From an uncultured Clostridia bacterium (lineage in GTDB: Bacteria > Bacillota > Clostridia > TANB77 > CAG-508), in contig CALXLP010000004.1 in the NCBI GenBank assembly GCA_944389225.1, forward strand, positions 7,314 to 71,313: a DNA stretch of 64,000 nucleotides, written 5' to 3'. Positions 1-64,000 of the stretch are shown piece after piece. The notes below the pieces were generated by a model that had not been told where the DNA came from, did not search any database, and saw only the letters and a program-made list of their open reading frames with translations. The number at the start of each line of letters is the position of its first letter. Position 1 is the first letter of the stretch. Position numbers and translations under genes: made by a program.

Positions 1-448
1 ACACAGACTTAATTGTATCCATTTTTGATGTTGCGTTGTTAAAATCAGATACAACCTCATTTTTTATGGTTTCTACCTCTTCTGTATTATATTTCATTTG
101 ATTCTGTGCTCCCTCACTATATGGTCCTAAATCATTCACTTTACTTGGAGTTGTTTGTTCTGCACTTGTTATATTGAATCCATCATCTGTTTGAGAATAG
201 TTATTTGCAATACTTTCTAATGCAAACGGAATATCTCTTACAACTAAATCTAATAAATCATTAATTTGTGGAATGATCTTATTAAATTCAGTTACTAAGG
301 TTTCATATCTTTTACCATACCAAACATTATGCATATTTGCTATTTTTTGATATACTGACGTTAAATACTTATTTAAATCTTGAGCATTACTTCTTATCGT
401 TTTAGCATTTGTTGCCAAAGTTTGGTAATTTACATCAAAATTTGCCAT
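1..448 (-). CDS. WXG100/ESAT-6-like N-terminal domain protein (possible LXG-type polymorphic toxin N-terminus); 5' part only, runs off the window
   Basis: ATG at 448..446 preceded by RBS GGGAGGTG. Translation MANFDVNYQTLATNAKTIRSNAQDLNKYLTSVYQKIANMHNVWYGKRYE has a W-x-G motif at residues 42-44 as in WXG100 proteins. The ORF stays open for >149 aa to position 1. Confidence 0.45.
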   Translation of the reverse strand, partial: MANFDVNYQTLATNAKTIRSNAQDLNKYLTSVYQKIANMHNVWYGKRYETLVTEFNKIIPQINDLLDLVVRDIPFALESIANNYSQTDDGFNITSAEQTTPSKVNDLGPYSEGAQNQMKYNTEEVETIKNEVVSDFNNATSKMDTIKSV

Positions 449-689
449 ATTCGTTCACCTCCCTTTAATATTTGATTTCACTATAACTATAAGTTTTTGT
501 TTTGTCAATACCTTTTTTAAAAAATTTTCCACATCGATTTTTTCTTGATTTTTCCGTATTTATTTAGAAAATGTTCACACTTCCTATTTCCGTAAATCGT
601 TCTTATTTTTTCTCTTGACAAAATCTGTTATAATATAAATAAAAAAATTTTTTAATGATTCTATGAATTTATAAAATAAGGAGTATATT

Positions 690-1400
690 ATGCAAAGAAT
701 ATTAAGTCATATGCGAAAAGCTATAGAAGAATATCACATGATAGAGGAAGGTGATAAAATTGCTATTTGCCTTTCTGGAGGAAAAGATTCCATTACTATG
801 TTAAAAGCTTTTAAAAACTTACAAATATTTTACCCAAAAAAGTTTGATATAGTCGCTGTAAGTGTAAACCCTGGCTTTGAATTTTTTGATATTACCTTTT
901 TAGAAAAAATATGTAATGAAGTAGATATCCCTCTATTTGTTGAAAATAGCAATGCAAAAGAAATTGTCTTTGATATAAGAAAAGAAAAAAATCCATGTTC
1001 TTTATGTGCAAATCTACGTAGAGGTGTGATTAATTCTATTGCTATTCGAGAAGGATGTAATAAAATCGCTCTAGGTCATAATCAAGATGATGTTTTAGAA
1101 ACTTTTCTTTTAAATTTACTATATACTGGAAATATTAGTACATTTTCTCCTAAAAGTTATATGGACCGTTCAAAAATTACATTGATTAGACCTCTTGTAT
1201 ATACACCAGAAAAGGAAATTAAACGTTTTGTTAGAAAAAATAATATTGCAGTTATGCCCAAAGTTTGTCCAATGGATGGAACTTCTAAAAGAGAAGATAT
1301 GAAAAATTTAATTTATACTTTATCCAAAAACATTCCTATGATAAGGGCTAATTTATTTGGTGCTATTCAGCGAAATTTGGATGATTGGAAAATTCAATAA
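690..1400 (+). CDS. ttcA: tRNA 2-thiocytidine biosynthesis protein TtcA (PP-loop ATPase)
   Basis: SGGKDS PP-loop motif, CSLCANLRRG cysteine motif, RBS AAGGAG upstream. Confidence 0.8.
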   Translation: MQRILSHMRKAIEEYHMIEEGDKIAICLSGGKDSITMLKAFKNLQIFYPKKFDIVAVSVNPGFEFFDITFLEKICNEVDIPLFVENSNAKEIVFDIRKEKNPCSLCANLRRGVINSIAIREGCNKIALGHNQDDVLETFLLNLLYTGNISTFSPKSYMDRSKITLIRPLVYTPEKEIKRFVRKNNIAVMPKVCPMDGTSKREDMKNLIYTLSKNIPMIRANLFGAIQRNLDDWKIQ

Positions 1401-1545
1401 GTTTGTAAAAACTTTTTGATAGAAATAAAAAATTTTGATAAACTCAAATATCAAATAAAAACACAATATATAAATGATAATTATTTATATATTGTGTTTT
1501 ATTATTTTACGAAATATTTTCAAAATTTTCTATATTCATTAACAA

Positions 1546-3270
1546 CTATTTTACAACATTTAGCATTGCTTGTTTTAAATCTTCTAATTTTCTCGTTGCT
1601 TCTTCATCAGTTTTCCCTTTTACTCCCATATATAATTTTATTTTTGGTTCTGTTCCTGATGGTCTAATGCAACACCAATTATTATCTTCTAATTCATAAT
1701 ACAGAACATTTGATTTTGGAAGACCACTTTTACTTTCTTCTCCTGTTATCATATTTTTTACATAGTCTTTTTCTATATCTTTGAAAGTTAAAACTTTATA
1801 ATCTCCAATCTTTTCTATGTCTTTATTACGGGTATTTGTCATCATTTGTTTAATTTCTTCTGCACCTTCTGCACCTTCTCTTACAATAGAGACTTGTGTT
1901 TCCTTGTAATAACCATATTTTTCATAAATTGCTATCATTTGATCCCATAACGTCATTCCTTTTGATTGATAATAACATGCTGCTTCACAAAGTGCCATAA
2001 CGGCTGCAATTCCATCTTTATCTCTTGCATAATCTCCAATTAAGCAACCATAACTTTCTTCAAATCCAAATACATATTCTTTATCTTTATTTTCCTCTGC
2101 TTTTCTCATAACTGCACCAATATTTTTAAATCCAGTTAATACTTCAATTACCTCTAATCCGTAATATTCTCCAATTGCTTTTGTTAAGTTAGAAGATACA
2201 ATAGTAGTTATCATCATTCCATTTTTAGGCAAAATACCTTTTTCTTTCATTTGAGATATTCTATATTCTGCAATTAATAATGCTGACATATTTCCTGTAT
2301 AATTTTTATATTCACCTGTTTTACTATCTTTTGCAAAAATACCTAATCTATCTGCATCTGGATCTGTCGCTAATACAACATCTGCATCTACTTTTTTGGC
2401 TAATTCTAAGGCTAATTTGAATGCTTTTGGATCCTCTGGATTTGGATAATCCACTGTTGGGAAATTTCCATCTGGTTCCTTTTGTTCTGGAACAACATAT
2501 AAATTCTCAATTCCTATTTCATTCAATAATCTTTCTGCTACCATATTTCCTGTTCCATGCAATGGTGTATAAACCACTTTTAATTTTTTCCCTTGTTCTT
2601 TTACGATTTCTGGATTTAAAATTAAACTTTTTAGTTTTTCAATATATAGATCATCCATTTCTTTTCCTACAAAGTTTAATAATCCTTTATTTTTTGCTTC
2701 CTCTTCTGACATTTGTTTTATCTCTGAGAAGCTTTCAACTGCTCTTACTTTTGCAATAATATCTTTATCCCTTGGTGATACAATTTGTGCTCCATCATCC
2801 CAATATACTTTATATCCATTATATTTTGGTGGATTGTGGCTAGCTGTTATCATAATACCTGCTGTACATTTTAATTCTCTTATGGCAAATGATAATTCAG
2901 GAACTGGTCTTAAACTTTCAAATAAATATGTTTTAATTCCATTTGCACATAAAATAAGTGCTGTTTGCATACTAAATTCTTTTGACATCTTTCTAGAATC
3001 ATAACTAATAGCTACACCTTTATCTTCCGTTCTTTGTTCTAATATATAATTTGCTAATCCTTGTGTTGCTTTTCCTACTGTATATTGGTTCATTCTATTG
3101 GTTCCTGCTCCAATAACACCTCTAAGCCCTGCTGTTCCAAATTCTAATTCTTTATAAAATCTATCCTCTATTTCTTTTTCATCATCTTTTATTGCTAATA
3201 ATTCTTTTTTCGTTTCTTCGTCAAATTCTGGACTTTCACACCATTTTTTATATTCTTCTAAATAGTTCAT
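1546..3270 (-). CDS. phosphoglucomutase/phosphomannomutase family (alpha-D-phosphohexomutase)
   Basis: TASHNPPKYNGYK active-site serine motif; 574 aa; RBS AAAGGAGG. Confidence 0.85.
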   Translation of the reverse strand: MNYLEEYKKWCESPEFDEETKKELLAIKDDEKEIEDRFYKELEFGTAGLRGVIGAGTNRMNQYTVGKATQGLANYILEQRTEDKGVAISYDSRKMSKEFSMQTALILCANGIKTYLFESLRPVPELSFAIRELKCTAGIMITASHNPPKYNGYKVYWDDGAQIVSPRDKDIIAKVRAVESFSEIKQMSEEEAKNKGLLNFVGKEMDDLYIEKLKSLILNPEIVKEQGKKLKVVYTPLHGTGNMVAERLLNEIGIENLYVVPEQKEPDGNFPTVDYPNPEDPKAFKLALELAKKVDADVVLATDPDADRLGIFAKDSKTGEYKNYTGNMSALLIAEYRISQMKEKGILPKNGMMITTIVSSNLTKAIGEYYGLEVIEVLTGFKNIGAVMRKAEENKDKEYVFGFEESYGCLIGDYARDKDGIAAVMALCEAACYYQSKGMTLWDQMIAIYEKYGYYKETQVSIVREGAEGAEEIKQMMTNTRNKDIEKIGDYKVLTFKDIEKDYVKNMITGEESKSGLPKSNVLYYELEDNNWCCIRPSGTEPKIKLYMGVKGKTDEEATRKLEDLKQAMLNVVK

Positions 3271-3343
3271 AACTAAAACCTCCTTTTATATTTTATAAAA
3301 AAAGGATTGAATACTATCATCTAATATTCAACCCTAATCATTA

Positions 3344-4603
3344 TTAATCTAAATGATAAAATTTCTTGTATAATTCTCTCGCAGTCTTAGGGCAATCCAC
3401 ACCTTTTTCATCACTATTTTTTACTGGTGCAAACTCTTCTTCTCTTTTCACTCTTAAAACCGCCATGTCATCTACCTCACCAAAAGCATCAAATAAAAAT
3501 GCTTCAAATTTATAGGCATTTGGTGAATCTGGTACAACCAAATTTCCATCTTTGTCTATATATTTTGCCTTTTTAAATGCAACATGATATGGTAATGGTT
3601 CTGCTCCCATTCTTTCGATTGCATCAATGCTAAATAAATTGCATAATATATGTGATTCACCATATAATAATTCACCATTTTCATCAGTCGCTTCTGCCAT
3701 TTCATCTGTAATCTCTGAGTATTCAATTACATTTGGTTTTCCATTTCTTCTACAAAATACACCTACTTTTTCATGTGGGTTTGCTTTTACAACTGACTTA
3801 CAAGCTACTGTTACTTTTTTATCAATAGCAATTCCCATCAAAACAGGATCTACCATTTTTGCCAAGCAATTGTCTACTCCACCAATAAATACCCATTCTA
3901 CGCCTAATTCTCTCATTTTTTTCGTCATATTGGTTTTTACTAATGATTCATAAATTCCACCATGTCCATCTGCTGCAAGTTTAATTAATCCATCTTCTCC
4001 AATTAAGATTTTTCCTTCTGTATCCATCATTGGAAGTTCACCTTGTTCAAAGAAAAACAAGTTTTTATTTTTTTGGTATCCAAAACATTTATGTTTTTCA
4101 AAAAATTCCACTGTATCTTTATTGTTCTCTCTACTTGTCATGATAAACCATGGAATCACAACCCCATATTTCTTTCCTTCTTCTTTTAAATTATCAGATA
4201 ATAATTCAAATAAAGATTTATGTGAGTCTAATCCGATATCATATGTACCCTTTGGTCCACTATGTCCTAATCTTGTTCCTTGTCCTCCAGCCATTGTGAC
4301 TGCTGCTAATTTTCCTTCTTTAATTGCCTTTTTCCCTATAGATTCATAATATTTATATTGGTCATTTAACTTATACTTATCTAAATAGTTAATAGGTGTA
4401 ATTTTATCATTTGTATTAACTTTTTGTTCTTTTGTACTATCATATAATTTGTTTACAAGTTCAAAATCAATATTACGAATTTGATTTAATAATATTTCCT
4501 TTTTCTTTTCATCTAACTCATTATAGTGATTTAATAAATGTTCTTGACCATATTTTTTTAATATATCTTTCATTTCTTCTAATTCTGTATCCATAGTTTT
4601 CAT
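3344..4603 (-). CDS. UDPGP-family nucleotide-sugar pyrophosphorylase (UDP-GlcNAc/UDP-Glc pyrophosphorylase-like)
   Basis: MAGGQGTRLGHSGPKG nucleotide-binding loop typical of the UDPGP family; the true start is probably the second ATG at 4594. Confidence 0.6.
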   Translation of the reverse strand: MKTMDTELEEMKDILKKYGQEHLLNHYNELDEKKKEILLNQIRNIDFELVNKLYDSTKEQKVNTNDKITPINYLDKYKLNDQYKYYESIGKKAIKEGKLAAVTMAGGQGTRLGHSGPKGTYDIGLDSHKSLFELLSDNLKEEGKKYGVVIPWFIMTSRENNKDTVEFFEKHKCFGYQKNKNLFFFEQGELPMMDTEGKILIGEDGLIKLAADGHGGIYESLVKTNMTKKMRELGVEWVFIGGVDNCLAKMVDPVLMGIAIDKKVTVACKSVVKANPHEKVGVFCRRNGKPNVIEYSEITDEMAEATDENGELLYGESHILCNLFSIDAIERMGAEPLPYHVAFKKAKYIDKDGNLVVPDSPNAYKFEAFLFDAFGEVDDMAVLRVKREEEFAPVKNSDEKGVDCPKTARELYKKFYHLD

Positions 4604-4719
4604 CCTTTCTAAAAATTTAAAATCATCCCTATATTACACCATAATTTTATTTTAGTCAATTATTGACAGGTAAAAAATTCACCTGTCATTTTACTTCTCA
4701 TTTTTCTTTTCCATTTTCT

Positions 4720-5175
4720 CTACAATCTAGATGTCCCTAAGACTTTATCATATTCTTTTGCAATTTCATCAATCTTTTCTTCTACTTCAAAGAACTCATA
4801 ACAATCAACAATTTTTACATGTTTATCAGCTATCACCCATTTTTCAATGTTTTTATTAATATTTTTGATGTAATTTTGTTTTCCTTTAATAAATATAACT
4901 ATATCTGCATCTTCTTTTGTTTTTTTACTAATCTCCTTAAATTTTTTTAAATCATTGTTATTCCAATCTAAATCTAATATTTTTGTTCGTTTTTCTTCTT
5001 TTAAATTCATTTTAGATATTAATGTATTAACTGTATCTTTCAAATTATTTTCTGTTAATATAATAATTTCTTTATTTTCATCCATACTTTTACTAATATA
5101 TGGCAAACTAATCATTTCAAAATGATAATCACTTGCATAAAATGCACAACTTTTTTCTTTTGTTATATTTTCCAT
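4720..5175 (-). CDS. hypothetical cytoplasmic protein (possible MEDS-like sensory domain)
   Basis: ORF with RBS AAAGGA 8 nt upstream of ATG (MENITKEK...); the N-terminal CAFYASDYHFE signature is weak. Confidence 0.35.
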   Translation of the reverse strand: MENITKEKSCAFYASDYHFEMISLPYISKSMDENKEIIILTENNLKDTVNTLISKMNLKEEKRTKILDLDWNNNDLKKFKEISKKTKEDADIVIFIKGKQNYIKNINKNIEKWVIADKHVKIVDCYEFFEVEEKIDEIAKEYDKVLGTSRL

Positions 5176-5385
5176 CACAAACATTCCTTTCAAATTCATA
5201 TAACCATACGGAATCACTAATTTCTTTGTTTTTGCTTACTGGTAAATTTTACCATTTCATTACAAATATGTCAATCATATTTCAAAGAAAGTCATCGTTT
5301 TTTTTCGACAATGTATATTTTTTCTTATTTTGTTAATACTTATCTTAAAGAATATTTTAGAAAAAAAGTTTATTGGAGGTAACTT

Positions 5386-6054
5386 ATGAAAAAATTTTTA
5401 AAATTATGTAATCATTCCAAGGTAAAAATGGTAATTATTTTAACATTTCTATTTTTTATCTATACTACCATTTGTGCCATATCATATGCCAACGATATTT
5501 CTAATGACATTGCTAACTCTGTTTTTCGTTTACATGTCATTGCCAATAGTGATTCTGATATTGATCAAAATTTAAAATATATTGTTAGAGACCATTTATT
5601 AGAATATATGAATACCCTATGTGCAAATTGCACTTCTAAAGAACAAGCAATTACAATTGCTAATGAACACTTAGAAGATTTTAAAAAAATTGCATTAAAT
5701 ACTATAAAAGATGAAGGATTTGACTATTCTGTTAATGTTAGTATCGGAAATTTTGAATTTCCAACAAAACATTATGGAGATATTTCTCTTCCTGCAGGAT
5801 ATTATGATGCCTTAAAAGTAGAGATTGGTGAAGCAAAAGGACAAAATTGGTGGTGTGTTATGTTTCCTCCTTTATGTTTTGTAGATGTCTCTTCTGGAGT
5901 TGTTCCTGAAGAATCAAAAGAAAACTTAGAAAATTCTTTGACTGATGAAGAATTTTCTATTGTATCTGATAATGAAGAAAATCCTACTTTTAAATTAAAA
6001 TTTAAAATATTAGAAATTTTAAACAATACAGGCCTAATTACTGCTAAAAAATAG
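5386..6054 (+). CDS. spoIIR: stage II sporulation protein R (SpoIIR)
   Basis: N-terminal signal/TM, conserved RLHVIANSDSDIDQNLKYIVRD block. Confidence 0.75.
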   Translation: MKKFLKLCNHSKVKMVIILTFLFFIYTTICAISYANDISNDIANSVFRLHVIANSDSDIDQNLKYIVRDHLLEYMNTLCANCTSKEQAITIANEHLEDFKKIALNTIKDEGFDYSVNVSIGNFEFPTKHYGDISLPAGYYDALKVEIGEAKGQNWWCVMFPPLCFVDVSSGVVPEESKENLENSLTDEEFSIVSDNEENPTFKLKFKILEILNNTGLITAKK

Positions 6055-6167
6055 TTGCAATCTGAATGTGTTTATGATATAGTTGATAAGAAAAGTAGAG
6101 TGTAAAATAATATACACTCTATTTTGTTTTAAATTCATAATATATAATTTTATTGGGGGTATATAAA

Positions 6168-7436
6168 TTGGAAAAATTAGTTGTAAAAGGGCCCACACCA
6201 CTAAAAGGAGAAGTAACTATTAGCGGTGCAAAAAATGCTGCCGTTGCAATTTTGCCAGCTACTCTTTTAATTGATGGTGTATGTACAATAGAAAATCTAC
6301 CAAATATTAGTGATATAAAAATATCTTGTACAATATTAGAAAAATTAGGTGCAAAAATTACTTGGAATGATGCTCATAGTATCACAATTGATACATCTAA
6401 TATTACAACAACAAAAGCACCTTTAGATTTAACAAGTAAATTTAGAGCTTCTTACTATATTATTGGTGCTATGCTTAGTCGAAAAGGCGAAATTGAAGTT
6501 GGTATGCCTGGTGGTTGTAAATTAGGTGCAAGACCAATTGATCAACATATTAAAGGATTTGAATTGTTAGGAGCAAATGTTACCGTAGAAAAAGGTAAAA
6601 TTTACGCAAAAGCAAAAAAATTAAAAGGTTGTCCTATTTATATGGATATTGTATCTGTAGGTGCTACGATTAATGTTATGCTATCAGCAGTACTTGCAAA
6701 AGGAACAACCATTATTGACAATGCTGCAAAAGAACCACATATTGTTGATGTCGCAAACTTTTTAAATACTATGGGAGCTGATATTAGAGGAGCCGGTACA
6801 GATGTTATCAAAATCAATGGTGTTGAAAAACTAAAAGGAAATGCAACTTATTCTGTCGTTCCTGATCAAATTGAAGCAGGTACTTTTATGCTTGCTGCAG
6901 TTGCAACAAAAGGGGATTTATTAATTAAAAACTGTATTACCAAACATTTAGAATCTATTACTGCTAAAATTATAGAAATTGGCGGTAATGTAGAAGATAA
7001 TGGTGATAGTATTCGTGTTTGGTGTAATAAGAGACCTAATAGAGCAACCATTAAAACTTTACCATATCCTGGTTTCCCTACAGATTTACAACCACAGATG
7101 GGTGTTGTTTTATCACTTGCCAATGGGACAAGCACAATTAATGAAAGTATATGGGATTCTAGATTCCAATATACAGAAGAATTAAATAAAATGGGTGCAA
7201 AAATTACTGCTCATGGAAAAACAGCCTTCTTTGAAGGTGTTAAAAAATTATCAGGTGCACCTGTATATTCCTCAGACTTAAGAGCTGGAGCAGCTTTAGT
7301 TATTGCAGGTACTGCTGCTGAGGGTATAACAGAAATCTATAATCTAGAACATATTGATCGAGGATATGAAAATATAGAAGACAAGTTTAGAAAAATAGGT
7401 GCCAATATCGAAAGAGTAAATGAAGAAGAAAATTAA
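6168..7436 (+). CDS. murA: UDP-N-acetylglucosamine 1-carboxyvinyltransferase MurA
   Basis: KLVVKGPTPLKGEVTISGAKNAAVAILPATLL N-terminus, 420+ aa; likely TTG start at 6168. Confidence 0.9.
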   Translation: MEKLVVKGPTPLKGEVTISGAKNAAVAILPATLLIDGVCTIENLPNISDIKISCTILEKLGAKITWNDAHSITIDTSNITTTKAPLDLTSKFRASYYIIGAMLSRKGEIEVGMPGGCKLGARPIDQHIKGFELLGANVTVEKGKIYAKAKKLKGCPIYMDIVSVGATINVMLSAVLAKGTTIIDNAAKEPHIVDVANFLNTMGADIRGAGTDVIKINGVEKLKGNATYSVVPDQIEAGTFMLAAVATKGDLLIKNCITKHLESITAKIIEIGGNVEDNGDSIRVWCNKRPNRATIKTLPYPGFPTDLQPQMGVVLSLANGTSTINESIWDSRFQYTEELNKMGAKITAHGKTAFFEGVKKLSGAPVYSSDLRAGAALVIAGTAAEGITEIYNLEHIDRGYENIEDKFRKIGANIERVNEEEN

Positions 7437-7478
7437 ATTTTCTTATATAATAAACAAAGGAAAGAGATTGAAGAAATT

Positions 7479-8268
7479 ATGCTAAATTTTTGTAGTTTAT
7501 ATAGTGGAAGTAGCGGAAATAGCTTATTTATTGAAACAGACAATACGAAACTATTGATTGATGCAGGTGTTAGTAGTAAAAAAATAGAAAAAGCCTTAAA
7601 TGATATACATGTTGACCCTTGCACTTTAGATGGTATTTTAGTTACGCATGAACATTCTGATCATGTACAAGGATTAGGAACTTTTTCTAAAAAATTTGAT
7701 TTACCTGTATTTGTCAATCAAGAAACATTAGATGCTATGCCAAAGCAAAGAGATAAAATTGCTGATAAGAATATTAAAAAATTTAAAGTTGCAGAAAAAT
7801 TTTCAATAGGAGATTTGGACATTAATCCATTTTCCATACCTCATGATGCTGCAAATCCTTGTGGATTTACCATATTAAACGAAAATAAGAAAATTAGTAT
7901 TGCAACAGATATTGGACATATGACAAATGATATTTTAAAAAACTTAGAAGAAAGCTTGTTTGTCATGTTAGAGTCTAACTATGATCCAGAAGTATTAAAA
8001 TGTTCGTCATATCCTTTTTCTCTGAAATCTAGAATTGCCGGACCATCACGGACATTTATCAAATCAAATCGCTGGAAAAACCATTTCTTTTCTATTAAAA
8101 TCAGGTTTAAAAAATGCAATGCTTGGTCATTTAAGCAAAGAAAGTAATTTTCCAGAGCTTGCTTATAAAACAGTTGTTGAAGAGTTAATAGCAAATAATT
8201 ATAATGAAAATTCTTTGGCATTATCTGTTGCAGGTAGAGATACACATAGTAAATTGGTTACAATTTAA
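7479..8268 (+). pseudogene. yycJ: YycJ/WalJ-like metallo-beta-lactamase-fold hydrolase, reading frame broken near 8030-8040
   Basis: N-terminal part (THEHSDHVQG metal-binding motif) is in one frame; the C-terminal part (PDHHGHLSNQIAGK...LGHLSKESN) continues in another frame (ORF 8035..8268). The frame-1 tail after 8030 is nonsense. Confidence 0.6.
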
Positions 8269-8369
8269 ACTTTATATGAACTTTAAGGCTCTCCTTAAAG
8301 TTCTTTTTCAAAATAAAAGCTTATCATTAAAATTAGGATGATTTGTAAAATTCAAAAAGGAGTCATTAT

Positions 8370-8849
8370 ATGTTAAATATAAATATTGTATGTATTGGAA
8401 AAATTAAAGAAACCTATTTAAAAGATGCTATAAAAGAATATTCTAAAAGATTAAGTAAATATTGTAAATTGTCCATTTTAGAATTACCTGATGAAAAAAT
8501 ACCTGATAAATTAAACGAAAGCCTTTCCAATGAAATCAAAAATAAAGAATCCAATAACATATTAAACCATATCAAAAAAGATTCTTATATCATTTGTTTA
8601 GATTTAACTGGTAAAGAACTTTCTTCTGAAGAGTTTTCAAAAAACATAGAAAATTTATCTTTACAAACAAGCAATATTACCTTTGTTATTGGAGGTTCAT
8701 TAGGGCTTTCTTCTGATTTATTAAAAAAAGCTCATCAAAAGATATGTTTTTCAAGAATGACATTTCCTCATCAATTAATTCGTGTCTTTTTATTAGAACA
8801 AATTTTTAGAGGATTTAAAATATCAAATGGTGAGACTTATCATAGATAA
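8370..8849 (+). CDS. rlmH: 23S rRNA (pseudouridine1915-N3)-methyltransferase RlmH (SPOUT)
   Basis: 159 aa, MLNINIVCIGKIKE...YSKRL signature; sits downstream of yycJ as in other Firmicutes. Confidence 0.85.
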   Translation: MLNINIVCIGKIKETYLKDAIKEYSKRLSKYCKLSILELPDEKIPDKLNESLSNEIKNKESNNILNHIKKDSYIICLDLTGKELSSEEFSKNIENLSLQTSNITFVIGGSLGLSSDLLKKAHQKICFSRMTFPHQLIRVFLLEQIFRGFKISNGETYHR

Positions 8850-9153
8850 ATATATATTATATTGTAGAGAAAATAACATAGAAAAAAATATTTAAAGAAT
8901 ATAGGGGCAAAAAAATTTTTAAATACTAATTATGGGGGATTTGTTATTTCCTCTACAAAATTAAAAACTGAATTTATTTTGAATTTGTTTCTGATTTTAA
9001 AATTTTATAAAATAATATTTTTACAATTATGATTCTTACTATAAAAAATATTGAAATAAATACTATTATTTTTAATAACATTTGATTTGAATATCCTTAT
9101 TGATTTAATTTCCATAATTATACAATATATGTAAAATAATGTCAAGAAAAACT

Positions 9154-9684
9154 TTACGACAAAAAACGACATACAAGAATACTTGTCACAATTCCAACAA
9201 TATCTGCTGTTAAGGATGCTATCAAGACAAATCTTGTCTTCTTTATTTTCACACTTGAAGAATACACGGCAATTGTATATAATGTCGTCTCTGTTGCTCC
9301 CATAATAACAGCTGCCATAATTCCAATTTGGCTGTCCACTCCAAAATTTTTCATAATGTCTGTTGCAACTGCTATCGAACTACTTCCTGATATTGGTCTT
9401 AACAGTGCTAATGGCATAATTTCTGTTGGAAAATGCACCATATTTAATAAAGGTTCTATCAATTTAATAGCTATATCAATCACACCTGAACTTCTTAATG
9501 TCCCTACTGCTAAAAAAAGACCTATTAAAGTCGGGAAAATATTAATGACAATTTTTATTCCATCTTTTGCTCCTTCAATAAATTTATCAAAAACTTCTTT
9601 TTTTTCTATAAAACCATATATAACAATGATTAATATAATTAGTGGCATTGCCAAATTTGATAAAAAATTAATACTATTTATCAT
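9154..9684 (-). CDS. spmB: spore maturation protein B (nucleoside-recognition-domain membrane protein)
   Basis: 176-aa polytopic membrane protein overlapping spmA by 4 nt. Confidence 0.65.
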   Translation of the reverse strand: MINSINFLSNLAMPLIILIIVIYGFIEKKEVFDKFIEGAKDGIKIVINIFPTLIGLFLAVGTLRSSGVIDIAIKLIEPLLNMVHFPTEIMPLALLRPISGSSSIAVATDIMKNFGVDSQIGIMAAVIMGATETTLYTIAVYSSSVKIKKTRFVLIASLTADIVGIVTSILVCRFLS

Positions 9685-10283
9685 ATATTCTCCCTTTTAT
9701 TAGAATACTTAATAAGCAATTTTGTTACTGTTACACCTGCAATTGCTGCACAAATTGTTGCTATCCATACAGGTACAATAATAGAAGTTGGATTTTCCGC
9801 ACCTAAAGAACTTCTTATGGCAATAATAGTTGTTGGAATGATTTGGATTGAAGCTGTATTTATGACAATTAGCATAATCATAGAATTACTTAATTCTTGC
9901 TTATTTTTATTTTCTTCTTGCAAAGTTTCCATCGCTTTTAACCCTAATGGTGTAGCCGCATTTCCTAATCCTAAAATATTAGCCACCATATTCATAGAAA
10001 TTTCATTTTGTGCTTTTTGATTTTCTCTTATTTCTGGGAAAAGAAATTTTATAATTGGTTTTAACATTGTATTCATCAATTTCATTATATTCGTATTTGC
10101 TGCAACATTAATAATTCCACTCCATAAACACATTGTTCCTAACATAGTGATACTTAAGTTTACAGCACTTTCTACACTATCAAAAATACTAGAATTCAAA
10201 TTTTGTAAATTTCCTGAAAAAATCGCATAAGAAAATGATATTATTATGAAAATTGGCCAAACTAAATTTAACATATTTATCAC
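9681..10283 (-). CDS. spmA: spore maturation protein A
   Basis: 200-aa membrane protein, MINMLNLVWP...SGIINVAA; paired with spmB. Confidence 0.7.
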   Translation of the reverse strand: MINMLNLVWPIFIIISFSYAIFSGNLQNLNSSIFDSVESAVNLSITMLGTMCLWSGIINVAANTNIMKLMNTMLKPIIKFLFPEIRENQKAQNEISMNMVANILGLGNAATPLGLKAMETLQEENKNKQELSNSMIMLIVINTASIQIIPTTIIAIRSSLGAENPTSIIVPVWIATICAAIAGVTVTKLLIKYSNKRENI

Positions 10284-10326
10284 CTAAATAATTTTATTCT
10301 ATTATGAACTTTTTATTACTTTTTAA

Positions 10327-10355
10327 TTGACCTGCTTGTCTATTTGTGATATAGT
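10327..10355 (+). promoter_or_regulatory. sigma-A-type promoter upstream of abrB (TTGACC-17-TATAGT)
   Basis: -35 at 10327-10332, 17-nt spacer, -10 at 10350-10355, about 50 nt upstream of the abrB RBS. Confidence 0.45.
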
Positions 10356-10405
10356 AACTATGTATATAGGGTTGTAAATTAACTTTTTAAGGGGGGGATA
10401 AACTT

Positions 10406-10660
10406 ATGAAATCAACAGGAATTATTAGAAAAGTAGATGAACTAGGAAGAGTAGTTATTCCTATCGAAATCAGAAATCAATTTAACATTGCTGAAAAAGA
10501 TCCTATTGAAATATATGTTGATGGTTCATCAATCGTACTAAAAAAATATGAACCAAATTGTATTTTTTGTGGAAATACCGAAAATTTAATCAATTATAAC
10601 GATAAATTAATTTGTGAAGATTGTTCAAAGAAAATAAGTAAATTAAAACCAAGTAAATAA
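10406..10660 (+). CDS. abrB: transition-state regulator AbrB (AbrB/MazE swapped-hairpin DNA-binding domain)
   Basis: MKSTGIIRKVDELGRVVIPIEIRNQFNIAEKDPIEIYVDGSSIVLKKYEP nearly matches B. subtilis AbrB; RBS GGGGGGGATAA. Confidence 0.75.
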   Translation: MKSTGIIRKVDELGRVVIPIEIRNQFNIAEKDPIEIYVDGSSIVLKKYEPNCIFCGNTENLINYNDKLICEDCSKKISKLKPSK

Positions 10661-10697
10661 GAGCTTTGCTCTTACTTACTTGGTCCTTTTGTTTTTC
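10649..10697. terminator. intrinsic terminator after abrB (and convergent rsmI)
   Basis: 16-bp stem CCAAGTAAATAAGAGC/GCTCTTACTTACTTGG followed by TTTTGTTTTT. Confidence 0.6.
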
Positions 10698-10723
10698 AGC
10701 ATTCTTATCATTCACTATTTTAT

Positions 10724-11569
10724 TTAATCCTTATCTATAAATTGTTGATATATTTCATTTTTATTGACATTTCTATCTTTTGCTATTTGCTTAATAATTT
10801 CTTTTTTGCTAAGCCCTTTTTCTTCATAATATCTATAATGTTCTTGTAAAGACATCTGTAATAAATCATTCTCTTCTTTTTTCTCTGCTCCCTCTATGAT
10901 TAAAACAATTTCTCCTTTTAATTCCTTTGCTCTTTCTATTAATACATCTATATTTTCTCTTATATATTCTTCGTGAATTTTAGTCAATTCTCTTGCTAAT
11001 ACAATTTTTCTATTTCCAATGATTTCTTTTAAATCTTTTAATGTTGTTTCAATCTTATGTGGTGCTTCATAAAGAATCATTGTTTTAGTTGTATTTTTAA
11101 TTTCTTCTAATTTTTCTTTTCTATTTTTCTTATTTAATGGTAAAAATCCTATAAATACAAATTCTTTTGTATCTAATCCTGAACAAATTAATGCGTTAAT
11201 CATTGCACATGCTCCTGGAATTGGTACAATAGGAATTTCCTCTTCTATACATTTTTTAATTACTTCTTCTCCTGGGTCACAAATTCCTGGAGTTCCTGCA
11301 TCAGAAACAAGCGCTATCTGTTTTCCTTGTTTTAATTCTTTGATTAATATATCTGTTTTAACATCTTCATTATGTCTATGATAACTAATTAATGGTTTTG
11401 ATATTTCTAAATGATTTAATAATTTTAAGGTATGTCTTGTATCTTCTGCAGCTATTAAATCTACTTCTTTTAATATATTGATTGCTCTTAATGTGATATC
11501 TTCTAAATTTCCTATTGGTGTTGCAACAATATATAAAGTTCCTATTTCTTTTGGATTGATTTCTTTCAT
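10724..11569 (-). CDS. rsmI: 16S rRNA (cytidine1402-2'-O)-methyltransferase RsmI
   Basis: LYIVATPIGNLEDITLRAINILKEVDLIAAEDTRHT tetrapyrrole-methylase-fold signature. Confidence 0.85.
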   Translation of the reverse strand: MKEINPKEIGTLYIVATPIGNLEDITLRAINILKEVDLIAAEDTRHTLKLLNHLEISKPLISYHRHNEDVKTDILIKELKQGKQIALVSDAGTPGICDPGEEVIKKCIEEEIPIVPIPGACAMINALICSGLDTKEFVFIGFLPLNKKNRKEKLEEIKNTTKTMILYEAPHKIETTLKDLKEIIGNRKIVLARELTKIHEEYIRENIDVLIERAKELKGEIVLIIEGAEKKEENDLLQMSLQEHYRYYEEKGLSKKEIIKQIAKDRNVNKNEIYQQFIDKD

Positions 11570-11573
11570 AATT

Positions 11574-11837
11574 TTATCCTTTCTTTTTTAATTTGATAAT
11601 AGATACAACCAATAAAATTATATCAACTATTAATGGGATTCCAATAATATAAAAGAAAAATACCATATCTAATCTAAATTGTTCATGCCAATTGTGTATA
11701 TCAATTCCAAGTGCAGGATATGGATATTTTATATCTAAAGTATAACAATAAATTGCATCAATAATGATTCTTAATACACAAATTATTAAAATAATACTTG
11801 TTACTATTAAAATTATTTTCCATTTTTTATTTTTCAT
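11574..11837 (-). CDS. small membrane protein, unknown function
   Basis: 87 aa, two hydrophobic helices; between yabB-like and rsmI. Confidence 0.4.
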   Translation of the reverse strand: MKNKKWKIILIVTSIILIICVLRIIIDAIYCYTLDIKYPYPALGIDIHNWHEQFRLDMVFFFYIIGIPLIVDIILLVVSIIKLKKKG

Positions 11838-11871
11838 AATTATCTTTCGCCTTTCACTATTTTATTTACAT

Positions 11872-12621
11872 TTATTTTTTATTATAGATTTTTAAAACTT
11901 CTTCTGTATAATTTCCTTTCTCGTCATAAATATATAAATTTGGTTCTAATTTTAAAAATGGTCTTGCATTTTTTACTCCCTGCACTAATACTAATTTAGA
12001 CACAGCATAAATATTCGAATACACGAATCGTATTTTCTTAGGCTCTATTTTATATTTTCTCATAAGAGATAATAAATCTACCAATCTTTCTGGTCTATAA
12101 ACAATATAAAATTCGCCTTTATCTTTTAACATATCTTTTGAAATCTTTATAAAATCTTCTAAATTTGCCTCTATTTCATGTCTAGAAATTAATTTTCTTG
12201 TGTCTTCATTTTGCACTCCCGTTTCTTTCTTTTTATAGGGTGGGTTTGTTACAATAACATCAAATGTATTTTTTTCAAAATAATTATTTAAATTTAGTAT
12301 ATTATCTTGTATCATTTTAAATTTATCTTCTAAATGATTTAACTGTATACTTCTTTTTGCCATTTCATATACTTCTTCTTGAACTTCTATTCCTGTTATT
12401 TCAGATAATTCTGTTTTTCCACATAATAAAGTGGCAATAATTCCTGTTCCAGTTCCTAAATCTAGTACTCTTGCCTCTTTTTTTATGTTTTTTGCAAAGT
12501 CTGAAAGTAATATACTATCAATACCAAAACAAAATCCATCCTTATTTTGTATAATTTTTAAACCTTTATATTCTAAATCATCAATTCTTTCATTTTCTTT
12601 TAATTTAATATTTTTTTCCAT
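11872..12621 (-). CDS. class I SAM-dependent methyltransferase, YabB/TrmN6-like (tRNA m6A37 MTase family)
   Basis: TNPPY catalytic motif (DVIVTNPPYKKK) and GxGxG SAM-binding (LDLGTGTGII); synteny with rsmI as in B. subtilis yabB-yabC. Confidence 0.6.
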   Translation of the reverse strand: MEKNIKLKENERIDDLEYKGLKIIQNKDGFCFGIDSILLSDFAKNIKKEARVLDLGTGTGIIATLLCGKTELSEITGIEVQEEVYEMAKRSIQLNHLEDKFKMIQDNILNLNNYFEKNTFDVIVTNPPYKKKETGVQNEDTRKLISRHEIEANLEDFIKISKDMLKDKGEFYIVYRPERLVDLLSLMRKYKIEPKKIRFVYSNIYAVSKLVLVQGVKNARPFLKLEPNLYIYDEKGNYTEEVLKIYNKK

Positions 12622-12753
12622 ATTTTATCCTCTTTATTAATTATAATGTTTTTATTATTCAATCTTTAGGAGAAAAATATATATTTACTGCAGGAGGCTC
12701 ACCCTTAAAGGTAAGCCTCCTGCACATCAGCAAAGCTGACTAAAATAGGATGG

Positions 12754-12909
12754 GAAAAATTCCCATTATGACAACAACGATTACACAGGATTCCACTACC
12801 CGCTTTATATTGTATTTTCTTTTTTCAAGTCCACTTTCAATGAACTCTATCATGCTAATTGTAATAATAAGTCCTAAAGCAAGTAACCCCCGTATAATTT
12901 CTGATCCCA
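12754..12909 (-). CDS. small hydrophobic peptide (about 51 aa), unannotated ORF
   Basis: Strong RBS AAAGGAGG 7 nt upstream of ATG (MGSEIIRGLLALGLIITISM...). Followed on the minus strand by a GC-rich hairpin (12690-12722) and a T-run. Confidence 0.35.
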
Positions 12910-13118
12910 TAATTTTTCCTCCTTTGCATTTTATAACATATATTATACAATATTTACATAATTAAATCAACTATATTGGAGGTTGCTTTTTTATAACAAA
13001 ATGAGTTAAAATTTTTTATTTTAATATGTTTAATATTTTTATGTATAAAACTACTCACTTCTTTTCTTGTATAGAATATATTATAATAATAATTTTATAT
13101 AAATAGGTGAAGATAATT

Positions 13119-13301
13119 ATGGATAAAAAAATGATTAAAAATATTGAAACAAGAGGTGGAAAATGCCCACCTCCTAAAAAGAAATTTAATTTAAAATGTT
13201 GTAAAGATAATACCATTAAGTCTTTACACGAAGTTGAATATTTTTTAAATCATTTTCATCGATTTATTAAATATATTAAATTGTATAAAATATTAAAATA
13301 A
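13119..13301 (+). CDS. possible small basic Cys-rich peptide (60 aa)
   Basis: RBS AGGTGA 8 nt upstream of ATG; MDKKMIKNIETRGGKCPPPKKKFNLKCCKD; no homology recognised. Confidence 0.2.
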   Translation: MDKKMIKNIETRGGKCPPPKKKFNLKCCKDNTIKSLHEVEYFLNHFHRFIKYIKLYKILK

Positions 13302-13331
13302 TTTTTTATATTTTATATAGCATTTTATTAG

Positions 13332-13901
13332 TTATTCATTTACATTCAAACTATACACTTCATTAAATTCTTCATTTTCTTCTCCATCAATTAAAATTTT
13401 GATAGAATTTACTTCAGTTAATTGTGTTAATGTTTTTACTAAACTATCAATGATATTTTGTTTTACAGTCGTATCTTCTTTATCATAATTTAAAAATTCA
13501 CTTGAAAAATCTAAATATACCATATCTTTTTCCTTATATGTTCTATTTAATTTCGTATTATCTGGAATCAGTTTTGTATACTTCTCATTTTTAGGACCTT
13601 CTATTAACATATTTACCAATTTATCATAAGGTGTATTCATAATTTCTTTAATATCTACTAATCTCGCTTCAGGTGCCAATTCATTTGTTTCTTTTTCTAA
13701 GAAATATAAGCTAACAATAGTTTGTCTGTTTTGTTCTTCGGTAATCTCTTCTTCTGGTATATATTCCTCTACAATGGTTTCTTCTTGATGTGTTTTAAAA
13801 TAATTGATAATAAGGTATCCTCCTACTAATATAATAATTAATAAAATGGTAAAAATAATCACTATTTTTTTATTCATATTATTTTCATTCCTTTCTTTCA
13901 A
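13332..13901 (-). CDS. GerMN-domain (GerM-like) sporulation/germination lipoprotein
   Basis: N-terminal TM/signal, then LYFLEKETNELAPEARLVD...KDMVYLDFSSEF GerMN-like pattern. Confidence 0.55.
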   Translation of the reverse strand: MKERNENNMNKKIVIIFTILLIIILVGGYLIINYFKTHQEETIVEEYIPEEEITEEQNRQTIVSLYFLEKETNELAPEARLVDIKEIMNTPYDKLVNMLIEGPKNEKYTKLIPDNTKLNRTYKEKDMVYLDFSSEFLNYDKEDTTVKQNIIDSLVKTLTQLTEVNSIKILIDGEENEEFNEVYSLNVNE

Positions 13902-14137
13902 ATTTATTTGTTTTTATTTATTACCTATTTTATTGTTTGTTTGTCCTTTTTAGAACTAAAGCTTATTAGAAAAAAATGATAAATACATATCATAAATTTT
14001 TACATTTATCATCTTTAAAAATTTTATATTTTCTTGCTAACTTTTACAACATTTTCCATTTGACAAAAGTGCCTTTTCCGTATACAATTAAGGTGGTTTA
14101 TTATGAAAAATTTATATACAAAAAAGGAGTTTTTGTC

Positions 14138-17100
14138 ATGAATGAAATTTTACATGTTGGACTTGATGTTGGATCTACAACAGTCAAGATAATCGTAATG
14201 GATAATAATAAAAATACTATATATTCAGATTACCGTAGACATTTTTCAGATGCTAAAAAGACAGTTTGTGAAGTTTTAGAAGAATTACTAGTAAAATATC
14301 CTTCTGCTTCATTTACAATTGCATTAACTGGTTCTGGAGCAATGTCTGCTGCAAAATTTTTAGGAGTGGATTTTATTCAAGAAGTAGTTTCTTGTAAAAG
14401 AGTGATTGAGAAATATTTTCCAAAAACAGATGTTGTTATCGAATTAGGTGGAGAAGATGCCAAAATTATCTATTTTGATAATTCTATTGAACAAAGAATG
14501 AATGGTACTTGTGCTGGTGGTACTGGTGCCTTTTTAGACCAAATGGCTTCTTTATTACATACAGATACAGCAGGTTTAAACGAATTAGCAAAAGGATATC
14601 AAACCATTTATCCAATTGCTTCTCGTTGTGGTGTTTTTGCGAAAACAGATATACAACCTTTAATTAATGAAGGTGCCGCAAAAGAAGATATTGCAGCTTC
14701 TATTTTCCAAGCAGTTGTTAACCAAACGATTAGTGGATTGGCTTGTGGTAGACCTATTAGAGGAAATATTGCCTTTTTAGGTGGTCCTTTAAGTTATTTA
14801 CCAGAATTAAGAAAGCGTTTTATAGAAACATTACATTTAACAGATGACCAAATTATTGTACCAGAAAACGCGCATTTATTAGTTGCCAAAGGTGCTGCTT
14901 TGGATTCATTTAATACAGAAGTGATTACACCTAATGAATTAGAAAAGAAAATAGAAAATTTCAAACAATCACATGATACAACCACACAACCACTTGATCC
15001 TTTATTTAAGGATGAAGCTGAATATGAAGCTTTTAAAGAAAGACATAATAAAGCAACTGTTCCTTCAAAACCATTGGAAAATTACGAAGGTGATTGTTTC
15101 TTAGGAATTGATGCAGGTTCTACAACAACAAAACTTGTATTAATTGATAGAGATGGTAACCTATTATATTCTTTATATGGTAGCAATGAAGGAAATCCAT
15201 TACAAAGTGTTATGGATATGTTGAGAAAATTATATAAAGTATTACCTGAAAAAGTCATTTTAAGATATAGTGGTGTTACAGGTTATGGAGAAAAATTAAT
15301 TCAAACAGCTTTAAATGTTGATTTAAACGAAATTGAAACAATTGCCCATTATACAGCTGCTAAAACATTTGAACCAGATGTAACCAGTATTGTCGATATT
15401 GGTGGGCAAGATATGAAATATATTAGAATTAAAAATGGTTCTATTGATAATATCATGTTAAATGAAGCTTGTTCTTCTGGATGTGGTTCTTTTATAGAAA
15501 CATTTGCAAAAAGTTTGAATTTAGAAATATCTGAATTTGTTAAAGAAGCACTAAAATCAAGAAGACCTGTTGATTTAGGTTCAAGATGTACCGTATTTAT
15601 GAACTCAAAAATCAAACAAGCACAAAAAGAAGGCTATTCTGTTGGAGATATTTCTAGTGGATTGTCATATTCTGTTATCAAGAATGCCATTCAAAAAGTT
15701 ATGAAAGTTAGAGATGTTGAAACATTAGGAAAACATATTGTTGTTCAAGGTGGTACTTTCTATAATGATGCAGTCCTTAGAGCTTTTGAATTAATTGTTG
15801 GTAAAAATGTTGTAAGACCAAATATCTCAGGATTAATGGGCGCTTACGGAATGGCTTTACTTTCAAAAGAACAATATGAAGCTAACTTAGATATGGAATA
15901 TACATCTACCATCTTAAAAGAAGATGAATTAGATAATTTAAAAATAAAAATCACACATACACATTGTAATAACTGTGAAAATCATTGTAAATTAACAATC
16001 AATAAATTTAGCAATGGACAAATCCATGTAACTGGTAACCGTTGCGAAAAAGGTGCCGGTATTGTTACAAAATCTAAAAATTTACCAAACTTAGTACAAT
16101 ATAAATATGAAAGAATTTTTGATTATACACCATTAGAAGAACAATATGCAACCAGAGGAACCATTGGAATCCCTAGAGTTTTAAATATGTATGAGGATTA
16201 TCCTTTCTGGTTTACTTTCCTTACAAGTTTAGGATTTAGAGTTATTATTTCTGAAAAGAGTACCAGAAAGACCTATGAAAAAGGTATGGAATCTATGCCT
16301 TCAGAATCAGTATGTTATCCAGCAAAACTTTCACATGGACATATTGAAAGTTTATTAGAACAAGGAATTAAAACCATCTTCTATCCTTGTATGCCATATT
16401 CTAGAAAAGAATATGAAAAAGCAGATAATCACTATAACTGTCCTATTGTTATTTCTTATTCTGAGGTATTAAAAAATAATGTAGAAGGATTAAAAGACCC
16501 TACCGTAAAATTCTTAAATCCATTCTTACCTTTTGATAAGAAAAACTTAGTAAAGAAAATATTAGAATTAGATGAATTTAAACAATATCACTTTACAAAA
16601 GAAGAACTAAATGAAGCAGCCGATAAAGCAGAGGCAGAATATCAAAAATGTAAAGAAGATATCCGTAGAAAAGGTGCTGAAACGGTAAAATACATAGAAG
16701 AAAATCATTTGAAAGGTATTGTTTTAGCTGGTCGTCCATATCATGTTGACCCAGAAATCAATCACGGTATTGATACATTAATCACTTCATTAGGATTATG
16801 TGTTTTAACAGAAGACAGTATTTCAAATCAAACAGAAGTAAAAAGACCAATTCGTGTTGTTGACCAATGGGTATTCCATGCAAGACTTTATGCAGCAGCA
16901 GATTTTGTTGGAAAACATGACTGTTTAGAATTAGTTCAATTAAATTCTTTTGGATGTGGTGTTGATGCCGTTACAACAGACCAAGTAGAAGAAATCTTAT
17001 CTAGTTATGATAAAATGTATACATTAATTAAAATTGATGAAGTTAATAACTTAGGAGCTGTTAGAATTCGTATCCGTTCATTACTTGCTAGTATGAAAAG

Positions 17101-18484
17101 ACGTGAAAAAGAAAAAAGAGAAAATAATCATATTGGTGATTATGAACAACATAAAAAAATCTTTACAAAAGATATGAAAAAAGACTATACCATTTTAGTA
17201 CCACAAATGGCACCAATTCATTTTGAATTATTAGAAGCTGCCGTACAATCTAGTGGATATAAAGTGGAATTACTAAGAGAATGTACACAAAAAACAGTAG
17301 AAACTGGATTAAAATATGTAAATAATGATGCTTGTTATCCATCTATATTAGTAACTGGACAAATGATTGAAGCTCTTCAATCTGGTAAATATGACTTAAA
17401 TAGAACGGCTTTAATTATGTCTCAAACAGGTGGAGGATGTAGAGCAACTAATTATATAGGATTTATTAGAAAAGCTCTTAAAGATGCAGGATTTGAAAAT
17501 ATACCAGTTATTTCATTTAATATTGTTGGTATGGAAAAAATGCCAGGATTTAAAATAACGGTCCCATTAATTGAACGTTTATTAAAAACAATTCTATATG
17601 GTGATTTATTACAAAAAATGTTAACCAAAAACAGAGCTTATGAAAAAAATAAAGGAGAAACACAAAAATTATTTGATGAGTGGATGGAAAAATGCAAAAA
17701 ATTACTTCAAAAATCAACAACCAAAGAATTTAAACAAAGTATTTATGATATTGTCAATGACTTTGAAAAAATTGAATTAGATACATCTATCGAGAAACCT
17801 AGAGTTGGTATTGTTGGAGAAGTTCTTATTAAATATCATCCATTTGGAAATAATCATGTTGCTGATTTACTAGAAAAAGAGGGTGCTGAAGTTATTTTAC
17901 CTGACTTTATGGGATTTGTTAAATTTATGGCTACACATAAAATTACATTTAATACTTTATTAAATACCAATAAAACTTCTTCAAAAATTATGAAGGCTGC
18001 TATCAAATTAATTGATATTTTAGAAAAAGATATGAAAATTGCTTTAGCAAATTCTAAAAAAGGCTATTTACCACCTTGTGATATTTGGCACTTAGAAGAT
18101 AAAGTAAAAGATGTATTATCTATTGGAAATCAAACTGGTGAAGGTTGGTTCTTAACAGCTGAAATGATAGAATATATTGAACATAATATTCCAAATATCA
18201 TCTGTGTTCAACCATTTGCTTGCTTACCAAACCATGTTGTTGGTAAAGGTGTTATCAAAACCATTAGAGAAAAATATCCAGATGCCAATATTTCTCCAGT
18301 AGATTATGACCCTGGTGCTAGTGAAACAAATCAAGCAAACAGAATTAAATTATTAATGACTGTTGCTAAAGATAACTTAAAAACAAAACAAGCTAGAAAA
18401 GAAGCTATTGAAAAAGAAAATGAACCAGCACCACAAACAAACTCTGCTGAAAAAATCGAGCACTCACAAAAAATTGATGCGTAA
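14138..18484 (+). CDS. fused CoA-substrate-specific enzyme activase (two BadF/BcrA/HgdC-type ASKHA ATPase domains) plus 2-hydroxyacyl-CoA dehydratase (HgdB-like) domain
   Basis: Two ATPase N-termini (LHVGLDVGSTTVKI and CFLGIDAGSTTTKLVL), a CxxC cluster region and a C-terminal dehydratase-like domain; RBS AAAAGGAG before ATG at 14138. Confidence 0.75.
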   Translation: MNEILHVGLDVGSTTVKIIVMDNNKNTIYSDYRRHFSDAKKTVCEVLEELLVKYPSASFTIALTGSGAMSAAKFLGVDFIQEVVSCKRVIEKYFPKTDVVIELGGEDAKIIYFDNSIEQRMNGTCAGGTGAFLDQMASLLHTDTAGLNELAKGYQTIYPIASRCGVFAKTDIQPLINEGAAKEDIAASIFQAVVNQTISGLACGRPIRGNIAFLGGPLSYLPELRKRFIETLHLTDDQIIVPENAHLLVAKGAALDSFNTEVITPNELEKKIENFKQSHDTTTQPLDPLFKDEAEYEAFKERHNKATVPSKPLENYEGDCFLGIDAGSTTTKLVLIDRDGNLLYSLYGSNEGNPLQSVMDMLRKLYKVLPEKVILRYSGVTGYGEKLIQTALNVDLNEIETIAHYTAAKTFEPDVTSIVDIGGQDMKYIRIKNGSIDNIMLNEACSSGCGSFIETFAKSLNLEISEFVKEALKSRRPVDLGSRCTVFMNSKIKQAQKEGYSVGDISSGLSYSVIKNAIQKVMKVRDVETLGKHIVVQGGTFYNDAVLRAFELIVGKNVVRPNISGLMGAYGMALLSKEQYEANLDMEYTSTILKEDELDNLKIKITHTHCNNCENHCKLTINKFSNGQIHVTGNRCEKGAGIVTKSKNLPNLVQYKYERIFDYTPLEEQYATRGTIGIPRVLNMYEDYPFWFTFLTSLGFRVIISEKSTRKTYEKGMESMPSESVCYPAKLSHGHIESLLEQGIKTIFYPCMPYSRKEYEKADNHYNCPIVISYSEVLKNNVEGLKDPTVKFLNPFLPFDKKNLVKKILELDEFKQYHFTKEELNEAADKAEAEYQKCKEDIRRKGAETVKYIEENHLKGIVLAGRPYHVDPEINHGIDTLITSLGLCVLTEDSISNQTEVKRPIRVVDQWVFHARLYAAADFVGKHDCLELVQLNSFGCGVDAVTTDQVEEILSSYDKMYTLIKIDEVNNLGAVRIRIRSLLASMKRREKEKRENNHIGDYEQHKKIFTKDMKKDYTILVPQMAPIHFELLEAAVQSSGYKVELLRECTQKTVETGLKYVNNDACYPSILVTGQMIEALQSGKYDLNRTALIMSQTGGGCRATNYIGFIRKALKDAGFENIPVISFNIVGMEKMPGFKITVPLIERLLKTILYGDLLQKMLTKNRAYEKNKGETQKLFDEWMEKCKKLLQKSTTKEFKQSIYDIVNDFEKIELDTSIEKPRVGIVGEVLIKYHPFGNNHVADLLEKEGAEVILPDFMGFVKFMATHKITFNTLLNTNKTSSKIMKAAIKLIDILEKDMKIALANSKKGYLPPCDIWHLEDKVKDVLSIGNQTGEGWFLTAEMIEYIEHNIPNIICVQPFACLPNHVVGKGVIKTIREKYPDANISPVDYDPGASETNQANRIKLLMTVAKDNLKTKQARKEAIEKENEPAPQTNSAEKIEHSQKIDA

Positions 18485-18566
18485 AATTTGACATATTTTC
18501 AAAATTGTTGTATACTATGAATAGAAATAAATTTTTATGAGATTTTTCATATAAAATCAATTAAAA

Positions 18567-18601
18567 ATAGAGGAAGCTGCAACTTCCTCTATTTTTTCTC
18601 C
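18567..18601 (+). terminator. intrinsic terminator downstream of the activase fusion gene
   Basis: AGAGGAAGCTGCAACTTCCTCT hairpin followed by ATTTTTTCTCC. Confidence 0.55.
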
Positions 18602-18806
18602 TTTTTTATGTATTGTATAATCTCTAGAAGTATTAGGAGTTTTAGTATTTTTATGAAATCCTTCATTATAAAATCACCTCCTTCATGGAGGTGATTTTAT
18701 TCTACAATAAATATTTACTTTATGCAATATATTTACATATAATTATAAATTTTAGTTGAATAGTTTACTTTTTTATGCTATTATTTTATTTGAAAGGATT
18801 ATTACT

Positions 18807-19502
18807 ATGGATAAAAATTATTATGAAATATTAGAAGTGGATCGAAATGCATCACCTGAAATTATCGAAAAAGCATATAAAACTTTAGCCAAAAAATATC
18901 ATCCTGACCTACAAGATGATATTCATAAAAAAGAATCTGAAGAAATCTTTAAAATTATTAATGAAGCTTACCAAACTTTATCAGATTCCGAACAGAGAGC
19001 TTTATATGATCAAAAAATAGAAGATACTGTTGTTTCTCAAGATAAATATGATGAAATGTATCAACAAAATCAGGTTTTAAAAGATAAATTAAACGATTTA
19101 CAACAACATATGTATAATGAAAATACTTATTCACAAAATGTAAATTCTGTTAATAATAATGCAAACATAAATTATTCTTCTGATAATACACAAAATTCTT
19201 ATCAGAATGCGCAAGCTGAACAATATAGAAGAAATTTAGAATATGAACAACAAGTAAATCAAGCAAGACAACAAGCATATCATGATGCTTATATACAAGA
19301 CTTAAAAAATAGGGGCTATAAAATACGATATAAAAAATCTTTTTCAGACTATGTAAAATCATTTATTGCACTTATTATTGTTGTCCTTATTTTATTCCTC
19401 ATATTCCAACTTCCTTTTGTAAAAAATTATTTTATTGAATTATATAATACAAATTCTGTTTTTAGAGTGATTGGTAATATTTTTATAAATATATTTAATT
19501 AA
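18807..19502 (+). CDS. DnaJ (J-domain) protein with C-terminal transmembrane anchor
   Basis: [31 protein letters not shown]-domain with HPD motif; Q/N-rich middle; C-terminal hydrophobic helix. Confidence 0.6.
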
Positions 19503-19503
19503 A

Positions 19504-19548
19504 AAAGAAATATCAAAAAATTCTAATTTGATATTTCTTTTTTTATTA
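19504..19548. terminator. bidirectional terminator between convergent genes
   Basis: GAAATATCAAA...TTTGATATTTC inverted repeat flanked by A-run and T-run. Confidence 0.5.
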
Positions 19549-21204
19549 TATTATATTTTTAAATAATTTATTTTTTCTTATTTGTTTTCTTACATATTTA
19601 TTAATAATACATAATATAATTGCAAATATTATAAAGGTTAGTAATATTCCTACATATATATTTAGATTCTCAAATGCCCTTTTTATATACATTAAAAGTA
19701 CAACCACTACAATTGTCCATACATATTGAAATATTTTATTTTGATTTTGCTTAAATACATCTATTTCTGCTTTCCAATCTAGTATCGGTCTTTTTATATC
19801 TACAATTAACATTAAAAAACTATTAGCAATTATTAGTATAATACTTACAATAAATGTCAATATCAACTCTACAATAGATACTGCTGGAAATATTATTTTA
19901 CAAAGAATTAATACAATTAATGAGATGATTATATTAATGATTACTTGTGGTACATTTTTCAATAAGAACTGTTTATACAAACTAATTGGTATATACTTCA
20001 TAAAAATAGCATTTGATCCTTGTCTAGAAATTGCAGTAATTGATATACTTACCATTGAACATAAAACCTGTATAATGCCTAATATAATACAAACACCTTC
20101 TATTGTTAAATGCATTTCTCCCAATAGGTTTGACAATTCTTGATTTTTTTCTATAATTCCCACCTTAAAATATATTGTTAAAATAATAAACATAATCATC
20201 ATCATACATATTGGATAAATTGTTTGCATAAAAAATATAGCATTTTTTATAAAGTTCTTAAAATCATTTTTTATATAGGATATTAATACATTTTGTACAT
20301 TGCATTGTGTTTCAAAATCAACCTTTTTCTCATGCTTATTCTTATTATATCCTGTTGTTTTTAATATATTTTTTATGTATGTTCTTTTTCCTAGTGCTAT
20401 TAGGATTACATACATGACTGCATAAATAGCAATTACCTTTACTAAATTTATAAATACTTGATCTCTATTTAAAATAGAAATTAATGGATTGACAACAATC
20501 ATACTACGATTAATCGTTTCTGATATGTTACTAGCATCTGTACCTATTGTATCAGCATCAAATTGAGTAGAAGTAATTCCTTTTATAAATAAAACTTCTG
20601 CAAACACAATAAGAAAAACAAAAAATAAAGTTATAAATATTTGAAACTTGTTCTTATTTTTTATTGTTTTTATAAATTTCATAATAATTAATGTTATTAT
20701 ACTTACTAGTACTACTGGAAATATTGGTAATAATGCTAATGCTAATATTACATACAAATAATAAGAAAACGATGCTGTTGTAGATATTCCATATAGTAAT
20801 AATGGTATTAGCATAAATAATAATTCTGTTCCATACAAAATATTTATAATTGTGTTTACTTTTGATAATAACAATTCTTCAGCTTTAATAGGCATTGGTA
20901 AAAAAGATTCTATATCTTTTGAAAAATATAATATATTCATACTTGCTGTAATCGTTTGCATAAACATAATTATAATTGCTATTGTAAAAAGAACATTAAG
21001 AAATATTTGCATTTGTCCATAATCTTCTAATATATTTAGTACCTCATTACTTACAAAGGCTATTGCTAATACAACAATTACAATTAACCAAACATACATA
21101 GATTTTTTATTAATCTTTTTTGTATTTTTATCTAGTAAATTAAGATTTTGCAAAAAATTTCTAGTTGATATTTTTGTTAATAATAATATATTTTTAATCA
21201 TCAC
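19546..21204 (-). CDS. polytopic ABC transporter permease (ABC-2-like), partner of the downstream ATPase
   Basis: 552 aa with at least 10 hydrophobic helices; overlaps the start of the ATPase gene by 11 nt. Confidence 0.5.
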   Translation of the reverse strand: MMIKNILLLTKISTRNFLQNLNLLDKNTKKINKKSMYVWLIVIVVLAIAFVSNEVLNILEDYGQMQIFLNVLFTIAIIIMFMQTITASMNILYFSKDIESFLPMPIKAEELLLSKVNTIINILYGTELLFMLIPLLLYGISTTASFSYYLYVILALALLPIFPVVLVSIITLIIMKFIKTIKNKNKFQIFITLFFVFLIVFAEVLFIKGITSTQFDADTIGTDASNISETINRSMIVVNPLISILNRDQVFINLVKVIAIYAVMYVILIALGKRTYIKNILKTTGYNKNKHEKKVDFETQCNVQNVLISYIKNDFKNFIKNAIFFMQTIYPICMMMIMFIILTIYFKVGIIEKNQELSNLLGEMHLTIEGVCIILGIIQVLCSMVSISITAISRQGSNAIFMKYIPISLYKQFLLKNVPQVIINIIISLIVLILCKIIFPAVSIVELILTFIVSIILIIANSFLMLIVDIKRPILDWKAEIDVFKQNQNKIFQYVWTIVVVVLLMYIKRAFENLNIYVGILLTFIIFAIILCIINKYVRKQIRKNKLFKNII

Positions 21205-21919
21205 TTATTATCTCCATAAATAATTCTTCTAATGAGTTATTTTCTTTCATTTTTTCTCTTAACTCTTCTATTTTTCCTACAAATACGATTTTTCCCTTAT
21301 TAATAATTGCTACTCTATCACATAAATTTTCTGCTACTTCTAATATATGTGTAGAAAAAAACACAACATTTCCATTTTTTGCATATTCTTTCATCATTGT
21401 TTTTAAATCATAAATTGCTTTTGGATCCAATCCTGTAATTGGTTCATCTAATATCCAATTTTTTGGTTGATGTAATAATACCCCTATAATAATTATTTTT
21501 TGTCTCATTCCATGTGAATAGCTCTCTATTTTTTCATTTAATGCTTCTTCCATATCAAATTTTTTAGATAATTCTTTTATAGCTTTTATTCTTTCTTCTT
21601 TTCCAACTTTATATATATCTGCCATAAAATTTAAATATTCTATTCCTTTTAAATTTAAAAACATATCTGGGCTATCTGGAATAAGTCCTATTTTCTTTTT
21701 CGCTTCATATGGCTCATTTTTTATACTTTTTCCATCAATAAAAATATCTCCCTCATCTATCTCTAAAATCCCTGTCATCATTTTTATTACTGTTGTTTTC
21801 CCAGCACCATTTGGTCCTAAAAATCCTAATATTTCTCCATCTTTAATTTCTAAATTCAAATTATCAATTATTTTAGATCCTTTTATATAAGATTTAGATA
21901 TATTTTTTATTTCTATCAT
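21194..21919 (-). CDS. ABC transporter ATP-binding protein
   Basis: Walker A GPNGAGKTT, signature LSGGMRQ-like (SHGMRQK), Walker B ILDEP. Confidence 0.85.
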   Translation of the reverse strand: MIEIKNISKSYIKGSKIIDNLNLEIKDGEILGFLGPNGAGKTTVIKMMTGILEIDEGDIFIDGKSIKNEPYEAKKKIGLIPDSPDMFLNLKGIEYLNFMADIYKVGKEERIKAIKELSKKFDMEEALNEKIESYSHGMRQKIIIIGVLLHQPKNWILDEPITGLDPKAIYDLKTMMKEYAKNGNVVFFSTHILEVAENLCDRVAIINKGKIVFVGKIEELREKMKENNSLEELFMEIISDD

Positions 21920-21992
21920 ATTTTCTCTCCTTTATATGAGAATATTTTTATACTATAATAAATCTAAAGAGAGAATATCATATTCTCTCTTT

Positions 21993-23345
21993 TTATTCAA
22001 TACTAAATGACATTACAAAATCTGTTTCCTCTTTTAAATTCATAATAATTGTCATATTTCTTTCGTTTGTTTCAGGATTTTGAGCATCTTTAAATTTTAG
22101 TTGATATATATATGCATTTCCTTCCTGGTAAAAATTTGTATATTCCACTTCATTTGTATCAAACAAATTATTTCTGATATCCTCCTCTAAATCATTTACA
22201 GTATTATAATTATTGTTTCTAAATGTATCATCTAATTTATCATATATATATTGATAATCTTTAGAATTAATTGCTTCTATAATTTTTTGTATATTCATTC
22301 CTACTTTAACTTCGTCTGTTGATGAATTATATTTTTCTATAAATTCTTCCATATCTATTGTATATGAATCCAACATTACTGTATATGTTCCTGGATATGT
22401 AACATAAAATATGAAGTAATTATTATATCCATCTACACATATGTATCTAGTATAATCCGCAAATTGTTCTACTAAATAGCTTGTTAATCCAAATTTTTCA
22501 TTTTTACTTGCAAATTCATAATATTCATTAAAATTTTCATATTCTGAAATATCTTTATCTTCAAATTCAAGTGAAATATTAAATCTATTTCTATTATTTT
22601 GGATATATGTATTAAATTCATCTATTGAGCTAAATCTTTTGTTCTGGTATTCTTTGTCCAATAAATTATAAGCCTCTTCACTATCTGTAAGCATAGTTTT
22701 TATATAATCTGCAAAATATAACTTTGACGTAACTTCATCATTTAAATCTTTATATACATAAGAATTATAAACTTTTTTGTCTATATTTTGTACATCATCC
22801 TCTTCTACATCATTTTGGTTATTAATTCTATCATTATAAAAATCTTCTGTAGTTGGTTCTATATCAAATGTCTGATTATTAAGATCTAAATGAACAATAA
22901 AATAAACATTTTGGTGATCTATTCTTCCTTTAACATAATATGTTGTTATACTAAAATTAGCTAATTCATACATTTCTACTGTTCGATATGTATTATAATC
23001 ATTATATTTTTCTAAAACAGTAAGTATATTATTGTTATTAACATTATTTTTATTTATATAATTTTCGTTTAAATATGTCATTAATACACTACTATCCTCA
23101 ACCTCTAACATTCTAAAGTATGATTTTATACATTCATCAACTGTATAATATGTTACAGCATTATTGGTTCTAATAAGTGAAATTGGATTTTTATCCTCAG
23201 ACTTAATTCCTTCTTTACTTTCAAGTATTTCATCATATTTACTATCTTCTTCTTTTAATGCTTTCACTAATAGAATAGATACAATTAAAATAATAATCAA
23301 TAAACCTATTATAGAATATATTATAATTTTCTTTTTATTTTTCAT
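21993..23345 (-). CDS. membrane-anchored extracellular protein, Asn/Tyr-rich, unknown function
   Basis: N-terminal TM helix then 420-aa hydrophilic domain; sits immediately downstream of the T4SS hydrolase gene. Confidence 0.4.
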   Translation of the reverse strand: MKNKKKIIIYSIIGLLIIILIVSILLVKALKEEDSKYDEILESKEGIKSEDKNPISLIRTNNAVTYYTVDECIKSYFRMLEVEDSSVLMTYLNENYINKNNVNNNNILTVLEKYNDYNTYRTVEMYELANFSITTYYVKGRIDHQNVYFIVHLDLNNQTFDIEPTTEDFYNDRINNQNDVEEDDVQNIDKKVYNSYVYKDLNDEVTSKLYFADYIKTMLTDSEEAYNLLDKEYQNKRFSSIDEFNTYIQNNRNRFNISLEFEDKDISEYENFNEYYEFASKNEKFGLTSYLVEQFADYTRYICVDGYNNYFIFYVTYPGTYTVMLDSYTIDMEEFIEKYNSSTDEVKVGMNIQKIIEAINSKDYQYIYDKLDDTFRNNNYNTVNDLEEDIRNNLFDTNEVEYTNFYQEGNAYIYQLKFKDAQNPETNERNMTIIMNLKEETDFVMSFSIE

Positions 23346-23368
23346 CTAAAGCCTCCTATTTTTTATAA

Positions 23369-26300
23369 CTATGTTCCACAGAATGAAAAATGCATATAAT
23401 CCTTAGAAGATGTCCAATCTCCTCCCCAGCCCCATCCAGCTGCTTTGAAAGATTGAACCAAAGCACTATCTGGTTTTATTGAGTATGGGTTATTTCCAGG
23501 ATCATAGAACCAATTTCCTGTTGGGCTTCCATTTTTGAACTGTCCATTTTCTGTTGAATTAATATCAACTGCTAATCCATAGCAATGTTGACTGTGAGGT
23601 AATCCTCCTGCTTTACCTGCATTATCAGACCATCTCCATGATCCATATCCACCAATTTCATATATTTTAAATCCTTCTTGTTGAGCCGCATAACATGCAT
23701 TATATACATCTTGAGCAATTGCTTTATGCACTTGAACAGCTATAGTATATTTGTTTCCACTTTTACTTGTTGCTGGAACATTTATTGTTGTTAAATATGG
23801 CATTAATTCTGATTCATTTTGAGGTATACCATTTGGGAATAAATTTGCTACTTTTGTATATGCATCTGCATTAGCATATTCAGTTGATGCAGTTCCTGTT
23901 GTAGCTACTAATGCTCCTTCTCCGAAGATTTGAGTTGCACATTGCATTATTTTTTCAACATAAGCTGCGGCATAATCTGCTTCTTCCTGCAATGTATGTC
24001 CATCTCCTATATATGCATATGCTGAAAATACATCATATATTGTAGACATATCTCCTCTAAATTTATTATTAACCGTAGCAAATTCTGCTGCTCTTGCTTG
24101 ATATGTAGGATTTCCATTAATTTGACTATTAATTTGATTACAATATCCTTGTACAGCATTTTCCATGCTCGCATAACTATTTCCATAATTCTGTCCATTA
24201 TATACTGCTATTCCCCAATAGTTATATGGTGAAGTACTTGGGTCATCCCAATTTTGTTCTTGCCATGCTTGTGCTGCACAAAGTACAGGGTTTATATTGT
24301 TTCTTACACATACATCATATATAGTTCCTGCATTATCTCTAAATACTTGTGTTCCTGATCCTTTACTAATAGCTGGTGCGTAACTTTGTACTGCTGCAAT
24401 AAACTCTTCTCTGGTAAAAGATGTTGTTGTAATACTTAATAATCCTAATCCTCCTGAGGCACCAGTAACACCATTAAATACAAATACATTAAAATCAAAT
24501 TCTGTTACTCCATAATCTTTTCCTGTGGCTTTATAGAATAAATATTTTGTCAAGTCCACAAAATCTGTCATTCCATTTCCTTCTAATAAATCAAATAACC
24601 ACTCTGAAGCTCCTAGTAAATGATGTTTTGCCTTCTGATTTCCGTCTTTTAACAATATTGTTACAAAATTAGGCTCTGTTGCATTTTTATCTGTTTTTTC
24701 TTCTACCGTAGCTGGTGATGCAACATATTTGGTAGTATCTGTCTTATTGGTAATTTCCTCTGTTATTTCAAATACTCCATGCCATACATTACAAGTTGTA
24801 TTAACACTTGAACTAACAATTGTATTTCCTTGACTAGTTAAAGCACTTTCCTCTGATTGTAGGGTTGCTGCTCCATCTCCATTTCTATCTTCTTGTATTT
24901 GTTCTGGATCTCCATATTCTACATTATCTAATGATTGTGCACCTCCACTTTGTTCTTCTCCATTTTGTGTTCCCTGATATTCATACTGTTTCGTATACTT
25001 TAACATCCAAACATCTGCTTTTGTTAAACTAATATCTAATGTATTTGTCGTTGTAATTGTTGTTTTAGTCGTTTTACATGGATCTGGATACTCCACTGGC
25101 TCAAAACCACTAGACTTAGAAAATGTTTTTACTTGATTTCCTTGTGAAGCTGCTGCTCCACTTGTATTATTAGAATGATATGTAATACTTCCTTCAACAT
25201 TAGTCGTTTGTACCTTTTCTGTTCTAGTATAGTTATATATGTCTTTTTTTGTATGTACATTTAAATTATCATGTACAGTAATTTCTATATCACTATCATA
25301 TACTAAATCTGCTAAATCTAATACAAAATCTTGATCTTCACTTTGAACTAACAAATCCCATAGATAGTCAAATGGCATTGTATATCCTTTAACAAAGTCT
25401 TGATAATTTATTTTTTGTGTTGTCATTGATAATGTTGTATTATTACTTTCTTCTACTTGTGGATCATCTGTTTCCACTATTACTTGTGTTTGACTCCAAG
25501 TAGCTACAACTACACTATATGCATTTTGATTTTGTGCTGTCCCTGTGTTTTCTACCTGATCTATCTCTTTATTCAAATACTTGCTATTATAATCATCAAG
25601 AGTCACATTACTTTCAACTAAATATATCTTTGCACCACTTGTATATGAACCATATGGCGCTGCATTTAACGTTGATTGATCCACATTAGCATATACATCT
25701 ACCTGATTATCAGCCAATCCACCACCTGTATCTGTTACATAGAAAAATTTTCCATTAGCATATGAACCTTCTCCATCTTCAGCTGTTTCTATGTAAATTA
25801 CACTATTTTTATATTGTTGTAAATCTTTCATAGCTACTTGTCCATCTGATAATTCATATCCTATTGCATTTAACTTTCCACCTTCCATTGCAGAACCGTC
25901 TCCATTGTAGAAAGTTATCTTTCCATTGTCAGTTATTAATTGCATATCTACAGTCGATGTTTCTTCTTCATCACTATCATCATCATCTTCTTCTCCGTCT
26001 TCATCTCCACCAGATATAATTTTTGTTGGACTTCCTGCTTGCCATCCCCATCCTAACCATCCAGTTCTACCATCTACTGTAAATCCATATCTTTCCTGCC
26101 ATGCAACCCACTCTTCTAAGGATTGCGTTCTTATTCCATTACTAACACTATCCATTACTTGTCCATTACCTATATATATACCAACATGTCCTGCACCATA
26201 TGCTCCTGTTCCTGTCCCGTAAACAGCTGCACCTATAGGTATATTATCCATATCTGTTGACACAACATTTGCCCTATACGCATCAACTGCTTTTGCATAT

Positions 26301-27061
26301 GCTACATCGCCTAATCCTGCATTTGCATAAACGGCTCTTACCCAGGCCTGACACAAACTAGCTCCTGGCCATGGTGTAATCTGTGCTGCTGCTATAATTC
26401 TTTCTGATATATCTGTTACAATATCGCTTCCATTATATTCTAGATTATCAGTTGCTCCACTACCTGTTGTCATATTTTTTTCTATTGTAAAATGGGTTAA
26501 TGCATTTTGTCTAGCACTTTCATCTCCAGTAGAACAATAGATTTCTATCCAATTATAAAATGTGTCACTATCCACATATGACATCGTGGCAGTTGTACCA
26601 TCACTTTGTGCTCTTTTAAATTTGATAATTCCTTGAACATCTGTAGATTCTAAATCACTATTAATTGTATCCCAATCAATTTCTTCATCTGGATTTGGTC
26701 TTAAATCTGGATAATTGGTTACAATTTCAGCATTCATTAATTTTAATAATTCTTCAGGACCGTCCAAATACAAATCAACTCTGCTTCCTTCTTCCATCAT
26801 TTTATCCCATAGCTCTTGAGCTGACATACTTGTAGATATTTTTCCATCAGAATTTATAGATGTATTTCCTGTATACTGTCCAGCTGCATATTGTGTATTT
26901 GCCCAATCTCCTTCTTTATATGTTCCATCATTCTTTTTAACAACATATACAGCTGCTGATATAATAATAAGAATTATCAACACCGAAGGTAATACCAATT
27001 TAATAGCTCGTTTTCCCATATTTTTTAAATTTTGTTTTATTTTTTGTAATTTCTCATTCAT
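23369..27061 (-). CDS. T4SS-associated multidomain peptidoglycan hydrolase: TM anchor, NlpC/P60-CHAP-like cysteine peptidase, 3D (RlpA/MltA-like) domain, lysozyme/GH73-like domain and C-terminal peptidase M15 (VanY-like) domain
   Basis: Cys in ASLCQAWVRAVY and His in GHVGIYIGNG (papain-like dyad); KFFYVTDTGGGLADNQVDVYANVD (3D motif); VLCAAQAWQEQNW (glycosidase-like); HSQHCYGLAVDIN (M15 H-x-x-G-x-A-x-D zinc motif). 1230 aa. Confidence 0.8.
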   Translation of the reverse strand: MNEKLQKIKQNLKNMGKRAIKLVLPSVLIILIIISAAVYVVKKNDGTYKEGDWANTQYAAGQYTGNTSINSDGKISTSMSAQELWDKMMEEGSRVDLYLDGPEELLKLMNAEIVTNYPDLRPNPDEEIDWDTINSDLESTDVQGIIKFKRAQSDGTTATMSYVDSDTFYNWIEIYCSTGDESARQNALTHFTIEKNMTTGSGATDNLEYNGSDIVTDISERIIAAAQITPWPGASLCQAWVRAVYANAGLGDVAYAKAVDAYRANVVSTDMDNIPIGAAVYGTGTGAYGAGHVGIYIGNGQVMDSVSNGIRTQSLEEWVAWQERYGFTVDGRTGWLGWGWQAGSPTKIISGGDEDGEEDDDDSDEEETSTVDMQLITDNGKITFYNGDGSAMEGGKLNAIGYELSDGQVAMKDLQQYKNSVIYIETAEDGEGSYANGKFFYVTDTGGGLADNQVDVYANVDQSTLNAAPYGSYTSGAKIYLVESNVTLDDYNSKYLNKEIDQVENTGTAQNQNAYSVVVATWSQTQVIVETDDPQVEESNNTTLSMTTQKINYQDFVKGYTMPFDYLWDLLVQSEDQDFVLDLADLVYDSDIEITVHDNLNVHTKKDIYNYTRTEKVQTTNVEGSITYHSNNTSGAAASQGNQVKTFSKSSGFEPVEYPDPCKTTKTTITTTNTLDISLTKADVWMLKYTKQYEYQGTQNGEEQSGGAQSLDNVEYGDPEQIQEDRNGDGAATLQSEESALTSQGNTIVSSSVNTTCNVWHGVFEITEEITNKTDTTKYVASPATVEEKTDKNATEPNFVTILLKDGNQKAKHHLLGASEWLFDLLEGNGMTDFVDLTKYLFYKATGKDYGVTEFDFNVFVFNGVTGASGGLGLLSITTTSFTREEFIAAVQSYAPAISKGSGTQVFRDNAGTIYDVCVRNNINPVLCAAQAWQEQNWDDPSTSPYNYWGIAVYNGQNYGNSYASMENAVQGYCNQINSQINGNPTYQARAAEFATVNNKFRGDMSTIYDVFSAYAYIGDGHTLQEEADYAAAYVEKIMQCATQIFGEGALVATTGTASTEYANADAYTKVANLFPNGIPQNESELMPYLTTINVPATSKSGNKYTIAVQVHKAIAQDVYNACYAAQQEGFKIYEIGGYGSWRWSDNAGKAGGLPHSQHCYGLAVDINSTENGQFKNGSPTGNWFYDPGNNPYSIKPDSALVQSFKAAGWGWGGDWTSSKDYMHFSFCGT

Positions 27062-27078
27062 ATTAGCTCCTATATTTC

Positions 27079-28023
27079 TTAGATTTCTACTTCTATAGAA
27101 TTATTATATTTAGGTGAATTTGTTTTATAATTTAATATCACCCTAGAAAAGACTAATTTATCTATTTCTTTTTCTGAACCATATTTACTGTAATATTTTA
27201 TTTCTATTTCTTTTGTTTCTCTTGGACTAACTTCTAAGTCCGCCTCTCCAATTTCATGTGTATATGCTGGATATTGAATACCATTTTTATCTTCAATATA
27301 CATTGCATTTATATCTTGTCTATCATCTAAGATAATAGCATTTTCTGAATTATTTTTTACACGTATTTTAAAGATTTGATAGTCCATATATGTTTTTTCT
27401 TCTAAAACTTCTATTTGAATTCCATCTTGTTCATTGGATTTGTTTATTTCTTTTTTTCCTATATAATTATTAATATTTAGCTTATATGTATCATCTTGTT
27501 CTTCTACAGTTATATAATCTTGTTTGGTATTTTCTTTTGTATATTTTCCTGTTGAAAGAAAATCGTCATTAATGCTTATTTTGTATATATTATCTATCCA
27601 ATTTTCAACACCTACATTTTTCTTGGTATTTTCAAAAACCTTATCATAATAGGCTTCTCTGAAAACTTCTTCTGTAGAATACATTTCTTGTTTACAATCT
27701 TCTGTCAATAAAGCATATGCCTCTGAAATTTGTTGATTATTACAATACTCTATAAACATATCTATTGTATCTACTTCTGATAATTGATCTGAAGAAAGAT
27801 TTTCACCTGTAATTGTTGATTGTGTTTCATCTAAAGTAACACTATTATATTCTTTTACTTCATTTGAATTTTGAATTTGATTTGTTTCTTGTAATATTTT
27901 TTCATTGTCTACTTTACTCCAGTAATTAAATAATTGTATAACAAGTATTACTAATGCAATAATCCCAATAATTATCCAAATTATTTTTCTGTTTTGGTTG
28001 TACCATCTAATGAATCTATACAT
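27079..28023 (-). CDS. bitopic membrane protein, candidate VirB8-like (Orf13/TcpC/ConB-like) T4SS component
   Basis: N-terminal TM then ~280-aa extracytoplasmic domain; position in the cluster next to the hydrolase. Confidence 0.35.
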   Translation of the reverse strand: MYRFIRWYNQNRKIIWIIIGIIALVILVIQLFNYWSKVDNEKILQETNQIQNSNEVKEYNSVTLDETQSTITGENLSSDQLSEVDTIDMFIEYCNNQQISEAYALLTEDCKQEMYSTEEVFREAYYDKVFENTKKNVGVENWIDNIYKISINDDFLSTGKYTKENTKQDYITVEEQDDTYKLNINNYIGKKEINKSNEQDGIQIEVLEEKTYMDYQIFKIRVKNNSENAIILDDRQDINAMYIEDKNGIQYPAYTHEIGEADLEVSPRETKEIEIKYYSKYGSEKEIDKLVFSRVILNYKTNSPKYNNSIEVEI

Positions 28024-28166
28024 TTACTCTCTCCTTATCTATTTTACTCTTTAAAACCTCTGATAAAGAATCATATAGTTTCTATCTTTGTCATTTATAA
28101 AATAGAAACTATATGATTACAAGTATTAACTATGTATTTATAATCATATAGTTCCTCCTTTTATAA

Positions 28167-30035
28167 CTATCTTAAGTTTTTCTTTAATGATTCAAATTCA
28201 TGTGTCATCTTTGTGATTCGTTTTGCTTTTCCTTCGGCACGTTGTTGAGAATTTCCTCTATCTGTAAATTCTTTTGTATATCCACCTTCTATATCTGCTC
28301 TATCTTTAGGTTTTTGTCTTGTTATATCTCCATATTTATCATAAGCATCATAGAATACCATGGCATCATTAAAGTTTACATTTTTCTCTTTTTGTAATTT
28401 TTCTAATGCTGCAATATCTTTTGCATCTGTAATTTCATTTTTCAAATATTGATCAATTTTATTATCCTTATATAAACTTTTTGCTCCTTCTCTTCCTAAA
28501 TATCTTTCTAGTTCTTGTCTCTTTTCATCATCACGTTTCCATTTTTTCATATTCTTTTGAGCCATATGGTCATCATATTTATCTCCATAGAACTCTCTTT
28601 CTCTGGCAATCTGCATTGCTGATTTAGTATTAGATGTTTCTACACCAGCCCTTGAAGCACCAATTGTTCCTGCCGCTAAAGCTGCTCCTCCACCATATGT
28701 AATTAAATTACTTGGATCTCCAGATGCAATAGCAGCTCCTACGCCTATTGCTCCTGCTGTTGCTCCTAAAGCTACCCCTGCTGCTGCTTTTACTGCAAGA
28801 TTTGGTGCTGCTGCAATTGCTCCGCCTACTGTTCTTCTAGCAGTTCTTATTGCATTCTTTGTACCTTGTTTTGCAGTATATTTTATTGCTCTTCCTGCTC
28901 CTTTTACTACATCTCCCGCAGTCATTCTTCCAGCTCTACCTCTTGATCCTTTTATTTTTGGTGTTTGCTTTCTTTGTGCCGTTTCACTTTCTTTTAAAGC
29001 TTCTTCTTCTGCTTGTTTTGTTTCTTTTTCTTGCTTTTGTTCTAATTCTCTTAAATTTTTGTTATAATATGGGTCATTAAGCGGATTATATTCTGAATCG
29101 TATTCACTTGTATCTGGATTAAAATATTCTCCTAAAGCATTTTTGTCAAAACCTTCTTGTTGATATTTCTTTAAAGCTTCTTCTTCATTCTTTAATCTTT
29201 GATTATAACCCGGATCTTCAAGTGGATTATATTCCGAATCATACTCATCTGTATACGGATTATAATATTCTCCTAAAGCATTTTGATCAAAACCTTCACT
29301 CTTATATTTTTGCATTGCATCTTCTTCGTAATTAGGTCCTTTTGGTTCTGATTCGGAACCTCCTCCACTATCTAATGGTGTTAGAGGTGTTTCATCATCA
29401 TCAAAATTACTATTATCATTTGCCATGCCATCTAATGGATCAAAATCATTACCTCTATATCCTATTCTTGCTGGTGCACTTGCGTTATCTCCATCATTTC
29501 CATGACCTCCATTTTTTCCACCTTTTCCTGAAGGTGCTCTATGTAACAATTGGTGTAGACCTGTATTGATTAATCCTGCTCCTACTGCCGCACCTGCCAT
29601 TGAAGGTGGTGTATTTGCTTTTTCAAATCCAAAGAAGCTACGCATTAATTTTTCTGCTGGAATTAAAAATCCTATTGCTACTAATGAATAGATAGGGTTT
29701 TTTCCTGCTAAATCAAATGCTGATGTAACAAGAATTGTATATATTAATAAATGTAATGGTTGTATTAATAAGTTAAAAATATATTCCTTCAACCACTTAT
29801 TAAATGCTTGTGCTTGTCCATCACTTATTTTATCTATTGGATATGTTAATGCAACTAATGGTGCTATCATGGTTAAAAATGCCATATATAATACCCTTTT
29901 TAAATAAGTAAACACAAAGAAGATTGTTAATAATGTTAATATAAAGAAACATAATCCATATCCTATAAAAGATGCATCTCCATAACTCATTTCTGCCTGT
30001 ATTCTTAATTGTCCCATTAAATTCGTTGGCCACAT
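28167..30035 (-). CDS. VirB6/TrbL-like polytopic membrane protein with long low-complexity C-terminal extension containing tandem peptide repeats
   Basis: Five or more TM helices in the first 170 aa (PLVALTYPIDKI..., LLIYTILVTSAFDLAG); the C-terminus has a ~38-aa unit duplicated (EGFDxNALGEYxNPxTxEYDSEYNPLxDPxYN), which is a 114-bp direct DNA repeat. Confidence 0.5.
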   Translation of the reverse strand: MWPTNLMGQLRIQAEMSYGDASFIGYGLCFFILTLLTIFFVFTYLKRVLYMAFLTMIAPLVALTYPIDKISDGQAQAFNKWLKEYIFNLLIQPLHLLIYTILVTSAFDLAGKNPIYSLVAIGFLIPAEKLMRSFFGFEKANTPPSMAGAAVGAGLINTGLHQLLHRAPSGKGGKNGGHGNDGDNASAPARIGYRGNDFDPLDGMANDNSNFDDDETPLTPLDSGGGSESEPKGPNYEEDAMQKYKSEGFDQNALGEYYNPYTDEYDSEYNPLEDPGYNQRLKNEEEALKKYQQEGFDKNALGEYFNPDTSEYDSEYNPLNDPYYNKNLRELEQKQEKETKQAEEEALKESETAQRKQTPKIKGSRGRAGRMTAGDVVKGAGRAIKYTAKQGTKNAIRTARRTVGGAIAAAPNLAVKAAAGVALGATAGAIGVGAAIASGDPSNLITYGGGAALAAGTIGASRAGVETSNTKSAMQIAREREFYGDKYDDHMAQKNMKKWKRDDEKRQELERYLGREGAKSLYKDNKIDQYLKNEITDAKDIAALEKLQKEKNVNFNDAMVFYDAYDKYGDITRQKPKDRADIEGGYTKEFTDRGNSQQRAEGKAKRITKMTHEFESLKKNLR

Positions 30036-30090
30036 GACATACTTAGTCCCATCAACTTCTTCTACATAGTCATTATCTGGATCATCCTCA

Positions 30091-30984
30091 TTATAAAATC
30101 CGCAATTCTTTCATTTTCTTCAATAATTTATCTTGTTCTTGTAGAGTTACAGCATATCCTGTAGCAGTTGATGTTGAACCTGATTGATTGTTGGCAGCTG
30201 CCACTACTTTAGTAAATTGATTTACTATTGTTACTGAAAAGGACATAATATAATGCATAAAGAATAATAAACATAAACCTACTACCCAATCTATCAACAT
30301 TTGTTTATATTTTGCCTTATCTTGTGCCACTGTAGATAATAACATTCTTATTCCTATATATAACAATACAGACATTGATAGTACAATAGCAATATTTCTA
30401 ATTGCCGCATACCATTGACTAACTAAAGATTGTAATTCTAATGCCACATTCTGTTTTGATGTAATGATTTCGTTTCCATTTTCATCTTCATAAAAATAAT
30501 CTCTTACTTCCTCATCATCAGCCATAGCATCCATAAGTTCTTCATCAGTATCATAATCATTTAAATTATATACATTACCTTCTCCTACAACCTTTCCATC
30601 ATCATTTACTTTATTGGTATGCATTTTTATAGTATCTACAGGATTAAAGAAATCAACATCAAACAATAATATATTTCCTTTAAAAATTTCTTCTGGTGAT
30701 ATTGAATATAGTGGCAAAATTAGGTCTTCTGGATACATTGTCTTATCAAATGCAATACCAGCCATAACTCCACCTGCAACACCTACAATTATGGCTCCTG
30801 TTCCTATAGATGCTGTAACTGTAGCCCCAATAACAGCTGATGCAATTACTGCTGCTGCTCCTGCCGTAAAAGCAATTAGCAGTACAGCTGCAATACCAGC
30901 TGCTACGCCTACTAAAACACTTACCAATTTTTGCCAAAATGAATCAGACATATCTACACGAATAACAGAATCATTTTGTCCCAT
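30091..30984 (-). CDS. Gly/Ala-rich polytopic membrane protein, possibly the N-terminal half of a split VirB6-like protein
   Basis: 297 aa; TM bundle at residues 20-80 and two more helices near the C-terminus; the downstream ORF frame opens 1 codon after its stop. Confidence 0.45.
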   Translation of the reverse strand: MGQNDSVIRVDMSDSFWQKLVSVLVGVAAGIAAVLLIAFTAGAAAVIASAVIGATVTASIGTGAIIVGVAGGVMAGIAFDKTMYPEDLILPLYSISPEEIFKGNILLFDVDFFNPVDTIKMHTNKVNDDGKVVGEGNVYNLNDYDTDEELMDAMADDEEVRDYFYEDENGNEIITSKQNVALELQSLVSQWYAAIRNIAIVLSMSVLLYIGIRMLLSTVAQDKAKYKQMLIDWVVGLCLLFFMHYIMSFSVTIVNQFTKVVAAANNQSGSTSTATGYAVTLQEQDKLLKKMKELRIL

Positions 30985-31003
30985 GATAACTTTATGTGTT
31001 ATA

Positions 31004-31192
31004 TTAACAATTCCGATCTCCTAATGCTACGATTAGTGACATGATAGGACTTAATAATATACCACCATAATCTGTGTCATCTGCCTGTACTGGTGTTGCA
31101 AATCCAAATTGGAAAAGTAATACCATAAGGAGCATGATAACTATTTTTTTCCAAATTTTCTTATTTTCAAAAAATTTCATCTTTTCCTCCAA
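31004..31192 (-). CDS. small secreted/membrane peptide (62 aa) of the T4SS cluster
   Basis: Signal-peptide-like N-terminus ending TPVQA; RBS GGAGGAAAAG. Confidence 0.35.
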   Translation of the reverse strand: MEEKMKFFENKKIWKKIVIMLLMVLLFQFGFATPVQADDTDYGGILLSPIMSLIVALGDRNC

Positions 31193-31201
31193 CTATTCAT
31201 C

Positions 31202-40773: not shown

Positions 40774-41496
40774 TTAGTAAAGTGGCTCTTTTGATGGAAT
40801 TCCAGGCTTTCTAGGATATTTACTAGGTGTATTTTTCGTTTTTTCTATTAAAATTAGATTTCTTTTATTGTCACTTTTAGGCAATGTAAATTCTTCTATA
40901 TTAACAATTTCTCCACCTAATATTTTTATTGATTTTTTACTTTTTGAAATTTCATCACTAACTTCAGAGCCTTTCATACATATTGCTCTTCCTTTTACTT
41001 TTACCATTGGCAGCATATATTCTGATAAAGTTGTTAGATTGGCCACAGCTCTCGATGTAGCTACATCATACTTTTCTCTATATTGTTTATTTTTTGCATA
41101 TTCCTCTATCCTAGCATGTACTGCATTTATATTTTCTAATCCCAGTTCTTTTATTACTTCATCTAAGAATTTAATTCTTTTATTCAAAGAATCCAATAAA
41201 GTAATTTTTAAATCTTCACGCAAAATTTTTATTGGTATCCCTGGAAAGCCTGCTCCAGTTCCAATATCTATCACAGATTCATTTGGTTTTATATATGGAA
41301 TAATGGTTAAAGAGTCGATAAAATGTTTCAAGATGATTTCTTTAGGTTCAACAATTGCTGTTAAATTTATCTTTTCATTCCATTCTATTAGCAAATTCAT
41401 ATATTGATAAAATTTTTGCAATTGTTCCTCTGTAAACACAATATCAATTTCTTTTCCATAATCTATCATTAAATCAGAAAATTCTTGGATATTCAT
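40774..41496 (-). CDS. rsmG: 16S rRNA (guanine527-N7)-methyltransferase RsmG (GidB)
   Basis: 240 aa, DIGTGAGFPGIP SAM-binding motif; downstream of mnmG. Confidence 0.85.
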   Translation of the reverse strand: MNIQEFSDLMIDYGKEIDIVFTEEQLQKFYQYMNLLIEWNEKINLTAIVEPKEIILKHFIDSLTIIPYIKPNESVIDIGTGAGFPGIPIKILREDLKITLLDSLNKRIKFLDEVIKELGLENINAVHARIEEYAKNKQYREKYDVATSRAVANLTTLSEYMLPMVKVKGRAICMKGSEVSDEISKSKKSIKILGGEIVNIEEFTLPKSDNKRNLILIEKTKNTPSKYPRKPGIPSKEPLY

Positions 41497-41499
41497 TTC

Positions 41500-43392
41500 T
41501 TATTTCCTTTCGCTATTTTTTTCTTCTTTTAATTGTTGCAAATATATTAAAAGTACAGATACATCAGCAGGCGAAACCCCTGATATTCTAGATGCTTGTC
41601 CTATTGAATGTGGTTTGAATTTATTTAATTTCTGTCTTCCTTCCAAGCTAATTCCTTTGATTTTTTCATAATCCACATCATCTGGTAATATTTTTTCTTC
41701 TAATTTTTTAAATTTTTCTACTTGTGCTTCTTGTAATTTAATATATCCTTCATATTTTAGTTGAATTTCTACTTCTTCTTGTTCTTGCCTTGAAAGTTCA
41801 GGTCTATTTTTATCTATTTTGCTTAAACTTTGATAAGTTAGCTCTGGTCTTTTTAATAATTCTGCCATCTTTGTTCCTGTTGTTAATGCCGAAGTTCCTT
41901 GTTCTACTAAAAACTTATTTACTTCCTCTGTTGGTTTTACTACCAAATGTTGTAATCTTTCCTTTTCTTTTTCTATATTTTCTTTTTTCTTCAAAAACTT
42001 TTGATATCTTTCTTCTGATATTAATCCAATTTCATGTCCAATTGTTGTCAATCTTAAATCTGCATTATCTTGCCTTAGAAGTAACCTATATTCTGCTCTA
42101 GAAGTCATCATTCTATATGGTTCATTGGTTCCTTTTGTAGCAATATCATCAATTAATACACCAATATATGCTTGAGATCTATCTAATATTAATGGTTCTT
42201 TTCCTTTTATTTTTTGTACTGCATTAATTCCTGCAATTAATCCTTGTGCTGCTGCTTCTTCATATCCAGATGTTCCATTAATTTGTCCTGCCATAAATAG
42301 TCCATCAATTCCTTTATATTCTAAGGATAATTTTAAATTTGATGGGTCTATACAATCATATTCTATCGCATATGCAGGTCTTGTAAATTCTGCATGTTCT
42401 AAACCTGGTATTGTTCTATAAAGAGCAATTTGTACATCTTCTGGAAGTGAAGAACTCATTCCTTGTATATACATTTCCTCTGTATCTAATCCTACTGGTT
42501 CTACAAAAGCTTGATGTCTTGGTTTATCACTAAATCTTACCACTTTATCTTCTATTGAAGGACAATATCTAGGCCCTGTTCCTTCAATTTTTCCTGCATA
42601 TAATGGTGATCTATGTAAATTATTTCTTATAATCTCATGTGTTTTTTCATTGGTATATGTCAAATAACAATCTACTTGTTTAAAATCTTTGGGTTCATCT
42701 TCAAAAGAAAAAGCTTCTATTCCTTGATCTCCTTTTTGAATCTCCATTTTACTAAAATCAATACTTCTTCTATTAATTCTAGCTGGTGTTCCTGTTTTAA
42801 ATCTTACCAAAGGAATTCCTAAGTTTTTCAAAACATCTGATAATTTATTTGCCGCAGCTACACCATCAGGTCCACTTTCTTTTGAATATTCACCTATAAA
42901 AATTTTTCCTTTTAGATATGTACCTGTTGCTAAAATAACTGCTTTTACATGGTAAACAGCACCAACATCTGTTTTAATCGCTTTTACTGTTCCATTGTCA
43001 ACGATGATATCTACTATCTCCCCTTGTTTTACTTCTAGATTTTCTTGTTTCTCTAAAGTATGTTTCATTTCAGCTTGGTATTTTTTTCTATCAGCCTGTG
43101 CCCTTAAAGAATGTACAGCTGGTCCTTTCGAAGTATTTAACATTTTTATTTGTATCATAGTTTTATCAATATTCTTTCCCATCTCTCCACCTAGAGCGTC
43201 AATTTCTCTGACTAAATGTCCTTTAGAACTTCCTCCGATATGTGGATTACATGGCATATTTGCAATTGCTTCCAAGCTAATTGAAAATATCAAAGTCTTC
43301 ATTCCTAATCTTGCTGCTGCAAGCGCTGCTTCACATCCAGCATGTCCTGCCCCAACAACAGCTACATCATAATCTCCCGCATTATATTCCAT
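41500..43392 (-). CDS. mnmG: tRNA uridine 5-carboxymethylaminomethyl modification enzyme MnmG (GidA)
   Basis: FAD-binding [23 protein letters not shown]-terminus, 630 aa. Confidence 0.95.
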
Positions 43393-43872
43393 TTTTCTCT
43401 CCTTTTTTATTTCCGTGTGAAACAGAAAGTTTTGTTTTGTTCTCTTTTTATTTTAAATTTTACTTTTTAGTAAAGCCATTTTTTTGTGTATTGCCTTTTT
43501 ATCAATCATTTGTTTTGCGAACATTGTATACATAAAGTTTCTTTTTTATGTATCGATATGCTAAAGTTTGCTATTCTTCTGGCTTTGCTCGATTTTTGTT
43601 CGCCCCTTGTTTACTTTGATTGATGAGTAAATTTTTTAAACTTTTTTGTTCTTTGTTTACTTTTCTATTTTCATCCCCACTATTTTTGTACTTTTTTCTT
43701 TTACCTTATTGTTTTTTCGTAGTTTCACATTTTTATTTTACATATATTTTTATTATTTACTTTTATTTGCTTTCAAAATTCGTTTTAAGCTTGTTTTTGT
43801 ATTTTAGTATAAAATTATACTGCTTGCAATTATTTTCTGCTTATTTTTGATTTTCGTTCGTCGCTAGTAACT

Positions 43873-45234
43873 TTATTTTCCTAAGCAGAACTTTGAAAAA
43901 ATTTCATTAATGATATCTTCTGTTACAAATTCTCCAGTAATATTTCCTAAATCTTCTAAAATCTGTTTTATATAAACAGTAACAATATCAATTGGCATTT
44001 TTTCTTTCATCGTTTCTTTAGTCTTTTTTATACTTTCAATTGCTTGATGAATTAAATTTTTATGTCTTATATTTGTAATAACCAAATCATTATCTATATT
44101 AATCTCATTTATTTCAAATAATTTTGTAATTTCTGCATATACATCATCAATACCAATATTATTTAGTGCAGATATTTCTAAAATACTATCTGTTACCTCT
44201 CTAAAATCTTTATCTTCTTTATGTAATTTTTGCTGCAAATCTATTTTATTTAGTAAAATAATAACCTTTTTGCCTTTTATAATCTCTAAGATTTCTTTAT
44301 CTTCTTTTGATAATGGTTTAGAAGCATCGAAAATAGCAATGATTAAGTCTGCATTTTTGGCGATTTCTTTTGATTTATGAATTCCTATTTTTTCTACTTC
44401 ATCTTTTGCATTTCTAATACCTGCTGTATCAATTAGTTTTAAAGGAATTCCATTTATATTTACAAATTCTTCTATGGTATCTCTTGTTGTTCCTTCAAAT
44501 TCAGTTACAATTGCCCTATCTTCTTTTAAAATCCTATTTAAAAGAGAAGATTTTCCTGCATTTGGTTTTCCTATAATCGCTGTTTTTATTCCTTCTTTTA
44601 ATATTTTTCCATTATCAAAACTTTTTTCAAGTTTATTTAGCTTATTTTCTACACTATCTAGCATATTTATAATTTCATTATTGGTCACTTCTTCTACATC
44701 ATATTCTGGATAATCAATCGCTACTTCTATATTCACCATAACATCCAATATTTCTTGTTTAATAGCTGAGATTTCTTTAGATAATCCACCTTCTAATTGC
44801 TTTATCCCTGCTTGTACTTCCTTTTCACTTTTAGCATTTATGACATCAATAACAGATTCTGCTTGTGTTAAATCAATTCTGCCGTTTAAAAAAGCTCTTT
44901 TAGTAAATTCTCCTGGTTCAGCTAGTTGTGCTCCATTTTCTAAACATAGTTCTAATATTTTTTTCATAACAACATTTCCACCATGTGAGTTAATTTCACA
45001 CATATTCTCTGTTGTATAGCTCATAGGCTCTTTAAAATAAGAAACTAAAACTTCATCAATTATTTTTTCATTTTCTATGATATGTCCATATTTCATAGTA
45101 TATCCTTTTATTTCTTCTATGCTTTCTTGTTTCTTTGGTTTAAATATTTTTTCTAATATTTCAAAGCAATTTTTCCCACTCATTCTAATGATCCCGATTC
45201 CTCCAATCCCGAGGAGCCGTAGATATAGAAGCAA
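43873..45234 (-). CDS. mnmE: tRNA modification GTPase MnmE (TrmE); 5' end appears frameshifted
   Basis: G-domain motifs GKPNAGKSSLLN, DTAG; C-terminal CLGK. An ATG at 45244 with RBS GAGAGGTG encodes MSTIASISTAP, the canonical MnmE N-terminus, but in a frame that stops after 19 codons. The annotated frame (GIGGIGIIRMSG) starts from TTG at 45234. Confidence 0.85.
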   Translation of the reverse strand: MLLYLRLLGIGGIGIIRMSGKNCFEILEKIFKPKKQESIEEIKGYTMKYGHIIENEKIIDEVLVSYFKEPMSYTTENMCEINSHGGNVVMKKILELCLENGAQLAEPGEFTKRAFLNGRIDLTQAESVIDVINAKSEKEVQAGIKQLEGGLSKEISAIKQEILDVMVNIEVAIDYPEYDVEEVTNNEIINMLDSVENKLNKLEKSFDNGKILKEGIKTAIIGKPNAGKSSLLNRILKEDRAIVTEFEGTTRDTIEEFVNINGIPLKLIDTAGIRNAKDEVEKIGIHKSKEIAKNADLIIAIFDASKPLSKEDKEILEIIKGKKVIILLNKIDLQQKLHKEDKDFREVTDSILEISALNNIGIDDVYAEITKLFEINEINIDNDLVITNIRHKNLIHQAIESIKKTKETMKEKMPIDIVTVYIKQILEDLGNITGEFVTEDIINEIFSKFCLGK

Positions 45235-45412
45235 TTGTACTCATGAAATTCACCTCTCTTTTTTATCAATCATGATTATATCATATTATGTCAATTTTTA
45301 AAATACTTATTAGAAAATTGTCTGTTTTTGTCTTTATAAAAAGTAAAAAAGAGGTCATAGGCAATTTATACAACTCCGTATAAAATTTGACCTTTGACCT
45401 CAAATTTTTATT

Positions 45413-46105
45413 TTATTTTTTTAAAGAAATGACAATTCTTCTATTAGGTTCTTCTCCTATGCTTTCTGTCTGTACTTTATCATTTTGTTGTAATTTACTA
45501 TGAATAATTTTTCTTTCATATGCTTGCATAGGCTCCAATTTAACAGGTTTTCTTGTTTTTATTACTGTCTTTGCTACCTTTTCTGCAAGTTCTTCTAATG
45601 TTTTTTCTCTTTTTGCTTTATATCCTTCGATATCTAAAATTACTCTAACTTTTTTGTCTATATCTTTTCCTGCGATTGCTGATAATATATTTTGGAAAGC
45701 ATATAATGTCTCTCCCCTATATCCTATTAAAAAGCCTAAATTTTCATTTGATATTTCTACATTTAAACCTGTTTTATCTTTATGAATTACATATGTTGTA
45801 TTTTCAGGTAATTCTTTTATAATTTCTTCCATAAAGTTTTTTACATTTTCTTCTGCTTTTTCTTGTTCTTCTTCAGATAATTCAATGATTTTTTTAGGTT
45901 TAATTTCTTTCTTTTCTGTTTTATCTTCTTTTAATGTCATTTCTACTTTTACAACTCTTGGTGCTAAAATACTAAAAAAGCTTCTTTTTTCTTCGTTCTC
46001 TAATACTTTAATCTCTACTTTATCCTTTGAAACTCTTAATTGTTTTAATCCATTTTCTATTGCTTCATTTGTCGTTCTTCCTTCTGAAATAATTGTTTTT
46101 TCCAT
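45413..46105 (-). CDS. jag: Jag/KhpB RNA-binding protein (KH + R3H domains)
   Basis: C-terminal R3H (ERKIIHSKLQ) and position downstream of yidC. Confidence 0.8.
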   Translation of the reverse strand: MEKTIISEGRTTNEAIENGLKQLRVSKDKVEIKVLENEEKRSFFSILAPRVVKVEMTLKEDKTEKKEIKPKKIIELSEEEQEKAEENVKNFMEEIIKELPENTTYVIHKDKTGLNVEISNENLGFLIGYRGETLYAFQNILSAIAGKDIDKKVRVILDIEGYKAKREKTLEELAEKVAKTVIKTRKPVKLEPMQAYERKIIHSKLQQNDKVQTESIGEEPNRRIVISLKK

Positions 46106-46109
46106 CTTG

Positions 46110-47009
46110 CTATTCCTCCTCAGTTTTAATTACTTTATTTAAAATCAATCTTTCCATAATCATCAAAATATTATTTGTTAACCAATATAAAGCTAATCCT
46201 AATGGTGCAATCATTGCAACAGATACAGACATTAATGGCATAAACCATGACATCATTTTATTTGTTTGCATTACAGCATCCATTTCGTTTTTCTCTTCTT
46301 CTGGAACTAGTTCCTTTCCTGTTGTTCCGTCTATTGGAACACTTTCTTTCGCTTTTTTTTGATCCTTTTGTTGCATTGATGTTGACAATTTTATTGATAT
46401 AAAAGAAGAAACAATATACAATACTGGGATAATATATACTGTGATATCTGTTAAATTTTGTTGTGGTACTTTACTTAAGTCTAATCCTAAAAAATTCATT
46501 TCTAGATTTGCTCTATCAATATATTCATCTTCTGGATTTTGTTCTTTCAAGAATTCATATTCTCTAATAATATCAATTTCTGGATAAGCTGTGCTTACGG
46601 CTTTGCCACTTTCCTGTAATTGTGTAATATAATTATTCATATTCTCTTCAGGTATATTTTGCATATATGTTAATGGTGATCTTACTAAATAAAAAATTGA
46701 AAATAAAAGAATAATTTGTATAATTGCCGTTAAACAACCACTAAATGGACTCATTTTTTCTGTTTTATATAATTCCATCATTTCTTGATTCATTTTTTCA
46801 GGATTATTTTTATATTTAAATTGAATAACTTTCATCTTTTCCTGAATTTTCGCTGTCTTTTTCATGGTTCTTTGCTGTTTGACTGAAAATGGAATAAATA
46901 AAATCTTTATAAAAATGGTAAAAATAATAATGGCTAACCCATAATTATTTATAAATCCATATATAAAAGCTAATAAATAGCCAAAAATATTTGCAAAAAA
47001 TTGAAACAT
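46110..47009 (-). CDS. yidC: membrane protein insertase YidC/SpoIIIJ (Oxa1 family)
   Basis: 299 aa, five TM helices, conserved synteny rnpA-yidD-yidC-jag. Confidence 0.85.
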   Translation of the reverse strand: MFQFFANIFGYLLAFIYGFINNYGLAIIIFTIFIKILFIPFSVKQQRTMKKTAKIQEKMKVIQFKYKNNPEKMNQEMMELYKTEKMSPFSGCLTAIIQIILLFSIFYLVRSPLTYMQNIPEENMNNYITQLQESGKAVSTAYPEIDIIREYEFLKEQNPEDEYIDRANLEMNFLGLDLSKVPQQNLTDITVYIIPVLYIVSSFISIKLSTSMQQKDQKKAKESVPIDGTTGKELVPEEEKNEMDAVMQTNKMMSWFMPLMSVSVAMIAPLGLALYWLTNNILMIMERLILNKVIKTEEE

Positions 47010-47026
47010 TCTGCTTCCTCCTAGTT

Positions 47027-47245
47027 TTACTTTAATGGATCATATCCACCTTTTGAGAAAGGATTACATTTAAAAATCCTTTTTACTGATAGAAAGCCAC
47101 CTTTTATTGTGCCATATTTTTCTATTGCTTGTTTTGCATATTCTGAACACGTAGGATAATATTTGCATCTGATATTTTTCTGTTCTAACCAACAAGATAT
47201 ATGTTTTTGATAAAAATTAATTAAGAAAATAAGTATTTTTTTCAT
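47027..47245 (-). CDS. yidD: membrane protein insertion efficiency factor YidD
   Basis: 72 aa, CKYYPTCSEYA cysteine motif. Confidence 0.8.
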   Translation of the reverse strand: MKKILIFLINFYQKHISCWLEQKNIRCKYYPTCSEYAKQAIEKYGTIKGGFLSVKRIFKCNPFSKGGYDPLK

Positions 47246-47594
47246 ATGATTCCTCTAAAAATATTCTAGCATCTTTAAATACTTTTTTCATATCTTTTTC
47301 CACATAATCATAGCAAGCTTGTCCTATTTCTTGTTGTTTTTTCCAAATAAAAATAATATCATACCCTATTTTTATGTGTTCTTCTATTTGTTTATAATTT
47401 TCTCTTATTATTCTTTTCACATAGTTTCTTTTAACTGCTTTTCCTAATTTAGAACTAATTGCAATTCCTAAAAAATTAATATTTTTATTATTTTTCCTTA
47501 TGAAAATTGCAATATACTTTCCAGAATAATATTTTCCTCTGTTTAAAACATTTTTAAATTCATAGTTCTTCTTTAACATTTTCGTTTTTTTCAT
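47217..47594 (-). CDS. rnpA: ribonuclease P protein component RnpA
   Basis: 125 aa basic protein, KAVKRNYVKRIIRE RNR-like motif; overlaps yidD. Confidence 0.8.
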   Translation of the reverse strand: MKKTKMLKKNYEFKNVLNRGKYYSGKYIAIFIRKNNKNINFLGIAISSKLGKAVKRNYVKRIIRENYKQIEEHIKIGYDIIFIWKKQQEIGQACYDYVEKDMKKVFKDARIFLEESYEKNTYFLN

Positions 47595-47711
47595 TTTTTA
47601 GTCCTTTCTTCTCAGAAAAGCAAAGATTATGAAAAAAGATAACCTGATTTATTTTTAAAAGGCTCGCTTTTTGCGGCCTTTTTCAATAAATTATAAATTT
47701 AATATATTAAA

Positions 47712-47846
47712 TTAAGCACTTAATTTTTTTCTACCTTTTGCTCTTCTTGCTTTTAATATATTTTGTCCAGATCTTGTTTTCATTCTTTTCATAAATCCGT
47801 GTTCTTTCTTTTCTTGTCTATTTTTTGGTTGATATGTTCTTTTCAT
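47712..47846 (-). CDS. rpmH: 50S ribosomal protein L34
   Basis: [55 protein letters not shown]; not in the ORF track because it is under 60 aa. Confidence 0.9.
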
Positions 47847-48040
47847 CTACTCGCACCTCCTATTGATTTTTATATATATACATTCCAAAAATGGAAAATA
47901 TTTGCTAAATTTTAAATAAGCATATCGATTATACCCCAAAACAAATGCAATTGTCAAGAGTATTTCTATTTTTTTATCATTTTGCTATTTTATTCAAATT
48001 TTTTGTCTTTTTTTGTAATATTTTTGTAAAAAAGCCTTAG

Positions 48041-48252
48041 TTTTCCACAGTTTTTTATCTTGTTTTCCACAGTAAAAAAATTTTTTCCACAATTGTATTG
48101 ACTTATTTTATATAATTTTGTTATGATATGAAAAGCATAAAAAATATTCATTTTTTGTTGAAAATACTTAAATTTTTGTTCGTATAAAAAACGAATTTCA
48201 TTACAGAAATATTACAATATTATCAACATTTGTGGATAACTTTGTGGATAAC
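48041..48252. other. oriC part 1 (rpmH-dnaA spacer): DnaA-box cluster plus putative dnaA promoter
   Basis: TTTTCCACA at 48041, 48064 and 48083; TGTGGATAA at 48231 and 48244; TTGACT-17-TATGAT-like promoter about 48098-48127. Confidence 0.7.
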
Positions 48253-48275
48253 TTTTAAAAAGAAGGGATGATGAA

Positions 48276-49625
48276 ATGGCAATTGATAAAGAAGAATTAG
48301 TTGCAAAAATAAAAGAACTATTAAAACCAGAAGTAACAAAAATATCTTATGATACTTGGATTTTACCTTTAGACATAAGAAGTATTGATGGTGATAATAT
48401 TGTTTTTACAACAATTTCAGAATTTCAAAAAGACTTTATAGAAAATAAGTACAGAAGTTTAATTTTTAATACATTACGATATATAACCAATAAAGATTGG
48501 ACATTTTCTGTTATTGATCTATCAAAAGAAGAACAAAATGATGAAATTGTAATTAAAGATAACTCTAATGCAAACACAGCTGAAGTAGAAACAAATAAAT
48601 CAACATTAAATCCAAAATATACATTTGAAACTTTTGTTGTTGGAAATAGTAACCGTTTTGCTCATGCAGCAGCTTTAGCAGTAGGAAATGAACCAGGAAA
48701 AGCATACAATCCATTATTCTTATATGGTGGTGTTGGTTTAGGAAAAACCCACTTAATGCATGCAATTGGAAATCGCATTTTGGAAAATAATAGTAAAATG
48801 AATGTATTATATGTAACTTCAGAAAAATTTACCAATCAATTAGTAAATGCTATTAAAGATAATAAAAATGAGGTTTTCCGCAATAAATATAGAAGTATTG
48901 ATGTACTTTTAATAGATGACATTCAATTTATAGCAGGAAAAGAACGTATTCAAGAAGAATTTTTCCACACATTTAATTCTTTATACGAAGATGGAAGACA
49001 AATTATCATATCTAGTGATAAGCCACCAAGAGATATTCAATTTCTAGAAGATAGGTTAAAATCTAGATTTGAATGGGGATTATTAGCTGATATTTCTTGT
49101 CCAGACTATGAAACACGTTTAGCTATTTTAAGAAAAAAAGCACAAGATGAAAATATTTTAATAGACGATTTTATCTTATCTGATATCGCAAATAAAATTG
49201 ATTCAAACATAAGAGAATTAGAAGGAGTCTTTAATAAAATCGTTGCAAGAGCTTCATTAATTCATAGTCCAATCACAATTGAACTTGCTGAAAACATTAT
49301 CAATGAATTCAAATATGAAAGTGAAAAAGTAATATCTTGTGATTTTATAAAAGAAACTGTTGCAAAATATTTTAGTATTAATAAAGATGATTTGTCAGGA
49401 AATAAACGTTCAAATGATATTGCCTTTCCAAGGCAAATTGCTATGTATCTTTGCAGAGAAATTGCCAATATGTCTTTTCCTCAGATAGGAGTAGACTTTG
49501 GAGGTAGAGATCATTCTACAGTTATGCATGCTTGTAAAAAAATAGAAAAAGAAATAAAAGAAAAAAGTAATACAAAATTAATTGTGGATAGTGTGAAAAA
49601 TATAATTATAAATGGAAAACAATAA
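48276..49625 (+). CDS. dnaA: chromosomal replication initiator protein DnaA
   Basis: AAA+ Walker A GGVGLGKTHL; C-terminal DNA-binding domain; 449 aa. Confidence 0.97.
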   Translation: MAIDKEELVAKIKELLKPEVTKISYDTWILPLDIRSIDGDNIVFTTISEFQKDFIENKYRSLIFNTLRYITNKDWTFSVIDLSKEEQNDEIVIKDNSNANTAEVETNKSTLNPKYTFETFVVGNSNRFAHAAALAVGNEPGKAYNPLFLYGGVGLGKTHLMHAIGNRILENNSKMNVLYVTSEKFTNQLVNAIKDNKNEVFRNKYRSIDVLLIDDIQFIAGKERIQEEFFHTFNSLYEDGRQIIISSDKPPRDIQFLEDRLKSRFEWGLLADISCPDYETRLAILRKKAQDENILIDDFILSDIANKIDSNIRELEGVFNKIVARASLIHSPITIELAENIINEFKYESEKVISCDFIKETVAKYFSINKDDLSGNKRSNDIAFPRQIAMYLCREIANMSFPQIGVDFGGRDHSTVMHACKKIEKEIKEKSNTKLIVDSVKNIIINGKQ

Positions 49626-49725
49626 GAAATTTGCACTTTGAAAATACATTTTTGAAATTTGTGTTTGATAGAATGCTTGTTCTTAAAAAGATAATCTTTC
49701 TATTCTTACGGAACAGCTAAAAAGA

Positions 49726-49935
49726 ATATCCACAGCCTCATGTTAATAAGCTGTTAAAAATCTGTTTATAACTAAGTTTTACACAATTGTAACAAAAAGG
49801 TGTGGATTATTTTTCAAGTTTTCCACTAAATTATAAACAGTAATTTTACTAGGGATTGTGACTATCAACATAGTTTTCCACAGTTTCCACAATGCCTAAT
49901 ACTATTACTACTAAAAATATTATATATATTTATAA
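49726..49935. other. oriC part 2 (dnaA-dnaN spacer): DnaA boxes and AT-rich unwinding element
   Basis: TATCCACA 49727, TGTGGATTA 49800, TTTTCCACT 49822, TTTTCCACA 49874, GTTTCCACA 49884; AT-rich tract 49908-49935 abutting the dnaN RBS. Confidence 0.7.
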
Positions 49936-49947
49936 GGAGGAATCGCT

Positions 49948-51066
49948 ATGAAGATTGTTTGTTATAAAGACAAACTTATTAAAGCATTGAATTCCGTAGT
50001 AAAAGGTGTAGCTTCTAAAACTACAATGCCTATATTAGAAGGAATTCTAATTCAAACAAATGATAATGAAATAAAATTAACAACCTATGATTTAGAAATA
50101 GGAATAGAATATGTAATGGAATGTGAAGTACTTGAACAAGGAAGTACAGTTGTAAATGCTATTATGTTTAGCGAAATTATTAGAAAATTACCAGATACAG
50201 AAATAAAAATATCTTTAAATTCAAATAACTTATTAGAAATTGAATGTGAAGGTTCTTTATACAAATTAGCTACAATGAATCCTGAAGAATTTCCAGAATT
50301 ACCAAAAATAGAAGTAGAAAATTCTATTGAAATTGATCAAAATGTATTAAAAAATATGATAAGAAGAACAATTTTTGCAGCAAGTACAGAAGAAAGTAGA
50401 CCAATTTTTACAGGTTGTTTATTCGAAATTGAAAATAATAAATTAAGTTTAGTAGCTGTAGATGGTTTTAGATTAGCTTTAAGAAAAGTATTTTTAACAA
50501 AGCAAAGTAATGATTTTAGTGCAGTTATTCCAGGAAAGACATTAATCGAGTTAAATAAAATTATTACAGATTCATTTGAACCAATAAAAATGGGAGTTTC
50601 TAAGAATCAAGCATTATTTGAAATGGATAATTGTAAAATCGTTACAAGAATCTTAGATGGTGAATTTTTAAATTATAAAAATGTTATTCCAAATACATGG
50701 GAAACAAGGATTAAAGTAAATAAAAATAGTATACAAGATAGTTTTGAAAGAATTAGTTTAATTTCTTCATCTTCAGTAGAAAAAGAGAAGAAATATCCTG
50801 TAAAAGTACAGGTAGATATAGGAAAAGTAACAATTTTATGTACAAATCAAACAGGAGATGCGAAAGAAGAGTTATATGTTTCAACAGAAGGAAAGAATTT
50901 GGAAGTAGGATTTAATCCAAAATATTTCTTAGATAGTTTAAAAGCAATTGATGATGAAGAAGTATATATAGAATTTGGAAGTAGTATATCTCCATGTTTA
51001 ATAAAATCAGTGGAAAATAATGATTATGTATATATGATTTTACCAATTAGATTAAAAGAGGATTAA
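49948..51066 (+). CDS. dnaN: DNA polymerase III beta sliding clamp DnaN
   Basis: 372 aa, MKIVCYKDKLIKALNSVVKGV...PILEGILIQT. Confidence 0.95.
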   Translation: MKIVCYKDKLIKALNSVVKGVASKTTMPILEGILIQTNDNEIKLTTYDLEIGIEYVMECEVLEQGSTVVNAIMFSEIIRKLPDTEIKISLNSNNLLEIECEGSLYKLATMNPEEFPELPKIEVENSIEIDQNVLKNMIRRTIFAASTEESRPIFTGCLFEIENNKLSLVAVDGFRLALRKVFLTKQSNDFSAVIPGKTLIELNKIITDSFEPIKMGVSKNQALFEMDNCKIVTRILDGEFLNYKNVIPNTWETRIKVNKNSIQDSFERISLISSSSVEKEKKYPVKVQVDIGKVTILCTNQTGDAKEELYVSTEGKNLEVGFNPKYFLDSLKAIDDEEVYIEFGSSISPCLIKSVENNDYVYMILPIRLKED

Positions 51067-51819
51067 AGGTGGAAGTAGTTCTACCTTTAATATTTTTTAT
51101 AGTTATCCACTTTTTATGAAAAGATTGTGGATAAAGTGAATGAAAAATATAGTATAAATTTTTAATATATAATAAGAAATATAAAAAAACAAATTTAGAT
51201 AAAAATAGAAAAAAATAGTAAAAAAAAGAATAAATTAAAAAAAAATAGAAAATAAGAGATTTTAATATATTAATATTAAAACAAGAAAAAACAAAATGAA
51301 AAAAATAGCAAAAAAAAGAATAAATTAGAAAAAAATAGAAAAACAAAGAAAAAACAAATATTTTTTAAAAACAAAAAATTAATAAAAAATATTAAAAAAG
51401 AAAATAAAATATAAAAAAATAATAAACAAAAAAATAAATATTTTTAACTTAAAAATAATAAAATAAAAAATAATTAATTATTAAATTTATTAAAAATAAT
51501 AAAAAAAGAAATAAAAATAAAAAATAATATAAAATAAATTAAAAAAATAATTAAAAAATGAAGCATGAAAATCAAAAATAAGGCGATTTTATTTTTTGGT
51601 AATATAATTTTATATCTAAAATAAATAAAAAAATAAAAAAAATAATTAAAAAAATAAAAAAATGTAAAAAAAATAAAGCGTGAAAATCAAAAATAAGCCA
51701 ATTTTATTTTTTAGTAATATAATTTATATAAAAAAATAATAAAGATTTTTATATAAAATAGTAAAAAAAGAAAAAAATAGAAATAAAGAGAAAATCAAAA
51801 ATAATAAAGTTATACACAA
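51067..51819 (+). repeat. 750-bp ultra-A-rich (plus strand) spacer between dnaN and recF with internal direct repeats and two DnaA boxes
   Basis: TTATCCACT 51093 and TGTGGATAA 51117. A ~48-bp unit is duplicated at 51211-51258 and 51301-51348. A ~65-bp unit GAAAATCAAAAATAAG(G/C)C(G/A)ATTTTATTTTTTNGTAATATAATTT is duplicated at 51561-51630 and 51676-51745. Almost no C on the plus strand. Confidence 0.8.
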
Positions 51820-52914
51820 ATGGAGAGTAATATGTGGATAAGTAAAATTAGTTTAAACAATTTTAGAAATTATGAAAATGAAATAATTGAATTAAATAAA
51901 AATTTAAATGTATTTTATGGTGAAAATGCACAAGGAAAAACCAATATAATTGAAAGTATTTTTTTGTGTAGCATGGGAAAATCGTTTAGAGCAAAAAAAG
52001 ATGTGGAAATGATTCAATTAGGAAAAGAAAAAGCAAGTATAGAAATTTTATACGAAAAATCTGATCGATGTGGAAAAATAAAAATTGATTTATCTAATAA
52101 AAAAAATATATTTTTAAATGGAATAAAATTAAAAAAATTAAGTGAATTATTAGGCAATATAAATGTAGTTATTTTTACTCCTGATGATATTCATATCTTA
52201 AAGGGGGGACCACAAAATAGAAGAAGATTTTTAGATATTATGATAAGCCAGTTGAAACCAAACTATATGTATAATTTAAATTTATATTTAAAAACAATAG
52301 AACAAAGAAATAATTATTTAAGACAAATTAGAGAAGAAAATAAAAGTGAAGAACTATTAGATATATGGGATGAAAAATTAATAGAATATGCAGAAAAAAT
52401 ATGTGGATATCGAAAAGAGTTTATCAAAAAAATACAGGAAAAAATAATAAAAATTCATAAGGAAATAACAGATAATAAAGAAGAATTAAAAATTGAGTAT
52501 CTTACAGATTGTGAAGATAAAGAAAAGTATAGGAAATTATTAAAAGAAAGAAGAAAGTTAGATATTATAAAAGGATATACAACAAAAGGAATTCATCGAG
52601 ATGATTTTACAATATCTATAAATGATAAAGATTTAGGGACATATGGATCCCAAGGACAACATCGAACAGCAATATTATCTTTAAGAATGGCAGAGTTAGA
52701 TATTATATATGATGAAATTGGAGAATATCCAATATTATTATTAGATGATTTTATGTCAGAATTAGATGAAAAAAGAAGAAAACATTTATTAGAGAAAATT
52801 GAAAATATACAAGTGATTATCACTTGTACCGATAAAATAAAGCTTGAAAATAAAAATATTTTAATATATAATGTAAAAGACGGAAAAGTAAGAAAAGAAA
52901 ATCAAGAGTTTTAG
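51820..52914 (+). CDS. recF: DNA replication/repair protein RecF
   Basis: Walker A GENAQGKTNI, SMC-like signature; likely start ATG at 51832 (MWISKISLNNFRNYE). Confidence 0.9.
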   Translation: MESNMWISKISLNNFRNYENEIIELNKNLNVFYGENAQGKTNIIESIFLCSMGKSFRAKKDVEMIQLGKEKASIEILYEKSDRCGKIKIDLSNKKNIFLNGIKLKKLSELLGNINVVIFTPDDIHILKGGPQNRRRFLDIMISQLKPNYMYNLNLYLKTIEQRNNYLRQIREENKSEELLDIWDEKLIEYAEKICGYRKEFIKKIQEKIIKIHKEITDNKEELKIEYLTDCEDKEKYRKLLKERRKLDIIKGYTTKGIHRDDFTISINDKDLGTYGSQGQHRTAILSLRMAELDIIYDEIGEYPILLLDDFMSELDEKRRKHLLEKIENIQVIITCTDKIKLENKNILIYNVKDGKVRKENQEF

Positions 52915-52926
52915 GAGGAGACACAA

Positions 52927-54855
52927 ATGGAAAAATATAATCATAAGTATGGGGCAGAACAAATACAAGTATTGGAAGGGCTTGAAGCCGTAAGAAAAAG
53001 ACCAGGAATGTATATAGGAAGTACATCTATCAGAGGACTTCATCATTTAGTATATGAAATTGTAGACAATGGTGTAGATGAGGCACTTGCGGGATATTGT
53101 ACTGAAATTAATGTTATTATAGAAAAAGGAAATGTTATTTGTGTAACAGATAATGGTAGAGGTATACCAGTAGAAATACATCCAAAAACACATATATCAA
53201 CAGCAGAAACGGTATATACTGTTCTACACGCTGGAGGAAAATTTGGTGGAGATAGTGGATATAAAGTATCAGGAGGATTACATGGTGTTGGTGCATCGGT
53301 AGTAAATGCTTTATCTACTTGGGCAGAAGTAACCATAAAAAGAGATGGTGGACTTTATCAAATGTCTTTTGAAAAAGGAAAAACAGTAAAAAAACTAGAA
53401 AGAATTGGAGATGCAGAAGGAACTGGTACTAAGGTTAGATTTTTAGCAGATGATACGATATTTGAAAGTTTAGAATATGAATATGAAGTATTGGAAAAAA
53501 GATTTAGAGAAATTGCATTTTTAACAAAAGGATTGAAGATTACAATAGAAGATCAAAGAGAGGAAACACCAAAAAAAGCTGAATTTTGTTATGAAGGTGG
53601 TTTAATATCTTTTGTAGAGTATTTAAATAAAAATAAAGAAAAGTTACATAAAACACCAATTTATATAGAAAAAGATGGAGAAGTACCTGTAGAAATTGCA
53701 ATACAATATACATCAAGTTATTCAGAAAATATATATACATTTGTAAATAACATCAATACAATTGAAGGGGGAACTCATCTAGAAGGATTTAAAAGAGCTT
53801 TAACAAAGGTTATGAATGATTATGCAAGAAGTCATAACATATTAAAAGAAAAAGACAACAATTTACAAGGGGAAGATATTAGAGAAGGAATAACAGCAGT
53901 AGTATCTGTAAAAGTAAAAGAACCTCAATTTGAAGGACAAACAAAGACAAAATTAGGAAATAGCGAAGTTACAGGTGTTGTACAAAGTATGGTAAATGAA
54001 GCTTTATCTACATTCTTAGAAGAAAATCCAAATGTAGCAAAAGCGATATTAGATAAATGTATCAGTGCATCAAGAGCTAGAGAAGCAGCAAGAAAAGCTA
54101 GGGAATTAGTAAGAAAGAAGAGTAATTTAGAAACATCTACATTACCAGGAAAACTTGCAGATTGTAGTAGTAAAAATGCTGATGAATGTGAAGTGTATAT
54201 TGTTGAGGGAGATTCTGCAGGTGGTAGTGCAAAACAAGGAAGAGATAGAAAATTCCAAGCAATATTACCATTATGGGGAAAAATGCTAAATGTAGAAAAA
54301 GCGAGAGCTGATAAAATATATGGAAATGATAAATTAAATCCAGTTATTGTTGCAATTGGTGCAGGAATTGGTGCAGATTTTGATGTTACAAAGATAAGAT
54401 ATGGAAAAGTAATCATCATGGCAGATGCTGATGTTGATGGTTCACACATTAGAACATTATTATTAACATTCTTCTTTAGATATATGAGACCATTAATAGA
54501 AAATGGAAATGTATATTTAGCACAACCACCATTATATAAATTATCTAAAAAAGGAATGGAAGATAAATATTGTTATACAGATGAAGATCTAGAAAAAGCA
54601 TATAAAGAATTAGAAGAAAAAGGAATTACAAGAGATTCATTATCATTACAAAGATATAAAGGTTTAGGAGAAATGAATCCAGAACAGTTATGGGATACAA
54701 CAATGAATCCAGAAACTAGAATTCTTATTAAAGTAACTATGGAGGATGCTCAAAAAGCAGATGAAATCTTTACATTATTAATGGGAGACGAAGTAGAGCC
54801 AAGAAGAGAATTTATACAAAAAAATGCAAAATATGTAAGAAACTTAGATATTTAA
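52927..54855 (+). CDS. gyrB: DNA gyrase subunit B
   Basis: GHKL ATPase N-terminus, [21 protein letters not shown], 642 aa. Confidence 0.97.
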
Positions 54856-54866
54856 TTAAAAATTTA

Positions 54867-54897
54867 AAGGCAGATAATATTATATTATCTGCCTTTA
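54867..54897 (+). terminator. hairpin terminator after gyrB
   Basis: AAAGGCAGATAATA / TATTATCTGCCTTT 14-bp stem. Confidence 0.5.
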
Positions 54898-55345
54898 ATC
54901 AATAAAGCTAATAATAATCTCTGTTAAAACAAATATACATAATTTTCAAATCTAGCATATATTACTATATGCATAAACTCTCAACCACATATATTTATCA
55001 TTCACTCGACCATTAATACACTACTAACAACTAAATTCATCCAAGAAATGGACTAATATTAATGATTAAAAAATATAAGAATAATCTTAACTAAAATATA
55101 TTACATATTATTTTGCCGAATCCATATAATCTAAAAAATATAATAAAATAAAAATACAGCATACAAACAAGTAATATATTCACATCGCCGACATAGTACA
55201 ATATAATAAAACACCATACTACATCTTTGCTCAAATTATAATAAACATATAAAACATCTACTATAACTCTTTGTTTAACTATTATTAACCTTATATTTTT
55301 ATTATGCTCAAAAAGAAAAAAATTATACAACAAAAAAAATGTCGA

Positions 55346-55394
55346 ATATTGTCAACAACTTTTTATTGACAATAATTGTAAAATAATGTAAAAT
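55346..55394 (+). promoter_or_regulatory. near-consensus sigma-A promoter (TTGACA-17-TGnTAAAAT) with operator-like inverted repeat overlapping the -35
   Basis: -35 TTGACA 55366-55371; 17-nt spacer; extended -10 TGTAAAAT ending 55394; inverted repeat ATTGTCAA (55348-55355) / TTGACAAT (55366-55373). Confidence 0.55.
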
Positions 55395-55474
55395 GCTTTC
55401 AAAGGAAGTGATAAGAAATAAAAAATAAAACTGTCCAAGAATGGATTCCTATTTATCAAATTTTTAAAGATGGG

Positions 55475-57822
55475 ATGATTGAAATTGAAAATCATACATA
55501 TGTAAAAATATTAGAAGTTACACCGATTAATTATAATTTAAAATCTGATTTAGAAAAAGAAGCTATTTTAAATTCTTATAAAATTTTTTTTAAAACTTGT
55601 CAATTTGATATTCAAATTTTAATTCAAAGTAATAAAGAAGATTTAAGTCATCATATTTCAAAAATTAAAAAATGTATTTTAAAAAAAGAAAATAAATATT
55701 TAAAAAGTCTATCTGAAAATTATATTCAATATATTTCTAATCTAAATAATAATAAAAAATCATCTTCAAAGAAATTTTATATCATTATAAAAAATCAATC
55801 ATTTAATAAAAAAGAAAAAAATCAAGAAATTATCAAACAAGAATTAAATGAAAAATATTTAAAAATAAAAGAATGTTTATCCCGATGTGGAAACAAAGTG
55901 AGTGCTGTGGAAAAAAGAGAAGAAGTACTGAAAATATTGTATTCATTTTTAAACACAAAAAAATATTTTAATAAAAATTATAAAAAGGAGGAATAAAAAT
56001 AAAATTAAAAAATATTTTTAATAAAAAAAGTCGTGAAAAAAATCTAGACATTTTAGAAGGAACAATATTTGAAAAAGATAAAATTTCTCCCGCATATATA
56101 AATATTCAAAATCCTAAATATATAGAAATCGATAATATATATTATGCAGGAATTATAATTGTTGATTATTATAGAGAACAAACAGATATTATATTAAAAA
56201 GTATTATAGAAAGTAATATAAATGTAGATATATCTATTTTTTATGAAAAGCAAGATTCTTATAGAGTAATAAGAGAGTTGACTTATCATATAGGAAATGT
56301 AGGATTAGAAGTTAAAGAAAATCATGAAAATAGACAAGACATTGAAATAGCTACATCTATTTATGGAGATGCAAAATATATAAGGAAAGAAATGCAAGTA
56401 AATAATGAAGAAATGTATTATTTATATATGTATTTATTAGTATATGCAGGGGATATAAAAGAATTAGAATATTCAATCAATAAGATTGAAGGGATATCTC
56501 AAAGTAAAGGATTACAAACAAGAAGAGCAAATTTTAGACAGGAAGAAGTATTTAAATGTTGTATGCCAATCATGCAAAATCATAAACTTGTAAAAAATGT
56601 AGCAAAGAGAAACATATTAACATCTAGTCTAATATCTACATATCCATTTATATCTTCTAGTATTTTTGATGAAGAAGGAATTTTTATAGGAACCAATATA
56701 TATAATCATTCACTTGTATTTATTGATAGATATGATACACAAAAATATAAAAATGCGAATATTTGTATATTTGGTACAAGTGGTGCAGGTAAATCTTTCT
56801 ATACAAAATTATTAATTTTAAGATATAGATTAATGGGAATTAAACAATATATTATTGATCCAGAAAGAGAATATGTTAGTTTAAGCGAAAAATTAAAAGG
56901 GACGAGGATTATTATAGGACCAAATTCTAATACATATATTAATATATTGGAAATTAGAAAAGAAAGTATAGAGGATGGAGAAAATGGATATTTGGCAACT
57001 AAAATAGGAAAATTAATTGGATTTTTTAATTTGATTTTTGGAGAATTAAATGAGGAAGAAAAAGCATTAATAGAAGAAAAATTAATTGAAACGTATAAAG
57101 AAAAAAATATTACCTTTGATGATAAATCTTTATATAAAAAAGAAAATAAAAAATATATATTTAAAAATAGAAAAGATATGCCAATTCTAGAAAATTTATA
57201 TAATATTTTAAAAAGGGATAAAAAAACAGAAAAATTCGCAATAAAATTAATTCCATTTGTAAAAGGATCAATGAAATTTTTTAATCATTACACAAATATA
57301 GAATTAAAAAATGAATTAATTATTGCAGATATATATGAACTAGGAGAAGAAAATTTAAAATATGGAATGTACTTATTTACAGATATTTTTTGGGATAAGA
57401 TAAAAGAGGACCGAAAAGAAAAAAAAGCTATTTATTTGGATGAAATATGGAGATTAATTGGAGTAACATCGAATAAAAATGTAGCAAGTTTTATCTATAA
57501 AATATTTAAAACTATTAGAAAATATGGAGGAAGTAGTGTTGCTATTACACAAGATATTTCTGATTTATTTAGTTTAGAAGAAGGTATTTATGGAAAAAGT
57601 ATATTAAATAATTCTAGCATAAAGACATTTTTTGCATTAGAAGAAGAGAATATAAAAGTATTATCAGAATATGCTAATTTATCAGAAAAAGAAAAAATAG
57701 AAATAAAATCTTTAAAAAGAGGAGAGTGTTTAATGTTTGTTGGTGAAGATCATATCTTGACGAAAATAGAATGTTCTGATGAGGAATATGAAATTATAAA
57801 GGGAGAAAAAAAGAATGTATAA
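55475..57822 (+). pseudogene. second VirB4-family ATPase (long Orf16-like form) interrupted at a poly-A tract. N-terminal piece 55475..55996 (173 aa) is in one frame; the ATPase body runs from 55984 to 57822 in the -1 frame with no canonical start codon
   Basis: Body has ISPAYINIQNPKYIEIDNIYYAGIIIVDYY...DISIFYEK (VirB4 N-domain), Walker A IFGTSGAGKSFYTK, Walker B IYLDEIWRLIG. The first canonical in-frame start is TTG at 56278, which is after the conserved N-domain. Inserting one A into the A5 run at 55982-55986 fuses both pieces into a ~785-aa protein. Confidence 0.6.
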
Positions 57823-58825
57823 AATTATAACAGCTATAGTAGAAGAAAATATATTAAAAAAAATCATGAAAAATATAAAAATAGAAAATAAAAATATTAT
57901 ATATAGAGAAGCCATTTTAGATATATTAAAAAAGAATAAAAATATAGATATTATAATTATTAGCGAAAAAATTCCTGGAGATATAGATTTCATAAAATTA
58001 ATAAAACAGATACAAAAATTAATACCAAAAATAAAAATCATAATTATTTTATCTAATAAAAAAAGAGAAAAAGAATTCATGCAATTAAAAATAAAAAATA
58101 TATATTACAATAATTTAGTTGATAGATATAAATTAATAAAAGAAATAAAAGAAAAAAATAAAAGTATATTGCCGACAGAAAAACCAACAAAGATTAAATT
58201 AATAAATATTATTAAAAATAAAATAAAAAAACATATAAAATTACCTAATAAAAATAATGTAATATGTATTTATGGAAAAGATAAAATAGATAAAAAAATA
58301 ATAGAATTAATTATAATAAAAAAATTAATTAATAAAAATAAAAGGATAGTTTTTTTTGACTTAAAAATAAATAATAAAAAAACAAGTAATAGTTTCAGGA
58401 AAATTGTAAAAAGAAAAACTATAAAAAATAAGTATTATTTAAAGGTAAATTATAAAATAAAAGAAAAAATAATTAATAGAAAAATAAAACAAATTATAAA
58501 TATAAATAACATATTAAATAAAAAAGATAATTTAACTAAAATAAAAATATTAAAAGAAATTATTAAAAAATATGAAATAAATAATTATTATATAATTATA
58601 AATATAAATTATAAAAAAATAAAAATAAATAAAATTAATATAAAAAATAAATATATAAATATAATTATTTTAGAAAATAATTTAAAAAATTTATTAGAAT
58701 TAAATAAAAATATAAATAAAAATTTAAATTTAATAATAATAAATTATATAAAAAATAATTTATCAAAATATTTTTATAAAATAATTTTAAAAAACAAATT
58801 TAATAAAATAAAAATAATCAATTAA
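57815..58825 (+). CDS. Lys/Ile/Asn-rich protein. N-terminal ~125 aa resembles a CheY-like receiver / TadZ N-domain and is followed by a degenerate ParA/CpaE-like segment. The C-terminal half is low-complexity and may be chance read-through into the A-rich array.
   Basis: MYKIITAIVEENILKK...IDIIIISEKIPGDIDFIKLIKQIQK...IKIIIILSN fits the alternating pattern of a receiver fold; VICIYGKDKIDKKIIE at the position of a degenerate P-loop; overlaps the upstream gene by 8 nt. Confidence 0.3.
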   Translation: MYKIITAIVEENILKKIMKNIKIENKNIIYREAILDILKKNKNIDIIIISEKIPGDIDFIKLIKQIQKLIPKIKIIIILSNKKREKEFMQLKIKNIYYNNLVDRYKLIKEIKEKNKSILPTEKPTKIKLINIIKNKIKKHIKLPNKNNVICIYGKDKIDKKIIELIIIKKLINKNKRIVFFDLKINNKKTSNSFRKIVKRKTIKNKYYLKVNYKIKEKIINRKIKQIININNILNKKDNLTKIKILKEIIKKYEINNYYIIININYKKIKINKINIKNKYINIIILENNLKNLLELNKNINKNLNLIIINYIKNNLSKYFYKIILKNKFNKIKIIN

Positions 58826-58918
58826 AAAATTTATGAAAGATAAAAAATAGATCTGAAAAAATAATTGAAAACGAAGAAAGCTTCTTCAGAAATTTTATAA
58901 TAAATTTATTAATTAAAA

Positions 58919-61900
58919 GTTTACGAGAGAGAATATTAAGAATCTATACTATTATAAATAATGTAATAAAAAATATTAAAAATGAAAAGAAAAAAGTCTA
59001 CGCAAAAAAGGAAAAAATGAATTCAGAAAAATGATAAAGAATATAAATAAGAAAAAAAGAACAGTAAACATAAAACTAAAATAAAGTCAATGGAAAACAA
59101 TAATATAATTAAAAGAGAAAAAAGATTTTAATGCAAAAAGAAGAAGAGAAAAAAGTAAAGTAAAAAATAATATAAAAAAAGAATAATAAAATTACAAAAA
59201 AGAAATTAAAATAGAAATAAAAAAAATATTAAATAAAAAATAAAATAATAAGTAAAATAAAAAAATTATTAATAAAAAAAATAAATATAAAAATATAAAA
59301 AATTTAATAGAAAATAAAAAGAAAAAAATTATAAAAAAATAATTAATAATTAATTTAAAATTAATTATTAATTAAATAAATTATGAAAAAAAGAAAAAAT
59401 TGAAAAAAGAAAAAAAATAAATAATTATTTAATTATTTAAAATTTTGAATAGTGTATAAAAAGTAAAAAAAAAATCAAATAAACAAAAAAGATGAAATTA
59501 ATGAATATAATTTAGTTTTAAAAATAAATTAAAAGTTTACTATAAAAAATAAAAATATAAATATAAGAGTAAAAACAGAAAATAAAAATGTGAAAAAAGA
59601 ATTTTAAAAGACTACGCATAGAAGTAGAAAGAAAAAAATAAGTTAGATGAAAAAGAAATAGATATAGAATGTGCTTAGGTAGACATAAATTTAAATAAAG
59701 ATATAAAATTTCTTCTAAAAAACATGGAAAAGAATTCTAAAATTTGATTTATAAAAAAGTATATATACATATATATATGGAAAATAAAAAAATAAATAAA
59801 AGAAATTTAATAATAATATAGAAAAAATAATTAAAATGAAAAATATTAAATAAAATAAAAAAACATAATAAAAAAGAATAAATAAAAAATATTATAAAAT
59901 AAAAATATTTTTATAATATTAAATAAATAATTAAAAAAAATAATTAATATTAAATAAAAAATAATTAAGAATAAAAAATCAAAGCATTAAAATGAAAAAT
60001 AAAGTAATTTTATTTTTTATTAATATATTTTTATTATCAAAATATTAATAAATAAATAATAAAAAAAGAAAAAAATAAATAAAAATAAAAAAGTAAAATA
60101 AACAGATAAAAAAGAATAAAGTGTAGAAATAGAATTAGATTAAAAAATATATTTTTAAAGTTTACATGAAAGAAGAGAAATAAACAAAAAAGAAAGAATA
60201 ATTTTATAAAGAAACTTGAAATGTAAAATTGAAATACCTAGGCATAAAAGGAAAAGATCAAAAAGTATAAAATTAATAAAGTTTGAAATTAAAAAGATAC
60301 AAAGGAAACATAAAGTGAAAATAAAATAAGATAAAAACTTTATTTTGTATAAGAAAATGAAGTAGCAAAAGGATAAATTTAATAAAGAAATAATTAAAAT
60401 TAAAAATTAAATAAACAAAAAACAACGATTAAAAAGTTATAAAAAATAAAGTATAAAAAAATAATAAATCAAAAAATAAAATATAAAAAAATAAAATATA
60501 AAAAATAATAAATAATAAATAATATAAATATAAAAAAATAATATTAAATAATAATAAATAAATATTAAATTAAAATTAAAAAAAATAATAAAAAAATAAA
60601 ACATTAAAATAAAAAATAAGACGATTTTATTTTTTATTAATATATTTTTATTATTAAAAAATATTAATAAAACAAAAAATAATTTATAAAAAATAAATAA
60701 AATATAAAAAGAATAAAAATAAATAGCTAAAAGAAATTGAAGAAAAAAAACAGTTAAAGAGAGATCCTTAAGAAAAAAATAATTTAGAAGAGCATGAAAT
60801 AGAAGTTTACATGTAAAACAGAATGCAAAAAGAAAACATCAAGAAAAAAGGAAGAAAAAGTAAAAAAATAAATACGAAATACTTAGGCAAAAAAGAACAT
60901 GAGCTTAAAAATAGAAAATTGGATATGATGTAAAAACAGAAAAACCAAGTAAACATAAAATAAAAATAAAATTTGTAAATATAGTATAAAAATAGAGAAG
61001 AAGTGTAAAAAAATAAGGAAAAAATATTAATAGTTAATAGAAACAGGAAGAAGAATTTTTTAGAAAAATTTTCTGAAAAAATTTAGAATAAAAATATAAA
61101 ATAAAAAATCAATAATAAATAAATAGAAAATAAAAAAACAAGTAATATATAAAATAATAATAATAATAAAATAAAATTATTAAAACAAAAAATAAAGCAA
61201 TTTAATTTTTTAATAATATATTTTTATGATTAAAAATAGAAATATGATTTATAAATAATTAATAAAAATTATTTTTTAAAATTAATTAATAAAAATAAGT
61301 ACAAAAAATACCATAAAAAAAGAATTAAAAAATAGAAATAGAAAAAAATTAGAATAAAAGAAATAAGTATATTAAATATAATTAAAATGTGAAAAAGAAA
61401 AAAATCCCAAAAAAGTTGTAATAGAAAATACAAAATAAAGGTTTACAAAAAAAATAAATATTAGGAGGGGATAATATTTTTATAGGAAGAAAAGATAAAA
61501 AAATAAAAGGATAAACACCTAGGTAAAGAAGAAAAGAAAATAAATGTACATCAATAAAAATGAAAAAATAACATGTAAAACGAAGTAAACATAAAAACAA
61601 AATAAAGTTTTATAATAATGCAATTAAATAAAAAGAAAAAAATAAAAATTCAGAAAGATAATATAGAAAAAAGTAAAAAAAGAGAAAAAATATTAGAAGG
61701 AATTCTAAGAAAATATAAAAAAATAAATAATAAAAATTAAATATGAATTAATAATTAAATAAAAAATATGAAAAAATAAAATTATTAAAATAAAAAATAA
61801 AATAAATTAAATTTTTAATAATATATTTTTTATTAAAACTATATTATATAAATAATTAATAATAATTAAAAAATTAAAAATTAAAAATAATATAAAAATT

Positions 61901-64000: not shown

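What the first reader, a model, noticed from the sequence alone, without database searches (positions are those of the whole stretch)
23369..27061. 1230-aa cell-wall hydrolase combining four distinct catalytic modules
One membrane-anchored protein carries a papain-like NlpC/P60-CHAP peptidase (Cys in ASLCQAW, His in GHVGIYIG), a 3D/RlpA-like domain (KFFYVTDTGGGLADNQVDVY), a lysozyme/GH73-like glycosidase (VLCAAQAWQEQNWDDP) and a C-terminal VanY/M15 zinc peptidase (HSQHCYGLAVDIN). Conjugation-associated hydrolases such as CwlT, PrgK, TcpG and Tn916 Orf14 usually have one to three such domains. Four in one chain is at the extreme end and implies the machine can cut both the glycan strand and several peptide bonds.
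Basis: partly seen in the sequence, partly recalled or inferred. Interest (0 to 1): 0.55.

Follow-up and report, generated by a model that had tools for sequence, protein, structure and literature searches.

The report
Four-enzyme wall cutter of chromosomal T4SS
A 1230-residue membrane-anchored protein of an uncultured gut Clostridia bacterium really does carry four different, apparently intact cell-wall-cutting enzymes strung on a conserved scaffold of unknown fold, and it belongs not to a plasmid or other mobile conjugative element but to a chromosome-fixed, pilin-bearing type IV secretion system next to the replication origin.

Summary
The ORF (23369-27061, minus strand, 1230 aa) is real, and all four modules hold up. 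NlpC/P60 and M15_4 pass Pfam's cut-offs. The 3D module is a DPBB fold (Foldseek to MltA/YuiC, probability 0.98-0.99). The fourth module is a divergent GH73 glucosaminidase (hhalign 96.3% to canonical GH73 in relatives; invariant Glu935 on the catalytic Glu). Catalytic residues are near-invariant in every module.

Two interpretations need correction.
- Four modules exceed any characterised T4SS hydrolase (PrgK has three). They are common in this protein's own family, though: 34 of the 120 closest relatives have four or more. That family has at least 822 cluster representatives. It is built on a conserved N-domain and a central domain with 35-39-residue beta strands that matches no known fold. 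Hydrolase cassettes are swapped in and out of fixed slots.
- The setting is not an evident conjugative element. The cluster lies in the chromosome beside oriC, is syntenic across divergent Clostridia MAGs, has four tandem VirB2 pilin genes, and has no relaxase, coupling protein, integrase or att repeat in 64 kb. It resembles the non-conjugative Patescibacteria T4SS.

Best reading: the VirB1-type wall-breaching subunit of that system. It is a new variant of a known kind.

The parts
23369..27061 (-). Whole ORF, 1230 aa: multi-module peptidoglycan hydrolase, the VirB1-equivalent of the T4SS cluster
   Evidence: ORF list and translation. Identical protein P0001 is in public collections.
26939..26998 (-). 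aa 22-41: hydrophobic single-pass membrane anchor after a K-rich cytoplasmic N-terminus
   Evidence: Read directly from the sequence. No topology predictor was run.
26447..26926 (-). aa 46-205: conserved N-domain of unknown function, part of the family backbone
   Evidence: Present in 120 of 120 relatives. No Pfam, NCBIfam or PDB match.
26027..26446 (-). aa 206-345: NlpC/P60 (C40) cysteine peptidase module; Cys237, His292, Asp304
   Evidence: Pfam PF00877 at aa 237-325, 26.9 bits, above the cut-off of 23. C237 conserved in 93/95, H292 in 95/95, D304 in 93/95. Weak PDB matches to CwlO, MepS and LytE.
25940..26026 (-). aa 346-374: acidic Asp/Glu-rich linker
   Evidence: Composition. pLDDT below 50 at the start of model 2.
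25547..25939 (-). aa 375-505: 3D-type DPBB module, a putative lytic transglycosylase; invariant D388, E393, D444, D455
   Evidence: PF06725 hit in 17/17 family members, best E=4.9e-5, below the cut-off. Foldseek: MltA, YuiC and LtgG at probability 0.87-0.99; phage 3D-domain proteins at E=4.6e-4, probability 1.00. Aligns to the canonical 3D domain of a C. botulinum plasmid T4SS hydrolase. Residue conservation.
24452..25531 (-). aa 511-870: central conserved domain of unknown fold, with 28-39-residue beta strands and helical bundles; the family-defining scaffold
   Evidence: Present in 120 of 120 relatives. 822 cluster representatives at E<=1e-3. pLDDT mostly above 90. No credible match in PDB or BFVD, in Pfam, or by PDB sequence profile.
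23882..24424 (-). aa 880-1060: divergent GH73-like glycosidase module; invariant Glu935 and N947-Y-W-G950
   Evidence: hhalign to Pfam-positive GH73 modules in the same slot: 96.3%, E=1.9e-9, with controls at or below 1.8%. Glu935 aligns to the ESGWG Glu. Profile hit to Listeria Auto 3fi7, E=0.0011. PF01832 E=0.0024, below the cut-off. Top Foldseek hits are the GH73 enzymes LytB, Acp, AtlE, FlgJ and SagB.
23372..23731 (-). aa 1111-1230: M15_4 (VanY-type) zinc peptidase module; His1159, Asp1166, His1224
   Evidence: Pfam PF13539 at 60.9 bits, above the cut-off of 25. PDB matches to Ply500 L-alanyl-D-glutamate peptidase (2vo9, E=2.3e-4) and LysB4. PHROG endolysin families. Zinc ligands conserved in 23/23.
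34883..36457 (-). Array of four tandem VirB2/TrbC-type pilin genes (125, 127, 143 and 128 aa)
   Evidence: PF18895 and/or PF04956 above cut-off for each. Paralogous DNA repeats D1 and D2.
34314..34661 (-). PrgI/VirB3-like protein
   Evidence: PF12666, E=3.3e-5. Conserved in related loci.
33158..34321 (-). 387-aa TraC-like protein preceding VirB4
   Evidence: The positional counterpart in L008 carries PF26593 TraC-like. Conserved in L001-L007.
31202..33145 (-). VirB4-type T4SS ATPase
   Evidence: P-loop_TraG, AAA_10 and DUF87. 83-98% identical in related MAGs. 42% identical to C. botulinum plasmid VirB4.
30091..30984 (-). 297-aa protein with a T4SS_pilin domain
   Evidence: PF18895, E=1.5e-6.
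28167..30035 (-). 622-aa polytopic membrane protein in the VirB6 position (assignment inferred from position and hydrophobic N-terminal half)
   Evidence: Sequence. Conserved position in L001-L008. No Pfam family.
27079..28023 (-). 314-aa membrane-anchored protein immediately upstream of the hydrolase, co-conserved with it; function unknown
   Evidence: No PDB sequence match.
21993..23345 (-). 450-aa membrane-anchored protein immediately downstream of the hydrolase, co-conserved with it; function unknown
   Evidence: No PDB sequence match.
19546..21919 (-). ABC-type ATPase (241 aa) plus a 552-aa partner, conserved at the end of the cluster in several relatives
   Evidence: PF00005. Synteny in L001, L002 and L006.

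Best explanation
The protein is the cell-wall-breaching (VirB1-equivalent) subunit of a chromosomally encoded monoderm type IV secretion system that also encodes an array of VirB2-type pilins.

Shown:
- It has an N-terminal membrane anchor; the domains that follow are inferred to lie outside the cell.
- On a conserved non-catalytic scaffold it carries four hydrolase modules of different families: NlpC/P60, 3D/DPBB, GH73-like and M15_4. The catalytic residues are conserved in each.
- It is always encoded inside the same T4SS gene cluster.
- Its modules are exchanged like cassettes among relatives.

Inferred from what is established for the named families:
- The NlpC/P60 module cuts the stem peptide (gamma-D-Glu-diamino acid type bond).
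- The M15_4 module cuts a second peptide bond. The closest solved relatives are phage L-Ala-D-Glu peptidases.
- The 3D module acts as an MltA/YuiC-type lytic transglycosylase, and the GH73-like module as an N-acetylglucosaminidase. The two would then attack the two different glycosidic bonds of the glycan strand.

Inferred from the anatomy: one peptidase and one glycan-cleaving module sit on the membrane side of the central domain and the other such pair on its far side. The central domain, predicted to be built on 28-39-residue beta strands, could act as a spacer that lets the enzyme open a channel through the full depth of a thick Gram-positive wall. The T4SS channel or pilus would then be assembled through that hole.
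For: Module identities.

Catalytic residue conservation: C237/H292/D304; D388/E393/D444/D455; E935 and NYWG; H1159/D1166/H1224.

T4SS context and strict co-occurrence. In every locus examined (L001-L009) the hydrolase lies between the same two anchored proteins, downstream of VirB4 and the VirB6-position protein.

Scaffold conservation and confident model.

Slot-wise module swapping and mosaic identities.

Against: There are no biochemical data. The 3D and GH73-like modules do not reach Pfam's curated cut-offs, and Foldseek E-values are modest (GH73 best 0.014; 3D best 4.6e-4).

[quoted passage not shown] Family-based bond assignments can therefore be wrong, and some modules may be regulatory or PG-binding.

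The spacer role of the central domain rests on a monomer prediction; its oligomeric state and length were not measured. No VirB8-like partner was identified. What this relaxase-less T4SS transports is unknown, so 'assembly through its own wall' cannot be separated from 'attack on another cell's wall'.
Confidence: 0.65

Rival explanations
1. Outward-directed weapon or docking drill. The modules beyond the central domain (and possibly all four) act on the wall of another bacterium, whether host, partner or prey, that is contacted through the pilus/T4SS. This would be analogous to the Patescibacteria T4SS, where peptidase and lysozyme genes next to virB4 are essential for epibiotic growth. Cassette swapping would track the peptidoglycan chemistry of the targets.
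For: The T4SS type matches the Patescibacteria description: chromosomal, near dnaA, VirB2 arrays, no relaxase (PMC12102498). Modules and extracellular components diverge fast (35-42% identity) while VirB4 stays at 83-98%. Modules are mosaic and exchanged. Many modules are of phage-lysin type: PF18013, M23, Amidase_5, M15_4.
Against: The protein has an N-terminal anchor and no sign of release. Surface proteins diverge fast for many reasons. The organism encodes SpoIIR and ordinary housekeeping genes, and nothing here shows a dependent or predatory lifestyle. No immunity gene is evident next to it.
Confidence: 0.17
2. Hydrolase of a conjugative element. The cluster would be the mating-pair-formation module of an ICE or of a degraded ICE integrated at tRNA-Ser, and the enzyme would open the wall for DNA transfer.
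For: The components are MPF_FATA-like: PrgI and VirB4. The cluster begins immediately 3' of two tRNA-Ser genes. The cluster interior has slightly higher GC (0.31-0.32 against about 0.27). A related VirB4 (42% identity) lies on Clostridium plasmids.
Against: There is no relaxase, VirD4, integrase or replication gene in 64 kb. The second P-loop ATPase is a VirB4 paralogue, not a coupling protein. No att-like repeat of the tRNA end was found. The same cluster with the same housekeeping flank (the BcrAD-type activase gene) is present in divergent MAGs. The backbone is absent from 72,556 plasmids. The related C. botulinum plasmids are typed non-mobilizable.
Confidence: 0.12
3. Only one or two modules are catalytic. 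The others are PG-binding or auto-inhibitory domains, as reported for the LytM and CHAP domains of PrgK.
For: The PrgK precedent (PMC11323569). The 3D and GH73-like modules are divergent enough to fall below Pfam cut-offs.
Against: Unlike PrgK's LytM domain, every module here keeps its catalytic or metal-binding residues, near-invariant across 14-95 homologues.
Confidence: 0.25
4. A general autolysin or cell-separation enzyme that merely happens to lie beside T4SS genes.
For: NlpC/P60, GH73 and M15 modules are typical of housekeeping autolysins.
Against: Position within the T4SS cluster is strictly conserved in all nine related loci examined. The conserved scaffold domains are not found in characterised autolysins.
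Confidence: 0.04

Closest known systems
PrgK of Enterococcus faecalis pCF10 (VirB1-like, 'DELTA' class of large Gram-positive T4SS peptidoglycan hydrolases)
   Same: Both are membrane-anchored, multi-module extracellular PG hydrolases encoded inside a monoderm T4SS operon. Both combine a metallopeptidase, a glycan-cleaving module and a papain-like peptidase, and both have phage-lysin-like modules.
   Different: PrgK has three modules (LytM, MUR/'SLT', CHAP), a degenerate LytM and a long cytoplasmic N-domain. This protein has four modules of other families (NlpC/P60, 3D, GH73-like, M15_4), all with intact catalytic residues. It also has about 520 residues of conserved scaffold, which returned no PDB sequence match and which is absent from all 72,556 plasmids searched. 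PrgK serves a conjugative plasmid; this protein serves a chromosomal, relaxase-less system.
Two-module conjugative hydrolases: TraG (pIP501; SLT+CHAP); CwlT (ICEBs1; muramidase+NlpC/P60) and TcpG (pCW3; glucosaminidase-like+NlpC/P60) from my own knowledge, not tested here
   Same: They pair a glycan-cleaving module with an NlpC/P60- or CHAP-type cysteine peptidase in T4SS-associated proteins.
   Different: They have half as many modules, no 3D or M15 module and no large scaffold domains, and they are encoded on plasmids, ICEs or transposons together with relaxases.
T4SS of Patescibacteria (e.g. Ca. Southlakia epibionticum ML1; PMC12102498, PMC12857230)
   Same: Both systems are chromosomal, MPF_FATA-related, close to dnaA, with arrays of divergent VirB2-like pilins and without a relaxase. 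In both, peptidase/lysozyme genes are encoded immediately downstream of virB4 (searches compared).
   Different: The host here is a Clostridia MAG lineage with sporulation genes, not an ultrasmall epibiont. [quoted passage not shown] No phylogeny linking the two VirB4 clades was made here. The Patescibacteria locus is reported to include VirD4- and VirB8-like genes; none was detected here.
T4SS cluster of Clostridium botulinum / C. beijerinckii plasmids (e.g. NZ_KT897276.1; hydrolase WP_269467655.1, 'C39 family peptidase')
   Same: The gene order is the same: small pilin-like protein, small protein, about 330-aa protein, VirB4 (42% identical), large membrane protein, hydrolase. That hydrolase carries a canonical 3D domain that aligns to this protein's 3D module.
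   Different: The plasmid hydrolase is 682 aa with only Peptidase_C39_2 and 3D, and it lacks the N-domain and central scaffold.
YuiC (B. subtilis) and MltA: 3D/DPBB lytic transglycosylases
   Same: The best structural matches of aa 375-505 (probability 0.87-0.99). The acidic residues in the DTGGG and VDVY motifs are conserved.
   Different: The sequence is too divergent for the Pfam cut-off. Here it is an internal module of a giant protein.
GH73 N-acetylglucosaminidases (Listeria Auto, pneumococcal LytB, S. aureus AtlE/SagB, FlgJ)
   Same: The catalytic-Glu motif aligns, and they are the top structural matches.
   Different: Identity is only 12-18%. The beta-hairpin region is modelled with low confidence. 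A second catalytic residue was not identified. The module is below Pfam's cut-off.

Membership tests
NlpC/P60 (Pfam PF00877, MEROPS C40) | Significant match to the family profile above the curated cut-off | tested here: met
   26.9 bits against a cut-off of 23, aa 237-325, profile positions 16-100 of 105.
NlpC/P60 (Pfam PF00877, MEROPS C40) | Catalytic Cys and His plus a third polar residue, in family order | tested here: met
   C237 (93/95), H292 (95/95), D304 (93/95; His in the other 2). Aligns with CwlO, MepS and Spr around GHVGIY.
NlpC/P60 (Pfam PF00877, MEROPS C40) | Papain-like fold; endopeptidase activity on stem peptides | not tested
Activity requires experiment.
3D domain (Pfam PF06725) / DPBB lytic transglycosylases (MltA, YuiC) | Match to the family profile above the curated cut-off | tested here: not met
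   14.4 bits in the full protein and 18.5 bits for the isolated segment, against a cut-off of 23.8. However, 17 of 17 family members hit PF06725 as their top family, best E=4.9e-5.
3D domain (Pfam PF06725) / DPBB lytic transglycosylases (MltA, YuiC) | Double-psi beta-barrel fold | tested here: met
   Foldseek: MltA (7esj, 2pic, 2gae) at probability 0.98-0.99, YuiC (4wli) at 0.98. Phage '3D domain-containing proteins' at E=4.6e-4, probability 1.00.
3D domain (Pfam PF06725) / DPBB lytic transglycosylases (MltA, YuiC) | Conserved aspartates of the active site | tested here: inconclusive
   D388, D444 and D455 (and E393) are invariant in 31/31. D444 and D455 lie in the stretch matched to the Pfam profile and align to DTG..IDIY of a canonical 3D domain. 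Which residue corresponds to the catalytic Asp of MltA or YuiC was not mapped.
GH73 (Pfam PF01832 Glucosaminidase) | Match to the family profile above the curated cut-off | tested here: not met
   No hit in the full protein. The isolated segment scores 19 bits against a cut-off of 30.2, but covers profile positions 4-119 of 123.
GH73 (Pfam PF01832 Glucosaminidase) | Homology to bona fide GH73 domains | tested here: met
   hhalign of the module's alignment against Pfam-positive GH73 modules of relatives: 96.3%, E=1.9e-9, 134 columns. Four unrelated-module controls gave 0.1-1.8%. HMM hit to Listeria Auto 3fi7, E=0.0011.
GH73 (Pfam PF01832 Glucosaminidase) | Catalytic Glu in the (A)xxE(S/G)xW motif, followed by the N-x-(F/W)-G motif | tested here: met
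   E935 is invariant (14/14) and aligns to the Glu of ESGWG/ESNWG. N947-Y-W-G950 aligns to NFFG/NLFG.
GH73 (Pfam PF01832 Glucosaminidase) | Lysozyme-like alpha/beta fold of GH73 | tested here: inconclusive
   The top-ranked Foldseek hits are GH73 enzymes (LytB, Acp, AtlE, FlgJ, SagB, TM0633) with probability up to 1.00. But E>=0.014, TM is about 0.45, and the hairpin region has pLDDT below 50.
Peptidase M15_4 (Pfam PF13539; VanY-type LAS metallopeptidase) | Match above the curated cut-off | tested here: met
   60.9 bits against a cut-off of 25. PHROG endolysin families.
Peptidase M15_4 (Pfam PF13539; VanY-type LAS metallopeptidase) | Zinc ligands H-x6-D ... H | tested here: met
   H1159, D1166 and H1224 are invariant in 23/23. 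The C-terminal DYxHF aligns to Ply500 and LysB4.
VirB1-type T4SS peptidoglycan hydrolase (functional class, Gram-positive form) | Encoded within a T4SS cluster next to VirB4/VirB6-type genes | tested here: met
VirB1-type T4SS peptidoglycan hydrolase (functional class, Gram-positive form) | Membrane anchor with extracellular enzymatic domain(s) | tested here: met
   Hydrophobic aa 22-41 after a K-rich N-terminus, read from the sequence. Definition from PMC12857230. Topology was not computed.
VirB1-type T4SS peptidoglycan hydrolase (functional class, Gram-positive form) | Required for, or stimulating, T4SS function | not testable with these tools
   Needs genetics in an uncultured organism.
Conjugative element (ICE or plasmid) component | Relaxase and type IV coupling protein associated with the MPF genes | tested here: not met
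   None in 64 kb. The only other P-loop ATPase is a VirB4 paralogue. None in L008/L009. Genes elsewhere in the genome cannot be excluded.
Conjugative element (ICE or plasmid) component | Integrase or replicon, and element boundaries | tested here: not met
   No integrase. No direct repeat of the tRNA-Ser 3' end. The housekeeping flank is conserved across divergent MAGs. The backbone is absent from plasmids.

The most novel reading that the evidence does not exclude
The hydrolase is the wall-drilling subunit of a Firmicute counterpart of the Patescibacteria-type T4SS. [quoted passage not shown] On this reading the system is used for contact with other cells rather than for conjugation. The interchangeable enzyme cassettes, held on a novel long-beta-strand scaffold, would be tuned to the peptidoglycan of the cells it contacts. 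This would also identify gut Clostridia as a reservoir, or possible donor lineage, of that machinery.
Probability: 0.2. Interest if true: 0.85.

Novelty: new variant of a known kind. Interest (0 to 1): 0.6.

Why it matters
How monoderm T4SSs get through a thick wall is an open question in the field. The best-studied hydrolase, PrgK, is reported to reach only about half-way through the wall and to have one active domain.

This family offers a natural experiment on that question:
- a conserved scaffold that may act as a spacer, with enzymes on both sides of it;
- up to five modules per protein, all apparently intact in the protein studied here;
- slot-wise swapping among at least 822 clusters of relatives.

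The genomic setting also matters. It suggests that pilin-bearing, non-conjugative chromosomal T4SSs are not confined to Patescibacteria but also occur in spore-forming gut Clostridia. That makes their origin and function testable in a second lineage. The modules themselves are a source of diverse, possibly chemotype-specific peptidoglycan hydrolases.

Tried and rejected
1. I first assumed the fourth module was PF18013 (phage tail lysozyme), because the 60%-identical relative P0011 has PF18013 in that slot. BLAST showed the two slots are not homologous, so I rejected this. The query's module is a different cassette.
2. Sequence profile of the 3D module against PDB gave nothing. The fold search was needed.
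3. Profile of the whole backbone against PDB returned only the C-terminal NlpC/P60 of relatives. Nothing matched the N-domain or central domain.
4. Central domain as a phage tail, fibre or secretin-like fold: secretin, injectisome and tail-fibre hits in PDB and BFVD have probability at or below about 0.2 and TM at or below 0.11. I treated them as artefacts of the long strands. The diffocin hub-hydrolase 8v3w_H (probability 0.96, 165 columns) was not resolved to a region.
5. NCBIfam gave no usable match.
6. tblastn of the protein against plasmids returned only three single-module hits, so no plasmid-borne family member exists in PLSDB.
7. The flanking anchored proteins (314 aa and 450 aa) against PDB, to find a VirB8-like partner: no hits.
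8. The ICE-at-tRNA idea: no att repeat and no integrase.
9. The 514-aa ATPase as a coupling protein: rejected. It is a VirB4 paralogue at 26% identity, E=1e-41.
10. Literature searches for a pilin-bearing chromosomal T4SS in Clostridia, or for PF18895 outside Patescibacteria, found nothing in the held library.

Full report
THE OBSERVATION

An intact ATG-initiated ORF of 1230 codons occupies 23369..27061 on the minus strand. It is not an assembly or frameshift artefact. The identical protein exists in public collections (P0001). Relatives at 88-89% identity with the same length and Pfam domains are known (P0002, P0003). A genome-resolved MAG carries an 87.7%-identical copy in the same gene order (L001). 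The N-terminus (MNEKLQKIKQNLKNMGKRAIK, then LVLPSVLIILIIISAAVYVV) reads as a positively charged cytoplasmic stub followed by one hydrophobic helix. The remaining roughly 1190 residues should therefore lie outside the membrane. This is read from the sequence; no topology predictor was run.

THE FOUR MODULES

1. NlpC/P60 (aa ~206-345).
   - Pfam PF00877 scores 26.9 bits, above the gathering score of 23.
   - Across 95 homologous segments, Cys237 is kept in 93, His292 in 95 and Asp304 in 93, the other two having His.
   - Weak PDB matches are to CwlO, MepS/Spr and LytE.

2. 3D-type DPBB (aa ~375-505).
   - Pfam PF06725 stays below its cut-off: 14.4 bits in context, 18.5 bits in isolation, against 23.8.
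   - All 17 diverse family members tested nevertheless hit it as their top family, best E=4.9e-5.
   - An AlphaFold2 model of aa 355-880 (52-sequence alignment, mean pLDDT 80.5) gave high-probability Foldseek matches only to DPBB proteins. The strongest are lytic transglycosylases: MltA from three species at probability 0.94-0.99, B. subtilis YuiC at 0.98, and LtgG.
   - In the viral library the best matches are annotated '3D domain-containing protein', at E=4.6e-4 and probability 1.00.
   - The module aligns (FYVTDTGGGLADNQVDVY against YHAVDTGSAIKGNIIDIY) to a canonical, Pfam-significant 3D domain (E=5e-16) in the T4SS hydrolase of C. botulinum plasmids.
   - D388, E393, D444 and D455 are invariant in 31/31.

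3. GH73-like (aa ~880-1060).
   - The full-length scan found nothing here.
   - The 60%-identical relative P0011 carries a PF18013 phage-tail lysozyme in this slot, but BLAST shows the two slots are not homologous.
   - The query's cassette is shared with another subset of relatives.
   - Its alignment has an invariant Glu (E935, in AQAWQEQNW) and an invariant N-(Y/F)-W-G.
   - A profile of it hits one PDB protein convincingly: the GH73 autolysin Auto of Listeria (3fi7, E=0.0011), placing E935 on the Glu of ALESNWG.
   - The isolated segment matches Pfam Glucosaminidase over 116 of 123 profile positions, at 19 bits against a cut-off of 30.2.
   - Decisive test: hhalign against an alignment of Pfam-positive GH73 modules occupying the same slot in relatives gives 96.3% probability and E=1.9e-9 over 134 columns. 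Four control modules give 0.1-1.8%. E935 aligns to the ESGWG Glu and NYWG to NFFG.
   - The AlphaFold2 model (pLDDT 74.5, pTM 0.75) retrieves GH73 enzymes as its top hits: LytB, Acp, AtlE, FlgJ, SagB and TM0633. G-type lysozymes and lytic transglycosylases follow. E-values are weak, 0.014 and above.

4. M15_4 (aa ~1111-1230).
   - PF13539 scores 60.9 bits against a cut-off of 25.
   - PHROG endolysin families match.
   - PDB matches are to the phage L-alanyl-D-glutamate peptidases Ply500 (2vo9) and LysB4.
   - S1157-x-H1159-x6-D1166 and D1221-x2-H1224 are invariant in 23/23.

All four assignments therefore stand. Two rest on curated thresholds and two on convergent sub-threshold sequence, profile-profile and fold evidence.

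A search of 5.8 billion proteins returned 308 relatives. Mapping them on the query shows that the enzymes are not the constant part. The constant parts are an N-domain (aa 46-205) and a central domain (aa 511-870), each present in all 120 closest relatives. Neither matches any Pfam or NCBIfam model, or any PDB sequence, even as a profile.

The central domain is predicted with very high confidence (pLDDT mostly 90-97). It is built on beta strands of 39, 28 and 35 residues, plus helical bundles. It has no credible structural neighbour in PDB or BFVD; the secretin, injectisome and tail-fibre hits have probability at or below about 0.2 and TM at or below 0.11.

An exhaustive HMMER scan of 1.84 billion cluster representatives finds 822 proteins with this domain at E<=1e-3 and 216 at E<=1e-30. 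Most of those listed are 900-1400 aa long.

Around this scaffold the hydrolase modules sit in fixed slots:
- N-domain
- slot 1: NlpC/P60, 3D or M23
- slot 2: 3D, SGNH/GDSL or M23
- central domain
- slot 3: GH73, GH73-like or PF18013 lysozyme
- slot 4: M15_4 or NlpC/P60/CHAP

A census with locally built HMMs, which is a lower bound, gives 16 relatives with two modules, 70 with three, 32 with four and 2 with five. Fifteen carry four different kinds.

Per-module identities are mosaic.
- P0005 is 83-96% identical over the N-domain, NlpC/P60, 3D and central domain, but has both C-terminal modules replaced.
- P0013 is only 42% identical in the central domain but 86-87% identical in the 3D and GH73-like modules.

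Modules are therefore exchanged by recombination among relatives. Four modules is more than in any characterised T4SS hydrolase, but it is ordinary in this uncharacterised family.

CONTEXT

The gene lies in a minus-strand cluster, listed here in the direction of transcription:
- four tandem VirB2/TrbC-type pilin genes (34883-36457);
- a PrgI/VirB3-like gene;
- a TraC-like gene;
- VirB4;
- a 297-aa protein with a T4SS_pilin domain;
- a 622-aa polytopic protein in the VirB6 position;
- a 314-aa anchored protein;
- the hydrolase;
- a 450-aa anchored protein;
- an ABC ATPase with a 552-aa partner.

But the window is the chromosomal origin region: rnpA, yidC, jag, mnmE, mnmG, rsmG, parA and parB on one side; dnaA, dnaN, recF and gyrB on the other; and a GC-skew switch at about 48 kb. 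The organism encodes SpoIIR and ordinary metabolic genes. The relatives are labelled uncultured Clostridia, Eubacteriales or Clostridium gut MAGs.

No relaxase, VirD4-type coupling protein, integrase or replication gene was found among the ORFs scanned (nearly all of those of at least 80 aa) in the 64 kb. The only other P-loop ATPase (56278-57822) is a VirB4 paralogue, at 26% identity and E=1e-41. Although the cluster starts just 3' of two tRNA-Ser genes, there is no att-like repeat.

The same cluster, with the same housekeeping neighbour (a BcrAD/DUF2229 activase gene), is found in divergent MAGs. There VirB4 is 83-98% identical, while the hydrolase retains only 35-42% identity, and only in its central domain. 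A distant family member (P0052, seen on 75 contigs) sits in the same gene order, again without a relaxase or coupling protein.

The hydrolase backbone is absent from 72,556 plasmids. VirB4 has 42%-identical relatives on C. botulinum and C. beijerinckii plasmids. The C. botulinum plasmid examined is typed non-mobilizable, and it carries a similar gene order with a shorter C39_2+3D hydrolase.

COMPARISON WITH WHAT IS KNOWN

Characterised Gram-positive VirB1 equivalents are membrane-anchored with one to three enzymatic domains (PMC12857230). PrgK has LytM, MUR ('SLT') and CHAP. Its LytM is degenerate and only MUR is active in vitro, and a fully extended PrgK is estimated to reach about the middle of the wall (PMC11323569).

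The genomic setting here matches the recently described Patescibacteria T4SS much better than it matches a conjugative element. That system is related to MPF_FATA, chromosomal, often near dnaA, carries arrays of divergent VirB2-like pilins and lacks a relaxase. In Ca. Southlakia epibionticum, peptidase and lysozyme genes immediately downstream of virB4 are essential (PMC12102498).

[quoted passage not shown] The Microbial Genomics paper treats VirB2-like pilins as absent from MPF_FATA. The present locus, and to a lesser degree the Clostridium plasmids, show such pilins beside an MPF_FATA-like VirB4 in Clostridia. I found no paper describing this in the held library. That is not proof that none exists.

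MECHANISM

Shown:
- The protein has an N-terminal membrane anchor, and the rest is inferred to be extracellular.
- It carries four modules of four hydrolase families with conserved catalytic residues.
- It is invariably embedded in a T4SS cluster.
- It has a conserved scaffold and swappable modules.

Inferred from family knowledge: two glycan-cleaving activities (MltA/YuiC-type lytic transglycosylase; GH73 glucosaminidase) and two stem-peptide peptidases (C40 DL-endopeptidase type; M15 L-Ala-D-Glu or D-Ala-D-Ala type).

Inferred from anatomy: one peptidase plus glycan-enzyme pair lies on each side of the central domain. That domain may act as a spacer, so the enzyme can open the wall through its depth for the channel or pilus.

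The main rival is that the modules beyond the central domain act on another cell's wall, as suspected for Patescibacteria. The evidence here cannot separate the two. The PrgK precedent warns that some modules may be regulatory, although here no active site is degenerate.

VERDICT

- Novelty: a new variant of a known kind, namely a VirB1-type hydrolase built on a previously undescribed scaffold with cassette-like modules, in an unusual chromosomal T4SS.
- Interest: 0.6.

Noticed in passing
window 58826-~63600: About 4.8 kb with 13-16% GC, strongly A-rich on the + strand. It has no ORF of 80 aa or more and no Rfam family. It lies between gyrB and gyrA. The same gene-free gap is present in three independent metagenome assemblies (L011-L013), so it is not an artefact of one assembly. 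Nature unknown.
   Followed up: partly
window 55475-58825: A second, partial T4SS-like gene set is inserted between gyrB and gyrA. It comprises a 173-aa TraC-like protein (paralogue of the 387-aa TraC-like protein, E=4e-10), a 514-aa VirB4 paralogue (26% identity to the cluster's VirB4, E=1e-41), and a 336-aa K/I/N-rich ORF with no family match.
   Followed up: partly
window 34883-36457 and 30091-30984: Four tandem, divergent VirB2/TrbC-type pilin genes, plus a 297-aa protein with a T4SS_pilin domain, in a spore-forming Clostridia chromosome. Recent reviews describe VirB2 pilins in Gram-positive-type T4SSs as known only from Patescibacteria.
   Followed up: partly
window 38989-49625: The window spans the chromosomal replication origin: parB, parA, rsmG, mnmG, mnmE, jag, yidC and rnpA on the minus strand; dnaA, dnaN, recF and gyrB on the plus strand; a GC-skew sign change near 48 kb. 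The T4SS cluster starts about 12 kb from dnaA. The Patescibacteria T4SS paper reports the same proximity for some genomes.
   Followed up: yes
window 28167-30035 (repeat at 29051-29327): The VirB6-position protein has a long, low-complexity, partly repeated cytoplasmic or extracellular tail, with a tandem repeat of about 140 nt encoding ...NALGEY(Y/F)NP(Y/D)T(D/S)EYDSEYNPL.... In relatives, only its N-terminal membrane part is conserved.
   Followed up: no
window 36988-38457: A PMT_2-family (dolichyl-phosphate-mannose-type) glycosyltransferase of 489 aa sits between parB/DUF4446 and the tRNA-Ser pair that precedes the pilin array. Any link to glycosylation of pilins or the wall is speculation.
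   Followed up: no
L010 (C. botulinum plasmid NZ_KT897276.1) 9225-17713: Plasmids of cultured C. botulinum and C. beijerinckii encode a VirB4 that is 42% identical; the C. botulinum plasmid examined is typed non-mobilizable and has a related T4SS gene order, with weak T4SS_pilin matches. Its 682-aa hydrolase is made of Peptidase_C39_2 plus a canonical 3D domain. These are possible cultivable models for this T4SS type.
   Followed up: partly
window 24422-25999 (model of aa 355-880): Foldseek also matched the diffocin baseplate 'Hub-Hydrolase' CD1368 (8v3w_H, probability 0.96, 165 columns). The same chain is the top PDB sequence hit of the family profile, through the C-terminal NlpC/P60 of relatives. 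Which part of the query model it aligns to was not resolved.
   Followed up: no
window 13976-18484: A 1502-aa fusion of two BcrAD/BadFG-type ATPase domains with DUF2229 (an activase of a CoA-dependent dehydratase type). It is 80-98% identical in related MAGs and serves as the conserved housekeeping flank of the T4SS cluster.
   Followed up: no
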